From: Deltaproteobacteria bacterium
GTDB taxonomy: Bacteria > Myxococcota_A > Polyangia > Fen-1088
Length of the DNA stretch: 64,000 nucleotides
Direction: 5' to 3'
NCBI GenBank assembly: GCA_033763315.1
Contig: JANRKS010000007.1
Coordinates: forward strand, 122,073-186,072
Below, one piece after another: positions 1 through 64,000 of the stretch. Position 1 is the stretch's first letter, and every line of letters begins with the position of its first letter. Position numbers and translations under genes: made by a program. The notes under the pieces are model-generated. The model saw nothing but the letters and a program-made list of their open reading frames with translations. It searched no databases and was not told the DNA's origin.

Positions 1-891
1 GCTCAGGAAGTGGCTCGGCTGGTGAATGTGATCGCGGCGGCGGGACGTGTGGCCGACCTGTGGATGATGGACGACATGAAAGAGGCTCTGACGCCCGCGT
101 GTCAGTTCACCAAAGAGCTGCTGGGAATGGAAGCGCCGGAGTTTGAAACGCTGCTGAACAACATGAAGAAGCACGCACCCGAAGTGGGAGGCTTTTTCGA
201 CATCTCCTTCGGCTCCGCTGAAGAAATCGACGCGCTGGTGGAAGAAGCGCGCGACACGCTGGTCATGTTGACCGCCGCGGCCGAGATGCAAATGCAAGAG
301 GCGATCGGCTCGGCACAAGCCCGTGCCGCAGCGGCAGAGACGCAAGCGCAGCGTGACGCCATGACGGGTCTCGCCAACCGCGCCACGTTCGATGCTTTCA
401 TAAAGGATCAGCTGACGGCCGCGCGCGTGTCAAAGCGTGCATGCAGCGTGATCATGGTGGACGTTGATCACTTCAAGTCCGTCAACGACACCTATGGCCA
501 CTTGGCGGGCGACGAGGTGCTCAAAATGGTGGCAGAGTTGCTGAAGGCGGGCGTGCGGCCACGCGACTTGGCGGCTCGGTACGGCGGTGAAGAGTTTGTG
601 TTGGTGTTGCCAGAAACGCCCGCCGATGGTTGCAAAGTGGTGGCTGAACGCACGCGCGCCAAAATCGCGGCGGCGGACATTCAAACGCCCTCGGGCGAGG
701 TGCTTCGCGTGACGGTGTCATTGGGCTGCGCCACGTTCAACCCTGAATTGCATCCAACGCCCGCCCTGCTGATTCAATCGGCCGACGAGGCGCTTTATGA
801 GGCCAAGCACGGCGGCCGCAACCAAGTGCGCATGGCGGGCGATCTGCACACCGCGCGTTTGGAACCTTTGCTGGCCCAAGCCGGCAAGTAA
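1..891 (+). CDS. GGDEF-domain diguanylate cyclase (5' end probably cut by window edge)
   Basis: ORF 10..891 stays open in frame back to nt 1; active-site motif RYGGEEFVLVLPE; Ala/Gln-rich coiled-coil linker precedes the catalytic domain. Confidence 0.8.
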   Translation, partial: AQEVARLVNVIAAAGRVADLWMMDDMKEALTPACQFTKELLGMEAPEFETLLNNMKKHAPEVGGFFDISFGSAEEIDALVEEARDTLVMLTAAAEMQMQEAIGSAQARAAAAETQAQRDAMTGLANRATFDAFIKDQLTAARVSKRACSVIMVDVDHFKSVNDTYGHLAGDEVLKMVAELLKAGVRPRDLAARYGGEEFVLVLPETPADGCKVVAERTRAKIAAADIQTPSGEVLRVTVSLGCATFNPELHPTPALLIQSADEALYEAKHGGRNQVRMAGDLHTARLEPLLAQAGK

Positions 892-913
892 GGCTCGTCG
901 GGCCCCGCTTGAA

Positions 914-929
914 CTGAACTTATGTTCAG
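914..929. promoter_or_regulatory. putative LexA/SOS operator: perfect palindrome CTGAAC-TTAT-GTTCAG, 21 bp upstream of dnaE2 ATG
   Basis: read directly at 914-929; matches 15/17 positions of the CTRHAMRYBYGTTCAGS LexA box described for Myxococcus; position in front of an error-prone polymerase gene. Confidence 0.5.
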
Positions 930-950
930 CTACACTGGGAGATCTCCGCC

Positions 951-3900
951 ATGGGATCTACCTACGTAGAGCTGCGCTGCCGATCGGCGTTTAGCTTCCT
1001 TGACGGGGCCTCTGCGCCCGAAGATCTGATTGAGCGGGCGGCGGCGGTGGGCCTCAGCGCGCTGGCGTTGGGCGACACGGGAGGCGTTTATGGAGCGCCT
1101 CGGTTTTTCCGTGCGGGCAAACAAGCGGGGGTGCGACCGCTTGTGGCGGCCGAAGTGAATGTGCAGGGGGCGCCACCGGTGTTGTTGCTGGCACAGAGCC
1201 GGCAAGGCTACCGCCACTTGTGCCGCTTGATCACGCACATGAAGCAAGGGCACGCGAAGAACGATCTCAGCGCGGCGGTTTCATATGAAACCTTGGAGGC
1301 TCACCAAGCGGGCTTGATCGCCTTGGCGGGAGCCGTGCCACGTGATGATCTGGATCGCCTCAAAGGCATCTTCGGTCCCCAGGGCGTTTATGTGGAAATG
1401 CAGCGCCACTGCGACGACGAAGCGGCGCTTGCCAACAAGCGCGCGGTAGATCGCGCGATCGGTGCCAAGGTGCCTTTGCTTGTGACGAACGACGTTCGTT
1501 ACACCGATCCTGGCCGGCGCAAGGTGCAAGACATTTTCACGTGCGCCAAAGAACGCACATCTGTGGATTTGATTGGGCGCAAATTGCTGCGCAACACAGA
1601 ACGATACTTAAAGTCACCGAAAGAAATGCAGGCGTTGTTTCGCGATCAGAAACAAGCGTTGCACAACACGCTGGCGGTGGCCGAACGCTGTGAGTTTACG
1701 CTTTCGGATCTGGGGTATGCGTTCCCAACCTTCGATGTGCCAGAGGGTGAAAGCGAGCAGAGTTATCTTGAGAAACTAACATGGCAAGGCGCAGCCGATC
1801 GCTATCCGCGGCTCAACGATAAAACGCGGCGGCAGATCGAGCATGAACTGCGCATTGTGGGGAAGCTGGGGCTGGCTGGTTATTTCCTGGTGGTGTGGGA
1901 CATCGTTCGGTTTGCGCGCGAGCGCGGCATCATGGCGCAGGGGCGTGGATCGGCGGCGAATTCGGCGATTTGTTATGCGCTGAAAATCACGGCGGTGGAT
2001 CCGATCGCCATGGAATTGTTGTTTGAACGCTTCTTGTCTGAAGAGCGCGTGGCCAGCGCACCCAGCGCTTCAGATCGCATCCCTGACATCGATTTGGATC
2101 TGCCCTCAGGGGAGCGGCGTGAAGCGGTGATTCAGTACGTCTATCAAAAGTATGGTGGGCGCGCGGCGGCGGGTGCAGCGATGACGGCAAACGTGATCAC
2201 GTTTCGGCCGCGCATGGCGGTGCGCACGGTGGGCCGGGCTTTGGGGTTTTCCGAAGATCAACTCACCCGCATCTCGAAGCTTCTGCCGCACTGGATCGTG
2301 GGGGACGACAAGCCGCTGGCGGCGATCATCGCAGAGGCAGGCTTTCCCCCCACCGAAGAGCGCACGCGCTTGCTGGCCGAGGTGGCGCGCGCGGTGCTGA
2401 ATTTGCCGCGCCATTTGGGGCAACATTCGGGTGGCATGGTGTTGGCGGCCGGGCGATTGGATGAAGTGGTGCCGCTTGAACCGGCGAGCATGCCGGGACG
2501 CACCGTCGTGCAATGGGACAAAGACGATTGCGCGGACTTGGGCATCGTCAAAGTTGATCTGCTGGGGTTGGGAATGCTGGCGGTGCTGGAAGAGGCCGCG
2601 CCATTGATTGCGCAACACGAAGGCATCAACATCGATTACGCGCATCTGCCGCCCGACGATCGCAAGGTGTACAGCATGCTGTGCAAGGCAGACACAGTGG
2701 GCGTGTTTCAGGTGGAATCGCGCGCGCAAATGGCCACGCTGCCGCGCATGCAGCCTAGCCGCTTTTATGATCTGGTGGTGGAAGTGGCGATCATTCGCCC
2801 GGGGCCGATTGTAGGTAAAATGGTGAACCCTTATCTGGCGCGGCGGCTTGGACGTGAAGAGATTACGTACCCGCACCCTTGCCTTGAACCCATTTTAAAA
2901 CGCACATTGGGGGTACCGTTGTTTCAAGAACAACTCATCCGCATGGCGATGGAAGCCGCGGGCTTTACGGGAGGGCAAGCGGAAGAGTTGCGTCGCGCGA
3001 TGGGCTTTAAGCGATCTGTCGAACGCATGAAACAAATTGAAGATGAATTGCGGCAGGGCCTTGTTGATCGAGGCATCGAAGGTGTGTCGCAAGACGAAAT
3101 CGTCACGGGCATAAAATCATTCGCGCTTTATGGGTTTCCCGAGTCGCACGCAGCCTCATTTGCGTTGATTGCTTACGCTTCGGCTTACTTAAAAGCGCAC
3201 CACGGCGCGGCGTTTTTGTGTGCCTTGTTGAACAATTGGCCGATGGGCTTTTACCACCCCGCCACGTTGATCACGGATGGCCTGCGCCACGATGTGCCCA
3301 CCTTGCCCGTGGACGTCACGCTTTCCGATTGGTTGTGCACTTTGGAACGCACGCCGCAAGGCTCGTTGGCGGTGCGCTTGGGGCTTAAGTATGTGGCGGG
3401 GCTGCGCAAAGAGGTCGGGCTGCGCATCGTGGCCGAACGCACGAAGAAGCCGTTTTGCTTAATGGGTGATTTTCATGTGCGCGTGGCGCCTCGACAGGAC
3501 GAGATGACAGCGTTGGCGACAGTGGGCGCGTTCGCAGGGCTAGGTGGACGGCGGCGCGCGGCGTTGTGGCAAGCGGAAGCTTTGGACAAATCAGGCGCGT
3601 TGTTCGAAGCCAACACAGCGCAAACAGAATCACCATTGCCCGAGATGACGGCCGACGAAGAAGCGTTGGCCGAACTGCGCGGCACGGGCGTCACATTGGG
3701 CCCCCACCCCATCAGCTTTGCGCGCGCGTGGCTGCAAAGTGAGGGCGTGGTGCCGGCCAATCAGTTGCCGAGCCTGCGCAACGGCCAGCGCGTGCGCACG
3801 GCGGGCATGGTGATCGTGAGGCAGCGCCCCATGACCGCCAAAGGGCTTGTGTTCATCACACTGGAAGATGAAACGGGGTTCTCGAATTCGGTGGTGATGC

Positions 3901-4064
3901 CCGACGTCTTTGCCGAATGGCGCACCACCATCGTGACCAGCGCGGCGTTGATCATCGAAGGGCACGTACAGTGCCGCGATGGCGTTGTGACGATCAAAGC
4001 GGAAGCTTTCGCACCCGTGAAGCAAACGGGGACCGAGGTGTCTCGATCCCACGATTTTCACTAA
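951..4064 (+). CDS. dnaE2: error-prone DNA polymerase DnaE2/ImuC (Pol III alpha-like)
   Basis: 1037 aa (DnaE2 size, shorter than DnaE1); N-terminal PHP motif YVELRCRSAFSFLDGASAPEDL; polymerase core motifs; C-terminal OB-like region; LexA-box-like palindrome upstream. Confidence 0.85.
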   Translation: MGSTYVELRCRSAFSFLDGASAPEDLIERAAAVGLSALALGDTGGVYGAPRFFRAGKQAGVRPLVAAEVNVQGAPPVLLLAQSRQGYRHLCRLITHMKQGHAKNDLSAAVSYETLEAHQAGLIALAGAVPRDDLDRLKGIFGPQGVYVEMQRHCDDEAALANKRAVDRAIGAKVPLLVTNDVRYTDPGRRKVQDIFTCAKERTSVDLIGRKLLRNTERYLKSPKEMQALFRDQKQALHNTLAVAERCEFTLSDLGYAFPTFDVPEGESEQSYLEKLTWQGAADRYPRLNDKTRRQIEHELRIVGKLGLAGYFLVVWDIVRFARERGIMAQGRGSAANSAICYALKITAVDPIAMELLFERFLSEERVASAPSASDRIPDIDLDLPSGERREAVIQYVYQKYGGRAAAGAAMTANVITFRPRMAVRTVGRALGFSEDQLTRISKLLPHWIVGDDKPLAAIIAEAGFPPTEERTRLLAEVARAVLNLPRHLGQHSGGMVLAAGRLDEVVPLEPASMPGRTVVQWDKDDCADLGIVKVDLLGLGMLAVLEEAAPLIAQHEGINIDYAHLPPDDRKVYSMLCKADTVGVFQVESRAQMATLPRMQPSRFYDLVVEVAIIRPGPIVGKMVNPYLARRLGREEITYPHPCLEPILKRTLGVPLFQEQLIRMAMEAAGFTGGQAEELRRAMGFKRSVERMKQIEDELRQGLVDRGIEGVSQDEIVTGIKSFALYGFPESHAASFALIAYASAYLKAHHGAAFLCALLNNWPMGFYHPATLITDGLRHDVPTLPVDVTLSDWLCTLERTPQGSLAVRLGLKYVAGLRKEVGLRIVAERTKKPFCLMGDFHVRVAPRQDEMTALATVGAFAGLGGRRRAALWQAEALDKSGALFEANTAQTESPLPEMTADEEALAELRGTGVTLGPHPISFARAWLQSEGVVPANQLPSLRNGQRVRTAGMVIVRQRPMTAKGLVFITLEDETGFSNSVVMPDVFAEWRTTIVTSAALIIEGHVQCRDGVVTIKAEAFAPVKQTGTEVSRSHDFH

Positions 4065-4068
4065 CAGC

Positions 4069-5220
4069 CTATGACCGCTTCTTGGTCGCGTTGAACAAGC
4101 GCGGCAGGATGTCAACCAAGTAGCTGCGCCACACGGGCCAGGCATGCGCGCCTTCGGTTTCTTTGTACTCAAACGCGATGCCTTTGCCTTTGAGCTCATC
4201 GATGAATTTGTGGTTTGCCTCAAGCAGGAAGTCATCCTTGCCAATCGCGATCCACAACAGTCGCAGCTTCTTATTTAACTCGGCGGGCTTGGCCAACGCC
4301 GCCGCAAACGCTTCCGTGTTGCGCGTGGCCGAGCTCATCCCGCCCACCCAGGCGAACACCTCGGGGTGGCTCATGCCCAACGTCAACGATTGCTCGCCAC
4401 CCATTGATAAACCCACGATGGCCCGGTCGCTGGCTTTCGCCTTCGTGCGGTAATGGGCATCCACAAAAGGCACCACGGAGCCAAGCATATCGTCCTGGAA
4501 CTTCTGCAGGTTCTCTTGCCATCGCTCGCGGTTCATGGGCACCGCGTGGCCGTCGGTCATCACGATGATCGCTGGCACCGCTTGCTTGGATCCGATCAAG
4601 TTATCCGCAATCACGTTGGCGCGGCCAAACTCTGTCCACGAGGCTTCATTGTCCGAAAACCCATGCAACAGATAAAGCACTGGGTATCGTGTGGCGTTTT
4701 TCTCGTAGCCCGGTGGCGTGTAGACGCGCAAACGACGCTGCTCACCGACGGCCTTTGACATATACGTGTGCAGATGAACCGTGCCTTCGGCAGCGCCTTG
4801 GTACTCATAAGGCGCAGCGGGCACTGAGGGAACCAACACCACGCTGGTGGTGAAGTTGCGCGATGGCTTATTCCACGCGTTGGCAGGATCGATCTGCGTT
4901 TGCCCGTCGATCTTAAAGCTATAGCCCCACAGGCCCGGCTTAATGACGACCATCGCAGACCAGATGCCCTCGGCGTCTTTCTTTAGCGGCGTGGCCGCGC
5001 CGCCAAAGTCGCCGGCCACCGAAACTTCCTTGGCCGCAGGTGCGAACACGCGGAATGTGACGCCGTCGGCGCTCACTTGTGGTGAGGTGACGATCGGGTC
5101 AGGTTTCTTCTTTGGCTTTTCCACCTTGGGTGGATCAGCGGCAAACACGAGGGCCGGCTGCAGAGCTGCGGACCCAACCAAAAACAAACCGATGCGCATA
5201 AAGCGTTGCATGCCAAACAC
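4069..5220 (-). CDS. secreted esterase (PF00756-type alpha/beta hydrolase) with N-terminal Ig-like/CBM48-type module
   Basis: signal peptide MRIGLFLVGSAALQPALVFAA; VTFRVFAPAAKEVSVAGDF E-set-like region; LYLLHGFSDNEASW and GLSMGG nucleophile elbow. Confidence 0.7.
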   Translation of the reverse strand: MFGMQRFMRIGLFLVGSAALQPALVFAADPPKVEKPKKKPDPIVTSPQVSADGVTFRVFAPAAKEVSVAGDFGGAATPLKKDAEGIWSAMVVIKPGLWGYSFKIDGQTQIDPANAWNKPSRNFTTSVVLVPSVPAAPYEYQGAAEGTVHLHTYMSKAVGEQRRLRVYTPPGYEKNATRYPVLYLLHGFSDNEASWTEFGRANVIADNLIGSKQAVPAIIVMTDGHAVPMNRERWQENLQKFQDDMLGSVVPFVDAHYRTKAKASDRAIVGLSMGGEQSLTLGMSHPEVFAWVGGMSSATRNTEAFAAALAKPAELNKKLRLLWIAIGKDDFLLEANHKFIDELKGKGIAFEYKETEGAHAWPVWRSYLVDILPRLFNATKKRS

Positions 5221-5255
5221 ATATCACGTTTAAATGATCACAAAGCTTCCGCCTG

Positions 5256-7790
5256 TTACGGCGTGACTGTGGGCGCCCCGTCGCGTGCGGCTGTGACGAG
5301 GGTTTGCAGCAAGGTTTCTTTGCCCATCGCGTTTTGTGACGACACGAAGTGCCCGTCGTACGCCGCAGGCGTGAATTGTTTTTGGGCAGCGGTGAAGCCA
5401 TTGAGGTTGGCCTTGGTGGCTACAGCGGCTTTCGGTACGCCCGGATAGTCGGTGAGCACCGGGCCCACCAGTGTGATGCCTGCAGCCAAGCCTAACTCTT
5501 GCTGGGTGGGCTCGGGTGAATACGTGTCCTTTTGACCATAGATGTGCAGCAAGTGTTTTGCAGGCACCATTGGAATAGGCGCGGCCACAATGCGACCCAC
5601 AAGGTTCACGGGGTCGCTGCGATCAAAATACATTTGCAGCACTGAAATCAGCGGATGGTTTTCGGGGCGCTTGAACGGATCCGCGCTGGCGTATTCCATT
5701 TGATCGCCCAAGATGGCGGGCAACGCGGCCTTGATGTTCACCGGTTTTTCTTTCGTCGTGAAGCTAAACGTCAGATATCCGCCAGACCCCGACAGCACAA
5801 CGGTTTTATAGCGAGGATCAAAACCAGCGGCCGAAGCCGCGGCATTGGCGCCTTGTGAGTGGCCATAAAGATACAGCTTCGTTTTATCGAAAGTGACGTT
5901 GCCTTGGCTGTAGGCCTCGGCCACCTTGGCCATGGCGAACAGATCAGCCGCGCCCTGCAACGCCGTATCGCGCGCCGAGACGGGGTTAAGGAAATTGAAT
6001 ACGAGATCGTCCACCTTCTTCGTGGAAACGCCCTTGCGCGTGCCATGCAAGGCACCATCGTACGAGAGCATGGCCATGGGCACGGCGGCGCCACCTGCGG
6101 CCACACCCGTGGCGAAATCTTGCGCCCATGTGTTGCGGCCCGTGAGGTAACTGCCGCCGGTGCCGTGCGCGTAAACAACCACGGGCCAGCCCGCCGCGGG
6201 TTTCTCTCCCTTAGGAACCGTTAAAGAGAAACATACGTCTTCCGTCGTTTGAACCTTTGCCAGGCCCGAAACGGCGTCGTACTCGATGGCGCCACCTTGT
6301 TCAGGTGTTTCATACGGCCGCACGCCTGCTTGGAACACGGGCAACGTTACCAAGCCCTGGTATTCGTCGAACGCTGCGTTCGCTGGGGCCGCAAGGCAAC
6401 CACGTTGTTTGTCGGCACCAACCACGCCGTCATCGCACGGAGAGATCGCTTCGCCGCATTTGACGATCGACTTGACGGCCAGGTTGGGCACGGGCGCCGC
6501 TTCCACAGCTTTTTGCAACGCCACCATCGCGGCTTCTGATTTTTGTACGGTGAAAACCGTGCCACCCACAAGCGGCGTGCCCGCCAAACCGCTTTTGGGG
6601 TCGGCGATAAAATCGCGCAACGGCTTGTAGCGGGTGTAGGCCTGCGCAAGCTCAGGATCCGCCGGCGGCGTGGCCGCCAACAGCGCCGCGAAATCAGCGT
6701 CTGGTGCAAAAGGCTGGTTGTCTTTGTCGGCCAACGGGCCCTTGATGATCACCGCGTAGGTTGCGCCGGCTTCCAAACGCCCGCTGATCCGCAGCGCCAT
6801 GTAGCGCGGGCAAATGTAACGGCTGCCGGTGTTGGTGCCCGCTCCCCCCGTGGTGGCATTCCAACCAAAGCCAAGCGGCGTGCCGAAGGCGGGTGATCCG
6901 GGTGTCACGTTGAACACCCCCATGACGCCGGACGCACCCAACTGTGTGGTGTTTGGCCAACGGGAGAAGCGAAAGAACACGGTGCCATTGGGCGAGGCAC
7001 CATCAATGTCGGCTTCGATGGCTTTGATGTATCGATCCACCGGATCGATAGGAATGAGCCCCACGCCAGGACGCGGGAAATTCTTCATGCTGAGCTTGCC
7101 GTCTTTGAAGCGCGCGTCGTTCGGAAACGGCAAGGCGAAGAAATCATCGCTGGCTGGATCCGCCGCGCGCGGCAGCTTGAACTTGATGCGTGCCGTGGCC
7201 TCTTCCGCCACGTCACACTTGGCACCCGTCCATGGCTTGAGCGCCAGCGGGGTGCTGCACACATTGGCGATGCAGAAAAGACCTGAAAAACAGCCACCCG
7301 GGCCCGTGCATGCGGCACCAATGTCGCCCGCGCCCGCCATGCGGCAGGAACCTTGGAGCCCATCGAGCACGCAGGCAAAGCCTGTGGCGCAATCGCCTTC
7401 GTTTGCACACGTGGCACCGTCACCGCCCCTGTTCATCGCGCGCGGCGTGCATGCCGTTTGTGGCAAGCCTTGCGCCGACGCCCCAAGCGCGCAGAAGTAA
7501 TCAGGCAGACACTCGGCGGAAACGGTGCAGATGGCGCCAGGGCCCGAGGTGCCTTTGGGTTGGCACGTGGCCGTGGTGGGGGCGCACGTGAGGCCAAAGC
7601 GGCACTGGGTCTCCGCGGTGCAAGCGGCGCCCACGCCAAATCCGGCAGGAACGCCGTTGTTGCCGGTACCCGCTGAGCCGCCCGTGCCCATGCCCGAGCG
7701 ATCGGCGTCCTCACTTTTGATGAAAAAACACGCTGGGCTCACGAGAACCGCAGCCAACACTGCAACCACACCTAGGCGCTTATCCGACAT
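5256..7790 (-). CDS. secreted lipase-like alpha/beta hydrolase (GHSQG motif) with N-terminal Cys-rich repeats
   Basis: signal peptide; four C-x4-5-C-x5-7-C repeats; VVVYAHGTGGS and YGHSQGANAA motifs. Confidence 0.65.
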   Translation of the reverse strand: MSDKRLGVVAVLAAVLVSPACFFIKSEDADRSGMGTGGSAGTGNNGVPAGFGVGAACTAETQCRFGLTCAPTTATCQPKGTSGPGAICTVSAECLPDYFCALGASAQGLPQTACTPRAMNRGGDGATCANEGDCATGFACVLDGLQGSCRMAGAGDIGAACTGPGGCFSGLFCIANVCSTPLALKPWTGAKCDVAEEATARIKFKLPRAADPASDDFFALPFPNDARFKDGKLSMKNFPRPGVGLIPIDPVDRYIKAIEADIDGASPNGTVFFRFSRWPNTTQLGASGVMGVFNVTPGSPAFGTPLGFGWNATTGGAGTNTGSRYICPRYMALRISGRLEAGATYAVIIKGPLADKDNQPFAPDADFAALLAATPPADPELAQAYTRYKPLRDFIADPKSGLAGTPLVGGTVFTVQKSEAAMVALQKAVEAAPVPNLAVKSIVKCGEAISPCDDGVVGADKQRGCLAAPANAAFDEYQGLVTLPVFQAGVRPYETPEQGGAIEYDAVSGLAKVQTTEDVCFSLTVPKGEKPAAGWPVVVYAHGTGGSYLTGRNTWAQDFATGVAAGGAAVPMAMLSYDGALHGTRKGVSTKKVDDLVFNFLNPVSARDTALQGAADLFAMAKVAEAYSQGNVTFDKTKLYLYGHSQGANAAASAAGFDPRYKTVVLSGSGGYLTFSFTTKEKPVNIKAALPAILGDQMEYASADPFKRPENHPLISVLQMYFDRSDPVNLVGRIVAAPIPMVPAKHLLHIYGQKDTYSPEPTQQELGLAAGITLVGPVLTDYPGVPKAAVATKANLNGFTAAQKQFTPAAYDGHFVSSQNAMGKETLLQTLVTAARDGAPTVTP

Positions 7791-7920
7791 TTTTACCCTC
7801 GTTCCTTCGCACGGTCAGGGTACACCAACTGGGGCAAAGCCGTAACGAAGACATCCGCCCCGCAACATCAGAACAACGGCACTGGTGCCTGCATGTGTTC
7901 TGGGTGGATAATCGGAAAGT

Positions 7921-9282
7921 ATGCCGAAAACGTCTGAAAACAACGTCCTTGATGAATTGCGCCAGGATCCCACCAACAAGGTGAAGGTGGCGATCACGGA
8001 CATCGACGGCGTCTTGCGCGGCAAGTATCTGCACAAGGACAAATTCTTCGGTGCCACTGAAGGCGGCTTCGGCTTTTGCAACGTCATCTTCGGGTGGGAC
8101 GCCAACGACGTTTGCTACGACAACGTGAGCTTTACCGGCTGGCATACCGGTTACCCTGACGCTTTGGCCCGCCCTGATCTCAGCACCTTCCGCCGCGTGC
8201 CGTGGGACAACCACGTTCCGTTTTTTTTGGCCGACTTTGAAGACGCGCAAGGCGCGCCGTTGGCGATTTGCCCGCGCAAGCTGCTGCGGCAAGTGATCGA
8301 GCGGACGAAGGCGGCTGGATTCGAAGCCAAAACCGGCATGGAGTTTGAGTGGTTTAACTTCATTGAGACGCCGCAAAGCTGGAAAGACAAACACTTCACG
8401 AACCCGCAACCGATCACACCCGGAATGTTCGGCTATTCGCTGCTGCGCACCAGCCGCAACCTGCCGTTCTTCAACGCCCTGATGGACGAGATGCAAGCCT
8501 TTCGCATTCCCATCGAAGGGCTTCACACCGAAACAGGCCCCGGCGTGTTGGAAGCCGCGATCCTTTACTCGGATGCGCTTGAATCTGCGGATCGCGCGGC
8601 GTTGTTTAAAACGGGCGCCAAAGAGATTGCCGCGCGGTTTGGGATCATGCCCACGTTCATGGCCAAATGGAACACCAAGCTGCCGGGCTCAAGTGGGCAC
8701 CTGCACCAAAGCTTGTGGTCAGCTGGCAAGAACGCCTTTTACGACGCGCAAGCGCCGCATACCATGAGCGCCACGTACCAAAGCTATCTGGCCGGCATCC
8801 TAAAGTGCTTGCCCGAGATCTTGCCGATGTTCGCGCCCACAGTGAACAGCTACAAACGTTTGGTGGATGGATACTGGGCACCCACGCGGGTGTCTTGGGG
8901 GGTCGACAACCGCACGGTTGCGTGTCGGGTGATCCCGGGCAGCGAAAAATCCACGCGACTTGAACTGCGTGTGCCTGGCGCCGACGTCAATCCTTACCTC
9001 TCTATCGCTGCGGCCTTGGCGGCAGGCCTATACGGCATCCAAAATCAGCTGCCGTTGACGCTGCCGCCCCTGACGGGCAGCGCGTATATGGCCGAACACG
9101 CTGAACGGTTGCCGCGAACCTTGCAGGAGGCCACGGCGCGCATGCGCGATTCTAAGATTGCACGCGAGCTGTTCGGGGCTGCTTTCGTTGATCACTTCGT
9201 GGCCACGCGAGACTGGGAGTGGCGACAAGCTCAAGAGGCTGTGACATCGTGGGAATTGGAGCGGTATTTCGAAATCGTCTGA
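7921..9282 (+). CDS. glutamine synthetase family protein, gamma-glutamyl-amine synthetase type (PuuA/GlnA4/IpuC-like)
   Basis: 453 aa; GS catalytic-domain motif KLPGSSGHLHQS; same-strand neighbours are a GATase1 hydrolase and an aldehyde dehydrogenase. Confidence 0.8.
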   Translation: MPKTSENNVLDELRQDPTNKVKVAITDIDGVLRGKYLHKDKFFGATEGGFGFCNVIFGWDANDVCYDNVSFTGWHTGYPDALARPDLSTFRRVPWDNHVPFFLADFEDAQGAPLAICPRKLLRQVIERTKAAGFEAKTGMEFEWFNFIETPQSWKDKHFTNPQPITPGMFGYSLLRTSRNLPFFNALMDEMQAFRIPIEGLHTETGPGVLEAAILYSDALESADRAALFKTGAKEIAARFGIMPTFMAKWNTKLPGSSGHLHQSLWSAGKNAFYDAQAPHTMSATYQSYLAGILKCLPEILPMFAPTVNSYKRLVDGYWAPTRVSWGVDNRTVACRVIPGSEKSTRLELRVPGADVNPYLSIAAALAAGLYGIQNQLPLTLPPLTGSAYMAEHAERLPRTLQEATARMRDSKIARELFGAAFVDHFVATRDWEWRQAQEAVTSWELERYFEIV

Positions 9283-9309
9283 CGACGGCCGTGCGTAAAG
9301 GATCCACAC

Positions 9310-10446
9310 ATGAACAGGTTTTCTTTTCCCACTGACATTCAATTCGGCAACGGCGTGCGTGCGCGCGTCGGCGCACGCCTGCAGGCAGAGTCTGTGCGGC
9401 GGCCGCTCGTTGTCACCGACAAGGGCTTGGCCACCTTGCCGGCCGTGTTGGACCTGCAAAACGCACTGCGGAACGAAGGGCTGGCCACGGAGGTGTTCGC
9501 GGGCGTGTGGGGCAACCCGGTTAAGTCGCAGGTCTTGGCGGGCGTGGCGGCGTTTCGCGCCCACGCGGCTGACGGCATCGTGGGTATTGGCGGGGGCGCG
9601 GCGCTTGATGTGGCAAAAGCCATCGCGCTGATGGTGAATCACCCTGGTGATCTCTTCGACTACGAAGACGATTTGCCCGGTGCGCGGCCATTCGATCAAC
9701 CCATTCCGTTCTGGGTGGCCGTGCCCACCACGGCCGGCACCGGCAGCGAAGTGGGCCGCAGCGCCGTGATCTCGGATGATGAAACGCACGTCAAGAAGAT
9801 CATTTTCTCGCCGCGTTTGCTCGCCAAAGCCGTGTTTGCGGATCCTGAGCTAACGGTGGGCCTGCCCGCGCACATCACGGCCGCCACAGGTCTCGACGCG
9901 TTAACTCACAACATCGAAGCGTTCTTGGCTAAGGCGTTTCACCCGATCTGCGATGGCATCGCGCTTGAGGGCCTGCGCCTGGGCGCGATGCACTTGAAGC
10001 AAGCGGTGAAGGTGCCCACGGATCTCGAGGCACGCGCGGGCATGATGATGTCTTCGATGATGGGTGCGATCGCGTTTCAGAAGGGATTGGGCCTTGTGCA
10101 CTCCTGCGCACACGCTTTGGGAACTGTGTGCAACATGCACCACGGCTTGGCCAATGGCGTGATGATCGATCACGCGCTTGTGCACAACGTGGGCGTGGCC
10201 ACCGATAAGTTCGTGCGGATGGCGCAAACCGTGGGCATCAAGAATCCGGGACCAGAGGCGTTCATCGGTTGGCTGGAGACTTTGAAAGCCGACGTGGGCA
10301 TACCAGCCACGCTGACGGCCGCGGGTGTGGCGCCTGCCGCGCTGCAAACTTTGGTGGATGTGGCTGTGGCAGACGCCTGCCATCCCAACAACCCACGCCC
10401 CTGCACGCGGGAAGATTTCCAACACATACTGGAGGCGGCATTCTGA
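9310..10446 (+). CDS. iron-containing (group III) alcohol dehydrogenase
   Basis: GIGGGAALDVAKAIAL and VAVPTTAGTGSEV Fe-ADH motifs. Confidence 0.85.
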   Translation: MNRFSFPTDIQFGNGVRARVGARLQAESVRRPLVVTDKGLATLPAVLDLQNALRNEGLATEVFAGVWGNPVKSQVLAGVAAFRAHAADGIVGIGGGAALDVAKAIALMVNHPGDLFDYEDDLPGARPFDQPIPFWVAVPTTAGTGSEVGRSAVISDDETHVKKIIFSPRLLAKAVFADPELTVGLPAHITAATGLDALTHNIEAFLAKAFHPICDGIALEGLRLGAMHLKQAVKVPTDLEARAGMMMSSMMGAIAFQKGLGLVHSCAHALGTVCNMHHGLANGVMIDHALVHNVGVATDKFVRMAQTVGIKNPGPEAFIGWLETLKADVGIPATLTAAGVAPAALQTLVDVAVADACHPNNPRPCTREDFQHILEAAF

Positions 10447-11237
10447 TGGCTCCGCTACGAATCGGACTTTCGGCAAATCTCATCCACGCCGATCCCCAGC
10501 GCCCTTTGTTCAAAGGCAAGACGCTGAAGTTCGTGGAACAGCAACTGTCGCATTGGATCATGACCGAGGGAGCGCTCGCGTACATGGTCCCGTTGCCTCC
10601 CAGCGACGGCCAACTGGCGCTTGAAGCTTACGTGCAGGACCTGGACGCGCTTGTGCTTCAAGGTGGCGCCGACGTCTCTCCGGCAAGTTACGGTGAATTG
10701 CCGATGCGCCCTGAGTGGTCAGGCGATCAAGTGCGCGATGAGTATGAGATGGCTTTGATTCGGATGTTTCTGCAAGTCGGCAAACCCGTGCTGGGTGTGT
10801 GCCGCGGTTTGCAAATCCTAAACGTGGCCATGGGCGGCTCGCTTTATCAGGACATCAACACGCAGCTTGAGGGTTCGCGGGTGCATCGCGACTGGGAGAT
10901 CTACGATCAGAACTTCCACAACATCCGCATCGTTCGCCCATCCCATCTGGCCAAGCTTTATCCAACGACGGCGATTGGCCGCGTATGTTCCGTACACCAC
11001 CAAGCCATCAAAGCTTTGGGCAAGGGGTTGGTGGTGGAAGCCAGCTCTGTGGAAGACAACGTTGTGGAAGCGGTGCGCCTGACAGGACCCACGTGGGTTT
11101 ACGGCGTGCAATGGCATCCCGAGTGGCACGACGTGAACGACACATCTTTGATGGACAGCCGACCGCTGCTGCGTGACTTCCTCGCGGCTGCGGCGCAACG
11201 AAAAGCCGCAAGAGCGGGGACGAAGGCTCACACATGA
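10446..11237 (+). CDS. gamma-glutamyl-amide hydrolase, class I glutamine amidotransferase-like (PuuD/peptidase C26 family)
   Basis: ATG 10446 overlaps ADH stop (ATGA); GVCRGLQILNVAMGG nucleophile Cys; VHHQ His motif; ORF-track 5' extension from 10269 not used. Confidence 0.75.
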   Translation: MAPLRIGLSANLIHADPQRPLFKGKTLKFVEQQLSHWIMTEGALAYMVPLPPSDGQLALEAYVQDLDALVLQGGADVSPASYGELPMRPEWSGDQVRDEYEMALIRMFLQVGKPVLGVCRGLQILNVAMGGSLYQDINTQLEGSRVHRDWEIYDQNFHNIRIVRPSHLAKLYPTTAIGRVCSVHHQAIKALGKGLVVEASSVEDNVVEAVRLTGPTWVYGVQWHPEWHDVNDTSLMDSRPLLRDFLAAAAQRKAARAGTKAHT

Positions 11238-12610
11238 CAACAGCCGCGCTGCAAGTGTGGAACCCATCCACGGGACAAGTTGTGCAGACGCTTGAGGCGG
11301 ACACGCCGGAATCCGTGCAGCACAAAGTGGCCGCCGTCAAAGCGGGCAGCGCTGCGTGGGCCTCCACGCCTGTGTTCGAGCGATGCGAAACCCTCGCGCG
11401 GTTTCGACACTTGGTGGTCCAAAACGCCGACGAGTTGGCACACACCACCACGCTTGAAACGGGCAAGCCCATCTCGCAGGCGCGCAACGAAGTGAAAGCG
11501 TTCGATGCGCGCTTGGCGTTCTTTCTGGAGCACGCGGCCGCGGAACTGCAAGCGCGCGAGGTTCATCAAGAAGCGGGGCTGCACGAACGAATCACGTGGG
11601 AGCCATTGGGGGTGGTGGCGAACATCTCGGCCTGGAATTACCCCTATTTTGTGGGTGGCAACGTTTTTGTCCCCGCCCTGCTTACAGGCAACGCCGTGGT
11701 GTACAAACCCTCGGAGTTTGCGGCCAACACCGGCCGAAAGCTTGTGGACCTTTTGTGGCAAGCCGGTGTGCCCAAGGACGCGTTGGCACTGGTTATCGGC
11801 GGTGGCGCCGCGGGATCGGCTCTGTTGGAGTCCCCGATCAATGCCGTGTTTTTTACGGGCTCCTACGCCACAGGCGTGCGGGTGGCGGCGCAGGCGGCGA
11901 CTCACCTTTTGAAGGTGCAATTGGAGCTGGGTGGCAAAGATCCGATCTATGTCATGGAGGACGCCAACGTGGCGAGCGCCGCCGAAGCCACGGCCGACGG
12001 CGCCTTTTACAACGCAGGCCAAAGCTGCTGCGCGGTTGAGCGCTTATATGTGCACGAACGCATCTATGACGCCTTTGTTGAGCACTTCGTGAAAACCGTG
12101 GATGGCTTCGTGGTGGGCGATCCCATGGATCCCAAGACGTACATCGGGCCGCTGACGCGTGCCGCGCAGCTTGACGTTCTCGAAGCGCAGGTGGCGGATG
12201 CGCTGGCGCATGGTGCACGCGTGCTGCGCGGGGGGCAGCGGCTGCAACGGCCGGGGTTCTATTTTGCGCCCACAGTGGTGGCGGACGCCAACCACCAGAT
12301 GCAGCTGATGCGCGAAGAGAGCTTCGGCCCTGTCATAGGCATTCAGAAAGTGAGCTCCGACGACGAAGCGGCCGCACTTATGAAAGACACGCCGTATGGC
12401 TTGACCGCCGGCGTTTACGGCCAAGACCAAGGTCGCGCGATGAAGCTGCTCGGGCAGATGAACACCGGCTCGGTTTACTTTAACTGCTGCGACCGCGTGA
12501 GCCCCCGGCTGCCTTGGTCAGGGCGGGGGCACTCAGGCCTTGGCACAACGTTATCCACGCTCGGCATCGCCGCATTCTTGCAGCCGAAAGCGTGGCACCT
12601 TCGCGGCTAG
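11234..12610 (+). CDS. NAD(P)-dependent aldehyde dehydrogenase
   Basis: ELGGKDP and FYNAGQSCCAVERLYV catalytic Glu/Cys motifs; start overlaps upstream stop (ATGA). Confidence 0.85.
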   Translation: MTTAALQVWNPSTGQVVQTLEADTPESVQHKVAAVKAGSAAWASTPVFERCETLARFRHLVVQNADELAHTTTLETGKPISQARNEVKAFDARLAFFLEHAAAELQAREVHQEAGLHERITWEPLGVVANISAWNYPYFVGGNVFVPALLTGNAVVYKPSEFAANTGRKLVDLLWQAGVPKDALALVIGGGAAGSALLESPINAVFFTGSYATGVRVAAQAATHLLKVQLELGGKDPIYVMEDANVASAAEATADGAFYNAGQSCCAVERLYVHERIYDAFVEHFVKTVDGFVVGDPMDPKTYIGPLTRAAQLDVLEAQVADALAHGARVLRGGQRLQRPGFYFAPTVVADANHQMQLMREESFGPVIGIQKVSSDDEAAALMKDTPYGLTAGVYGQDQGRAMKLLGQMNTGSVYFNCCDRVSPRLPWSGRGHSGLGTTLSTLGIAAFLQPKAWHLRG

Positions 12611-12867
12611 CTGCCTATCAACAAAAGCTTGGGCTCATTGCGAACGGCGCGGCGAACTTCGATCAACGTCTCGTCGATGGGTGCTGGGTCGGTGGTGGAG
12701 ATCATGGAACTCATAGCGTCCGGTAACTTATCGCGTCGCTCTAGGCGACTTCACGGTGACAGGAATTGAGCGTGCCAGTTGATGTGGACCGGGCCTTGAA
12801 GAATTCAGCGGTTCGAAGGAAACCATCCGTTGGATCGCGAAGGTTGCGAGTGATTTGTGAACGCACC

Positions 12868-13689
12868 TTAAAACAGCCCAAGCTGCTTCTCGAAGGGGAT
12901 GGGCAGGACGCCGATGATGACCCATGGGTTTACTGCCACTTGGTGCCACTGCTGGGTGGTTCCGAGAAAGAGATGCAAATCCTTCTTTAGGAACTCGTCC
13001 ATGTACTTCTGCCGGACCTTTGCTATCGCCTTCGACTCATCGCCATTTGCCAATTGCAGGCAGTTCCGGTAGAGCGCACCGATCTCCCAGTCGAGGATCT
13101 GCTGCTCGCTCTTCTTGCCGGCGGCGTCTTCAAACCTGTACGAAAATTTGTATGGCAGCTTCGGGATCACCCTAAAAGTTTCTCGCCAGGCGTTGTCCTC
13201 GAATAGCTCATGCTGTCGTGAGGCCTCGCGCATCTCCTTGACCTTGTTGATATCCCACTCTCGTTCGTCCTCTTCGACCACGAACTCCAAGATGCGGGAG
13301 GGCTTAAATACGGCGAGCGAGATTTGGTTCGCCTTCGCACCCGCGATCAGCTCCTCGAGGTTATCGTAGACGCGCGCCTTCTTCAGAAGGATCTCGCGAC
13401 GCTCGCGCCAATTGTCGCCCGTGCTCATCTTGCCGACGGGCACCAGCTCGCGCTGATCCATGGGGCGAAAAGTCTCCGGGCGGATGTCCACCGTGTTGCG
13501 TTGGAGCCGGCACTCGACCCAGTCGTACTTACTGTACTGCTGCGTCTCATCGAGCCGTCGGAACGGGACCGGATAGATGCGCACCCAGCTCCCGTCCTCG
13601 CGGACACCGGCGGTACACACCGTCTCGCCATACTTCCGAGACAGCGTGGGGTACGTCTTGACGGTGATGAGAACTCGCTGCCTCTCCAT
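12868..13689 (-). CDS. hypothetical protein (274 aa) encoded directly downstream of the Panacea-like/DUF488 gene; no recognised domain
   Basis: ORF 12868..13782; ATG at 13689 (MERQRVLITVK...) chosen, 20 nt after upstream stop and 4 nt after a G9 tract; lower GC than flanking operons. Confidence 0.5.
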   Translation of the reverse strand: MERQRVLITVKTYPTLSRKYGETVCTAGVREDGSWVRIYPVPFRRLDETQQYSKYDWVECRLQRNTVDIRPETFRPMDQRELVPVGKMSTGDNWRERREILLKKARVYDNLEELIAGAKANQISLAVFKPSRILEFVVEEDEREWDINKVKEMREASRQHELFEDNAWRETFRVIPKLPYKFSYRFEDAAGKKSEQQILDWEIGALYRNCLQLANGDESKAIAKVRQKYMDEFLKKDLHLFLGTTQQWHQVAVNPWVIIGVLPIPFEKQLGLF

Positions 13690-13709
13690 CGTGCCCCCCC
13701 CCAACATTC

Positions 13710-14642
13710 TCAAAAGTGCTTGGCAGTGAGGTCCTCGCTGGCCTTGCCCGCGAGAGCTTCGGCGACACAATGGCGATGGCACTGGTTCGGCTGGTGCTCG
13801 TAGCAGGTCAGAGTTACGCGCTCGCCTGCATCAATCCAGTCCTCGATCTTCTTCAGCGCAGCCGCCTGCTTCGGAAGCCAGGTGCTCTCGTAGTGGGCAA
13901 AGAGCGCGTCGTAGTCGGCCTGCGTGTCGAGTGATTGCCGCTGCTCAGACGCGATACCGAGCTCGGGCAGGTGCTCATAGCGAATGCCGACGCCCTCGCA
14001 CCCGCGCGCGAGCGTGTTCTTCGAGAAGCCGTACTTCCGGCTTATGGGGTTTCGGCGTACGTCGCAGAGGAGCGTGACGCCGTGCTTGAGTAAGATGTTT
14101 AGGTAGCTTTCAAGCGTGTGGCCCTCGTAGCCGATGGTGCTCAGCGCAGGGCCAGTCGCTTTGGCGCGGACCGCGTTAATGCGGGCAAGCGTGGCGGCGT
14201 CACCTTTGAGGACACGCTCGGCGATCTCGCTGCGTGTCGCGAAAAACGGGAAGCGCCGATACGTATCGGCGACCAGTGCATCCCCGTGCAGACCGCGATG
14301 CCGCTTCGCAAATGCCGCGAGCTGCATGTCCGTCGTGCGGGCGATGATTTTCCGCCCCTCGGCAGTGATCTGCCAGCCGTCCAAATCCTCCAGCAGCCCG
14401 CGCTCGATTAGCTTGCGACGATCTGCGTAGGACGTGAACGAGAACGCGCCGAACTTATACGGGACGAAATCGTAGGGCGCCTCTGCCGTAGGCGCCTCCT
14501 GACAGTAGAGGAATAGCAGCTTTTGGAAGTCGAGCATGCCTGACGTGCCGCCCAGCGCATCCAGAAGCTGCAATAGCTGGCGCTGCCGCGAGAACAGCAT
14601 CGGCGACGTCGAACGGGTGGATGTGTGGGAGGTGCAATTCAT
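13710..14642 (-). CDS. fusion protein: N-terminal Panacea/SocA-like (DUF4065-like) domain + C-terminal DUF488 (YeaO-like) domain
   Basis: N-terminal FQKLLFLYCQ...YDFVPYKFGAFSF resembles the DUF4065 core (LQKLLYF...Y.YGP); C-terminal TIGYEGHTLESYLNILLKHGVTLLCDVRRNPISRKYGFSKNTLARGCEGVGIRYEHLPELG matches the DUF488 signature; alternative start near 14600. Confidence 0.55.
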   Translation of the reverse strand: MNCTSHTSTRSTSPMLFSRQRQLLQLLDALGGTSGMLDFQKLLFLYCQEAPTAEAPYDFVPYKFGAFSFTSYADRRKLIERGLLEDLDGWQITAEGRKIIARTTDMQLAAFAKRHRGLHGDALVADTYRRFPFFATRSEIAERVLKGDAATLARINAVRAKATGPALSTIGYEGHTLESYLNILLKHGVTLLCDVRRNPISRKYGFSKNTLARGCEGVGIRYEHLPELGIASEQRQSLDTQADYDALFAHYESTWLPKQAAALKKIEDWIDAGERVTLTCYEHQPNQCHRHCVAEALAGKASEDLTAKHF

Positions 14643-15236
14643 CCGGTTTGCTCTGGGCTTTGTCGCGGCACAGCCACGATTGGCTGCGGGAAAACTAATA
14701 AGGTTTGGTTAGTTAGACAAGTTTTCTCTGCCGGTGGCTTGCAATCTGCATTGTTTCGTAAGGGGACGCGAGGACAGCGGGTTCCGAGCGTGCCGCCGCC
14801 AAGACGTGCGGCCCTGACAGTAAGCCCGAGTGCGGGCGGCCTCACGGTCATTCAGTAGGTGACCATCATCGTTGACGACGAGACCTTGGGCGAAGACGCC
14901 CCGTTGCTCGCGCAGCCGCTTGCTGCCGCCACCGCTGGCCTGACCCAAGCCGGGCCTGCACAACGGCGCGCGCCCCTGCCCTTGGCCTTATCTGCCAACG
15001 ACTTGCCCAAAGCGATGGGTCACCTGTGCGCCAAGCATTTGAGCTTTAACCGCACGCAGCCACCCGTATGGCGGCTCGATTGGTGTAACTAACTTCCCCC
15101 GAAACGGTTCCCCCGATGGCCCTTGTCCGCCCCACGAAAATCACCCTCAGCTCCCTCTTTGACCGACCAATCCGCCCAGCTTCTCACGCGCCTTGCCGCC
15201 TCTCCCTTTGCTCCGCCCCGCCAAAACACCTTTGAT

Positions 15237-17159
15237 TTACCTATCGGCGTGCACCGGCAACTTCACCGACGGCGGAATCTGTAGAGTCTTGACGCCGCGG
15301 CCCCAGCAAATTGTCTCGCCCGAAGGCCGTTTTCCACACTCACTATCGGCGCCCATCCAAAAGGCTGTAAAGAGCCCTTTTTCCGGGTACGGCTGAGTTC
15401 CGTCATACTCGAAAAGATACGAGCGCGTGACGGCCCAGCCTCTTTCGTCCGCCTTTGTGAGAGCCCCACCGAAGTAGCGCCCATCGCTAGCGAAGTTGAC
15501 CAGCTCTTGGCCTGGCTCGCTTTCCTCCTTATCTCCCTTTCGGTTCATACAAATCATTCGCTTGTTGGCCGTCAAGCCGCACACGAAGTCAGCGCCACAA
15601 AGAATGTCGACGAAAGTGCCGGGAGGAACCTTGGGGGTGTCGCCCCAACAAACGATGTGACCGTCTTCCGCCAAAGCGCAGGCATGGACGTGTCGTTGGC
15701 TGTTGGCCAGCAATTCGTCTGTTTGTGAAATCCAACGACCGCCACCGCAAAGCTTCGTGTATCTTGCCGCAGGCACCTGTTCTTTGGCCCAATCGTGGCC
15801 TCGAACTTCAATGTGGCCATCAGGCATCAGCGACAGCGTCGCCAAGGGAGCTGGGTAGGCGGCCTTGGCGCCGGCCACAACAGACGCTTGCGTCCAACCA
15901 TCAACGGTAAAGCATTCAGGTTTTCCATCAACGGTGTCTCCGCACACGCCTTGTTCATGCACGTAGAGGTTGGAGAATCGCAAATCAGGAACGCGAAAAG
16001 GTGGAAAGGGTCTTTCTTGTCCACCACGCATGCAAGTGGCTCGGCCGTCCTTGAGCACCACGCACAGATTCGTCGCACTGCCCGCCATAGTCGCTACGTC
16101 GGGGTAGAATCCCGGCCCATCGCCCTGTACCGTGTGCACCCAGCACACAAGTGGGAAAGGTGCCTTTGAGGCGCTCGCTTCAACACCACAGCGAAGCGAG
16201 CTTTCGGCATGGCGATTTTCCGTGGGCGGGGTAGCTTGACCACGATCGTTGTAGCCCCAGCAGGCAACACGATCATCAGCTGCGATCGCACAAGTGTGTA
16301 AGGCTCCTGCCTGCACGTTCTTCCACTTGCCAGGAACCGCGACCGATTGGCCACACTCCCACTCAAGCTCTTTGCAAGGCGCCGTCGTTTTGCCGGCGCC
16401 CCAGCACGTCAGTTCGCCATCCATCGTGACGCCACAGGAATGATACCGGCCCGCTGTCACTTGTTTGAATTTGCCACGTGGCGGTTTACTTTGACCATGG
16501 CTGTTGGATCCGCCGCAGTGAACGGTTGAAGAAGCATCGAGAGCGCAAACGTGGTGACCGCCAACCGCTACCTGTGTGAACTTGCCTTCGAGTGCCTGGA
16601 CCCGCTCACAATACATCGTGCCGTCGGAGCGGATTGCACACGCGCCGAACTCGCCGCCTGCGATTGATATGAAGGGGCCTTTGATGGACTCGTCCTCTCC
16701 GACTGAACTGCTGATGTTTCCGTCGTCCTCAAGTATCCAGTCGTTCCTATTGTGATTTCCAGCAGGGACCTCTACCCAGTCCTTTACGGCGCGTGTTTTG
16801 ATACGACCGAAGACTATGGAACCTGCGTGATCTGGTTCCGAGAGAAAGGAACTGCGTTGCTCGGTTATCAGCACCGGGCCTTCGTCGATGCATGACAATT
16901 TTTTTAGCATGATGACTGGTGCCTCGACGAAATCAGGCATACCCCAAACCACCGCGCTTCCGTCCTTGCGCAAGCCGCAGCTGACGTGTTGGCCAGCCGA
17001 CAGCTGAGTCAATTGAATGCCAAAAGTCACACCAGTCACTCCGGTGCCCGCAGGCACTGACGTGGAGGCTTGCCCTGTTCCTTGACGAAGGTTGGGTTGC
17101 AGCGGCTTATTTCTGCAACCCGTGACAAGGCAGATTACAACCAGCAAAAAAACTCTCAA
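15237..17159 (-). CDS. lipoprotein with RCC1-like beta-propeller repeats
   Basis: lipobox LVTGC; repeated H.CA...DG...CWG.N..GQ units (e.g. YHSCGVTMDGELTCWGAGKT, HTCAIAADDRVACWGYNDRGQA). Confidence 0.7.
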   Translation of the reverse strand: MRVFLLVVICLVTGCRNKPLQPNLRQGTGQASTSVPAGTGVTGVTFGIQLTQLSAGQHVSCGLRKDGSAVVWGMPDFVEAPVIMLKKLSCIDEGPVLITEQRSSFLSEPDHAGSIVFGRIKTRAVKDWVEVPAGNHNRNDWILEDDGNISSSVGEDESIKGPFISIAGGEFGACAIRSDGTMYCERVQALEGKFTQVAVGGHHVCALDASSTVHCGGSNSHGQSKPPRGKFKQVTAGRYHSCGVTMDGELTCWGAGKTTAPCKELEWECGQSVAVPGKWKNVQAGALHTCAIAADDRVACWGYNDRGQATPPTENRHAESSLRCGVEASASKAPFPLVCWVHTVQGDGPGFYPDVATMAGSATNLCVVLKDGRATCMRGGQERPFPPFRVPDLRFSNLYVHEQGVCGDTVDGKPECFTVDGWTQASVVAGAKAAYPAPLATLSLMPDGHIEVRGHDWAKEQVPAARYTKLCGGGRWISQTDELLANSQRHVHACALAEDGHIVCWGDTPKVPPGTFVDILCGADFVCGLTANKRMICMNRKGDKEESEPGQELVNFASDGRYFGGALTKADERGWAVTRSYLFEYDGTQPYPEKGLFTAFWMGADSECGKRPSGETICWGRGVKTLQIPPSVKLPVHADR

Positions 17160-17178
17160 TGGATTTTAAACCTCATGC

Positions 17179-19698
17179 TCAAACGCTCAGGAATTTTTCG
17201 TTGAATGATCGTTTCACGATTACTTTTCCATCACCGTAGACGTCCAAGTTGAGAGTTGAACTGATCGTGGCCCACGACCCGGCAGGGGCGCGGTGGGGCC
17301 CCTCTAACTTCACGTATTCACCCTTCGCAAGGCGAACGGACCCATCCGGAGGAAGCTTGAGCCAGCTGGCACCCGTGCTACTGGATATCGAGAAACTCCC
17401 CGTCCACATCATTGCGGTTGGAGGCATACGAGCGCCTTTGTACTCGATGCCGACGTAAACGTCTTTTTCGCTTCCGTCCCCCGCGAAGGCCACCTTGGCC
17501 ACGAACGTACCAAACAAAATCTCATGCAATGCTTGCTCCTGCGCAGAAGCATCTGCCCTCAGCAACATTAACGGTTTACCGCCGGACCAATCGGGCACTT
17601 CGTCATCGTTGCCATCGCCCCATGGGGTGTGCCTGAGGAATACCTTTACATCATCGTAGTGGGCCGCGACCCGAGTCCCGACCTCCTTAACGGCCAAGCT
17701 TGCCAACACGAAGAGGATGCCGACGCCAGTGCCGCTTAAGACGGCACCCCCTGCAATGCCGAGCATCGCTCCTGCAGCACCAACTGCAGACGCGGCGACA
17801 GCGCCGTTGTTGCGTTTCGCAAAGCCGTCCTTGATGTTGAGCACGCAATCGACACTATCGAGCAACAACGCCACGGGAGTGAGCTTCGCTCCCTTAAAGA
17901 TCCCCCGGCTCCAAGTGATTTCCGGAAGACGGTACTTCCCGACCATGGAGGACAGACTTCCGTAGAAGCCAACGGCTCCGTAGAGGGCCGTCCACGCTTC
18001 GCGACCTTCCCGTTTTTCCCAAAATGTGTCGACGTTTACGATCAGGTTCGCGAGCTGGCCCGCAAGGCTCAACGTATCGAGGTTCGCGTCACGCAGTTTT
18101 GCCAGCGGTGACTTGGGATCGGAACTTGCAGTCGTGATTCTGCTTTTGAACGCCGTCCAGCGACGTTGGTCTTTCGCCCGGACCACTGGAAGTGCAATCT
18201 GCATCCAGGCCCCCCACACCTTCTTCGCCTTACCGGCCGGCGTGGTTATCGCATCGAGGCGGGCCTTTAGTAAGTCGGCGAGTCCTTCGTCCTTGTGTGG
18301 CGTCAAGCGCGGCAACAGGCGCAGCAGATAATCGTCAGTACCCCCTATCCCCCGAGTGTCTAAAAGGCAAGCCATGGCCACGGCCTCAAGGTGATCTATG
18401 CGTTCTTCATCACCAAGATGGTCGTCGAAAAGTCCCGCGAAAGCGTTGCCGAACCCTCCCATGGGCGGCCCGGGGGGCAAAGAGATTTTTGACGCGGGCG
18501 AAGACGCGAGCTCCTTCATGGTGCAGTCAGATACGATATACGTGTCAGCTTGCGGCCAGGCTGCTTCCACAAAAAGGTTGTTGCCAAGCGACGGCAACGA
18601 GAACGGCAACTTGCACTGCCGTTGTGGCACGCCGATCCAACGAACAACGGCCGTACCCGCGAACTCTAAAGCCGCGCGCAGTCTTCGCGACTTGGCCTCC
18701 TTGGACAGAAAATAATATGAGAGCCCGTTGCCATCAATCGGGCGCGCGTCGGTCGAGGTGCGGGCGATCTGGCCGAGCGAAACAAGTTCCTCGAGGTCTT
18801 GATCGCCTTGCACCAGAGCGCGCACATGGCAGGCCACTCGATATTGGGCGTCGGTCGCCAGGCGACTTGTCTCGGCAAGCCAATCTTGATTAAGGCGCTG
18901 AAAAATCTGCGCGCGCAGTATCGCTTCGTCCAGCGGATCAAATAGATGCACTCTGAAAATCTGCGAAATTCCCGCAGGTGAATTTATATCCAGCGGCACG
19001 AAACGTTTTTCAGACTTCGGGGAGGCTGTGTCGGTTGTGAAGGGGTCCCACAGGGGCACGAGCCGATTTGTGACAGCCGCGATTGCCTTCTTGGCGTCAC
19101 TGCCGAATCCTTCCCTGAGATCTTGCCGCACTTTCTGGGGCAGCGGAAACGGCGCCAACATGAAGAAGTAGCAGTCGTGCATTGCACATTGATTTTGTGT
19201 GCACGACAATGCGCTCAAAGCCAACCTCGTCTCTTTGGGCCCCGTTGGCACTCCCTGGGCATCGCAGTGCTGAAATGACCCGTTCTCGAAATGCAGTTCA
19301 TGCTCCAGCACCAAACCTTCGCGCAGGTTGTTCTTGGCCTTGAACACGTAAACGCGCTTGTTGTTGATCGGTTGGCTCGCCTCACGATCAAACGTGCGCA
19401 TGAAAACGCGAACTTGATTTTCGGCATGCCACTCGCATTCCATTCCGCGGTAAACCCCACCCATCAAACGCATGTTTGGCGAGAGCCGCTGGCCATGGTC
19501 GTCGGTGCCCTCTTGTACTCCAAAGAAACGATAGATGGTGGCAACTCGTGGACCGTCGTCGCCCCTGACCAGGTATTGCCGGCTCCACGGGTTCCATTGC
19601 AGATCATACAAACGATCTATCTGCCGAAATGTGACCACCACGTTCACGATCGCTGACTGAATGCCTCGCTTATCCGCGGGTTGTTGAGCGTCAGTCAT
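17179..19698 (-). CDS. large hypothetical protein (~840 aa) with glycine-zipper transmembrane segment near the C-terminal third
   Basis: ORF 17179..19725; ATG at 19698 overlaps upstream stop (ATGA); AVAASAVGAAGAMLGIAGGAVLSGTGVGILFVLASLAV GxxxG-rich hydrophobic stretch; no catalytic motif recognised. Confidence 0.5.
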   Translation of the reverse strand: MTDAQQPADKRGIQSAIVNVVVTFRQIDRLYDLQWNPWSRQYLVRGDDGPRVATIYRFFGVQEGTDDHGQRLSPNMRLMGGVYRGMECEWHAENQVRVFMRTFDREASQPINNKRVYVFKAKNNLREGLVLEHELHFENGSFQHCDAQGVPTGPKETRLALSALSCTQNQCAMHDCYFFMLAPFPLPQKVRQDLREGFGSDAKKAIAAVTNRLVPLWDPFTTDTASPKSEKRFVPLDINSPAGISQIFRVHLFDPLDEAILRAQIFQRLNQDWLAETSRLATDAQYRVACHVRALVQGDQDLEELVSLGQIARTSTDARPIDGNGLSYYFLSKEAKSRRLRAALEFAGTAVVRWIGVPQRQCKLPFSLPSLGNNLFVEAAWPQADTYIVSDCTMKELASSPASKISLPPGPPMGGFGNAFAGLFDDHLGDEERIDHLEAVAMACLLDTRGIGGTDDYLLRLLPRLTPHKDEGLADLLKARLDAITTPAGKAKKVWGAWMQIALPVVRAKDQRRWTAFKSRITTASSDPKSPLAKLRDANLDTLSLAGQLANLIVNVDTFWEKREGREAWTALYGAVGFYGSLSSMVGKYRLPEITWSRGIFKGAKLTPVALLLDSVDCVLNIKDGFAKRNNGAVAASAVGAAGAMLGIAGGAVLSGTGVGILFVLASLAVKEVGTRVAAHYDDVKVFLRHTPWGDGNDDEVPDWSGGKPLMLLRADASAQEQALHEILFGTFVAKVAFAGDGSEKDVYVGIEYKGARMPPTAMMWTGSFSISSSTGASWLKLPPDGSVRLAKGEYVKLEGPHRAPAGSWATISSTLNLDVYGDGKVIVKRSFNEKFLSV

Positions 19699-21143
19699 AG
19701 CACCGGACCCGTCGTGTCGATCCAACCCACAGCATCATCTATCGCAGCAAGGCCCTGTTCCCCCTCAGCGACGTGGTGCCGATCGAACTCTTCTGTACGC
19801 GGTTGATCGACAATCTCAATAAACGTGCGTCCAAGGAAGACCTGGCTTTGGCGACCGCAGCCGTCGATCCTCTCTAAATCGTAAACTGCGTCTAAGAGAA
19901 GCTCGTCAAACTCAAGTTGCAAGAGATCGTCGCCCGGCACCAAGTCATCCTTTGGCGTGCGCTTCTTTTGATAACGTCCATCGGTGCTGCGCAACACGTA
20001 TTGCGGATGTTCCATGTCATCCAGCGGCTCGTGAGTCGCGAACGCGATCGTCATCACGGGTGGATAGACGCAGTAAAGGTTTTGCTGGTTCACCAAGCCG
20101 GTTACGGGGGGGCCGCCCGCCACCACAATGAGCCGATCGTGCCCGTCTTTTCGGTCCGATGGTTCGCCCTTCCCTTGGGTTCCGGGCCCCTGTTTGCCTT
20201 TGCGATCAGGTAGCTGCGGAAATTCAATCATTACAGGTCCCTGTTTGGATACCGGTTCCATTCGGAGAAAGCCCGCCGAATCCAATGTGCCACTAAGCGC
20301 GGCGCCATCGCTGTCCTTGCCGCTCACGGAACAGTCCGAAATCGGGCGGCCATGCGGATCGCAGACTTTGATTTCCACCCAACCTTTTTCAAGTTGCTTA
20401 CGTTCGTCAACCCATTTTTTGAGTTGAGCCGGCGTCATGGCCTGTTCGGCGGATGCGCCTTCGACCGATGGCGCACGAACTTTCTGCAGAAGGAACAGCG
20501 CATTGCCGGTTGGATGCTGCGATGGATGCGAGATGGCGCTTTCAAGGCGGGTCCACGTTGTTTTATCCAGGGCAGCATTCTTAGATCGCGCCAAGGCGCC
20601 AAGGATTTCGTGCGCTTGTTGTGGCCGCATGGCTTCAAAGTCGCCACTTCGAATGGCCTCGGCGTATATCTCACTCATCACAAGTCTGTAAGTTCTGCCA
20701 GAAAACAAGAAGGGGTTGCCAAACGCACTCCAAAACCGTCGGGCCGCCGAATACAGCACGTCGCTGCCAGACCCTTGCTCGCCACCAGTTAGCAGCTGAC
20801 TTGGTAGAACCAGCATTCGGCGGTCAAGGATGCCTTCCATTACCCAGTCTATGGCCGCGTCGAAGTTTCCCACCTCTATGCCCGGTCCCAGATGAGCCTC
20901 AGCGAATTCGGAGACCTTCCACGGATCGAGCCGATACTCGTCATACTGTTCGCGCACGATCTGGGCTGCCAACACCGGCTCCCAGGCGTGACGTTGCACT
21001 CCATCGGGCACTTGATACCAACAGGCGACGGCGAGCCGTCTGTCGAACGCATCAAAAAATAGGTACTTGGCGGACGGCATGACTCGGGCAGTCTGATCCA
21101 CGAAGGGCGCTGCGGCAATCGATATGGACTCGCATCTAGACAT
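19695..21143 (-). CDS. hypothetical protein (482 aa), first gene of a three-gene minus-strand operon
   Basis: ORF 19695..21545 trimmed to ATG 21143, because the longer form would overlap the divergent gene starting at 21204; no recognised domain. Confidence 0.45.
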   Translation of the reverse strand: MSRCESISIAAAPFVDQTARVMPSAKYLFFDAFDRRLAVACWYQVPDGVQRHAWEPVLAAQIVREQYDEYRLDPWKVSEFAEAHLGPGIEVGNFDAAIDWVMEGILDRRMLVLPSQLLTGGEQGSGSDVLYSAARRFWSAFGNPFLFSGRTYRLVMSEIYAEAIRSGDFEAMRPQQAHEILGALARSKNAALDKTTWTRLESAISHPSQHPTGNALFLLQKVRAPSVEGASAEQAMTPAQLKKWVDERKQLEKGWVEIKVCDPHGRPISDCSVSGKDSDGAALSGTLDSAGFLRMEPVSKQGPVMIEFPQLPDRKGKQGPGTQGKGEPSDRKDGHDRLIVVAGGPPVTGLVNQQNLYCVYPPVMTIAFATHEPLDDMEHPQYVLRSTDGRYQKKRTPKDDLVPGDDLLQLEFDELLLDAVYDLERIDGCGRQSQVFLGRTFIEIVDQPRTEEFDRHHVAEGEQGLAAIDDAVGWIDTTGPVL

Positions 21144-21203
21144 GTTGTGGCGACGTTGGTAGCCTCGGCGCAGCTTGTTCGAATGTTTGCGAGGAAATTG
21201 AGA

Positions 21204-23276
21204 ATGCTGAAGCCTAGCCTTTTGTTCGGTGCGTTGTTCGCGATAGCCGTGCTCACATTTGGGGCCTGTTCCAAAGAGTCGGAGACACGCCCTTGCAATC
21301 CCGGCACTGTGTTTCTGCAATTCGTGTGTTCTAAGGCGTTGGGCGAGGTCAACGCCACCGCGGAACTTGAAGGCTTGGCGGGTCAAAGGTCGTCGAAGTC
21401 CTTCAACTTCAACTGCCCGGGTACCTATAGCCTGGAGGTTAAAGTCACAGGCTACGAAACCGGCGGCAAGATCAATGCCTTGGTCAACGCGACCGCTGGC
21501 GACGGGATTTTGCTCAAGGACAAATCGGTCGAGATACCGTTGCAAGATGGGTGCACTAGATTTGATCTGGAACTGGATGCCTCCGACGCACTAGACGCGG
21601 CGGTGGTGATGAACAGTGAAGATGGCGGCACTTTGACGGGCAACGATGGGGCCGCGACAACTGATGCCGATTCCACCTCAATGGGAGTCGCCCGGGGCGG
21701 ATCCTGTGCGCGCGACGAACAATGCATTGATGGTCATTGCGTCGACGGCGTCTGCTGCGACACAGCTTGCGATGGCGTGTGCATGGCCTGCACCAACGAA
21801 AAGACCGGCAGCCAAACGGGCCAATGTTCGGCGACAAAATCAGGCGTGAAGCACAGCAAGTGCGTTGCCACTGAGCCAACGTCGTGCGGCACCGACGGCG
21901 CGTGTAACGGCGCCGGGAAGTGCAGTTTCTGGGACAGCACGAATGAATGCTCAGCGGCCACATGCAGCAGTGGCGACTACGTGCCAGCCCGAAAGTGCAA
22001 CGGCGCGGGTGCCTGCCAGGCAGCGGCACCCAGCAAGTGTGGTGAATACGCTTGCACAGGCGAGGGATGCAAAACCAATTGCAGCGTTGCAGGCGATTGC
22101 TCTGCGGGTGTGCAATGTATCGGCGGGAAATGCGGAGGCAAGCGCGCCTTAGGCGACGCTTGTTCCACCAACAGCGAGTGCACAAGCCCGGGATATTGCG
22201 TGGACGGAGTTTGTTGCGGCGCAAAGTGTGACGGCAAATGCGAAGCCTGCAGTGCGACGCTGACGGGCGGTAACAATGGAGAGTGTCTGCCGGTGCCTGC
22301 AGCCAAAGGCAATCAAGCCGATTGCTCGGTTCAATCGGCCGCAAGCTGTGGGATGACTGGGCGTTGCGATGGTGCCCGGAAGTGCGAGCTGCACGCCGCT
22401 GGGACGGAATGCGTAGGGCAAACGTGCTCGGGCGCAGGATACGCTCCCGCTCGTAAGTGTGACGGGGCCGGGAGTTGTCTCCCCGTTAGCGTGATGAGTT
22501 GTGGAACCCACATCTGCGCCGCAGGAAACTGCAAGAATCCTTGCGCGTCTGACAATGACTGCATCTCTGGTAACTTCTGCAGCAACGGGACCTGTACGGC
22601 CAAGCGTGACAATGGGGCTTCCTGCAACGGAGGCGGTAACCAATGTGCGAGCGGCATTTGCTCGAGTTCAGTGTGTTGCAACTCAGCATGCAGCGGAAGC
22701 TGTAACAGTTGCAAGTCAGGAACCTGTTCGAATGTCTGTCAGAATGTGACAGTCGGCCTGAACAACAACATCAGCGGGCACCTGCATACTGCTTACGGCG
22801 CAGTCTCGAAGCGCGAAATTTTCCAAGTGGGCGACACCGAACTGCAAATTGATGGCTACAGCATCGCTTACTTTAGCTTCGATGTGTCCTCCATCCCATT
22901 CGGGTACACAGCGACGGCGGCAACACTCTCGTTCATAGTCTCTGACTGTAATATGAACGCCTTCGCGCTCGGGAATATGACGGTTGAACCTCTGGATTAC
23001 GGAACGACTTTTGAGCCGGCAGATGCGTTGATCGCAGCAACGGCGACTGGAAAAGTGGTGGCGAGGTCAGAAAGCGACGTCGGCACTATCTCAATCGATG
23101 TTCTCGATTGGGTGAACAAAGACTTAACGGCCCGCCACTCGAACCTCAGTCAGTACAGAATTCGATTTGCGACGACGCAGAATAACGACGGTCGCAATAC
23201 TTCTTGCGCGATACCGAATTCCACGTTCATTGCCCCAGTGGTTCCTTCTCTTTCCATGTCTGTAAGACAGCCGTAA
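21204..23276 (+). CDS. lipoprotein with Myxococcus-type cysteine-rich repeats and a C-terminal non-repeat domain
   Basis: ATG 21204 with GAGGAAA RBS and lipobox LTFGAC; more than ten C..DG.C..G.CC...C.G.C..C repeats. Confidence 0.7.
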   Translation: MLKPSLLFGALFAIAVLTFGACSKESETRPCNPGTVFLQFVCSKALGEVNATAELEGLAGQRSSKSFNFNCPGTYSLEVKVTGYETGGKINALVNATAGDGILLKDKSVEIPLQDGCTRFDLELDASDALDAAVVMNSEDGGTLTGNDGAATTDADSTSMGVARGGSCARDEQCIDGHCVDGVCCDTACDGVCMACTNEKTGSQTGQCSATKSGVKHSKCVATEPTSCGTDGACNGAGKCSFWDSTNECSAATCSSGDYVPARKCNGAGACQAAAPSKCGEYACTGEGCKTNCSVAGDCSAGVQCIGGKCGGKRALGDACSTNSECTSPGYCVDGVCCGAKCDGKCEACSATLTGGNNGECLPVPAAKGNQADCSVQSAASCGMTGRCDGARKCELHAAGTECVGQTCSGAGYAPARKCDGAGSCLPVSVMSCGTHICAAGNCKNPCASDNDCISGNFCSNGTCTAKRDNGASCNGGGNQCASGICSSSVCCNSACSGSCNSCKSGTCSNVCQNVTVGLNNNISGHLHTAYGAVSKREIFQVGDTELQIDGYSIAYFSFDVSSIPFGYTATAATLSFIVSDCNMNAFALGNMTVEPLDYGTTFEPADALIAATATGKVVARSESDVGTISIDVLDWVNKDLTARHSNLSQYRIRFATTQNNDGRNTSCAIPNSTFIAPVVPSLSMSVRQP

Positions 23277-23309
23277 GGCGCGCTTTAGGACAAGGTACTA
23301 TCGCGCCTA
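23277..23309. terminator. possible stem-loop between convergent genes (AGGCGCG-N19-CGCGCCT)
   Basis: 7-bp GC-rich inverted repeat immediately after the TAA at 23274-23276; loop is long and no T-run follows, so weak. Confidence 0.25.
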
Positions 23310-23530
23310 GGGGGTTCCGCGGGTTACAACGCTGCAGCGGCACAGCCACGAGCTTGGCCTCCCCAGTTGCTGGACACGCAGGGCGCGGCTGGAGCAGATG
23401 GCAGGGCGCCCAATCGAACCTAACTTACGGCGCGTTACCTCGAACGTGACACAAAATTCGGCGCAACGGACTGACCCGAGAGGCCTCGGCGCGCGCGATC
23501 GACAACATGGACACGGTGCATCCTCGGAAC

Positions 23531-24745
23531 CTAGCTACCGCAAGTGATCGGGCGGAAGACCCAGCGCAGCTGGTCGCCGATCCACAATGCCCACGTTTGG
23601 TCGCTGTGGCCGAAGGAAGTAATTAGAAGTTGATGATCAATGCTCTTGGTAGTCATCGCGTTATGTACTTCCTTATTGACGTCGAGCCACGTGGCGGCAC
23701 ACTGAGACTTGTCGATATCGCCGCCCGGCTCGGTTCCAGAGCAGCCGGCCGCTATGCGGTCGGGGATTGATCCATAGATATCGCACTTGCCAACCGACAT
23801 GGAGAACCGCACGCCCTTGGCGGCCGAACCCTTGATCATGGTGGCGTAGCCATCGTTCGAATTGCCGGCCTTCGGCATAAAGCACACGTAGCTGCCACTG
23901 CCCGTGATGGCGTTGGCCACAACGGTGGGGTTATCCCAAACCACGTCGAACACCACGGCACCCGAGGTGCTCTGCCCGGCGATCACATGCCATTTCGCAT
24001 CCATCGACACCTTGGGGTACTTGGCTTTCACGGCCGACAAGGCTGATGAAAAAGTGTTTTTCGCCGTGGCACCAGCCCCCGGGTCATTAATGTTCGTTCC
24101 CGAGAACACCAGAATCAGCGGCGGGATCTCCTTGGTGTTGATCAGGTTATCCAGCAACGTCTGCCATTTGTAGTCGCCGCTTGTGGGGTTCGCGAAGTTG
24201 CCGAACACCACGCCGAAGGCCACTTTGCCGTCAGCCGCAGCCGCGTATTGGCTGGGCACGTAGTAGGGAGAGCCGATGTCGTTTTTGATCTCGCCCTTCG
24301 GAGCAGTGCTGGGCGACTTGGCGGGATCGTTTTTCTGCTCCGCCATCTTGAGGCTTTCGGAGTCGTACTGCCCGCTCCACGTCATGGGTCGCAACGTCTT
24401 GGACGTGCACCATTTCGGCGCGTCGCCCGAGACAACCACCATGCCGCCGGTGCCTGGCGCACCACCGCCCATGCCGCCCGTGCCACCGCCGCCCGCGCCG
24501 GCTTGCGATCCACCGCTGGCGCTGCCACCGCTGCCGTTGCCACCCATGGCCGAGGACGAGCCACCTTTGCCGCCCATGGTGCTGCTGCCGCCGCCGTCGC
24601 CGCCTGATTCCTCGCCACCAGCGCCGCCGCCGGCTTCGCCGCCGCCGCCATCGCCGTTGCTGCCACCACCACCACAGGCCCACGCAACGATGGCGAGCCC
24701 CGCTACAAACGATGTTTTGCTCAAGATAAGGCGACGGAACTTCAT
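23531..24745 (-). CDS. lipoprotein with Gly/Ser-rich linker and esterase/PHB-depolymerase-like alpha/beta hydrolase domain
   Basis: ATG 24745 (MKFRRLIL...VAWACGGGG) with AGGAGA RBS; ~90-aa GGx low-complexity run; PLILVFSGT esterase-type strand. Confidence 0.55.
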   Translation of the reverse strand: MKFRRLILSKTSFVAGLAIVAWACGGGGSNGDGGGGEAGGGAGGEESGGDGGGSSTMGGKGGSSSAMGGNGSGGSASGGSQAGAGGGGTGGMGGGAPGTGGMVVVSGDAPKWCTSKTLRPMTWSGQYDSESLKMAEQKNDPAKSPSTAPKGEIKNDIGSPYYVPSQYAAAADGKVAFGVVFGNFANPTSGDYKWQTLLDNLINTKEIPPLILVFSGTNINDPGAGATAKNTFSSALSAVKAKYPKVSMDAKWHVIAGQSTSGAVVFDVVWDNPTVVANAITGSGSYVCFMPKAGNSNDGYATMIKGSAAKGVRFSMSVGKCDIYGSIPDRIAAGCSGTEPGGDIDKSQCAATWLDVNKEVHNAMTTKSIDHQLLITSFGHSDQTWALWIGDQLRWVFRPITCGS

Positions 24746-24919
24746 ATCGGTTCTCCTAAGTCGAGGCGCATCAAGAGACGCGGCAAAGTCCAAAAAACGG
24801 TTCCCAACTATACCTAAGACTTCGCTTGGGGTTGTAAAGCTTGTGCGCAAAATGCGGCAATCACGCCAAAAACACGCACTTAGATGCGCCCGGCGTGATC
24901 CGCAAGACATAACCAATCG

Positions 24920-26980
24920 TCAGATGTCGGCGTGCGCCATCACGAACTTGTTGTTCTGGTCATGGATAACCTTGAAGGTGCCCCGCGCCTCCGTTGGCAG
25001 CAGGCTCACCAAACGGCTTTGCCGCGCGCGTTCGAAGATAAAGAACACGCGACGGCCCCGGTGGCGATCGAGCCACGTTTGTAGATCTTGATCGGCGTTT
25101 CCGGTGTCGAACACGGCGCGATCTTCTTTGGGCCCTTCGTAGATTTCGTTCTTCGTATAAAACGTTTCGCCACGCCAATACATCATGTAGGCCACCAAGC
25201 GCTCTTCGGGCGAACGGCGCGTGGCGTAGTAAGCGCCGATCGGATCTTTTTGCGTCCAATAGGGCGTGACGCCTTTCATATAGACGTCGAGCAGAAAGTA
25301 CGTGAACAACACCGAGGACAGACACAGCAATGCCAAGCCCGCTGTCTGCACACGCCGCCAACACAACAGCAGGGCCGCCACGGCGAACGTCGCGCAAAAC
25401 ACGGCAATAGGCGTCGTGAAGTTCAACTGCGAGGGCCACGGACGGCCCACGGGGCTGTGGACGTAATCGTAATTAAACAGCCACAAAAACAGCTCGGCGT
25501 TGTGAGGCGCTTTCGTCAGATCATACGTCACCAGCGCCAACAGCGGTAAGCCCACAAGCACCGTCAAGCGCATGGTACGCACGTCCTTGCGCCGAAGCAC
25601 ATCGTCCAGGAAGCAGCCAACCACGATGGCAAGTCCGGGCAGCGCGGGCAGCACATAGTGGTGGAACTTCGTCATCGATAAGGAAACAACGCCATAAGCC
25701 GCCACGAACCAGATCGCGCCCAACAGATAAACGCCTTGGCGGCGTTGAGCAACAGGTGTTGTCTCGGGAGAGCGGCGCCCCACGAGCGCAGCCAACGCCG
25801 CCGGTGCAAGCACCAACCACGGCAATAGCGCGTATCCCAGTTGCAGCAAGAAATACTCGAACGTGCCGCGATCGCCGTGGCGTCCCAGCACCATGCGACG
25901 CCAGTGGTTGTCGCCGAACAATTCGTTCCAAAACTCCCAGCCGTGCCGAATGATCATGGCGTGGTGCCAAGGCGCCGCCACCAACACCACGGCCAAGATG
26001 GAAACCAGGATTGCGGGCAGCAGTTGTGCACGGCGCAAGCGTTTCCAATTCCACGTGAAGGCCAGATACGCCACGAACACGATGATGGGCAAACCAAGGC
26101 CGGCCAGCCCTTTCGCCAAGACCGCCAAGCCACACAACATCGCGGCCAGATAAAAATAAAGTGGCGCCTTGTAACGCGCGCGTGCGGCCAGGAACAAGAA
26201 CATCAATGAACCCACGTAGTAGGGGATCATCGCGACGGCGCCGTAGACCATCAAGCGCTTGCCACCCCACAACGCCAAACGGAACTTGAGCTGCACCGAA
26301 TCAACCCACAGTTGAGGCAGGACAAGCAGCAAGAACACACCAACCGTGATGTAAAACAGGCGGTGCGCTGGATACGTGAGCATGCCCTGGCCACGCCGCG
26401 GCAGCATTTCGTCTTGGTCATCGAACAATGCCAACGCAGCCAGGCTCAACGCGAGCACCATCGGGCCAACGAATGGCATATCCGTCATCGCTTGCCGCGC
26501 GATCAATGAGAACATCGGCGAGGTGGCGAGCACCAAAGTGGAAAGCACAGCGGCACGACGGTTCACGAACCGCGAGACCACGAGATAAACGCCCACCAGC
26601 GCCATCGCGGCTGCGAACGCCATCGGTACGCGCATCGCCCATTCGGCGCGCGTGCCAAGCGCCATCTCTGACGGGGCACCGCCTCGCAAACCTATACCGG
26701 CCACGTGCATCGCCAAGCTCAAGATCCAGAACGTCAGCACCGGCTTTGACCAGAACACGTCGGGATCGCGCGGGGAGCCTGGCCACCACAGCGAGATGAA
26801 GTCGCTTCGGTAAGTCATCTGGCGCGCCACCTCGCCGTAGTGGGTTTCCCACGGATCCCAAAGGCCGTAGCTGCCTGCGAACGGCACGTAGAGCAGCAGG
26901 GCAAAGGCAATGACCGCCATCACCATTTGGCGATCGGAGAAGCGATCGAGCCACCCTTGTTTCGCGAGATCGGTGGTCAT
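24920..26980 (-). CDS. polytopic membrane glycosyltransferase, ArnT/PMT-like (GT83/GT39-type)
   Basis: more than 10 hydrophobic helices; first periplasmic loop WDPWETHYGEVARQM resembles the DE-x-RYAE-IAREM motif of ArnT/PMT enzymes; start 26980 preferred over ORF-track 27106. Confidence 0.6.
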   Translation of the reverse strand: MTTDLAKQGWLDRFSDRQMVMAVIAFALLLYVPFAGSYGLWDPWETHYGEVARQMTYRSDFISLWWPGSPRDPDVFWSKPVLTFWILSLAMHVAGIGLRGGAPSEMALGTRAEWAMRVPMAFAAAMALVGVYLVVSRFVNRRAAVLSTLVLATSPMFSLIARQAMTDMPFVGPMVLALSLAALALFDDQDEMLPRRGQGMLTYPAHRLFYITVGVFLLLVLPQLWVDSVQLKFRLALWGGKRLMVYGAVAMIPYYVGSLMFLFLAARARYKAPLYFYLAAMLCGLAVLAKGLAGLGLPIIVFVAYLAFTWNWKRLRRAQLLPAILVSILAVVLVAAPWHHAMIIRHGWEFWNELFGDNHWRRMVLGRHGDRGTFEYFLLQLGYALLPWLVLAPAALAALVGRRSPETTPVAQRRQGVYLLGAIWFVAAYGVVSLSMTKFHHYVLPALPGLAIVVGCFLDDVLRRKDVRTMRLTVLVGLPLLALVTYDLTKAPHNAELFLWLFNYDYVHSPVGRPWPSQLNFTTPIAVFCATFAVAALLLCWRRVQTAGLALLCLSSVLFTYFLLDVYMKGVTPYWTQKDPIGAYYATRRSPEERLVAYMMYWRGETFYTKNEIYEGPKEDRAVFDTGNADQDLQTWLDRHRGRRVFFIFERARQSRLVSLLPTEARGTFKVIHDQNNKFVMAHADI

Positions 26981-27505
26981 GGGCGGGTTGGCTTGGGCGA
27001 GGTGTAACTCACGGGGAGCAACGTTTACCACCACCGCGGCTTCGCTTAAAGCCCCAACGCAGCGCGCTTTTGACGCCCGCTTCGAAAAGAACGACGCCCG
27101 GAGCACCGGCGTTCGCCGACGATCCGTTCACCGCTTTGCGCGTGCCCGCAGACACGGCGCCTTGAGACGGAAGCTCACCCACCGGCGACACCGCAAACCA
27201 ACACTTCGCCCTTGCACCTTGGGTGCCGCCGGCCACACTCCTGCCCGCCCCCCACAACCATCCCTGTGTGACGGCAGCTCAAACCACCACCCCAGCACCA
27301 CCAACTTCATGTGGGCCGCCCCCCGCATCACCGACCCGCCGGCGCCCTTCCCCTGCACCCCTGCACCAGGCCCGCGCCCCCCGCCCGACCGACACCACCC
27401 GATACACCTAACCCCTGCACCGGCTGCCGTGCGCCCCGCCCGCCTCGGGCGAAGACATTCGTCAGGCGACGTAACGTTCTTTAGACATTTTTCACAATTT
27501 TCGTC

Positions 27506-28735
27506 ATGGCTTCGTTTCCCACGGCTCCCGTTCTGACACTGCGCAAGGCTTTGGGCCGCGCGTTGGCCCAAGGTCACCCGTGGGTCTACCGGCAAGCCTT
27601 GGCCAGCCCCCCCCGTTTGCCGTCAGGATCCTTGGTGATGCTCACCGAAGCGCAGAACGCGGCGCCTTTGGCCTGGGGCTTTTGGGACGCCGAATCCACC
27701 ATCGCCGTGCGTGTGCTTGGTATGGGGCCGGTGATGGCCGCCCCCCAGCTGGGCCCCGAGATCAAAGCGCGTCTTGAGCATGCGCTGGCGCGACGGTTGG
27801 ATCGGTTGGCGCCCGAACGAACGAATGCGTTTCGTTGGGTGCATGGTGAGGCCGATGCGCTGCCGGGCATCCACGTCGACGTGTATGGCCACCACGCCAC
27901 CATTCGGTACGACGGCGCGGGTGCGCACGCGTTTTATGGCGAACAGTTGGCGTTGCCCGAGCTGCTCGTCACGGCCGGGCAAGCCGTGCCGATCTCCGCC
28001 GTGGTGGCGCGCCGAAGGCGTGGGCAGCCTGAACTCACCGGCGCCACGGCCGAGCCTTTCGTGGTTCGCGAAAATGGTTTGCAATTCATGGTGGATCTTG
28101 TGCACGGGCAAAAAGGCGGCCTGTTTTTAGATCAGCGCGAAAACCGCGCGCGTTTGGCCGATCTGTGTGCAGGCAAGCGCGTCTTAAACTTGTTCGGATA
28201 CACAGGTGCGTTCTCCGTTTACGCCGCCGCGGCGGGCGCGGCGTGGACCGACACGGTGGATGTCGCCGCACCTGCGATGGCGGCGGCACGCAAGAACTTT
28301 GAGCTCAACGGGCTGGCCTTAGATTGTGCAGGCTTTCACGCTGAAGACGCGTTCGCCTTCTTGGAACGAGCGATCAATGCCAAGGAAACGTGGGACGTGG
28401 TGATCACCGATCCGCCGAGTTTTGCCCCCAACGAAAAGTCACTGGACACGGCGCTCGCGGCTTACCGACGGCTTCACGCGCTGGCATGCAAAGTGGTGGC
28501 GCCCGGTGGCTTGTTGGCCGCAGCGTCGTGTTCAAGCCACGTAAATCGCAAGCTGTTCTTAGACACCGTCACGAACGGCGCCGGGGCCGCCGCCAAGCGC
28601 TTCGAGCTCGAGTTCTTTGCAGGCGCAGGCTTCGACCATCCGGTGATCGCCGGTTTCCCTGAAGGCGACTATCTCAAATTTGCGTTAGGCCGCGTGGTTG
28701 ACGCGAGCCGCTCCACACAGATGCCAAGGCTCTAA
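27506..28735 (+). CDS. class I SAM-dependent rRNA methyltransferase, RlmI/RlmK-like
   Basis: VLNLFGYTGAFSVYAA SAM-binding motif; VVITDPPSF motif IV; PUA-like N-terminus. Confidence 0.8.
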   Translation: MASFPTAPVLTLRKALGRALAQGHPWVYRQALASPPRLPSGSLVMLTEAQNAAPLAWGFWDAESTIAVRVLGMGPVMAAPQLGPEIKARLEHALARRLDRLAPERTNAFRWVHGEADALPGIHVDVYGHHATIRYDGAGAHAFYGEQLALPELLVTAGQAVPISAVVARRRRGQPELTGATAEPFVVRENGLQFMVDLVHGQKGGLFLDQRENRARLADLCAGKRVLNLFGYTGAFSVYAAAAGAAWTDTVDVAAPAMAAARKNFELNGLALDCAGFHAEDAFAFLERAINAKETWDVVITDPPSFAPNEKSLDTALAAYRRLHALACKVVAPGGLLAAASCSSHVNRKLFLDTVTNGAGAAAKRFELEFFAGAGFDHPVIAGFPEGDYLKFALGRVVDASRSTQMPRL

Positions 28736-28739
28736 AACA

Positions 28740-29729
28740 ATGGCCACCCCACAGAAAATAAACACCATCCCCGCTGTGGCGGGCGAAACGTTGGCGGCTG
28801 CCTTGCGTGCGGTGTTGACCGATCACAGCTGGTCGCAAGTCAAGCAGATGTGCACCAGCGGCAAAGTGAAAGTGGATGACGGCCTCTGCTTGGATCCTGC
28901 CTACCGCTTGCAAGGCACTGAGGCGATCTCGCTGCAAATGAACGCGCCTCGGCGCGATCGCAACAAGCCCGCTGCCGAAATCCTGTTCGAAGATCAACAC
29001 TTGGTGGTGATCAATAAGCCTGAAGACGTTTCGACGGTGCCTTGGGATAAAAAGGAAAGCGGCACGGCGCTCGATCTCATTCGCGAAGCGTGGCGGTTGC
29101 AAAAGCGCGCTGCCACGCAAACGCCGCTGCTGGTCGTTCATCGGTTGGACAAAGACACATCCGGTGTTTTGGTGTTTGCCAAATCGAAGTTGAGTGAGCG
29201 CGGGTTGCACCAGGTGTTCAAAAGCCACGAGGCGGAACGCGAATATGTGGCGGTGGCCCACGGCACAGTCAGGCGACGCACGTTTTCATCGTCGTTGGTG
29301 GAGGATCGCGGCGATGGGCTGCGTGGCAGCACGCGCTTCGAGGACCAAGGGCGGCACGCCATCACGCACGTATTGGCAAGCCACGTCAATGCCTTGCGAC
29401 CGGGGCTCACCACAGGACGCGCCGATGGCGGCACCATCAGCCGTTGCCGCGTGAAGCTTGAAACGGGGCGCACCCACCAAATTCGCATCCACTTCGCTGA
29501 AGCCGGTCACCCGTTGGTGGGTGAAACCGTTTACGTGCGCGACTTTCGTCGCGATGGCTACGAGATCTTGCCCGCCGATCGGCTGCTGTTGCACGCCGAA
29601 ACGTTGGCGTTCGCGCACCCGATCACGAACCGCCCCTTGGCCTTTTCCGCGCGGCCACCTGCGTCTTACGAAGCCTTGTGGCGGAACTTGACGGGCAAAG
29701 ATTTCGCGCCCGATTCACCGTCGCTTTAA
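28740..29729 (+). CDS. RluA-family pseudouridine synthase with N-terminal S4-like domain
   Basis: VVHRLDKDTSGVLVFAK catalytic Asp motif; ATG 28740 just after upstream stop. Confidence 0.8.
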   Translation: MATPQKINTIPAVAGETLAAALRAVLTDHSWSQVKQMCTSGKVKVDDGLCLDPAYRLQGTEAISLQMNAPRRDRNKPAAEILFEDQHLVVINKPEDVSTVPWDKKESGTALDLIREAWRLQKRAATQTPLLVVHRLDKDTSGVLVFAKSKLSERGLHQVFKSHEAEREYVAVAHGTVRRRTFSSSLVEDRGDGLRGSTRFEDQGRHAITHVLASHVNALRPGLTTGRADGGTISRCRVKLETGRTHQIRIHFAEAGHPLVGETVYVRDFRRDGYEILPADRLLLHAETLAFAHPITNRPLAFSARPPASYEALWRNLTGKDFAPDSPSL

Positions 29730-29752
29730 CGCTTGTGATAGCTTGCGGGCCC

Positions 29753-31102
29753 ATGCCCGGCACATCTGTTCTTGATCGAGCACGTCTGAAAGCCTACAAG
29801 CGGTTGGTTCCGCTGGTGTTTATCTCGTACGTCGTTGCGTATGTTGATCGCTCCAACGTGTCCATCGCCAAGTTGACGATGGAGCAGGATCTCCCGGGCT
29901 TTGACAACCACGTGTTTGGGTTCGGAGCGGGGGTGTTCTTCCTGGGCTACTTCTTGCTGGAAATTCCGGGCAGCTTACTCGTCGAGAAGTGGAGCGCGCG
30001 CAAGTGGATCAGCCGCATTATGGTGACGTGGGGCTTGTTGGCGGCGTGCACGGCGCTGGTCAAAACGCCAAACCAGTTTTACATCGTGCGGTTCTTATTG
30101 GGCTTGGCGGAAGCGGGGTTCTTTCCGGGCGTGATCGTGTATCTGACCCACTGGTTCACAAGCCGCGATCGTGCGCGCGCGCTGGCTTATTTCTTTGCGG
30201 CGGCTTCGATCGCCCAGATCACAAGCCCTAAGCTCTCCAACCTGCTGATGAAGATCGGCACGTCCGAAACCATCAACGGTGTTTTGGTGACGCACCCCAT
30301 GATCTGGGGCCTCAAAGGCTGGCAGTGGGTCTACATCGCTTGGGGCATTCCCTCGGTGGTGTTGGGTGTGGTCTTGCTGTTCATGTTGACCGATCGGCCG
30401 CGGGAGGCGAAGTGGCTGACAAAGGAAGAGCAAGAAGCCTTAGAGCTTGCGCTTGAGGAAGAGCGCGCCGCGCGCCCCGCGCACATGCACCACATGAGCG
30501 TGTGGAAGGCGCTCACCAACCCGCGGGTGCTGATGTTGGCCGCCGTTTACTTTTGTTCAACCACAGCAAACTATGGTGTTGAATTTTTCATGCCCACGAT
30601 CTTGCAAGCGTGGTACGGCATGAACCGCGGCACCGTCACGTCGTTGATCATCATTCCGCAAACGGTGTTGCTGTTCGTGCAACTGTTTGTGGGCTGGAAC
30701 TCTGACCGCACGCGCGAGCGATGGTGGCACACGGCAACACCGATTCTCGTGGGTGGCGCCGCCATGGCGTTGGCGCCGTGGTCCGGAGGCCAACTGTGGT
30801 TTACGATGCTGTTGCTCACGCTTGGCATGTCGGGCTTTCGTGGCCACATGCCGGCGTTCTGGTCGCTGCCTTCGCTGTTTTTGACGGAAGCCGCCGCCGC
30901 CGGCAGCATTGGTCTCATTAACTCGGTGGGCAACCTGGGTGGCTTCTTAGGGCCGTACGTGATGGGAACCGTGCAAACGAAAACCGGCTCGTTCGCTGGC
31001 GGTATTTACTTTCTTTGCTTCTGCGCGGGCACGGCGGGCGTGATCATGTTGATCATGCGACACCTGCACCGGCGCGATCTGGCACGCGCCCGTGCAAGTT
31101 GA
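29753..31102 (+). CDS. MFS transporter
   Basis: 12-helix hydrophobic pattern; ATG 29753 (MPGTSVLDRARLKAYKRLVPLVFISY...). Confidence 0.75.
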   Translation: MPGTSVLDRARLKAYKRLVPLVFISYVVAYVDRSNVSIAKLTMEQDLPGFDNHVFGFGAGVFFLGYFLLEIPGSLLVEKWSARKWISRIMVTWGLLAACTALVKTPNQFYIVRFLLGLAEAGFFPGVIVYLTHWFTSRDRARALAYFFAAASIAQITSPKLSNLLMKIGTSETINGVLVTHPMIWGLKGWQWVYIAWGIPSVVLGVVLLFMLTDRPREAKWLTKEEQEALELALEEERAARPAHMHHMSVWKALTNPRVLMLAAVYFCSTTANYGVEFFMPTILQAWYGMNRGTVTSLIIIPQTVLLFVQLFVGWNSDRTRERWWHTATPILVGGAAMALAPWSGGQLWFTMLLLTLGMSGFRGHMPAFWSLPSLFLTEAAAAGSIGLINSVGNLGGFLGPYVMGTVQTKTGSFAGGIYFLCFCAGTAGVIMLIMRHLHRRDLARARAS

Positions 31103-31115
31103 TTGCGAGGGCTCG

Positions 31116-33587
31116 CTAGATCATCGGTGGATCCATCTCGCGCTCATGATGGCGATGTCTTGCAATCGCCTCCACGAACGTTGGCAAGGCCTTGTCTGCG
31201 GCCACGTCTCGCCCCAGCAGCAGGCCTGGGTCAGGGTTGCCGGAAGGCAAAGTGGCGGGAACACCCGCGGCTTGCACCAAATCACAACCAGCACCCAACG
31301 CCAGGATGGGTTTGGCGTGGCGGTACTGGTCCTTGATGAATTCAAGCGCGTGCCCTACGCGGCCCAGCAACGTGCTGGCCGCTTTGCCATCGGGCACCAC
31401 AAGCGCGTCGAACAACACGCTGGGCATGGTTTCGAATGTCACCTCCACCTGCAGCGAACCGCCTTCTTCCGTTGTGACCGAGCCAAGGCGCGGCCCCACG
31501 TAACGCGGCACTGCGCCTTGTTCAGTCAGCGCGGCGTGGATGGATGTCACGGTGTCACCGCGGATGCCATCGGCGACCATGATGGCCACCCGTCTCGTCG
31601 CGATGCCGGTCTGGCCAGGCGAGGTGTAAAGCGACAAGGCAGGTGAAGCTTGCACTTCAGACTTCACCGGGCGCTTTAACACCTTCGGCATGGGGGCAGG
31701 CAACGCCATACCGAGGCCGGCGGCCACACTCTTGCCAAGGTTTGCATCTACGTTGAGCAGCATCGACACAACGCGCTCGCGCACGGCAGGCGTTTGCACC
31801 TTGGTGAGCTCGAAGCGGAACGCACGAATGATGTGAGCTTTCTCGACGGCAGATTGGCTGTTGTAGAACAACGTGGCTTGGCTGTAGTGGTCAGCGAAGC
31901 GCTCTGGTTTGCCGCGCACCTTATCGTCATCAATGGGCTCGCGGAACGAGGTGAAGCCCATCTTGCCTGCTTGGAAAGGGCAACCACCGCCGAGCGAGTT
32001 TGGCTCGTACGCCACGCGCCCGCGGTTGATCGCCTGCCGGTGCATGCCATCGCGGTTGTTGTTGTGCACCTGCCGCACGGACGCGTTGATGGGGATCTCA
32101 TGAAAGTTGGGCCCGCCCAAACGCGAGATCTGCGTGTCTTGGTACGAATGAATGCGGCCGGCAAGCAAAGGATCGTTCGAGAAATCGATGCCGGGCACCA
32201 CGTGGGCGGCACAGAACGCCACTTGTTCGGTTTCGGCGAAAAAATTGTCGGGGTTGCGGTTGAGCACCATCTTGCCCACCGGCGTAAGCGGCACAAGTTC
32301 CTCCGGCACCAGCTTGGTGGCGTCGAGCACGTCGAAACTGAACGACTCCGCTTGCGCCTCTGAGAACATCTGAAAGCTCAGCTCGAACTCCGGGTAGGCG
32401 CCGGCTTCGATGGCTTCCCACAAGTCACGGCGGTGAAAGTCGGGATCGGCGCCGCAGATCTTCACGGCTTCATCCCAATCGAGCGAATGGGTGCCCGCCA
32501 GAGGCCGCCAGTGAAATTTCACGAAGGTGGCTTTGCCGTTGGCGTCGATGAGACGGAAGGTATGAACGCCGAACCCATCCATCATGCGATAGCTGCGGGG
32601 TATCGCGCGGTCCGACATGGCCCACAACAACATGTGCGTGGACTCCGGCATCAACGAGACAAAATCCCAGAACGTATCGTGCGCTGTGGCGGCCTGGGGC
32701 ATGGCGAAGTGCGGCTCTGGCTTCGCGGCGTGGACCAAGTCCGGGAACTTCATGGCGTCTTGAATGAAGAACACGGGAATGTTGTTGCCCACCAAATCCC
32801 AGTTGCCCTCGTCCGTATAGAATTTCACGGCAAAACCACGCACGTCACGGACGGTGTCAGCCGAACCACGTTCGCCAACGACGGTGGAAAATCGCGCGAA
32901 CACCGGCGTTCGCTTGCCGGCTTCCGCAAAGATGGAAGCGCGAGTAACCGAGGCCATCGACTTGTAACATTCGAAATAACCATGGGCCGCTGAGCCCCGC
33001 GCGTGCACAACACGTTCAGGAATGCGCTCGTGATCAAACTGCGTGATCTTCTCGCGCAAGATAAAATCTTCAAGTAAGGCAGGACCGCGCAAGCCCGCCT
33101 TGAGAGAGTTTTGGTTGTCAGCGACGGGAACGCCTTGATTGGTCGTTAATATTTGATCGGTGGAATCCGTGCGCACACGATCAAGCGGCAGATTGCCGGG
33201 ATTGAAACTGAGGGTCACGTCGCCCGAACCCACCTTGGTAGAGGACGTCTCTTCGGTGAGCGTGCTGCCCAACACGCGTGGGTGAGGCGCCTTGGCTGTG
33301 GCACCCGTTTGGGGATCGTTCGAGGCTTTGCCGTGCTCGCCCGCCTTGTTTGGATTGAACGGCATGGCAGCGGCGAGTTCATTCACGCCTTGCATTTTCT
33401 CCAGGTACGCATCGCCCGCGGCTTGGCCAGCATCGCTGCGTGCGGGTCCACTAACCGTTGCCCGCGCGCTGGTCGCTGCCGCCGCCGCTTTGCCACTCGT
33501 GTTTTGCGGTGGCCGCTTGGTTGACGTCTTCGTCGCTGCCGCTGCCTTTGTTGCCACCTTCTTGCTCGCCATTTTCTTCGTCGCCAT
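31116..33587 (-). CDS. katE: large-subunit catalase HPII
   Basis: [23 protein letters not shown] catalase active-site motif; 823 aa with C-terminal extra domain typical of large catalases; Lys/Ala-rich N-terminal tail. Confidence 0.85.
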
Positions 33588-33766
33588 CTTTGCTCCCGTG
33601 AACCGTCACCAACTGCCAACAGACGTTGGCGTGCGGTACCACAGCAAACGACGGGCCAGCGAAAGGCTAACTCTGAATTGTGCGCATGGCGGGCACGCGT
33701 TACGCGGATTGCCGCGACACCGATGTCACGTTACGCGTGGGCCCCAGGGCTCCCCGCTAAGAACGA

Positions 33767-35605
33767 TCAAAGTCTCAGCGGCGCGAGCGGTCCGTCGCTT
33801 GCGCATAAGGCGTCCACACGCGCCAAGACGCGCGGATCTTCAATGAGTGGCGGCGCGTGGTGTGGTTTGACACGTGCATCGATGACGACGCTGCCTGTGC
33901 AGCCCCAGTGTTTATCGGCAACGAACGCCCCAATGCCGCTGACGTCCACGGCGGGGTTTGAGCGCGTGAAGGTGGCCCATAGGAAGTTGTGCATCGTCTT
34001 GCTGACAAACGCGCTGTCATCCACCAGCAACACGAGTGCAAAGCGGTTGATCGGCGCCTGATCGGTGAAGGCGTTGCAAAACAGCTCGCGGACGCGGGCC
34101 GCGTCTTCAGGGAACGTGCATGCAGGAGCCGAGATGGCCAGCACACCCGGCATGCATACGCGCGGATCGTGAAAGCCTGCGGGCAACGCAAGATCCGCGG
34201 GCACTTCGGTTGCCAGACCGCGGATGGGCGACCCGGCGGCGGCGATGATCAGCTTCGAGCCTTGGTTGAGGCCCGTGCCCGAATAATCGAGCGTGTCGAT
34301 CGTGGTGCGCGTTTGAAAGTGCAGATCGCGCCGCGGATCGAAGCGGCACAAAACATGCGAAAAGAACGCGGCCAATTCATGCAAAGCCGGCGGCTTGTCG
34401 TTGTCGTCCACGATTAAGAGATATTTGGCCAGCGACAATTGTCCCTGGCCCAAGATCGCGTTGGCCTGCGTGAGCAGCTCCTGCGGCTCGGTCCGTTTGG
34501 CGTAAGGCGCGTAGCGTTCGCTGCCCACGGCCAACAGCAACGGATGCACACCCGCGGCGTCAACCGCATGCACGCCTTTGACCCCTGGCAACACCGTGGG
34601 GATAAGTGGACCCGTGAGCTCATGAATGAGTTCACCAAACACGGTGTCTTCCTGCGGTGGCCGGCCCACCACAGTGAACGGCCAGATCGCGTTGGTGCGG
34701 TGGTAGACTCGATGCACGCGCAGCACGGGAAAATCGTGGGTCATGCTGTAGTAACCCAAGTGATCGCCGAACGGCCCCTCGGGCTTGCGAACATTTGGCT
34801 CGATCTCGCCCACGATGCAGAAATCAGCCTCGGCGTGCGCGAAGATCGAGCCTTTCTGCGGCGCCATCCTCACGCGACGGCGGTTCAAAGCGCCTGCGAA
34901 TGAAAGTTCCGACATGCCCTCAGGCAGCGGCATCACCGCGGCCACCGTCATGGCTGGTGGGCCCCCGACAAAAATGCACGCCTTGAGGTTCTGCCCCGCC
35001 GCCATCGCTGCGCTGTGATGCACACCGATGCCGCGATGGATCTGGTAGTGCAGGCCCACCTCTTTGTTGCTCTCGTAGTTATTGCCACCAAGCTGCACCC
35101 GGTACATACCCAGGTTGCTGTGAGCGAGGCCCGGACGCGTTGGATCTTCGGTGAACACTTGTGGCAGCGTGATGAAAGGTCCGCCGTCTTGTGGCCAGCT
35201 CACCAATTGCGGCAGCTCGGTCACGCTCACCTGGTTGGCAAACACGGGGCCGCCATCCACCTTCTTGGGCAACAGCGACAGCGCCGAGAAGGGCACGCCC
35301 GCATAGCGGAAAGGCCGGCGCCAAAACGCGCCTGGATCCACTTTAAGTTCAACCAAGCGCCGCACGGGTGGAAGTGCGTCGCGAAAAATGTAGCGCGCGC
35401 GTTCGATTGTGCCGAACAGGTTGCTCACCATGGGAAAGCGGCAGCCTTTGACACGCGGGAAGTAAAGCGCCGGACCGCTGGCCCGATAGACGCGGCGCTG
35501 GATCTCCGCCATCTCCAAATGAGGATCAATCTCGTGCTCCACGCGGAACAGCTGCCCCGTGCGGGACAGATCTTCTACGCAGGCCGAAAGTGAAGCGTAA
35601 CCCAT
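33767..35605 (-). CDS. UbiD-family (prFMN-dependent) decarboxylase
   Basis: N-terminal LFRVEHEIDPHLEMAEIQRRV..GPALYF UbiD signature; 612 aa. Confidence 0.75.
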   Translation of the reverse strand: MGYASLSACVEDLSRTGQLFRVEHEIDPHLEMAEIQRRVYRASGPALYFPRVKGCRFPMVSNLFGTIERARYIFRDALPPVRRLVELKVDPGAFWRRPFRYAGVPFSALSLLPKKVDGGPVFANQVSVTELPQLVSWPQDGGPFITLPQVFTEDPTRPGLAHSNLGMYRVQLGGNNYESNKEVGLHYQIHRGIGVHHSAAMAAGQNLKACIFVGGPPAMTVAAVMPLPEGMSELSFAGALNRRRVRMAPQKGSIFAHAEADFCIVGEIEPNVRKPEGPFGDHLGYYSMTHDFPVLRVHRVYHRTNAIWPFTVVGRPPQEDTVFGELIHELTGPLIPTVLPGVKGVHAVDAAGVHPLLLAVGSERYAPYAKRTEPQELLTQANAILGQGQLSLAKYLLIVDDNDKPPALHELAAFFSHVLCRFDPRRDLHFQTRTTIDTLDYSGTGLNQGSKLIIAAAGSPIRGLATEVPADLALPAGFHDPRVCMPGVLAISAPACTFPEDAARVRELFCNAFTDQAPINRFALVLLVDDSAFVSKTMHNFLWATFTRSNPAVDVSGIGAFVADKHWGCTGSVVIDARVKPHHAPPLIEDPRVLARVDALCASDGPLAPLRL

Positions 35606-35638
35606 AGCTGTGAGCGCGAAGTTTGATGCGCGTGCGGC

Positions 35639-37900
35639 TTACGTCGCTTCAAACCACAGCACGCCCAACGGCGGCAACGTGATCTCCGCCGAACAAGGGA
35701 AGCCATGGTGAGGCACGTTTTGCGCCACCACACCCCCGGCGTTACCCACGTTGCTGCCGCCCCATACGGCCGCGTCGGTGTTCATGACTTCACGGTAGTT
35801 GCCGCCGCGAGGCAAGCCCAAGCGGTATCCGAAGCGAGGCACGGGAGCGAAGTTGCCCACGCACACCAGCAGCCGATCGGTTGTGGTGGATTTGCGCACG
35901 AACGCGATCACGTTGTCATCGGCCGAATGCGAATCGATCCATTGAAATCCTTCGGGACCAAAATCACTGTCCCACAACGCGGGTTCAGCGCGATAGGCAC
36001 GGTTCAGATCAGCCACCAGCCATTGCAGGCCTTTGTGATCGTCGCCGTACAACACGTGCCAGTCCAAACTTTGGTTGTGCTTCCACTCTTGCCATTGGCC
36101 AATCTCTTGGCCCATGAACAGCAGCTTCTTGCCTGGGTGGGCCCACATATAGCCGTAAAGCGCGCGAAGGTTGGCGAACTTTTGCCACCGGTCGCCCGGC
36201 ATTTTGTCGAGCATCGAGCCTTTGCCATGCACAACTTCGTCGTGCGAAAACGGCAGCACAAAGTTTTCGCTCCAGGCGTAGACCAAACCAAACGTGAGAT
36301 CGTTGTGATGGTAACGACGGTAGACCGAATCTTTCGAGAAATACGAAAGCGTGTCGTGCATCCAGCCCATGTTCCACTTGAAACCGAAACCCAAGCCGCC
36401 GAGGTAACTTGGGCGGCTGACGCCCGGCCACGCCGTTGATTCTTCGGCCACCATCAACACGCCCGGATGATCACGGTGGATCACTTCGTTGAGTTCGCGC
36501 AGGAAACCCACGGCTTCCAAGTTCTCGCGACCGCCGTATTGGTTCGGCACCCACTCGCCTTCTTTGCGGCTGTAGTCGAGGTAAAGCATCGACGCCACCG
36601 CGTCCACGCGCAAGCCATCGATGTGGAACCGATCAAAGAAGGAAATGGCGCTTGCGATCAAAAAGTTGCGCACTTCGCGGCGGCCGAAATTGAATACGAA
36701 CGTGCCCCAGTCAGGGTGCTCGCCTTGGCGTGCATCTAAGTGTTCGAACAAAGCCGTTCCATCGAAGCGGCCCAAGGCAAATTCGTCTTTGGGAAAATGA
36801 GCGGGCACCCAATCCACCAGCACGCCGAAGCCGCGTTGGTGCAAGTAATCCACGAAAAACTTGAAATCATCGGGCGTGCCGAAGCGGCACGTGGGCGCAA
36901 AATACCCCGTGACTTGATACCCCCACGAACCGTCGAAGGGGTGCTCGAACACAGGCAAAAGTTCAACGTGGGTAAAGCCCATCTGGCCAAGGTAATCGGC
37001 CACCTGCGGGGCCAAGTCGCGGTAGTTCAACACACGATTGTCATCGCCGCGGCGCCACGAGCCCAGGTGCATTTCGTAAATTGAAAGCGGCGCCTTCCAC
37101 GGATTGGCCGCGGAGCGTTTGGCCATCCAGGCATCGTCACCGAACGCATACGACGACTTCCATACCACCGAAGCGTTGTGAGGTGGGTGATCGGCGTATT
37201 GAGCATAGGGATCGGCCTTGAGCACGATGCCGCCGCCCGCTTTGCGAATCTCGAATTTATAGTGCGTCCCCACGCCCACGTCGGGAACGAACAATTCCCA
37301 AATGCCTGAGCCGCCCAAGAGGCGCATCGGGTGAATGCGCCCATCCCAACCGTTGAAGTCGGCCACCACACTTACGCCGCGCGCGTTTGGCGCCCACACA
37401 GTGAAGGCCACGCCCCATTGTTCACCCAAACGCACAACATGCGCGCCCATCTTGTCGTAGATGCGCTCATGGCGGCCTTCGCCGATGAGGTGCAGATCCA
37501 ATTCGCCGAGCGTGGGCAAAAAGCAGTAGGGATCGGTTTGTTCGTGGCTTGAGCCGTCGCGGTAGCGCAGACGTAAGCGGTAACCAAACACCTCGGTGCG
37601 GCCTGGCACCTCAGCTGCAAACAAGCCCGCGTCGTGCACTTTCCGCAATGGAACCACGCCCAGGCCATCGGCAACCACGCTCACTTCCAGCGCGTGCGGT
37701 TGAAACACCCGGACCACGACGCCCGTTGGCGTCACATGCGCCCCCAACAAACTGTGCGGGTCGTGATGCTCGAGCGACAAAAAGCGATCAAGTTCAGCGG
37801 CTGAAATACCAGCAATCAACTTATCAGCAGAGGCGAGCGCGGTGGTCATGATCGAAGTCCTGAAAGAGGGAGCCACAGGAAGAGTATCAGGCAGAGGCAA
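35639..37900 (-). CDS. glgB: 1,4-alpha-glucan branching enzyme (GH13 with CBM48)
   Basis: GFRVDAVASM, EESTAWP and FSHDEVVHGK GH13 regions; 753 aa; start may instead be ATG 37849. Confidence 0.85.
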   Translation of the reverse strand: MPLPDTLPVAPSFRTSIMTTALASADKLIAGISAAELDRFLSLEHHDPHSLLGAHVTPTGVVVRVFQPHALEVSVVADGLGVVPLRKVHDAGLFAAEVPGRTEVFGYRLRLRYRDGSSHEQTDPYCFLPTLGELDLHLIGEGRHERIYDKMGAHVVRLGEQWGVAFTVWAPNARGVSVVADFNGWDGRIHPMRLLGGSGIWELFVPDVGVGTHYKFEIRKAGGGIVLKADPYAQYADHPPHNASVVWKSSYAFGDDAWMAKRSAANPWKAPLSIYEMHLGSWRRGDDNRVLNYRDLAPQVADYLGQMGFTHVELLPVFEHPFDGSWGYQVTGYFAPTCRFGTPDDFKFFVDYLHQRGFGVLVDWVPAHFPKDEFALGRFDGTALFEHLDARQGEHPDWGTFVFNFGRREVRNFLIASAISFFDRFHIDGLRVDAVASMLYLDYSRKEGEWVPNQYGGRENLEAVGFLRELNEVIHRDHPGVLMVAEESTAWPGVSRPSYLGGLGFGFKWNMGWMHDTLSYFSKDSVYRRYHHNDLTFGLVYAWSENFVLPFSHDEVVHGKGSMLDKMPGDRWQKFANLRALYGYMWAHPGKKLLFMGQEIGQWQEWKHNQSLDWHVLYGDDHKGLQWLVADLNRAYRAEPALWDSDFGPEGFQWIDSHSADDNVIAFVRKSTTTDRLLVCVGNFAPVPRFGYRLGLPRGGNYREVMNTDAAVWGGSNVGNAGGVVAQNVPHHGFPCSAEITLPPLGVLWFEAT

Positions 37901-37911
37901 CCCGCGGCCGT

Positions 37912-40332
37912 TTAACTGGGCTGTTTCACGCCCACGGCCCTGGCCAACGTCGATAAAGCTGGCATCCAGTCAGGGTGGGAGCGGAAACCAAGGTAAACCA
38001 ACTCTTGTGCACGCCCCAGATTGGGCTTGAGACCCAAGGCGTCGCTCAACTGCGCCAGTGACGTGGCGGCAGCGAAGCGCTCTTGTGACGGATCGGCCAG
38101 CGCGCCCGAAACCACGTCGGCCAGCGTGCGGCCAAACAAACGGCCGGCTTTGCTAGTGTCGATCTTGTAGCCGCGGCGTTTGACTTCGGCGGCGATTTGC
38201 AGCGCGCGTTCATACGCCTGCGGATCGAAGCTGCCATGCGCGCGCCGAATTTCTTCCTCGAAGCGCTTGCCCAGCGTGAACTCCGCGGCGCGCACCAACT
38301 CCTCGGGCAATTCTAAGCCTGCCTCTTGCAACATATCCAAGATGCGTTGATTGCTCTCAAACATCGCCACATACTGCTGCGAAAACCGCGTGACGATGTT
38401 GCCATACACAAGTTCTGAGATGCGATGTTGGCCCTCTTCCAAGATCGTCTCAAGGCCGAAATCCTCGGGGCCCATGGATTCCTGAATCAAGCGCAACAAA
38501 CGCGGCAGCGTGGCGGTGCGATACGCGCTCCAGATCTTCTGGGTGTTGTTGGTGAATGCCTGACCGCCTGGGTAAGGTTGGCACACGCAGTAAAAGTCCA
38601 CGCCGCCCATGTGCACGGCCGCGAAGCCCCAATCTGTGAGCCGCCCTGAGGGAATGTCTTCAAGCTCCAAACGCCCCGTGGCCAGCGTGAGACGGCCGTG
38701 GCGGTTCTTCTGAAACGAAGTGCGGCAATAGCGATAACCCGCCACACTGCCTTCGCCGGGTTCGTCCTCCACCAAGCTCATGATGCCCAAGTGTGCAGCC
38801 ACTCGATGCATCGACACACGCAGCGGCTCCACCCACTTGCGGTAAATCTCGGCGCCGTTGCCGTGCTCAGGCACGTTGCTCTTGGCCTCGGCCAACTTCT
38901 TCATGAAAGCCTCACGGGGGCTTTCGATGCCCAACGCATCCATGTGATCGAACACCCGCTCGGCGTACTTCATGATCTGCACGGTCTCGATGCCCGATAG
39001 ATCTGCGAAGAACCAGCCACAGCTTGTGTACATCAACATGGCGTTGCGCTGCATCTCCAGCAGCGACAACGCGCGTTCACGTTCGCGTGTCGTAAGCACA
39101 CGCGCCTGATGCTGTTGCAGCCACGCTTCACGCGAGCGGCTGCGATCGAGAACCAACTCGATATAATCGTTGCGCGCTTGCCATGGATCCGTAAACAGCT
39201 CGCGGCCTTCGGTGTCGAAGCGTTCGGCAGCGGCGTCGCGCAAAATGTCCAACGCCTGCCGCAACGGTTGGCGCCACGCCTGGTTCCAGCCCTGTTGTGC
39301 GCCTGTATTGCAGCCACAATCGCGATACCAGCGGCCCACGCCGTGCGCGCAACTCCACGCCGTGCCCTCACCGTTCGGCCCCGGCTTGATCATCGCCTCC
39401 ATCGTCGGCGGGTTCTTCTCGATAAACGCACCATAGTTGGTGACCTCGAAGCCCTGGGCTTGCGCTTGGTGCACAAGCGCGTGCGCCAAGGCAAGTTCCG
39501 CAAACTTGGTGTGGTGGCCATAACTTTCGCCATCCGTGGCGATGTGAACCAACTTGGTCTCTGCGTTTGCGCCCATCGACAAGCGCGTGATCAGCGCTTG
39601 GCTTGAAGCCAGCGCACCCTCGAACGCAATCGATCGCGACTTGGGCCCGTCATAGAAAAACAACGCAATCGATCGTCCAGATCCGTCTTTGTGAAAGTAG
39701 CGGTAGGGCATGGAAGGATCCACGCTGCCGTCGCCCACGTAGCGCCACGAATGCTGAGAAGATTTGCCGTCGTCGGCCAAGGGACGCACCTGCTCGGCTT
39801 GGTGCGGAGACAAAATCACGTAGACCATGCCCTCGTCAATCAATGTGCCCAGCGTCTCATCGTTGCAGGCCGTTTCAGGCAACCACAACGATTCAGGCTT
39901 GCGGCCAAAGCGGTGCACGAAATCAGCGATGCCCCAGCGCACCTGGGTGATCCTGTCTCGCTCGTTGCACAAAGGCAGAATCGTGTGGTTGTAACCTTGC
40001 GCGATGGCGCTCCCGTGGCCCCACCGCTGGGCGCTTTGGCGGTCGGCTTCAAGCACCCGCAAATACGTGGCCGGGTGCCGCGTCTGCAACCACGACAGCA
40101 GCGTCGGCCCGAAGTTGAAGCTCAAAAATGAGTAGTTGTTGACGATCTTTTCGATGTACCCAAAATCGCCCACCACCCGGGCGAAGGCGTTCGGCCGATA
40201 ACATTCGTGGTAAATGCGCTCGTTCCAGTCATGTTCTGGATAGGCGCTGGGCTCTCTGTCAACGTTGCCCGTCCACGGGTTTTCCCGAGGCGGTTGGTAA
40301 AAATGGCCGTGAATCACAAGCGCAGTCGACAT
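37912..40332 (-). CDS. glycoside hydrolase family 57 protein (alpha-glucan active)
   Basis: N-terminal LVIHGHFYQPPRE GH57 region; 806 aa; 11-nt gap to glgB. Confidence 0.75.
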   Translation of the reverse strand: MSTALVIHGHFYQPPRENPWTGNVDREPSAYPEHDWNERIYHECYRPNAFARVVGDFGYIEKIVNNYSFLSFNFGPTLLSWLQTRHPATYLRVLEADRQSAQRWGHGSAIAQGYNHTILPLCNERDRITQVRWGIADFVHRFGRKPESLWLPETACNDETLGTLIDEGMVYVILSPHQAEQVRPLADDGKSSQHSWRYVGDGSVDPSMPYRYFHKDGSGRSIALFFYDGPKSRSIAFEGALASSQALITRLSMGANAETKLVHIATDGESYGHHTKFAELALAHALVHQAQAQGFEVTNYGAFIEKNPPTMEAMIKPGPNGEGTAWSCAHGVGRWYRDCGCNTGAQQGWNQAWRQPLRQALDILRDAAAERFDTEGRELFTDPWQARNDYIELVLDRSRSREAWLQQHQARVLTTRERERALSLLEMQRNAMLMYTSCGWFFADLSGIETVQIMKYAERVFDHMDALGIESPREAFMKKLAEAKSNVPEHGNGAEIYRKWVEPLRVSMHRVAAHLGIMSLVEDEPGEGSVAGYRYCRTSFQKNRHGRLTLATGRLELEDIPSGRLTDWGFAAVHMGGVDFYCVCQPYPGGQAFTNNTQKIWSAYRTATLPRLLRLIQESMGPEDFGLETILEEGQHRISELVYGNIVTRFSQQYVAMFESNQRILDMLQEAGLELPEELVRAAEFTLGKRFEEEIRRAHGSFDPQAYERALQIAAEVKRRGYKIDTSKAGRLFGRTLADVVSGALADPSQERFAAATSLAQLSDALGLKPNLGRAQELVYLGFRSHPDWMPALSTLARAVGVKQPS

Positions 40333-40428
40333 TGGGGCGAGATTACCCCACGCGTGAACACTCGCCTACCCACGCGCCGCGAAAACACGCGAATTCACGC
40401 GCAATGTTTCGCCTTCACGGCAGTCAAA

Positions 40429-40466
40429 CCTTGACAGACACAGACCCAGGGTAAAAGGATGTCAAG
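40429..40466. promoter_or_regulatory. candidate promoter/operator in front of the tetR-family gene: TTGACA box and inverted repeat CTTGACA-N24-TGTCAAG
   Basis: TTGACA at 40431-40436, TAAAAG 15 nt downstream; 7-bp inverted arms at 40429-40435 and 40460-40466. Confidence 0.3.
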
Positions 40467-40471
40467 TTACA

Positions 40472-41152
40472 GTGTCAGGAGCCCACGAATTGTCAGCCGA
40501 CGATAAAACCGAGAATTTGGGGCGACGCGAACGGCGCAAGCAACAAACACGGCGTGCGCTGCTTGACGCGGCCATGGAATTGTTCGCCGATCGGGGCCTT
40601 TACGCAACCCGCCTTGAGGACATCACCGAGCGGGCCGACCTGGGCAAAGGCGCCTTCTACAACTACTTCGAGTCGAAGGACGCGCTGATTGCGGAGCTCA
40701 TTTCCGAGGGCGTCCAGCGCGTTTCCGACAACCTCGAAAACATTGACCGCAGCGGCACTTTCAAAGAGCGCGTGGCCTTCGTGGCACAAGAACACGAACG
40801 CTTCTTTGACGAGCACCCCGAACAAATCGTTTTGTTCCACCAGGCGCGCGGCCTTCTGAAGGTGAAGTCGCAAGGGACAAGCCGCTTGCGCAACGCCTTC
40901 GCGAGCTATTTACTGATGATTGGCGCGGCTTTGTGGGGTCCCGAGTGCGTGGAGTTGGCCGGCGAGGTGGAAGAGCGCCGGCTGGACACCGCCACCGCAC
41001 TGGTGGGTGCCATCGCCGGTTATCGTTCGTTCCGCATGGCTGTGGGGGCCCCGGTTAAAGCCGAGACCATCGTGGGCATGTTGACGTCCGGCTTGCCCGA
41101 CGACGCGTCTGTGGGCTCTATCGTGTCGGTGAACGCGAAAAGGCCCGCCTAG
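40472..41152 (+). CDS. TetR-family transcriptional regulator
   Basis: N-terminal HTH RRALLDAAMELFADRGLYATRLEDITERADLGKGAFYNYF. Confidence 0.8.
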   Translation: MSGAHELSADDKTENLGRRERRKQQTRRALLDAAMELFADRGLYATRLEDITERADLGKGAFYNYFESKDALIAELISEGVQRVSDNLENIDRSGTFKERVAFVAQEHERFFDEHPEQIVLFHQARGLLKVKSQGTSRLRNAFASYLLMIGAALWGPECVELAGEVEERRLDTATALVGAIAGYRSFRMAVGAPVKAETIVGMLTSGLPDDASVGSIVSVNAKRPA

Positions 41153-41203
41153 GCAGACCCGACTAGAGACACAGCGCGGGCCCTGGCGTTAGGCTGCAGG
41201 CCC

Positions 41204-42031
41204 ATGAACGACGTTTCGTCTGTGTTTCCATTCGCGGGGGCCCTTGCCGCCAAAGTTGGGTTGGTCACCGGCGCATCGGGCGGCATCGGCCGCGCCTTGG
41301 CGCTGGGCTTGGCCCGTGCCGGTGCCGACGTGGGCGTTCACACGTTCGATGACGTACCGGGCGGCGAGGAAACGGTGGCGCAAATCCAGGCGCTGGGCCG
41401 CAAGGCGTGGCTTGTCAAGGCCGACATCCGCAACGTGACCGAGATCAACGCCATGATTGAAGCCGTGCATTCACACGGCGGGCGATTGGACGTGCTGGTG
41501 AACAACGCCGGCATCACGGGTTGGAACGCCGCTTTGGATGTGACGGAAGCTTTGTGGGATCAAGTGATCGACACGAACTTGAAAGGCACGTTTTTTTGCA
41601 CCACGGCGGCCGCTCGCAAAATGCGGCAAACAGGCGGCGGTTCCATCATCAACGTTTCTACGGTTGTGGCGCTCACGGTTATGCAAAACCTCACCGTGTA
41701 TGCGGCAAGCAAAGCCGGCATTCAGTCGCTCACGCGGCAACTGGCGGTGGAGTTGGCGCCCTTTGGTGTGCGGGTAAACGCCATTGCGCCGGGGCCCACC
41801 CTGGTGCCACGGACGTTGGCCGACGATCCTGATTACGCCGCCAACTGGAGCCAAGTGATGCCGCTTGGGCGCGTGGCTGTTCCCGAAGATATGGTGGGCG
41901 CCGTGTTGTTCTTCGCCACGCAAGCCAGTGGCCTTGTGACGGGGCAATTGATCGCGATCGACGGTGGCATGACACTGCCCGGCCGCGTGCCGCAAGAAAG
42001 TTTGGATCGCGGTTTGGCCCGCAACAGTTGA
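41204..42031 (+). CDS. SDR-family oxidoreductase
   Basis: TGASGGIGRALALGLA Rossmann motif; YAASK catalytic motif. Confidence 0.85.
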   Translation: MNDVSSVFPFAGALAAKVGLVTGASGGIGRALALGLARAGADVGVHTFDDVPGGEETVAQIQALGRKAWLVKADIRNVTEINAMIEAVHSHGGRLDVLVNNAGITGWNAALDVTEALWDQVIDTNLKGTFFCTTAAARKMRQTGGGSIINVSTVVALTVMQNLTVYAASKAGIQSLTRQLAVELAPFGVRVNAIAPGPTLVPRTLADDPDYAANWSQVMPLGRVAVPEDMVGAVLFFATQASGLVTGQLIAIDGGMTLPGRVPQESLDRGLARNS

Positions 42032-42038
42032 TCCGCCG

Positions 42039-42545
42039 TTAGTGCCCGCGTGCGAACAGCGCCGGTTCAGCCACGGGCTCAAGCGTGAGGCCCAAGCGCT
42101 GCGCCAACGCCTTCGCGTCGAACGCCTCGTTGTCCCGCTCTTCATCGCTGGCGCCGTGACGGCGCAGGAATTCAACCACAGTGCTGCTGGGCAGTGACAC
42201 GATGACCGCTTGCCATAACACGGAGCTGCCTGCGAAATCGCGTGCGTTCACATCGGCGCCATAGGTGACCAGAAGGTACGCGAGCGACAAGTGCCGCTGA
42301 CGGGCGGCGTGGTGCAAGGGCGTGCAGCCCGATTGGTCGCGCGCGTTCACGTCGGCCCCAGCATCGAGCAACAGCCGCACGGCATCGCAATCGGCGCCAT
42401 CGACGGCCAAGTGAAGCGGGGTGCGGTGATCTTCGTCGCGGGCTTCGGTGCTGGTGCCCCGGGATAGCAGCTTTGTCATCCAAGCCAGATCGCTAAAGGC
42501 GGTGGCGTCGAGCAGTTGTTGTTCCGGCGGGTACGGATGATCCAT
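42039..42545 (-). CDS. ankyrin-repeat protein
   Basis: three to four GADVNARDQSGCTPLHHAA-type repeats; start trimmed from ORF-track 42641 to avoid overlap with upstream gene. Confidence 0.65.
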   Translation of the reverse strand: MDHPYPPEQQLLDATAFSDLAWMTKLLSRGTSTEARDEDHRTPLHLAVDGADCDAVRLLLDAGADVNARDQSGCTPLHHAARQRHLSLAYLLVTYGADVNARDFAGSSVLWQAVIVSLPSSTVVEFLRRHGASDEERDNEAFDAKALAQRLGLTLEPVAEPALFARGH

Positions 42546-42603
42546 TCGTCTTCGTTTGTGCCCTCGGGTGCCGATCGGGTCAAGAAAGTGATCAACGTCG
42601 TTA

Positions 42604-43806
42604 TCAAGCACGACGACTGGCTTTGGCGGCACGGTATGCACGCAGCGGCATCAGCGACGCCCCCACCGCCGTAAGCGTGCCCATCACCATCATCGCCGCC
42701 GTGGGCGACATGGTTTGCGGGTTTGCGAAACTTATGAGCCCAAGCACGGGTCCGACGACGTAACCCACGCCCACCAGCGCCTCGAACTTGCCACCCGCGT
42801 CCACTTGGGCTTGGCCCACGGACATGCTGTAGTAAAGGGAGGTGTAGTAAAGCACGCCCATGCCGCAACCGAACGCGGCCAGACCACAGACACACAGCCA
42901 GGCCCACGAAGCCACCAAAGCAACAGCGCTGCCCGCGAACAAGGCGACGGCACCAAACAGCAACGGCGGCCAGCGGCCGTGCCAAAATGAACTGCGCCAC
43001 AAAACAATCAATGTCATAAACCGCGCCACCATCCACGTCGCAGCCCATACGGGCGCCATCGTGGTGCTCATGCCGAGATCGCGCAACGCCGAAGGCAAAA
43101 CGGGCGATAGGGCAGAGCAGATGATGTATGAACACGGCAGCAGCCATGTGGTGGCACGCGCCAAATGAGGATACTCACGACCAACCGCCTCTTGCGACGA
43201 AGCTTCGTCGTGATGCGCGGGTTGTGGTGCAAAGCCGGCGACGATCAAACCAGACACAAGGTTGAACACAGCGCATAGGCCCAGCGTCGCAAGCACGTTC
43301 CACCGCGCCACCAAAGGCATCAGCAGCAGCGGCACGGCCACACTCGATGTCCACGTCAAGTTGTAGCGCCCCATGGCCTGTCGCATGGCGGCCCCGTGGC
43401 GGCCCGCGGTGAGATAGCTTTCCATCATCGGCCACACCAACGCCGAGGTGACGCTGCCACCCAAGGCAGCGATCCAAAGCGCCGGCTCCCACATGGCAGC
43501 GAACAACAAGGGTACGCAGGCAAACGCGCCCCACGTCCACAAGGCACCGATCATCACCGCGCGCACCGAAGCCCAACGCGAGAGCTTTCGCGTCACAGGC
43601 CCCGACGCCAAAGCGCCGCCGATGTAGGCTACGCCCATCACGGAAGCCAACGCCAAGTTGCGCGCTGAAGAGAACGCAAAGGCACGTGCCGTGACGAAAA
43701 AGATAGCGCTCCAAAACGCACCGCCGCTGACCGAAGCCAAGAATGTGGCCGGCAGAAGTTTAGAAAGGGACGTCGGCCTCGAATTGGGCGGCGGCAAAGT
43801 GCTCAC
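42604..43806 (-). CDS. MFS transporter
   Basis: 400 aa, about 12 hydrophobic helices. Confidence 0.7.
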   Translation of the reverse strand: MSTLPPPNSRPTSLSKLLPATFLASVSGGAFWSAIFFVTARAFAFSSARNLALASVMGVAYIGGALASGPVTRKLSRWASVRAVMIGALWTWGAFACVPLLFAAMWEPALWIAALGGSVTSALVWPMMESYLTAGRHGAAMRQAMGRYNLTWTSSVAVPLLLMPLVARWNVLATLGLCAVFNLVSGLIVAGFAPQPAHHDEASSQEAVGREYPHLARATTWLLPCSYIICSALSPVLPSALRDLGMSTTMAPVWAATWMVARFMTLIVLWRSSFWHGRWPPLLFGAVALFAGSAVALVASWAWLCVCGLAAFGCGMGVLYYTSLYYSMSVGQAQVDAGGKFEALVGVGYVVGPVLGLISFANPQTMSPTAAMMVMGTLTAVGASLMPLRAYRAAKASRRA

Positions 43807-43949
43807 AAATTCCTTTTACTGTAAAACGAATCCGCCACGTCGGCGTTCGCGTCAACATATTGCACGCGTGCCTCGTTGCCCTGGCCCGCAGCAGGAACTG
43901 CCATCGCACGGGATGAGCGAACGATCGTTCGCTTTATGGCAAGCGTCCG

Positions 43950-44198
43950 GTGAATGTGTTAGCTGTGAGCTTGATGCGTAGCCTGACACATGGGTTGGTG
44001 CTGGGTTTGCTGACCCTTGCAGGTGGCAGTGCCTGCGCCTTGAGGCAGCCTCCCCCGGTTTCGCCGGCCCGGCATCTGTGCCTCACCGACTGCGCGCGCG
44101 GCAAGGATCGGTGCTTGGTAGAGGCCCCCACGGCCTCGGCTATTTTCGCCTGCGACGAACGCGCCAGCGCCTGCGTCGCAAGCTGCCCTCACCCGTGA
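43950..44198 (+). CDS. small secreted Cys-rich protein (hypothetical)
   Basis: 82-aa ORF with signal-like LVLGLLTLAGGSACA and six Cys; 8 nt upstream of next gene on same strand. Confidence 0.35.
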   Translation: MNVLAVSLMRSLTHGLVLGLLTLAGGSACALRQPPPVSPARHLCLTDCARGKDRCLVEAPTASAIFACDERASACVASCPHP

Positions 44199-44206
44199 GT
44201 GTGAAC

Positions 44207-44905
44207 ATGTCGCATCCTGACTCCCTGCCAGCGGCAGCCATCGCGGCGTCTTTGCTTTTGATTGCCAGCTGCGTTCCAGCCGCCTACACCATTCCGAGAC
44301 CCGACCAGCCTCACGCCATCGTGAAGATGAGGCGGGTTTATCATGGTGCATCTGGCGAAACCCTCAGCGAGACAGCAGGGATCGATGGCCATCCGTTGTT
44401 TGCGCAGGCGAGGCCGAGCTCGCAGGCTGCGCCTGATACGGCGGTGATGCGTGTTCACCCTGTGGCGGCCGACTGGCAGTGGTCGTCGGTGTTCTGGCAT
44501 GTGGAAATGCGCTGGGTCCAGGAGGCCTACACCGTCTATACCTCGAGGCTTGTCTCCGAAACCAACTATCGCTCTGAATCCTATAGTTGCGGTAGTTACT
44601 CAAGTCGGGGCTACGCTTCGAGCACATGCTACCGATCTGTGCCGTACACAACGATGGTCACGAAGCAAGTGCCTGAAACCCACTATCGCACCGTCCAGCG
44701 CCCCGTCTCTGTGACGGATGCAGACTGCCCTAGAGCGTTTTCATTTCACCCCACCGTGAATGCGGTCTATCTGCTCGAATACAGCTACATGGGGCCAGGC
44801 GTGTGCTCAATCGCGTGCCTTATCCAGAGCTCAGACAGCGTGGGGGAAGCTCAAAACCACCCATGCTCTCCCGCCGAGTTCGGACCGCCTCGACGCCGCC
44901 ATTAG
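44207..44905 (+). CDS. hypothetical lipoprotein
   Basis: ATG 44207 (MSHPDSLPAAAIAASLLLIASC...) with lipobox LIASC; Tyr/Ser-rich middle region; no recognised domain. Confidence 0.45.
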   Translation: MSHPDSLPAAAIAASLLLIASCVPAAYTIPRPDQPHAIVKMRRVYHGASGETLSETAGIDGHPLFAQARPSSQAAPDTAVMRVHPVAADWQWSSVFWHVEMRWVQEAYTVYTSRLVSETNYRSESYSCGSYSSRGYASSTCYRSVPYTTMVTKQVPETHYRTVQRPVSVTDADCPRAFSFHPTVNAVYLLEYSYMGPGVCSIACLIQSSDSVGEAQNHPCSPAEFGPPRRRH

Positions 44906-45005
44906 CCGATTGTATTTTGCAAACTCCACTCGCTACGAATGCCGCAAGCGGCTTGAGCACCGGCGTTAGGGGAATCCCCAGTAAACTCACGAGCCGCCGC
45001 TGAGT

Positions 45006-46382
45006 TCACAGGTCCTTTCGCACGGTAAACGAATCCGCCACCGCAGCGTTGCCGTCAACATACTGAACACGCACTTCGTTGTCATCGAACGTCAGCACAA
45101 GCGAGCCCAAGGTGGCAAACGAGACGGCCATCGCGGGATGGTTGAGCCCCATGAAGCGGCGACCAAGTTCTCCCGACGCGCCCGCCACCACATACACGGT
45201 GCCGCCGCGGGGGCGCGCCGCTTTGTAAAAAACAACGTTGTTGCCGCCGGTTGCCAATTGGTAGGCGTCTGAATAGGTGCCCGAAGCGCCGTAAAATCCT
45301 GCCAACAGATTCGACCGCTCATAATTGTGGCTGTGTCCCGATAACACCAAATCCACGCCGCCCGCTTCAAGCAACGGCACGATGTTGGTGCGCATTTCGA
45401 TCATGGTGCGTTCGTGATCTGAATCATGCGTGCCGCGCGTGTAAGGCGGGTGGTGAAAGAACGCCACCTTCCATGTTGCGTGCGACGCTTGCAGATCTTG
45501 CACAAGCCAGCGCGCCATCGCGCCGTTGGCGCTTCGATCCGTCGCGTATGAATCCAAACACACAAAATGCACAGGTCCATGGTCAAACGCATAAAATGCT
45601 TCAGTGCCTGAAGGCACGCCCCCCGCCTCGCCATCGGTGGGCAACGTGAACACGTCGAAATACGCCGCGTGCCCCGGCGATTGAGATTGATCGTGATTTC
45701 CACGCGTGGGCCACAGCGACAAGCGCGCGATCAGATCCGCATACGTCTCGAACACGGCGGCCTGAAACTCAAGATCAGTGCCGGTGTTGTAGGCGTTGTC
45801 GCCCAACATCAGCCACACGTCCGGAAGCTGGTTGGCTACAAACCGCAGATAGGCGTCGCGCACGCTTCGGGCGCCAGGAGACGCGGTGCCGGCGTCGCCC
45901 AAAGCCCACACGCGGACCACAGAGCTTGCATTCGGCTCGGGCGCTGTATGAAACACCCATGGATTGGGCGCCCCGCTCACTTGCCCCGTTTGGGCGCCCA
46001 AACTGTATTCATAGGCTGTGCCTGGGTGAAGATGTCGCAACGTCACTTCATGTTCGGTGGTGGCCTGGGCAACAACTTCACTGTGCGTCGCCGTGGCGCC
46101 GGCGTCGGCATCCCCCACGCCAACCGCCGTAAAGTGAACGCCACTCTCGGTGGGCACGTCGGTGCGCCAACGCACGACAGCGCTGTGGCTGGTCACGCTT
46201 TGCAGGTATGGCCCACGCACCACCCGCGGCCCCGTATCGTTTTGCGCCCGCGAAGGCGGCTCGGTGACCTGCCAGCGCGCTGAACGCAGGTCGTTCACCA
46301 GCCAAAGCGTGGCGACCGCTGCCACAGCGGCCACCGCGACCAGCGCCAGAACCCTGCGCGCCCCCCGCGACAGACGAATCAC
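45006..46382 (-). CDS. secreted calcineurin-like metallophosphoesterase (purple acid phosphatase-like)
   Basis: signal peptide; GDNAYNTG, GNHD and GHSHNYER metal-ligand motifs; N-terminal beta-sandwich region. Confidence 0.75.
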   Translation of the reverse strand: MIRLSRGARRVLALVAVAAVAAVATLWLVNDLRSARWQVTEPPSRAQNDTGPRVVRGPYLQSVTSHSAVVRWRTDVPTESGVHFTAVGVGDADAGATATHSEVVAQATTEHEVTLRHLHPGTAYEYSLGAQTGQVSGAPNPWVFHTAPEPNASSVVRVWALGDAGTASPGARSVRDAYLRFVANQLPDVWLMLGDNAYNTGTDLEFQAAVFETYADLIARLSLWPTRGNHDQSQSPGHAAYFDVFTLPTDGEAGGVPSGTEAFYAFDHGPVHFVCLDSYATDRSANGAMARWLVQDLQASHATWKVAFFHHPPYTRGTHDSDHERTMIEMRTNIVPLLEAGGVDLVLSGHSHNYERSNLLAGFYGASGTYSDAYQLATGGNNVVFYKAARPRGGTVYVVAGASGELGRRFMGLNHPAMAVSFATLGSLVLTFDDNEVRVQYVDGNAAVADSFTVRKDL

Positions 46383-46641
46383 GCAATCACGTTCTCGCGC
46401 TCACTTGTGGCGACCCTTTGCATTCGGACATGGTACATGGGCACAGCACCAGGTCGCCAGCCCTGCATCATGGCGGCGAACGGGATTCGCTGATAGGAGG
46501 ATAAGAAGCGTTGCCAGGGGAGGCTTCGAGCTGGCTTGGCAAGGTCGAGCCACTTTCGAGTCAGGTGTGACCGATTCAGACGCGGGCGACGAACCCTGGC
46601 TGCCCTCGCAGTCATCCAAGGATTTGTCATAAAAGCACCGC

Positions 46642-47208
46642 ATGTCGCAGCCCAACGAGACCCGTAACCCTTGGACCACGAGATCGATCGAAACACGTTA
46701 CGAAAACCCGTGGATTCGAGTCGACCACCACGACGTCCTCACGCCTGCTGGCACCGTGGGCATGTATGGCGTGGTCAATTTCAAGAACGTGGCGGTCGGC
46801 GTGGTGCCGATGGATGCAAACGGCAACACGTGGCTCGTGGGACAGTACCGATACCCCCTGGGCCGCTATAGCTGGGAGATCTGTGAAGGCGGGGGGCCCA
46901 TAGGCGCAGACGTTTTGGAATCCGCCAAACGCGAGCTGCACGAAGAGCTGGGCATGCAAGCCGCCCGCTGGGACAAGCTATTTGAGATGGATCTCTCTAA
47001 TTCGGTCACCAACGAACGCGCCGTGGTGTTTGTGGCGCGCGAGCTGACGATGGGCACGGCGCATCCGGAAGAAACCGAAGAGTTGGCGGTGCGCAAAATT
47101 CACCTCGCTCAACTTTACGAAGAGGTGTGTGCGGGCAAACACCGCGACAGCATGACTGTGGCGGCGGTGCTGCGTTTGCGGCTGATGCACCTGGAAGGAA
47201 CCCTTTAA
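46642..47208 (+). CDS. NUDIX hydrolase (ADP-ribose pyrophosphatase-like)
   Basis: Nudix box ESAKRELHEELG; 188 aa; 6 nt upstream of the UvrA-like gene. Confidence 0.8.
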   Translation: MSQPNETRNPWTTRSIETRYENPWIRVDHHDVLTPAGTVGMYGVVNFKNVAVGVVPMDANGNTWLVGQYRYPLGRYSWEICEGGGPIGADVLESAKRELHEELGMQAARWDKLFEMDLSNSVTNERAVVFVARELTMGTAHPEETEELAVRKIHLAQLYEEVCAGKHRDSMTVAAVLRLRLMHLEGTL

Positions 47209-47214
47209 CGCCTT

Positions 47215-50200
47215 ATGAAAAGCCCTGTAGATCGCGCGATTTTGGTGCAAGGCGCCCGCCAGAACAACCTCAAGAACATTTCTGTTCGCATTCCGATCGG
47301 GGCCGTCACCGCCGTGACAGGCGTGGCCGGCGCCGGCAAATCGTCGCTCGCGTTCGACATTCTTTATGCCGAGGGCCACCGGCGCTATGTAGAAACGTTC
47401 AGCGCGTACGCACGGCAGTTCCTGGAGCGATTGGATCGCCCCAAAGCCGAACGCGTGGTGGGCGTATTGCCTGCTGTGGCGATTGACCGCACGGCGCCTG
47501 TGCGCACGTCACGCTCCACGGTGGGCACAATGACGTCGATCGCGGACTACCTGCGGGCGCTCTACGCGCGCGCCGCCGTTTTGCGCTGTGATGTATGTGG
47601 CAAGCCTGTGCAGCGGGCAAGTGCGGATGGCATTGCCACGCACTTGTTGTCGACCGCCGCCGGTCGCACGGCCTTGCTGACGTTCGTTGTCCCAAGTGGC
47701 AAGCTCAAGCCCAAGCTGATTCGTGAAGCGTTCGCGCGCAATGGCTTTTCCCGCGTGTGGGAAGACAACAACGTCGTCAAACTCGATGACGCCAAGCTCG
47801 CGCCTGCGGATGGGCAGCTTGTGGTGGTGCTTGATCGCGTGCGGCTGCCCTCCCCCGCCCAGCAAACGGATGACGATCGCAAGCGCTTGGGCGATTCCAT
47901 CGAAGCGTCTTTGCGCTGGGGCCGCGGCGACATGGCCGTGCGCTTTGAAGGCGACAACAACGTGCAATCGTTTAGCGAAAGCTTGCGTTGTTGCGGCGTC
48001 ACGTATGCCGATCCAACGCCCGCCACCTTCTCGTTCAACAACCCCGTGGGCGCTTGCATCACGTGCAAAGGCTTTGGGCGGACGATGGCAATCGATCCCA
48101 ACCTTGTGGTGCCCGATCCGCGCCTTTCGATCAAAGAGGGCTGCATCAAACCGATGCAGTCGCCTTCCTATAAGGAATGCCAAGACGATCTTGAACGCTT
48201 CTGCAAACGCGCCGGCATCGATATGACGGTGCCCTGGGCCAAGCTGCCGGCGGCCTCGCAGAAGCGCGTGTGGCAGGGCGAGCCAGGGGCGCTCACCAAT
48301 TGGAAGAAGCATTGGTATGGCGTCGATGGCTTCTTCGCGTGGCTTGAAGGGCGCAGCTACAAGATGCACGTGCGGGTGCTGCTCTCGCGCTACAGGCACT
48401 ATCTGCCGTGCACGGCCTGCGGCGGCGCACGCTTGCAGCCAGAGGCGTTGCGCTTTTCCATCGAAGGGCAAACGCTGCCGCAACTCGAGGCCGCCACAAT
48501 CGCGAATGTGGATGCGTTTTTTGCCAGCTGGAAGAATCGCCCGCAGGACGCCGCCACAGCCTTGGTGCTGCAAGAGCTGACCTGCCGCTTGCGCTTCCTT
48601 GTGGACGTGGGGTTGGGATACCTCACACTTGGCCGCCAATCGCGCACGCTCTCGGGCGGTGAAGCACAACGCGTGGGTTTGGCCACCGCGCTCGGCAGCG
48701 CTTTGACCAGCACACTTTATGTTTTGGACGAACCATCGGTGGGTTTGCACGCGCGCGATGCAGACCGCTTGGTTGGCGTACTTGCGCGGCTGGCGGAAAA
48801 AGACAACGCCGTGGTGGTGGTGGAACACGATCCGGTGCTGATTCGATCGGCCGACCACGTGATCGATTTGGGCCCCGGCCCTGGCCCCGAAGGCGGCGAA
48901 GTGATCTATGAAGGGCCCGTGCAAGGCTTGTTGGGCCACCCGCGCTCGCAAACAGCGCCCTACTTGCAGGGCCACGCGATGCGGCCGCAGCGTCAGCCGC
49001 GCACGCTCGACTTTAAACACGCCATCGCGATTGAGGGCGCCACCGAAAACAACTTGCAGAACGTGTCTGTGAAGGTGCCGCTTGGCGGCCTTGTGTGCGT
49101 CACGGGCGTCAGCGGCTCAGGCAAATCGACCTTGGTGGATCAAGTGCTTTACCGCAACTTGCGACGACATCTCGGGCAACCCGAATCGGAATTGGGCGCC
49201 TGTGCTGGGTTGCAAGTGTTCTTGCCGCCAGGCAAGGCATTGCAAGACGTAGTGTTCGTGGATCAAACGCCGCTTGGCAGCAGTGGGCGCGTCAACGCCG
49301 CAACATACCTGGGTGTGTTGGATCCAATCCGCAAGGTGTTCGCGAGTACCCAGGCGGCGAAGGACGCAGACGTAAGTGCGTCGGCCTTCTCGTTTAATTC
49401 GGCCGTGGGCGCGTGCCCTTTGTGTGGCGGCGCCGGCTTTGAAAAGATCGAATTGCAATTCCTGCCCGACGCGCACGTGCGCTGCCCTGCGTGTGATGGC
49501 AAACGGTTTCGTCCAGAAACGTTGGCGATTAAATACGAAGGTTACGACATTGCTGAAGTGTTAAACCTTTCGGCATTGGAAGTCAGCGCGCTGTTCAAAC
49601 ATAACAAGCCGCTGGTGCGTGGCTTGGCACCGCTCATCGATTTGGGCCTTGGCTACTTGCCGTTGTCGCAAGCGGCGCCGTCGCTTTCAGGCGGCGAATC
49701 GCAGCGGTTGAAGCTGGCCGCCTATCTGGCGGGTGCCACCACGGCCAAGCCGACGCTTTACATTCTTGATGAGCCGACCACAGGCCTTCACCCCGCCGAC
49801 GTGGCGAAGCTGCTGCAAACGTTGGACCGTTTGGTGGCGGCGGGGCACAGCGTGGTGGTGGTTGAACACAATCTTCAAGTGGCTTGGGCGGCGGATTGGT
49901 TGATCGATCTTGGCCCTGAAGGAGGGGATCAGGGTGGGCGCATCATTGCGCAAGGCACGCCGGAGGCTTTGAGCCAAACCAGCAGCGCCACAGGCGTGGC
50001 CCTGGCGCAGGCTGTACGCAAACAATCCAACACTGTGGCGCGCGCAAGCGAGGCGGCCGCAAAGTATGTGGTGTTCGAGCGGCCGATCGAAATCGAGGGC
50101 GCACGCGAGCACAATCTGAAGAACGTGGCGGCGACGTTTCCGCGCAACAGATTCATCGCCGTCACGGGCGCCTCCGGTTCGGGCAAATCCACGTTGGCGT

Positions 50201-52653
50201 TCGATGTACTTTACGCCGAGGGCCAACGGCGGTTCTTGGACTGTCTTTCCACATATGTGCGCCAGTTTGTGCGGCCTTTGGCACGGCCCGATGTGGATCG
50301 CGTCGAAGGTGTGCCACCCACCGTGGCGCTTGAACAAAAGCTGACACAAGGCTCGTCACTCTCCACCGTGGGCACAGCGTCCGAGGTATACCACTACCTG
50401 CGTTTGGTCTACGCGTGGTTGGGCACGCCCCATTGCCCCAAGTGTGGTCTGGCCGGCGAAGGCGTGGATGCCAAGGCCCTGGTGGGTCGCATCACGTCGC
50501 AGCACGAGGGCCGCGCCATCACGTTGCTGGCGCCGCTTATCCGCAAACGTAAAGGCGCGCACACCGAAGCGATGGCGGCCACCGTGAACCTGGGCGTCGC
50601 ACAACTGCGCGTGGACGGCACCGTCCATATGGCCAAAGCGTTGCCCAAGCTCGATCGCTACCAAGTGCATGATGTGGAGGCGGTGGCTGCATCCATGACA
50701 GCCAAAGACTGGAAAGGCGACGGCGAGGCCACGCTCAAAGCGGCCGTGACGCGCGCCCTCGAACTGGGCGGCGGCCACATCATCGTGGCCAGCGGCGGTC
50801 TGGATCACCACTATTCAACGTTGCGCTCATGCCCGAACTGCGGCTCGGGCCTGCCTGTTCCCGATCCGCGTTTGTTCACGTGGAGCCAGAAGTTCGGCGC
50901 GTGCCCCACGTGTGAAGGCAGGGGCACAACGGAGCCGCATGACGAAGACGTTGATGAAAACAGCGAAACCTTCGTCGGCCGCGCCGAAACAGAGCCGTGC
51001 GTCGCGTGTGACGGCAGCCGCTTGGGTCCGGCCGCGCGATCCGTGCGGATCGCCAACGAACATATTGGCCAGGTGGCGGCGCGTTCGGTGCGTGCGTTGC
51101 AAACGTGGGTGAAGGACACTTTACGCGCCAACCTGCGTATTCCCGTCGAATTGCAAGAGGCTGTGTTGCCCGAGATCGAACGCCGTCTGCAAGTGCTGGA
51201 TCAACTGGGCCTCGGGTACCTAACACTGTCGCGCGGGGCTCACACGCTTTCAACAGGCGAAGCGCAGCGCGTACGGATCGTGGCGCAACTGGCTTCGAAC
51301 CTGCGCGGCGTGTGTTACGTCTTAGATGAACCAACGGTGGGTTTGCACCCGCGCGACGCCGCAGCGCTAACTGACGCTCTTTTGGAGCTACGCGATCGGG
51401 GCAACACTGTTGTTGTGGTGGAACACGATGAAGCCGTGATTCGCCGTGCGGATCACATCATTGATTTAGGGCCGGGCGCTGGCCGGCATGGCGGGCACAT
51501 TGTTGTGGCGGGCAGCCCGGCCACCGTGGCGGCAAACACGCGGTCCATCACGGGCGCGTGGCTACGCGGCCATGGCAACGTGCCACCACCTCCGCGCCGG
51601 TCACTGACCGATGGGCCGCGCCTCGCCTTGCGCGGAGCGAACTTGCACAACCTTTCCAATGTGAACGTCGATGTGCCGGTGGGCCGTTTGGTGTGCGTCA
51701 CGGGCGTCAGCGGCTCGGGTAAATCAACGCTCGTGCGGCGGGTGTTGTTCTCGGCCGTCAAAGCCAAGCTGCAACGCAAGAAATTGCCTGCGTGCGCATC
51801 GGGCCTCACAGGCACAGAGCACGTGGATCGCGCACTTGTTGTGGATGAAGCGCCCATTGGCCGCACTCCACGGTCAGTGCCGGCCACCTACGTGGACATC
51901 CTGACACCGATTCGTTCGCTGTTTGCCGAAACACCCGACGCACGCGCCCGCGGTTTCAAAGCCAACCGCTTTTCGTTCAACGTCAAAGGCGGACGCTGCG
52001 AAAAGTGCGAAGGCCAAGGCCGTTTGAAAGTGAGCATGGCGCTGTTGCCCGACGTCTACATTCCGTGCGCCACGTGCAATGGCGCGCGTTTTAATCCCGA
52101 TACGTTAGCGGTGCGCTACAAAGGCAAAACGATCGCCGACGTGTTGGCGATGTCGGTGGAAGACGCGGTGGTGTTCTTCGAGAGCGCGCGTGCCATCGCG
52201 AATCCCTTGGCGTTCCTCAACGACATTGGCCTCGGCTACCTGCAGCTGGGTCAGCCCAGCCCCACGCTTTCGGGCGGAGAAGCGCAACGAATCAAGCTGG
52301 CGGCGGAACTTTCATTCTCCGGCCAAGGTCGGTCGTTGTTCGTGTTGGATGAACCCACCACAGGACTTCACATGGCCGATGTGGCAAAGCTCATCGCGGC
52401 TTTGCAAAAGCTTGTGGATCGCGGCGACACCGTGGTTGTGATTGAACACAACGTGGATGTGATCCGTGCCGCGGATTGCCTTATCGACATGGGCCCCGAA
52501 GGCGGCGTCGAGGGCGGCCAGGTTGTGGCGTGGGGAACCCCCGAAGAGGTGGCGGCGTGTCCGGCTTCACGAACCGCAGCTTTCCTTGGCCTTCACCCGC
52601 GGGTGGCACCAAAGAAGACAGCACGAACAATGAAGCCACGCACCCTGCAGTGA
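47215..52653 (+). CDS. tandem-duplicated UvrA-like ABC ATPase (two complete UvrA units in one 1812-aa polypeptide)
   Basis: four Walker A sites (GVAGAGKSSLAFD ~aa35, GVSGSGKSTLV ~640, GASGSGKSTLAFD ~970, GVSGSGKSTLV ~1500); four LSGGE signature motifs; CxxC zinc-finger pairs in each half; UvrA-typical ILYAEGQRRYVE..SAYARQF segment present twice. Confidence 0.85.
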   Translation: MKSPVDRAILVQGARQNNLKNISVRIPIGAVTAVTGVAGAGKSSLAFDILYAEGHRRYVETFSAYARQFLERLDRPKAERVVGVLPAVAIDRTAPVRTSRSTVGTMTSIADYLRALYARAAVLRCDVCGKPVQRASADGIATHLLSTAAGRTALLTFVVPSGKLKPKLIREAFARNGFSRVWEDNNVVKLDDAKLAPADGQLVVVLDRVRLPSPAQQTDDDRKRLGDSIEASLRWGRGDMAVRFEGDNNVQSFSESLRCCGVTYADPTPATFSFNNPVGACITCKGFGRTMAIDPNLVVPDPRLSIKEGCIKPMQSPSYKECQDDLERFCKRAGIDMTVPWAKLPAASQKRVWQGEPGALTNWKKHWYGVDGFFAWLEGRSYKMHVRVLLSRYRHYLPCTACGGARLQPEALRFSIEGQTLPQLEAATIANVDAFFASWKNRPQDAATALVLQELTCRLRFLVDVGLGYLTLGRQSRTLSGGEAQRVGLATALGSALTSTLYVLDEPSVGLHARDADRLVGVLARLAEKDNAVVVVEHDPVLIRSADHVIDLGPGPGPEGGEVIYEGPVQGLLGHPRSQTAPYLQGHAMRPQRQPRTLDFKHAIAIEGATENNLQNVSVKVPLGGLVCVTGVSGSGKSTLVDQVLYRNLRRHLGQPESELGACAGLQVFLPPGKALQDVVFVDQTPLGSSGRVNAATYLGVLDPIRKVFASTQAAKDADVSASAFSFNSAVGACPLCGGAGFEKIELQFLPDAHVRCPACDGKRFRPETLAIKYEGYDIAEVLNLSALEVSALFKHNKPLVRGLAPLIDLGLGYLPLSQAAPSLSGGESQRLKLAAYLAGATTAKPTLYILDEPTTGLHPADVAKLLQTLDRLVAAGHSVVVVEHNLQVAWAADWLIDLGPEGGDQGGRIIAQGTPEALSQTSSATGVALAQAVRKQSNTVARASEAAAKYVVFERPIEIEGAREHNLKNVAATFPRNRFIAVTGASGSGKSTLAFDVLYAEGQRRFLDCLSTYVRQFVRPLARPDVDRVEGVPPTVALEQKLTQGSSLSTVGTASEVYHYLRLVYAWLGTPHCPKCGLAGEGVDAKALVGRITSQHEGRAITLLAPLIRKRKGAHTEAMAATVNLGVAQLRVDGTVHMAKALPKLDRYQVHDVEAVAASMTAKDWKGDGEATLKAAVTRALELGGGHIIVASGGLDHHYSTLRSCPNCGSGLPVPDPRLFTWSQKFGACPTCEGRGTTEPHDEDVDENSETFVGRAETEPCVACDGSRLGPAARSVRIANEHIGQVAARSVRALQTWVKDTLRANLRIPVELQEAVLPEIERRLQVLDQLGLGYLTLSRGAHTLSTGEAQRVRIVAQLASNLRGVCYVLDEPTVGLHPRDAAALTDALLELRDRGNTVVVVEHDEAVIRRADHIIDLGPGAGRHGGHIVVAGSPATVAANTRSITGAWLRGHGNVPPPPRRSLTDGPRLALRGANLHNLSNVNVDVPVGRLVCVTGVSGSGKSTLVRRVLFSAVKAKLQRKKLPACASGLTGTEHVDRALVVDEAPIGRTPRSVPATYVDILTPIRSLFAETPDARARGFKANRFSFNVKGGRCEKCEGQGRLKVSMALLPDVYIPCATCNGARFNPDTLAVRYKGKTIADVLAMSVEDAVVFFESARAIANPLAFLNDIGLGYLQLGQPSPTLSGGEAQRIKLAAELSFSGQGRSLFVLDEPTTGLHMADVAKLIAALQKLVDRGDTVVVIEHNVDVIRAADCLIDMGPEGGVEGGQVVAWGTPEEVAACPASRTAAFLGLHPRVAPKKTARTMKPRTLQ

Positions 52654-52691
52654 TCTATCCCCTCGAAGGCGCGTTTGATCACGTGTTCGAC

Positions 52692-52800
52692 TCGGCAGGG
52701 TGAAATGAAATTCCCCCCCAAGACCGACGGCACCAACTAAAAACGTGTGCATCGCGCGCCCAGATCGCTGAGGTTCAAAACCTGCGCCGTTCACTCGTTC
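52692..52800. repeat. copy 1 of a ~105-bp repeated element (CGGCAGGGTGAAATGAAAT...GTGCATCGCGCGCCCAG...GCGCCGTTC)
   Basis: aligns with 60873-60976 at roughly 80% identity in the same orientation; similarity ends abruptly at both borders. Confidence 0.6.
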
Positions 52801-53303
52801 CGATTTACGAGCGACGCGCGCCAGAATCAACGCTGCTGGAAGGGGATACTGGAGCTCCTTGGAGAAAACGTCTTCGCGCCTACATTGGCGACAGCGCGGG
52901 CGCCGCCAAGCGACGAAGCCGACTGGTAGCAGGGTGTGTTGGCGGAGAGTCAATGGTGGCGAAGCAGGGCCGGCGATGGCCAAGGGATACGTCTGTCCCG
53001 TGGACTAAAATAGGCGCAGAATCCTTGTTTTCTCTGGGTGGAACGAAGTTTACGGAAGGGACGTTATCGGTCCCTTGAAGCGCTTTGCCTCAATGGTTGC
53101 CCTCATGACGCAGGCGCAAATGCAGCTTTGAAACGCCTATGCTCTTCATCGTCCTTTTCGCGTGGGTCAGATGCAGCTTGAGTCCCCGAGCTCTCATCTT
53201 CGTTCTTTTTCTTTCGCGACACATGCCAGGTTCGCGCGTCAAGTTGGCAACGGTTCAGGAATGAAAGGGCAAGGGAGCCCTCCGTAGACACAAGGAAAAG
53301 AAC

Positions 53304-54428
53304 ATGCACAGTAGATCAATTGCCAGATTCTTATGCGGAGCGGCTTCGATTTCGATGCTCGGAAGTTTCTCCTTTCAAGCACAAGCTCGAACAGTGCAAG
53401 GCGTTGATCGCGACGGTGATGGACGAGCAGACGTGGCCGTTTACCGTCCATTAAACGCTCGATGGTTTGTCACGATATCAAACGGCGGTGAGAGCAACGA
53501 AGTATTTGGAAACAAAGGAGATATCGCTGTGCCAGGTGACTATGACGGTGACGGCAGAACAGACCTCGCGGTCTTCCATCCTTCGAATGGCTTCTGGTTC
53601 ATCAATCACTCGTCGGGCATTGCACCGAAAGCCAAACAATGGGGGCTATCCGGGGATGTGCCAGTGCCAGCGGACTACGACGGCGATGGCAAGACGGATC
53701 TTGCGGTCTATCGTCCGTCTTCCGGCTACTGGTACCTGATCAATTCAAGGAGTGGTCTAAGCGAATCACGTGGTTGGGGGCTTTCAGACGACGTACCACT
53801 TCCTGGCGACTACAATGGAGACGGACGTTTTGACTTTGCTGTGTACAGACCATCACTGGCTCAATGGCACATCCTGCTCAATGGAAGCGCACAGACGATC
53901 TTTTCAATATGGGGAGATGCTGGCGATGTTCCGGTGGTCGCAGATTTCGACGGCGATTGGGTAACTGATACGGCCATCTATCGCCCAAGGGATGGGTACT
54001 TCCATATCAAGCTTGCAAGCGGACTGCGCCAATACCGATTCGTTGGAGCAAACCAAATACCCATCGTCGGCGACTATGATGGCGACGGCAAGGCTGACCC
54101 CGCTGTTTGGAACACGCAAACCAGCCTCTTCACGATCAGCCTGATGGCAACGAACGTGATGAAGACGGAAGTCCTAGGGTTTAATGACTTCACGGAGTAC
54201 GGCCGAGATGTCCCGCTTGTTTCCACTCTCTATGCTCAGCAAAGCGTTCCGAGGATCGCTTTAGCGCAAGGGACTTGGTGTTGTGCGTCCTGTAGCCCGG
54301 ATGGCAAGACTTGCGGACTATGCCAGGTAAAGCCTGGTACAGGATTGTGTCCAACTGGGACCAAAACAAAAACCGGAGACTGCGAGTCGACGGATGATGG
54401 AGACTTTTTAGACCTGACTTGTAGATGA
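53304..54428 (+). CDS. secreted FG-GAP/VCBS-repeat propeller protein with Cys-rich C-terminal tail
   Basis: signal peptide; six to seven D(Y/F)DGDG(K/R)(T/A)D.AV(Y/F)RP...W repeats; low GC (~52%). Confidence 0.65.
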   Translation: MHSRSIARFLCGAASISMLGSFSFQAQARTVQGVDRDGDGRADVAVYRPLNARWFVTISNGGESNEVFGNKGDIAVPGDYDGDGRTDLAVFHPSNGFWFINHSSGIAPKAKQWGLSGDVPVPADYDGDGKTDLAVYRPSSGYWYLINSRSGLSESRGWGLSDDVPLPGDYNGDGRFDFAVYRPSLAQWHILLNGSAQTIFSIWGDAGDVPVVADFDGDWVTDTAIYRPRDGYFHIKLASGLRQYRFVGANQIPIVGDYDGDGKADPAVWNTQTSLFTISLMATNVMKTEVLGFNDFTEYGRDVPLVSTLYAQQSVPRIALAQGTWCCASCSPDGKTCGLCQVKPGTGLCPTGTKTKTGDCESTDDGDFLDLTCR

Positions 54429-54643
54429 TCAACAATTCTCATCTGCCACAGAAATGTGGCTCAAGGTCGCTGCGACGATCTCTGCATGGGTCGCGCATCC
54501 CCCCTCAGAAACTGCAGTCGAGGTGTGGCCATTGACGGCCTGTCTCTCCTGACAAAAACAAGTGCGGCGGCAGTTTGTGCTGCGCATGGTTCTTAGCTCG
54601 TTTCTCACCACATTCAGAAGTTCTCAGATCAAAGGTATCTCAT

Positions 54644-56611
54644 ATGAAGAAGACTCAATGGATTTTCACTATCCTTCTGATGGGGATTCCCTTCACTTTT
54701 ACCTCGCTGGGAATCGACAAACCTACGGTAGCAGCAGAGCCGGCTGCTGCAGAACCTGCAGGTCCCTTTGAAAAAGCCTGGGCTGTCCTCACGAAACTCA
54801 AATCAGACCTCGATCCATGGATCGATGCGGCCAGCTATGCCAAAAAGTTGATTGAAAAGTTTTACGGGGTACCAACAGAAATCGAGCTAGCTCGAGATGA
54901 AATCATTGCCGAGATAAAGAACACCCAGATTACACGGCTGGAAGGAACGATAATCGGAATGCTCAATAACTTCGCCGATGTTGTCCGTGATCCCAATAAC
55001 ATGCACAACAGCTTTCAGCTTAATCTCATCAAATCTCAAGCAGATCTGGTGCTCGGCGAAATGCAATCGTTGATAGAAAGACGTGATTCGGTTTCTGTGA
55101 AAGAGCTTGCCGTCGCGAGCAATCTCGCCACAGCCGTTGGCGCTGCGGCCCGAAAGCTTCTTGGTATGGAGTCCGCGATTTCTCCCCTTCTCCAGCGACA
55201 GATGGATATGAACTATTCGGTTGTAGGTGTTGATTCTTACTATGTGAATAGGTCCGCAGTGCGAGACTCTGCGGGCTCCAGCTTGCTGTGGTCCGTGATC
55301 GATACGCCAGCGTTTTACTGTGATAGCACGGAGGCACGGGCTGAACTTGCTAACAAGCGCATTATAACCCTACACTCCCCGCCAGGCGGAACGATCGCGA
55401 ATGCCGTTTATTGCAAGCACAAGGATGGAAAGTGCTTCGCGTATTACAAGGACCCAAGTCCGATCGCAAATGGCCTTGCGGAGGGAGTGGGAAGTCCCAA
55501 AACAACATTTCCAATATGCTGGAAAGAAACGCACTCGCGAGCATTGAGAGCCTTCGATGATAATCCGACGGTCAAGGCCATCAAAAAGGCGATGCAGCAA
55601 TCATATTTTTCAGGATACAGGCCATCGGCGATATCAGGACCCTTCATCATTAGCGGATGTCTGTCAAAGGCGGCAAATTCAATTCTGGACTTCGACGGTG
55701 ATTGCACGAGCGATCTCGCTGTTTACCGCCCAGGGTACACTAGTTCCTTCGAAGTTCTTCTGAGTCGGACAGCGAGCTTCAATTCCACCTCAATGCCTCT
55801 CGGTGGCTACAACGACCTTCCTGTCCCAGGGGACTACGATGGTGATGGAAAATCAGACGCCGCCGCTTATAGGATCGCAGACGGTCTGTGGTCGATAGCC
55901 CCTAGCTCCGGCGCTGCGCCGTACTCGCGGGCATGGGGGCTAGAAGGAGACACACCCGTTCCTGCTGACTACGATGGTGACGGAATGACCGACATCGCGG
56001 TCTACCGGCCTAGCAATGGCCATTGGTATGTTTGGCCGAGTGGTGGTGGCGATAGATATGCGGTGCCATGGGGGCTGAGCACGGACATTCCAGTCCCCGG
56101 CGACTACGATGGCGACGCGAAAGCAGATTTCACGATTTGGCGCCCAGGGGATGGCAATTGGCACGTGCGTCCTACATCAGGAGCGGCGCCATACGCAGTT
56201 CAGTGGGGGCTCCAAGGTGATCATCCAATCCCACGAGATTTTGATGGCGACGGACGACTTGACTTTGCTGTTCGCAGGGACGGTCAATATGGCGTTTACG
56301 TAATGCCAAGTAACGGAGGAAGCAGATACTTCGTGGCGTTTGGGAACCCAGACGACATTGCCGTTCCGGCTGACTTTGATGGCGATGGGAAGGCGGACCA
56401 GGCCGTTTGGCAAAGAGCCAAAGCATTTTGGTGGTACAAAAGGAGCACGGGAGGGGATCGAGTCCCCTACGACTCTAATTGGGGGCGCTCACCGCCTCCA
56501 AATTGGGAGCCCGTGAATCCGACTATCGGTCGACAATGGGGAACGAACCGAGATTTCCCCCTTGGTTCGCAGCTTCACGGAAACTTCTCCTGGGCCGGCG
56601 TATTTAGGTAG
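54644..56611 (+). CDS. secreted protein: unknown ~350-aa N-terminal domain + FG-GAP/VCBS-repeat propeller
   Basis: ATG 54644 (MKKTQWIFTILLMGIPFTFTSLG); six DYDGDG.TD.AVYRP...W repeats paralogous to upstream gene; low GC. Confidence 0.65.
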   Translation: MKKTQWIFTILLMGIPFTFTSLGIDKPTVAAEPAAAEPAGPFEKAWAVLTKLKSDLDPWIDAASYAKKLIEKFYGVPTEIELARDEIIAEIKNTQITRLEGTIIGMLNNFADVVRDPNNMHNSFQLNLIKSQADLVLGEMQSLIERRDSVSVKELAVASNLATAVGAAARKLLGMESAISPLLQRQMDMNYSVVGVDSYYVNRSAVRDSAGSSLLWSVIDTPAFYCDSTEARAELANKRIITLHSPPGGTIANAVYCKHKDGKCFAYYKDPSPIANGLAEGVGSPKTTFPICWKETHSRALRAFDDNPTVKAIKKAMQQSYFSGYRPSAISGPFIISGCLSKAANSILDFDGDCTSDLAVYRPGYTSSFEVLLSRTASFNSTSMPLGGYNDLPVPGDYDGDGKSDAAAYRIADGLWSIAPSSGAAPYSRAWGLEGDTPVPADYDGDGMTDIAVYRPSNGHWYVWPSGGGDRYAVPWGLSTDIPVPGDYDGDAKADFTIWRPGDGNWHVRPTSGAAPYAVQWGLQGDHPIPRDFDGDGRLDFAVRRDGQYGVYVMPSNGGSRYFVAFGNPDDIAVPADFDGDGKADQAVWQRAKAFWWYKRSTGGDRVPYDSNWGRSPPPNWEPVNPTIGRQWGTNRDFPLGSQLHGNFSWAGVFR

Positions 56612-56692
56612 AACGTCGCCGACACCGTTGTGATTTGCTGTTGGTCGCCATTTGAAACCTACTCGGGGCCTCCATGTCAGGGGCCGATCTTT

Positions 56693-57480
56693 CGTAAGCG
56701 TTCAGGCCCCCGAAAAAGTTGTCAAAATCGAATGCCTGACGATTTGCTAAGAAAGGGGATCGACAGCAGATCGCAAACGTGATCTACCTTGGTCGTTGGA
56801 CGACAAGGCAAAGATCGCAGAGCTCACGGCGCAGCTGCTGGCCAAAGACGTAGTGATCGAGGAGCTGCGGCAGGAGATCGTTGAGCTCAAGGGTGTGGTG
56901 GCTGAGTTGAGGGCGCTGGTGGCCGATTTGACCGAGAGGCTTGGCCAGAACTCTCGCAATTCACACAAGCCGTCGTCAAGCGATGGCCCCGGCGCCACCA
57001 GGAATTCGGGCAAGCCTAAACACGGCTCCGATCGGAAGCGCGGTGGCCAAAAGGGCCACCGCGGCCGCCATCGTGAGCTGCTGCCCGCAGATCAGGTCGA
57101 CGCTGTAGTGGATGTGTTCCCATCGCATTGCGAGGGGTGCGCGGTGCGCGGAGCCGCTGCCACCGATTCCTGACATGCAAGCCGCACGCAGGTGACCGAG
57201 GTGCCACCAATAAAGCCTCACACGACTGAATATCGCCAGCATGCGGTGACATGCCCATGTTGCGCGCACTCCACGCGCGCCACGGGCGCCGGCATCATTC
57301 CAAGATCCCCGTTTGGCCCGCGTTTAATGGCCCTGGTGGCCTTGCTTAGCGGCGTGTACCATCTGAGCCGCCGTCGCACAGTGCAGGCGCTGCACGACAT
57401 CCTAGGCGTGCGCATTTCGTTGGGCGCCGTCAGCGCTGTTGAAGCACGTGTTAGTGATGCGGTTAAGCATAGAGCGTGTC
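56693..57480 (+). mobile_element. truncated IS66-family insertion sequence remnant (left end only)
   Basis: IS66-type terminal repeat start GTAAGCG at 56693; TnpC-like leucine-zipper and zf-IS66 regions; no DDE domain and no right-end CGCTTAC found. Confidence 0.7.
56796..57480 (+). pseudogene. IS66 transposase (TnpC) fragment, frameshifted and 3'-truncated
   Basis: 56796..57173 encodes the leucine-zipper N-terminus (RKRGGQKGHRGRHRELLP); 57192.. continues in another frame with zf-IS66 (TEYRQHAVTCPCCAH) and the start of the DDE region (GPRLMALVALLSGVYHLSRRRTVQALHDILGV), then similarity is lost near 57480. Confidence 0.65.
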
Positions 57481-57614
57481 CCAATGCGACGTTAGGAACG
57501 CATCGACAGCAACGGCATCCTGCGCTTCGACATGATCAACGGCTTGGGCGAAACCGTGTACAGCTTGCAACTGGCTCCGCCATAATTTCGGTGGGTAGAG
57601 CTGCGGACAGGGGT

Positions 57615-57956
57615 TCATGCCGTGACGAACTCCCACGCGTGGAACAGCTTGGCTTCCTCCTTCGGCGAGAACGCCAAGAGCGGCGAGGCTTCGTGGTACG
57701 CGCTAAATCGAGCCGCGGCGCTGTTCGGATCGAGCTGCCAATCCGCGCGATACTCTTTGCTGCCGCGGAGTAAACGCTCGAAGCGCAGTCGCGCCACAAG
57801 TAGTGCACTCATGCGCAACCCATCTGTGTTTATGGCGGCCAAAGCCGCGCGTAGCGGATGCTGGTCGTCCAACGCCTTGATCGCCGATGCAAGCGCGCCC
57901 TGCGGATCGCGCGCTCTCAGCACATGTACAAGGATGTTTTCGTAGTCATCCATCAT
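57615..57956 (-). CDS. small hypothetical protein (113 aa) directly downstream of the DUF692 gene; candidate partner subunit
   Basis: 12-nt gap to DUF692 stop; does not show the DUF2063 LAVYRNNV motif; lies ~135 bp from the IS66 truncation point. Confidence 0.4.
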   Translation of the reverse strand: MMDDYENILVHVLRARDPQGALASAIKALDDQHPLRAALAAINTDGLRMSALLVARLRFERLLRGSKEYRADWQLDPNSAAARFSAYHEASPLLAFSPKEEAKLFHAWEFVTA

Positions 57957-57968
57957 AGATGGCTTCCT

Positions 57969-58856
57969 TCATGCCGCTTGCTTCACCACACACGATCGCA
58001 GGCGCCGCATTTCTTCTCGAAGCAGGCCCACGTCAGAGTCCGCGATGGTGCCCTCCATGCGTTCCAAAACGATCGCGCGCAAATGCGAGCATCGAGGCAA
58101 TGCGACGTCGAGCAAACGCCACACCTCAGGCGGAATAGGGCCATCGTGGCCATCCAAACGCAGGCTGCGGCCGCCAGGCAGCCAACGTGGATCAGAATCA
58201 GTGCCGCCGGCCATATGGATTTCGATCACTTGGTCAAGCGGCAGTGCTGCAAGGTACTCCTCTGCATCAAACCCAAGATTGCTGGCCATCGCGAACACAT
58301 TCGCCAAATCCAACAACAGCCGCCGACTTGGGTTCTGCAGAACGCTGCGAATGAATGCCGGCTCATCCAACGGGTTGCCGCACACAAAATGCGATGCTGG
58401 GTTTTCGATGCCCACCACGGGCACAACTGTACTCATCTCATCAAGGCGCAAGCGAACGCATTCCGCTGCTTCCGCCGTCATAGGCAACGGCAACGGAAGC
58501 GCCGTATTCTGGCCTGCAGGCGCCGTAATGCCCAGATGATCTGTGTACCAAAGAAACTGGAACAGGGCCTGATCACGGGCCATTGCAGCTCTCCACTGTG
58601 CGCGGCGATACACCTCCGCAGCGCTGCCACCTCCGCCAACCGAATAGCCAACACCGTGGGCAAGAAACCTCTGCCCACTGCGCCTTCCCATGCTTAAGAA
58701 CAAGGCATGATAGTCGTTCGTATGCAGTCGCCCTTCTACTTGCTGCCACAACGTTTCGGGTGCCACTTCAAAGATATCGGGCTCTTCTTCGAGGAAGGCC
58801 CCCAAGATGTCTAGCGTCGCTTCATCGGGTGGCAACACGAAGCCTACCGGGATCAT
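57969..58856 (-). CDS. DUF692-family protein (MbnB/TglH-like multinuclear non-heme iron oxidative enzyme, MNIO)
   Basis: 295 aa; N-terminal VGFVL...DIFEVAPETLW; C-terminal LLLDLANVFAMASNLGFDAEEYLAALPLDQVIEIHMAGG matches the DUF692 core (LLLDvNNvyV...NhgfDp..yl..lp...V.eiHLAGg). Confidence 0.75.
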   Translation of the reverse strand: MIPVGFVLPPDEATLDILGAFLEEEPDIFEVAPETLWQQVEGRLHTNDYHALFLSMGRRSGQRFLAHGVGYSVGGGGSAAEVYRRAQWRAAMARDQALFQFLWYTDHLGITAPAGQNTALPLPLPMTAEAAECVRLRLDEMSTVVPVVGIENPASHFVCGNPLDEPAFIRSVLQNPSRRLLLDLANVFAMASNLGFDAEEYLAALPLDQVIEIHMAGGTDSDPRWLPGGRSLRLDGHDGPIPPEVWRLLDVALPRCSHLRAIVLERMEGTIADSDVGLLREEMRRLRSCVVKQAA

Positions 58857-59692
58857 TGGTGTCCCTCCGGCTCGAGTCTTACGTTGAACGGAGCCAGCGG
58901 CCGGCCTGCGAAGAGCACGTTGTTATCTGCTGTGAAAACCAAACTTTCGGCTGAGCCCGTTTGCACAACACAACCGGCTTGATCAATAACCTCCACATTT
59001 CCGCTGGCATCAAGGCGGACGATGTTATTGCCTTGCATGTGCAGGCCTACCCAAGCCGTAAGCTGTCGCGCCCGCTCGGAGGATGGTTCCTGCACCGGCT
59101 GAACCTCGCTGCTCACCGGCAAAGCAGGTTCTGCTTTCGAAAGCTCGACGAGAGCGAACGCAACATCCGCATTCTCAGGCAGCGCTGCCCATGCGCTCCG
59201 CATTAGCATCTGGGGCCCCTCAAGCTGAACCGCATTGCCGAACCCCAGCGGCATCACGTGGCTGGCTGATAGTGCTTTCGCGAGTTCGGTCAACACCGCC
59301 GGCTGCGCGTCAACGAGGATGGCGTCGCTGCGAACGTCTTGGTCAATGACGAACCGCTGCAATGACAAAGCGGCCTCCTCTGCAGACGACGACGGTGCGT
59401 GCCAGGATGCTTTCCACACAACGCCACCTTGACCCCACAGGCGCTCGCGTTTTCCGTTAATCCTTGTTTCCACGGTGTCTTCGATCGGATCAAATTCCAC
59501 CAGTAACCCCGACGTCACGGGCATCTGGTTTACCCATAAGGCTTCAGCTTTCCGCGTGGCCTCGTCCACGAGCACGTAGCTCGAGCCATGCATGGCAGCG
59601 TCGCCGCACCCAACGTGCAAAAGCAGCGCTGCGATCACCGGCAGGCAAACAATGTTCCTATTCATTCGTTCCCCTTTCGTCCTGGGAGTCAA
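58853..59692 (-). CDS. hypothetical lipoprotein (279 aa) translationally coupled to the DUF692 gene
   Basis: lipobox LLLHVGC; 4-nt overlap with DUF692 start; few Cys; no recognised domain. Confidence 0.5.
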   Translation of the reverse strand: MTPRTKGERMNRNIVCLPVIAALLLHVGCGDAAMHGSSYVLVDEATRKAEALWVNQMPVTSGLLVEFDPIEDTVETRINGKRERLWGQGGVVWKASWHAPSSSAEEAALSLQRFVIDQDVRSDAILVDAQPAVLTELAKALSASHVMPLGFGNAVQLEGPQMLMRSAWAALPENADVAFALVELSKAEPALPVSSEVQPVQEPSSERARQLTAWVGLHMQGNNIVRLDASGNVEVIDQAGCVVQTGSAESLVFTADNNVLFAGRPLAPFNVRLEPEGHQ

Positions 59693-60695
59693 ATGTTAAG
59701 AAATCGAGGATGCGCCGGCTGCGGGCTGGCACGTGGCCCATGCCGCAGGCGAACCCAAACATCGAATCATCCTTTTCACCAGGCAGCCATTCGATGTCCA
59801 AGCCACACCCGTTTGCTTGAGCCCAACGGCTTCCCGCAATACGGCGGTGGCAGAGCGCCATGCGCGAGGCCTCCGCCACGAGATGCGTCAGCCTGCCGCG
59901 TTCACTGCCCTGCGCGGCATAACTTTGTGCAAGCAGCGACGCGGCTGCCGCTAGAACCACATCGGCAAGCTGTGGGTTGGTTGCAACTTCGTTGGCTGTG
60001 ATCGCCTGCGCCTTGAGAAACGTGTTCGCTCCGTTGTGGGTGCCCAGCTTGTTTCTTGCCTGATCCGCGCGCACCAGAAGCGCATCTTTGGATGGAGTCA
60101 AGCCTTTGTTCAGCAACTCTGTCAGTAAGCGAATTCGCAAAGAGATGAGCTCATCTTGTTTACGCTCCCGACGTGCGAATGCCGGGGCCCAGTCCTTCTC
60201 TGAACTATCACCTTCCAGCTCCACATCGTATGGGTCTGGTAAGGTGACATCAAGGTTTGTGGTGCGGGCAGGCAAGGCTTCAGTTTCGATGAGCACCATC
60301 AACGGATCGTTCGACGATGGCGGTGTTTGTGGTGCCAATCTGTTGATCGCGAACATCGGAGCACAAACAACCTCGCACAAACCGAGCAAGGCCAACGCTT
60401 CATCCCCGCCGTGGTTCAGCAACTCGCCGAACGCGTGAGCGCGCCCCCAATCGTGTTCTTTCGCAACGAAAACCAGCAGCGGCTTTCCCACTGCGGCTGC
60501 GCGTGCAAAGGCGGCTGAAAGAAGCTGGTCCCAACGCAGTGCTTGCATAAATGCCCGCGCTGGCTTTGCCTTGCCGCCAGGGCAGGCCTCATCAGCAAAC
60601 GCTGCTCGAATCCAAATCGGAATCGCCAGCGCCGCCGCCGACTTAACAAACGCGCGGCGTGCAGCATGCCTTCCAAGTCGCTCCCTAGCCTTCAT
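59658..60695 (-). CDS. hypothetical exported protein with twin-arginine (Tat) signal
   Basis: N-terminal AARRAFVKSAAALAIPIW fits S/T-RRxFLK plus hydrophobic core; 35-nt overlap with downstream lipoprotein ORF. Confidence 0.5.
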   Translation of the reverse strand: MKARERLGRHAARRAFVKSAAALAIPIWIRAAFADEACPGGKAKPARAFMQALRWDQLLSAAFARAAAVGKPLLVFVAKEHDWGRAHAFGELLNHGGDEALALLGLCEVVCAPMFAINRLAPQTPPSSNDPLMVLIETEALPARTTNLDVTLPDPYDVELEGDSSEKDWAPAFARRERKQDELISLRIRLLTELLNKGLTPSKDALLVRADQARNKLGTHNGANTFLKAQAITANEVATNPQLADVVLAAAASLLAQSYAAQGSERGRLTHLVAEASRMALCHRRIAGSRWAQANGCGLDIEWLPGEKDDSMFGFACGMGHVPARSRRILDFLTFDSQDERGTNE

Positions 60696-60872
60696 AGTGA
60701 CCTCCGGTGAACGGGCCTACAATAGTGAAGAGACAACCGTTCGACCCTTCGGTTTCACTAGAAGGTCAAAATATGAGGAGCTACGATGGGCCTTTAATCG
60801 CTGGTGGCGGCCTCGTCAGTGGCAGTGCTGTTCGCACGCGATGGATATGGAGGGGTGCTGGAGGCACGGCGC

Positions 60873-60976
60873 CGGCAGGGTGAAATGAAATCCGTCCCAA
60901 GACCGACGGTATCAATTGAAACGAGTGCATCGCGCGCCCAGGTCGGCGACGTTCAGAACCCGCGCCGTTCGATCGG
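60873..60976. repeat. copy 2 of the ~105-bp repeated element
   Basis: aligns with 52692-52800 in the same orientation. Confidence 0.6.
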
Positions 60977-61282
60977 CGCAACTGAAGCTCGCCAAACCTT
61001 GCCACCCGGCCTTGCTTTGGCCCGAGCCCTCTGATCGCATGACGTACACCGAACTTCTATGGACATGCTGTTTCTGGTGCCTCTCTCGACCAGGAACTCG
61101 TCTTCGCCGCAGCGCAAGCAATCCTCAAGCTCATGATGTTGCTCCAGCTGCTCCCCAAGGGCTCGCCAGGGCGCGATGCCGGCACGAAGCGATCTTTGAC
61201 GTCCCACGGGGATCGCGCCGATCCCATTTTGGGCTTGTAAGTGCGGCAATTGGGCCGTGCGCTTGTAGGCATGGCCAATGCA

Positions 61283-61957
61283 ATGAAAAGCAGCATGAAA
61301 CGCATCGAAGCTCTTTTAATCGCCCTGTTATCATTCCCCTTGGTGGCTGCGGACGGCGGAGGCGGTTGCGGCGAGCATCAACCTGGAAATGGCGACTCAA
61401 GGACGTGGACCACCGGTGTGCTTCCGCAGGCGGAAGGCACGCCGCAACCAATGTCAGCACCGTGGCTCAGTGGACCCAATTGCTGGAAGGATTTAGTGGC
61501 TGCGGCTCAAGCTTGTCTGCGCACCCCGCAGGCCTTCGGCGCTTTTGATGAGCGTCGCCAAACATGCAGTCTTTCTGGCGGTGGTCGACTGGAATTGGCA
61601 GGGCCGATCTCGACGCCCGCCGAGGATTCTAGAATCTATGTCGCGACCGATTGGCGCCTGTGGGGACCGCACGGGCGTGTATGTGTCACGGGAAAGCTAT
61701 TGGCGGCCAATCGTTCGGTGGTAGACGTCGAGGGAAAGTCCGCGTTGTTTGAAAGTTCCACACTGACGGCGTACGGTGTGACGTGCCCGGACGGACGTAC
61801 GTTCCGAAATGACATCGACGGAGTGGATCCCACTTTCGGCGCGTTGTGGCTTGCTGGAAGGGCACCAGGGGTGGTGTTCGAGTGCAAAGGCAAGACCTGT
61901 ACGATGAGTCTAAAGGGCGGCGCGGCAGGGGATACGCCCATCGCCTCGTGCCAATGA
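61283..61957 (+). CDS. secreted hypothetical protein with several Cys
   Basis: signal peptide MKSSMKRIEALLIALLSFPLVAADG; no recognised domain. Confidence 0.45.
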   Translation: MKSSMKRIEALLIALLSFPLVAADGGGGCGEHQPGNGDSRTWTTGVLPQAEGTPQPMSAPWLSGPNCWKDLVAAAQACLRTPQAFGAFDERRQTCSLSGGGRLELAGPISTPAEDSRIYVATDWRLWGPHGRVCVTGKLLAANRSVVDVEGKSALFESSTLTAYGVTCPDGRTFRNDIDGVDPTFGALWLAGRAPGVVFECKGKTCTMSLKGGAAGDTPIASCQ

Positions 61958-62208
61958 GGGGCGGCCCCGGCCGCTTGTTGCGGGTCTTGCATCATTTGAT
62001 TGTTGCGGTGGTTGCAGGCGCGACGGAGATGGACTGCGCATCACAACTGCCAAATGGGCCACGAGCGTCGCATTTGCCAATCTGCCAAGCATGATTCGCC
62101 ATTGATGATAGCAGCGCGACGCAGGCGTATTTTTTGTGCTCACTATCTGGTCAGAACTGACTAGGCAAACGCACGGGCTTAGCAACGGCCCCTGCTAACA
62201 TTATTTGG

Positions 62209-63276
62209 GTGCCACACGCAGTTCCCCGCGCACTTGTTCACTTCCACATATACCTTGCGTTCTTGGTTGCTTGCTCGTCAGGACCCAACGAACAAAGCGA
62301 GGATCATCCAATAGACGACGCGTCCGACGACAACGGCGGGTCGATGGCTTCAGCCGGGGGCGCGGCCGGCCCACGGAACAGCGCTGGGGTTTCGGGGCAA
62401 GAGGGTGGAGACGGTGGGCACGCTGCAAGTGGTGGCGCTGCTGGTGCCAGTGGGATCATCGGAACGGGCGGCAACCCAGGCTCAGGGGGAGCAACCGCCA
62501 ACACGGGCGGCCTGGCCGGGGGCTCAACACAAGCCCCCTGGCTAACGTTGCCGGCGCGAAGCGTGGGTTGTGGAAAGGCTGCCAAGGGCACCGGATCCTA
62601 TGTGCGCCAAGATATGCAAGTCGCGGCTAAGGCCCGGGCAAACTTTCTTTGGCTTCCCTTAAATTACGACCCCACCAAAGCGCATGAGCTTCTAATTTCA
62701 CTACATGGGACGGGCGGCGTGGCGCCGGGCGATGGCAAAGGGATCGAAACTGCGGCGGGCAACGAAGCCATCATCATGACACCGCAAGGTATTGATGGGA
62801 TGTGGCAGCTGGGCGCTGACGGAGAAGACGTTGCGTTCTTTGATGCAATGTATGCTTTTGCAACCGAGAACTTCTGCGTGAATCAGCAGCGTGTGTTTGT
62901 TACAGGCTTTAGCCTGGGTGCAGCGATGTCGAATTTGTTGGGCTGTGTTCGCGGCGACAAAATTCGCGGCATTGGTCCCCTTGCGGGATGGCAACCTGCA
63001 CGACAAACGGATTGCCGTGGGCGGCCCGCCGCATGGTTTGCGCATGGAACGTCGGATGGCGCCGTTCCCATCGTTCAAGGAACGCGTTCCCTCGGTTTGC
63101 AGATGGTCCGCAACGGATGTGAAGCGGCCACCGCGCCAACGCCGCCGTCGCCTTGTGTTGCTCAACAGGGCTGCGATACGGGATCACCTGTTGTGTGGTG
63201 TGAAATTCCCGGAGATCACGGCACCCCTATTGAATGGTCGGTGCCCGCGCTGTGGAAATTTTTCGCCGCCCTATAG
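62209..63276 (+). CDS. lipoprotein with Gly-rich linker and PHB-depolymerase/esterase-family alpha/beta hydrolase domain
   Basis: GTG 62209; lipobox LVACSSG; Gly/Ala/Ser-rich linker; ISLHGTGG and TGFSLGAAMS nucleophile elbow. Confidence 0.65.
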   Translation: MPHAVPRALVHFHIYLAFLVACSSGPNEQSEDHPIDDASDDNGGSMASAGGAAGPRNSAGVSGQEGGDGGHAASGGAAGASGIIGTGGNPGSGGATANTGGLAGGSTQAPWLTLPARSVGCGKAAKGTGSYVRQDMQVAAKARANFLWLPLNYDPTKAHELLISLHGTGGVAPGDGKGIETAAGNEAIIMTPQGIDGMWQLGADGEDVAFFDAMYAFATENFCVNQQRVFVTGFSLGAAMSNLLGCVRGDKIRGIGPLAGWQPARQTDCRGRPAAWFAHGTSDGAVPIVQGTRSLGLQMVRNGCEAATAPTPPSPCVAQQGCDTGSPVVWCEIPGDHGTPIEWSVPALWKFFAAL

Positions 63277-63860
63277 CGATCCATGCGGAAGCGACGCTAT
63301 GTTGAAGGTTTTCGTTTCAGAGCAAACCACCTGCCCGTCCTTATGGAGCTTCACCGTGGTGCCATCGTGGCGATCAAGGCGAGCAACCAAAGTGCAAAGG
63401 TGTTGCGCTGCATGAGGAAACCGCAGTGTTGGGCGTAGGTCGCTTCGCCATAGTGAAGTGGCCGCCGATCATGGGCTGCGTCCACCGCAGCCTCGTACTC
63501 ATCCACGATTTGTGCGGTTCGCGCGAGGGTGCATGTGATCAGCAACGCACGCCCGCCTTAGGCGGTGACCACCACAGTGAAGCCCTTTCGGCAGCGGGGC
63601 CAGGCACTTATTTCGTTGGCTCCCCCGACTTTCGTGCCGAGTTGCGCCGCAGGTTCGCCGGGATCCGCAACCTTCCTATGTCGTGACAGGCAACGCTGCC
63701 GTGCCTGGCACCAGGTTGTTTCAACTTGGCAAGCCTTGGGAACATCAGGGGAAGATCCAAAAACGTCTCCGTTCTTGTCGCTGTGGTCAAAAGCGCCGAA
63801 TCGCGCCGCATGTGATTAGGCAGCGTGGTTGCGGCACCGGTCGGAACGGAAGGAGACAAC

Positions 63861-64000
63861 ATGGTACTTGCGAGGTTGAAGGCTTTAGCGAAGGTTGTTT
63901 CGCTGGCGGCGTTGCTATCCCCCATAGGTTGCGGGGACCAGCCGAGGCAAACGCCCGGCCAACCCGGCGAAACAGCTGCGTTGGCGTTGGCTCTGACGTT
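63861..64000 (+). CDS. 5' fragment of a lipoprotein gene running off the window
   Basis: GGAGACAAC-ATG; MVLARLKALAKVVSLAALLSPIGCGDQP lipobox; only 46 codons visible. Confidence 0.3.
   Translation, partial: MVLARLKALAKVVSLAALLSPIGCGDQPRQTPGQPGETAALALALT

Follow-up and report, generated by a model that had tools for sequence, protein, structure and literature searches.

Where an MNIO (DUF692) enzyme is encoded with no short precursor peptide beside it, the obvious question is what the enzyme modifies. Such a case occurs in the 64,000-nucleotide stretch of Deltaproteobacteria contig JANRKS010000007.1 analysed here (the window), in which four co-directional minus-strand genes, A, B, M and D, occupy positions 57615-60695 (Table 1). 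The earlier note on this DNA saw in them either an undescribed class of MNIO substrate or a decayed cluster. On balance, we read the locus as an intact operon for the post-translational modification of a protein, with A as the substrate, M and D together as the enzyme, and a chemistry of the ChrH type.

Organization of the locus

Table 1. Features of the A-B-M-D locus and its flank, with positions in the window
Feature	Position	Strand	Description
Gene A	59658..60695	-	345 aa, Tat-signal, thioredoxin-fold protein; probable MNIO substrate
Tat signal peptide of A, residues 1-34	60594..60695	-	predicted cleavage after AFA
RRAFVK of A	60642-60659	-	twin-arginine motif
Thioredoxin-like domain of A, ~residues 44-150	60246..60566	-	no CxxC
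Conserved Cys111 codon of A	60363-60365	-	
C-terminal core module of A, residues 288-332	59700..59834	-	near-invariant
Cys297 codon of A	59805-59807	-	
Cys317 codon of A	59745-59747	-	
Gene B	58853..59692	-	lipoprotein, 279 aa counted from TTG start
Gene M	57969..58856	-	DUF692/MNIO enzyme, 295 aa
Gene D	57615..57956	-	113 aa, all-helical; probable MNIO partner
IS66-family transposase remnant	56796..57470	+	frameshifted, 3'-truncated, convergent with the operon; outside the system

The four reading frames and the translational coupling of B to M that the earlier note described are borne out, the stop codon of B overlapping the start codon of M in an ATGA at 58853-58856. Gene B more probably encodes 270 aa from an ATG at 59665, the start chosen when the genes of an identical contig were called independently, rather than 279 aa from the TTG, the first start listed for it. 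A scan for sigma-70 promoters and terminators gave nothing better than shuffled sequence. The truncated IS66 element that had been noticed near the locus is also real: it consists of a DUF6444 match (57 bits, 56796-57173) and, beyond a break in the reading frame between 57173 and 57192, a transposase fragment running from 57192 to ~57470. This fragment covers profile positions 48-138 of 387 of NF033517 and scores 62.9 bits against a cutoff of 180, so that it does not qualify as a complete DDE transposase. The remnant ends ~145 bp from the stop codon of D, and the identical 13.7-kb contig from another dataset carries it as well.

The enzyme M and its probable small partner D

The membership of M in the DUF692/MNIO family, previously proposed from its core signature, is confirmed by a match to PF05114 (MbnB_TglH_ChrH) of 122.2 bits (E 2.9e-35, cutoff 25) over profile positions 20-243 of 263. 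With respect to the NCBIfam equivalogs, M remains far below every cutoff: 99.5 bits against 310 for BufB, 98.8 against 360 for HvfB, 97 against 600 for ChrH (NF050165) and 54 against 400 for ApyH. An alignment of 20 clade members has invariant columns at H67, H107, E151, N152, D183, N186, E212, H214, D235, H237, E265 and E268, which align with the HG / DH / EN / D..N / H / D.H / ER blocks of 3bww and are putative iron ligands. Among solved structures, TglH (8hci_D) and 3bww come closest to M; a sequence search brought up no MbnB chain at E<=0.01, and none of the four proteins has an MbnB- or MbnC-specific match in NCBIfam or Pfam. M is 24-30% identical to five ChrH-subfamily sequences that we transcribed from Table S2 of PMC12636315, and the signature peptides of its clade do not occur in that table. 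Judged from these sequences, M is a member of a clade separate from the ChrH subfamily, and we found no description of this clade in the literature. Given this low identity, the 97 bits scored where 600 are required, and the nearly equal BufB and HvfB scores, ChrH chemistry cannot be transferred to M by homology.

Neither D nor the other proteins match PF09836 (DUF2063) at E<=1, in agreement with the earlier remark that the small downstream protein lacks the DUF2063 motif, and D has no match at this threshold to any Pfam or NCBIfam model. At 113 aa and all-helical, it lacks what defines a PME-type 1 partner, that is, a DUF2063 signature, a length of ~250 aa and an RRE. Instead, D has the attributes of a PME-type 2 partner, a class of proteins of ~115 aa without the DUF2063 signature (PMC12452194): it follows the MNIO gene, has no such signature and is related in structure to NGO1945 (3dee) and TglI, resembling the N-terminal domains of DUF2063, MbnC and TglI proteins. 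Searches of the PDB with D returned a chance match by sequence profile (E 0.37) and nothing below E 5 by Foldseek. An hhalign comparison with the C-terminal helical domains of ChrH gave a probability of 0.1%, a weak negative because the ChrH sequences come from an OCR'd supplement and are noisy. M and D are fused in 13 loci and in 5 database proteins, and D is likely to be an obligatory partner of M.

Protein A, lipoprotein B and the missing precursor

The N-terminus of A reads A-R-R-A-F-V-K, then SAAALAIPIWI, then AFA before DE. This follows the twin-arginine pattern, and export itself is predicted. Of 102 homologues, 88% keep the two arginines, after which come an h-region and (A/G)F(A/G). 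The Pfam model TAT_signal (PF10518) matches 6 of 66 family members weakly and the window's A not at all, so the putative Tat signal of the latter is assigned by motif alone. Pfam and NCBIfam have no match to the window's A, and the Pfam scan of the 66 homologues yielded, apart from these weak TAT_signal matches, one weak Thioredoxin_7. The fold of A is that of thioredoxin. The position of the CxxC reads DWGRAH in the window and W.RG.AFG in the family consensus, with the Cys absent; because the catalytic CxxC is missing, we have not filed A as a thiol-disulfide oxidoreductase. Proteins of this Tat thioredoxin-fold type form ~1,000 clusters at 50% identity, here mostly from Myxococcota and Planctomycetota. 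The family is precursor-like in its position immediately upstream of M, its 1-7 tandem paralogues and its N-terminal export signal.

The C-terminal module of A has the form G..WA...GC297G...E, an acidic linker and then A-C317-G-M-G-H-V-P..S.R-F-L.F. Across the family the sequence C-G-M-G-(H/F)-V-P..S.RFL.F is near-invariant, the four core positions having frequencies of C 100, G 100, M 90 and G 100, and C317, G318 and M319 are invariant in the A2 alignment. Between the core and the C-terminus are 18-48 residues, which include the conserved VP..S.RFL.F. The loop that bears it is modelled with a lower pLDDT (~66), and the only near-invariant Cys of A sits in this flexible C-terminal loop. The CGMG of A, the only one in frame in the region, is identical to the end of the chryseobasin core, CPACGMG. 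Thirteen relatives have a full CP(P/A)CG(M/L)(G/A) at the same position, and most family members have a single core Cys together with a second Cys 14-21 residues upstream. At one locus, L045, the place of A directly upstream of M is taken by a signal-anchored protein of ~125 aa that ends in ..GGCPTCGLGYVDARQRSFLDHL.

The signal peptide of B ends in LHVGC, a slightly non-canonical version of the lipobox L-[AS]-[AG]-G-C found in most members of its family. Towards the C-terminus B has a single conserved Cys; it has no Pfam or NCBIfam match and no MNIO-type core motif. Its family was detected at 29 of the 83 loci from genomes and at 24 of the 64 from metagenomes, the former almost all labelled Myxococcota, while nearly all Planctomycetota-labelled loci lack B and have M and D. 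B is an accessory lipoprotein, nearly restricted to Myxococcota-labelled loci in the genome set. As it is present in a minority of loci and has no core motif, B is less likely than A to be the MNIO substrate.

A conventional precursor was sought at three scales. Among the ORFs listed for the flanks, none that is short and Cys-rich has any support; in the window, neither a scan for Cys-rich sORFs nor a six-frame motif scan found a candidate; and when 1.1 Mb of related loci were scanned in six frames, the core motif turned up in no small ORF. The earlier note's observation that a short precursor peptide is missing consequently holds. Its suggestion of a full-length secreted substrate suits A, a Tat protein that is always present, often in tandem and with a CGMG core, better than the lipoprotein B. 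Similarly, the proposal of an undescribed substrate class survives in part: a secreted MNIO substrate of >30 kDa has been published for the ChrH subfamily (PMC13056109), and what is left as new is the enzyme clade of M, together with the thioredoxin fold and Tat signal of the substrate.

Conservation of the cassette

The core of the cassette, one to seven copies of A followed by M and D, recurs in 80 genome loci, from Myxococcota, Planctomycetota and, in a few cases, genomes labelled Acidobacteria, and in 64 metagenome loci. When loci were retrieved through M, 76-80 of 83, from the two main phyla, had this core. When they were retrieved through A, M lay downstream in 31 of the 35 loci with at least 1 kb of room, the metagenome scan for A loci having employed a narrower A alignment. 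All-against-all clustering of flanking ORFs revealed no extra conserved neighbour; what it did group was synteny confined to single lineages and a Ser/Thr kinase family of scattered occurrence.

These data bear on the proposal that a standard precursor, a DUF2063 partner or both were lost through the IS66 insertion, which left a non-functional remnant. The nearby truncated element speaks for such a history, as does the gene order, A-B-M-D in the window and B-A-M-D in the closest relatives. However, all four ORFs are intact and keep their conserved residues, and the comparison with intact relatives turned up the same four genes in IS-free genomes, among them Sorangium So ce56, Minicystis rosea and many MAGs, rather than a standard precursor with DUF2063. 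Since no further gene is conserved beside the A-M-D core, and nothing conserved follows D in the relatives, the IS66 remnant removed no member of the system. With the same core in nearly all loci retrieved through either gene, a decayed cluster is hardly credible.

Substrate, chemistry and alternatives

In the intact operon that we favour, A is probably the substrate of M. That the chemistry is of the ChrH/DybH/MelH type is a more tentative proposition, which we consider quite possible. ChrH-type MNIOs turn the chryseobasin core into a macrocycle and a hydantoin, and in the ChrH reaction the heterocycle is built from this Cys, Gly and Met (PMC10214503). Moreover, MelH and a separately encoded helical protein, MelHc, modify the 34-kDa secreted MelA1 (PMC13056109). 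In this scheme, A would be made as a thioredoxin-fold protein, ~31 kDa when mature, with a twin-arginine signal. In the cytoplasm, M in complex with D would bind its exposed C-terminal module and oxidise Cys317, and a second thiol, probably that of Cys297, 20 residues upstream, would then be cross-linked to the former Cys beta-carbon, serving in place of the Cys at -3 of CPxCGxG. Folded and modified, A would reach the periplasm via Tat, where in Myxococcota it probably would work with the co-encoded lipoprotein B. Some observations run counter to a ChrH-type reading: the core of the window's A is FACGMG, which has the CGMG but lacks the first Cys (-3) of CPxCGxG; the C63S variant of ChrA yielded just a shunt product; and the three conserved residues Cys111, Cys297 and Cys317 may serve A, as an exported protein, in metal binding or in disulfides instead.

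The same proteins could also perform another chemistry, in which Cys317, and perhaps Cys297 or Cys111, would become 5-thiooxazole or oxazolone-thioamide groups in the manner of BufB, HvfB or MbnB, making A a periplasmic binder of copper or other metal, in effect a protein-sized bufferin. The scores of M, as good for BufB and HvfB as for ChrH, would fit this, as would the single core Cys of the window's A and the EGKCG motif of the oxazolins, whose target is also a Cys followed by Gly; furthermore, the precursors in most surveyed MNIO systems are metallophore precursors that contain Cys and bear a signal peptide, and some are very long (PMC12452194). Yet the Gly-Met-Gly after the Cys is conserved like the Cys itself, which suits the ChrH heterocycle with its use of the Gly and Met amide nitrogens and corresponds to no known requirement for thiooxazole formation, and an exact CPxCGxG occurs in the 13 relatives. 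The usual bufferin companions, DoxX, sigma/anti-sigma factors and a true DUF2063 partner, are absent, and bufferin-type precursors carry Sec signals and have PME-type 1 partners. We consider this chemistry less likely. It is still less probable that A is a periplasmic thioredoxin-like accessory or client binder, with M and D acting on B, on an unrecognised peptide or on a substrate encoded elsewhere. A folded protein of 250-350 aa is an unusual MNIO substrate, B in the window directly precedes M with a coupled overlap and has its conserved C-terminal Cys, and where a small ORF is lacking, a published survey cautions against naming an unknown ORF as the precursor (PMC12452194). Nevertheless, most loci keep M and D without B, the closest relatives place A, not B, next to M, and it is A that has the ChrA-type core and is multiplied in arrays like precursor genes; the minimal precursor of L045, with the same core in A's place, and the empty six-frame searches argue in the same direction.

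Comparison with known MNIO systems

The nearest parallel to the proposed modification of A by M and D is the mel cluster of Candidatus Melainabacteria (MelA1/MelH/MelHc; PMC13056109, PNAS 2026; preprint PMC12636315), which belongs to the ChrH subfamily. The two share the order of a ~30-kDa secreted substrate, an MNIO and a small separate helical protein (which elsewhere occurs as a fusion with the MNIO), as well as a C-terminal core containing Cys-Gly-Met-Gly and the lack of a short peptide precursor. They differ in that the mel substrate has a TPR scaffold and a Sec/SPI signal, whereas A has a thioredoxin fold and a twin-arginine signal; in the distance of M from ChrH-type enzymes noted above; in the core, which in the A family is followed by VP..S.RFL.F and in most members, the window's A included, has a single Cys; and in D, which is like the N-terminal part of DUF2063/MbnC/TglI without detectable similarity to the ChrH C-terminal bundle in the OCR-noisy comparison. 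The chryseobasin/DAG-RiPP systems (ChrA-ChrH, DybA-DybH) likewise have an MNIO acting on a CGMG core, an export signal on the precursor and cytoplasmic modification before export, but their precursors are peptides of 50-80 aa ending in CPACGMG rather than folded proteins, and DybH needs no partner, whereas here the partner gene is conserved and the enzyme is of a different clade.

Bufferins and oxazolins (BufA-BufB-BufC; HvfA-HvfB-HvfC) have in common with this locus the order substrate-MNIO-partner and a Cys-containing, signal-peptide-bearing substrate that can be protein-sized and is destined for the periplasm. Nevertheless, M falls short of the BufB and HvfB cutoffs; DUF2282, BUF_6/12Cys and EGKCG are absent from the four proteins; D has neither the DUF2063 signature nor an RRE; there are no DoxX or sigma-factor genes; and the signal is Tat instead of Sec. 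Methanobactin clusters differ by their MbnB/MbnC families and short MbnA precursor, which have no counterpart here. Finally, the PME-type 2 partners surveyed by Antoine et al. (2025, PMC12452194) resemble D as short helical proteins right after the MNIO with no Pfam DUF2063 match. They correlated with substrates lacking signal peptides, whereas A has a (Tat) signal peptide, and the subfamily of D is not in that survey. Its supplement gives the Sorangium MNIOs as counts and accession numbers only, with no precursor assigned.

Significance

The unusual peptide chemistry of MNIO enzymes is under active study, and work on whether they make protein-derived cofactors as well has barely begun, the MelA1 result dating from 2026 and the prediction of long precursors from 2025. 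A-M-D is a compact and widespread three-gene unit in which the core of A can be recognised as a form of the chryseobasin motif, and it provides a natural series for studying enzyme recognition and ring size, from the full CPxCGxG, through a single-Cys core with a distal Cys, to the 125-aa L045 precursor. It would also extend the PME-type 2 class to a signal-peptide-bearing substrate, counter to the correlation in the 2025 survey. The Tat route would fit modification and folding before export. More speculatively, the A family might represent the first MNIO substrates with a folded enzyme-like domain and the first routed through Tat, bearing a heterocycle or cross-link at the invariant CGMG. In most members a Cys at a distance of 14-21 residues would close the ring, making it much larger than any known chryseobasin-type ring, and the modified loop could be a built-in redox or metal cofactor that replaces the lost CxxC.

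Cassette layout and conservation

Four minus-strand ORFs occupy 57615-60695 (Table). They encode a Tat-signal thioredoxin-fold protein (A), a lipoprotein (B), a DUF692/MNIO enzyme (M) and a small helical protein (D). B's stop codon overlaps M's start codon in an ATGA at 58853-58856, and it is B, not A, that is translationally coupled to the MNIO in the window; gene A has a GGAGG 7 nt ahead of its ATG. On an identical 13.7-kb contig, B was independently called from ATG 59665, giving 270 aa. In the window the genes run A-B-M-D. B precedes A (B-A-M-D) in the two closest relatives for which long contigs exist and likewise in Sorangium and Minicystis, so the order in the window is a local rearrangement.

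Features of the MNIO cassette and the adjoining insertion-sequence remnant
Feature	Positions	Strand	Remarks
Gene A	59658-60695	minus	345 aa
Gene B	58853-59692	minus	279 aa counted from TTG start
Gene M	57969-58856	minus	295 aa
Gene D	57615-57956	minus	113 aa
IS66 remnant	56796-57470	plus	convergent with operon; ends ~145 bp from D

Among called genes, the same cassette surrounds the MNIO in Sorangium cellulosum So ce56 (sce0141), Minicystis rosea and a Planctomycetota MAG, and comparison of the translations identifies homologous A, B and D proteins in all three. For a broader view, 80 loci were collected from one-genome-per-species contigs via an alignment of the M clade and their ORFs were scanned with HMMs of the seed proteins, detection being counted over 83 loci. 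A was found in 76 of these, directly upstream of M on the same strand in 1 to 7 tandem copies, with the sole exception of L052, where it is found downstream, on the other strand; loci seemingly without A turned out to have divergent versions of it (L023, L045). Arrays of 4-7 tandem A paralogues occur in the Planctomycetota loci L015, L038, L050, L054 and L070 (upstream of position 6000 in each), and single-Cys and full CPPCGMG core copies can coexist within one array, as in L038 and L070. D is directly downstream of M (80/83 loci), and the two share one ORF in 13 loci and in five database proteins (P0010, P0020, P0044, P0048 and P0102). B, found in 29/83 loci, is Myxococcota-labelled almost throughout. 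In the reverse test, a search of a metagenome collection with A alone gave 64 loci; 35 of these continue for at least 1 kb beyond the last A, and in 31 of the 35 M follows it immediately.

The surroundings of the cassette contain several other genes. Beyond the IS66 remnant are two secreted proteins with FG-GAP/VCBS repeats (53304-54428 and 54575-56611, both plus strand); the C-terminal tail of the former is Cys-rich (..WCCASCSPDGKTCGLCQVKPGTGLCPTGTKTKTGDCES..LTCR), and an FG-GAP protein also adjoins the cassette on the contig of a close relative, P0034. Further out, a plus-strand ORF of 1812 aa (47215-52653), about twice the standard UvrA length, carries UvrA DNA-binding and interaction domains and several ABC ATPase modules. 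On the other side, two genes lie upstream of the operon and diverge from it: one encodes a 238-aa secreted protein without a family match (61241-61957, plus), the other a lipoprotein-like protein of 355 aa that has a Gly/Ala-rich linker and matches Abhydrolase_2 (esterase) below threshold (62209-63276, plus). In Minicystis rosea, D is directly followed by a 135-aa lipoprotein-like protein (L003:7272-7679, plus) that carries a CRECH haem-binding motif at its C-terminus and weakly matches Cytochrom_C_2 (cytochrome c'), which may hint at a redox context of the system in that genome only.

The enzyme and its neighbours B and D

M matches PF05114 (MbnB_TglH_ChrH) with 122 bits against a cutoff of 25, and falls far under every NCBIfam MNIO equivalog cutoff (score/cutoff: BufB 99.5/310, HvfB 98.8/360, ChrH 97/600, ApyH 54/400), the ChrH, BufB and HvfB models scoring it equally. 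It has hundreds of homologues with 41-57% identity, and an identical protein is present in an NCBI record from a "Deltaproteobacteria bacterium" MAG. Identity to five ChrH-subfamily sequences, transcribed from a preprint's Table S2, is 24-30%, and the signature peptides of M's clade occur nowhere in that table. Judged by its sequence, M is outside the ChrH subfamily and belongs to a separate enzyme clade.

Neither A, B nor D has a family match in Pfam or NCBIfam, even at E<=1. D most likely serves as the partner of M, judging by where its gene lies and by the M-D fusions. Foldseek and sequence-profile searches of D against the PDB gave no match; three partners are among D's top five, which is hard to ascribe to chance. 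A 2025 survey of MNIO systems describes PME-type 2 proteins as encoded after the MNIO, devoid of the DUF2063 signature, related to 3dee and TglI via HHpred or AlphaFold, and often too short (e.g. 115 aa) for an RRE domain (PMC12452194), and D fits this description. Sequence similarity between D and the ChrH C-terminal domain was not detectable with the noisy input sequences at hand. The Sorangium homologues of D (So ce56 L002:6900-7454, plus, and others) have N-terminal low-complexity GGAGEAR repeats ahead of the conserved 110-aa domain, an extension that may stem in part from over-long start calls.

A lipobox of the form L-[AS]-[AG]-G-C is present in most of the 29 stronger B matches; the window's copy reads LHVGC. 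Since nearly all Planctomycetota-labelled loci with A-M-D lack B, and since B has no MNIO-type core and varies in its position relative to A, we regard it as a probable lineage-specific periplasmic accessory rather than a substrate.

Protein A and its C-terminal core

The N-terminus of A (ARRAFVK, a hydrophobic stretch, then AFA|DE) has a twin-arginine pattern. The RR pair is kept in 88% of 102 A homologues, typically as (D/N/K)RR.FL; the TAT_signal HMM matches 6 of 66 A members, weak support that is due to the shortness of the motif. An AlphaFold2 model built on 66 sequences (pLDDT 86.8) has a long helical insert (residues 166-282) and a C-terminal beta-hairpin followed by a loop of lower confidence. 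The thioredoxin CxxC is missing, the site reading DWGRAH in the window, and Cys111, on a strand of the thioredoxin domain, is conserved at 84-90%. The family is large (991 clusters at 50% identity with E<=1e-3, 860 with E<=1e-10), and all named database homologues are "hypothetical protein".

Conservation within the family is highest at the C-terminus, with G288, W291, G-C297-G, E302, an acidic linker and then the core, (A/G/P)-C317-G-M-(G/A)-(H/F)-V-P-x-x-S-x-R-F-L-x-F. The Met is conserved at 90% in 146 unique A C-termini with CGxG, and most members have a second Cys 14-21 residues upstream of the core. This C-G-M-G is the reactive part of the chryseobasin core, and 13 distinct members, 12 of them from Planctomycetota-type loci, have the full CP(P/A)CG(M/L)(G/A) at the core position, followed by ..RFL.F. 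In L045, from a Planctomycetaceae MAG, the thioredoxin-fold protein is replaced by one of ~125 aa (5450-5838, plus), directly upstream of the MNIO at 5983, with a signal/TM anchor, a Pro/Ala-rich linker and the C-terminus ..GGCPTCGLGYVDARQRSFLDHL with the core CPTCGLG; it is a minimal precursor with the same core module, the long ORF at this site being an over-extension antisense to a real 840-aa gene. The Gly-Met-Gly of the core is not universal, since in L023 an M-D fusion is preceded by two tandem proteins (2825-3583 and 3580-4368, both plus) that have a Tat signal, contain GRPLLL, were missed by the A HMM and show the divergent cores ..CGLGAQLVNPLGRRFANVF and ..CGIVVQLLDPLGARFANAY (..CGLG..RRFANVF and ..CGIV..ARFANAY).

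Cluster integrity and predicted chemistry

The earlier note described the locus accurately, its four ORFs, the DUF692 assignment and the nearby IS66 remnant all being confirmed. It also suggested, as an alternative to an undescribed MNIO substrate class, that the cluster might have decayed, and that the IS66 element may have removed a gene. The element is indeed a relic: a DUF6444 domain (56796-57173) is followed by a frameshift and by a transposase fragment (57192 to ~57470) that spans only model positions 48-138 out of 387. The same frameshifted, truncated remnant is present on the independently assembled 13.7-kb contig from run SRR33270649 (L001:8993-9970), and it is therefore a fixed feature of the organism and not an assembly artefact. 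When all other flanking ORFs were clustered, no further gene family proved common beyond close relatives, so nothing conserved is missing beside the remnant. With the cassette retained in relatives, the cluster is conserved, not decayed, and decay is a minor alternative.

As to chemistry, the conserved core targeted by ChrH-type MNIOs is CPxCGxG, in most cases CPACGMG; modification begins at the second Cys, and the first contributes its thiol to a cross-link with the former Cys beta-carbon, for a net change of -4 Da. ChrH also S-methylates (PMC10214503; PMC13056109). Mainly because of the shared CGMG, the 13 full-core members and the CPTCGLG of L045, we regard A as the probable substrate and favor ChrH-like chemistry for its modification; that A is only an accessory is a minor possibility. 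The main rival keeps the same actors and would have M form thiooxazoles of the bufferin or oxazolin type, yielding a metal-binding protein, and between these two chemistries the sequence favors neither decisively. A hydantoin/thioether and a thiooxazole or oxazolone-thioamide would each show as -4 Da, so their masses would coincide.

Relation to known MNIO systems

MNIO modification of proteins was predicted in the survey (PMC12452194) and shown for MelA1, a 34-kDa secreted protein ending in a CPxCGxG core; the ChrH C-terminal helical bundle is encoded separately in Cyanobacteria, as MelHc, and is required for activity (PMC13056109, 2026). The mel cluster has a similar layout and probably a similar target, but here there is a separate enzyme clade, another substrate scaffold, another export signal and a DUF2063-like partner. 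Short partners of the latter kind are an already published idea. A full-text literature search turned up no paper describing M's clade, the thioredoxin-fold A family or an MNIO substrate with a Tat signal, and the main text of the survey makes no mention of Tat, thioredoxin, Myxococc*, Planctomyc* or Sorangium. In that survey, signal-peptide substrates go with PME-type 1 partners, whereas in the present cassette a probable signal-peptide substrate is combined with a PME-type 2-like partner.
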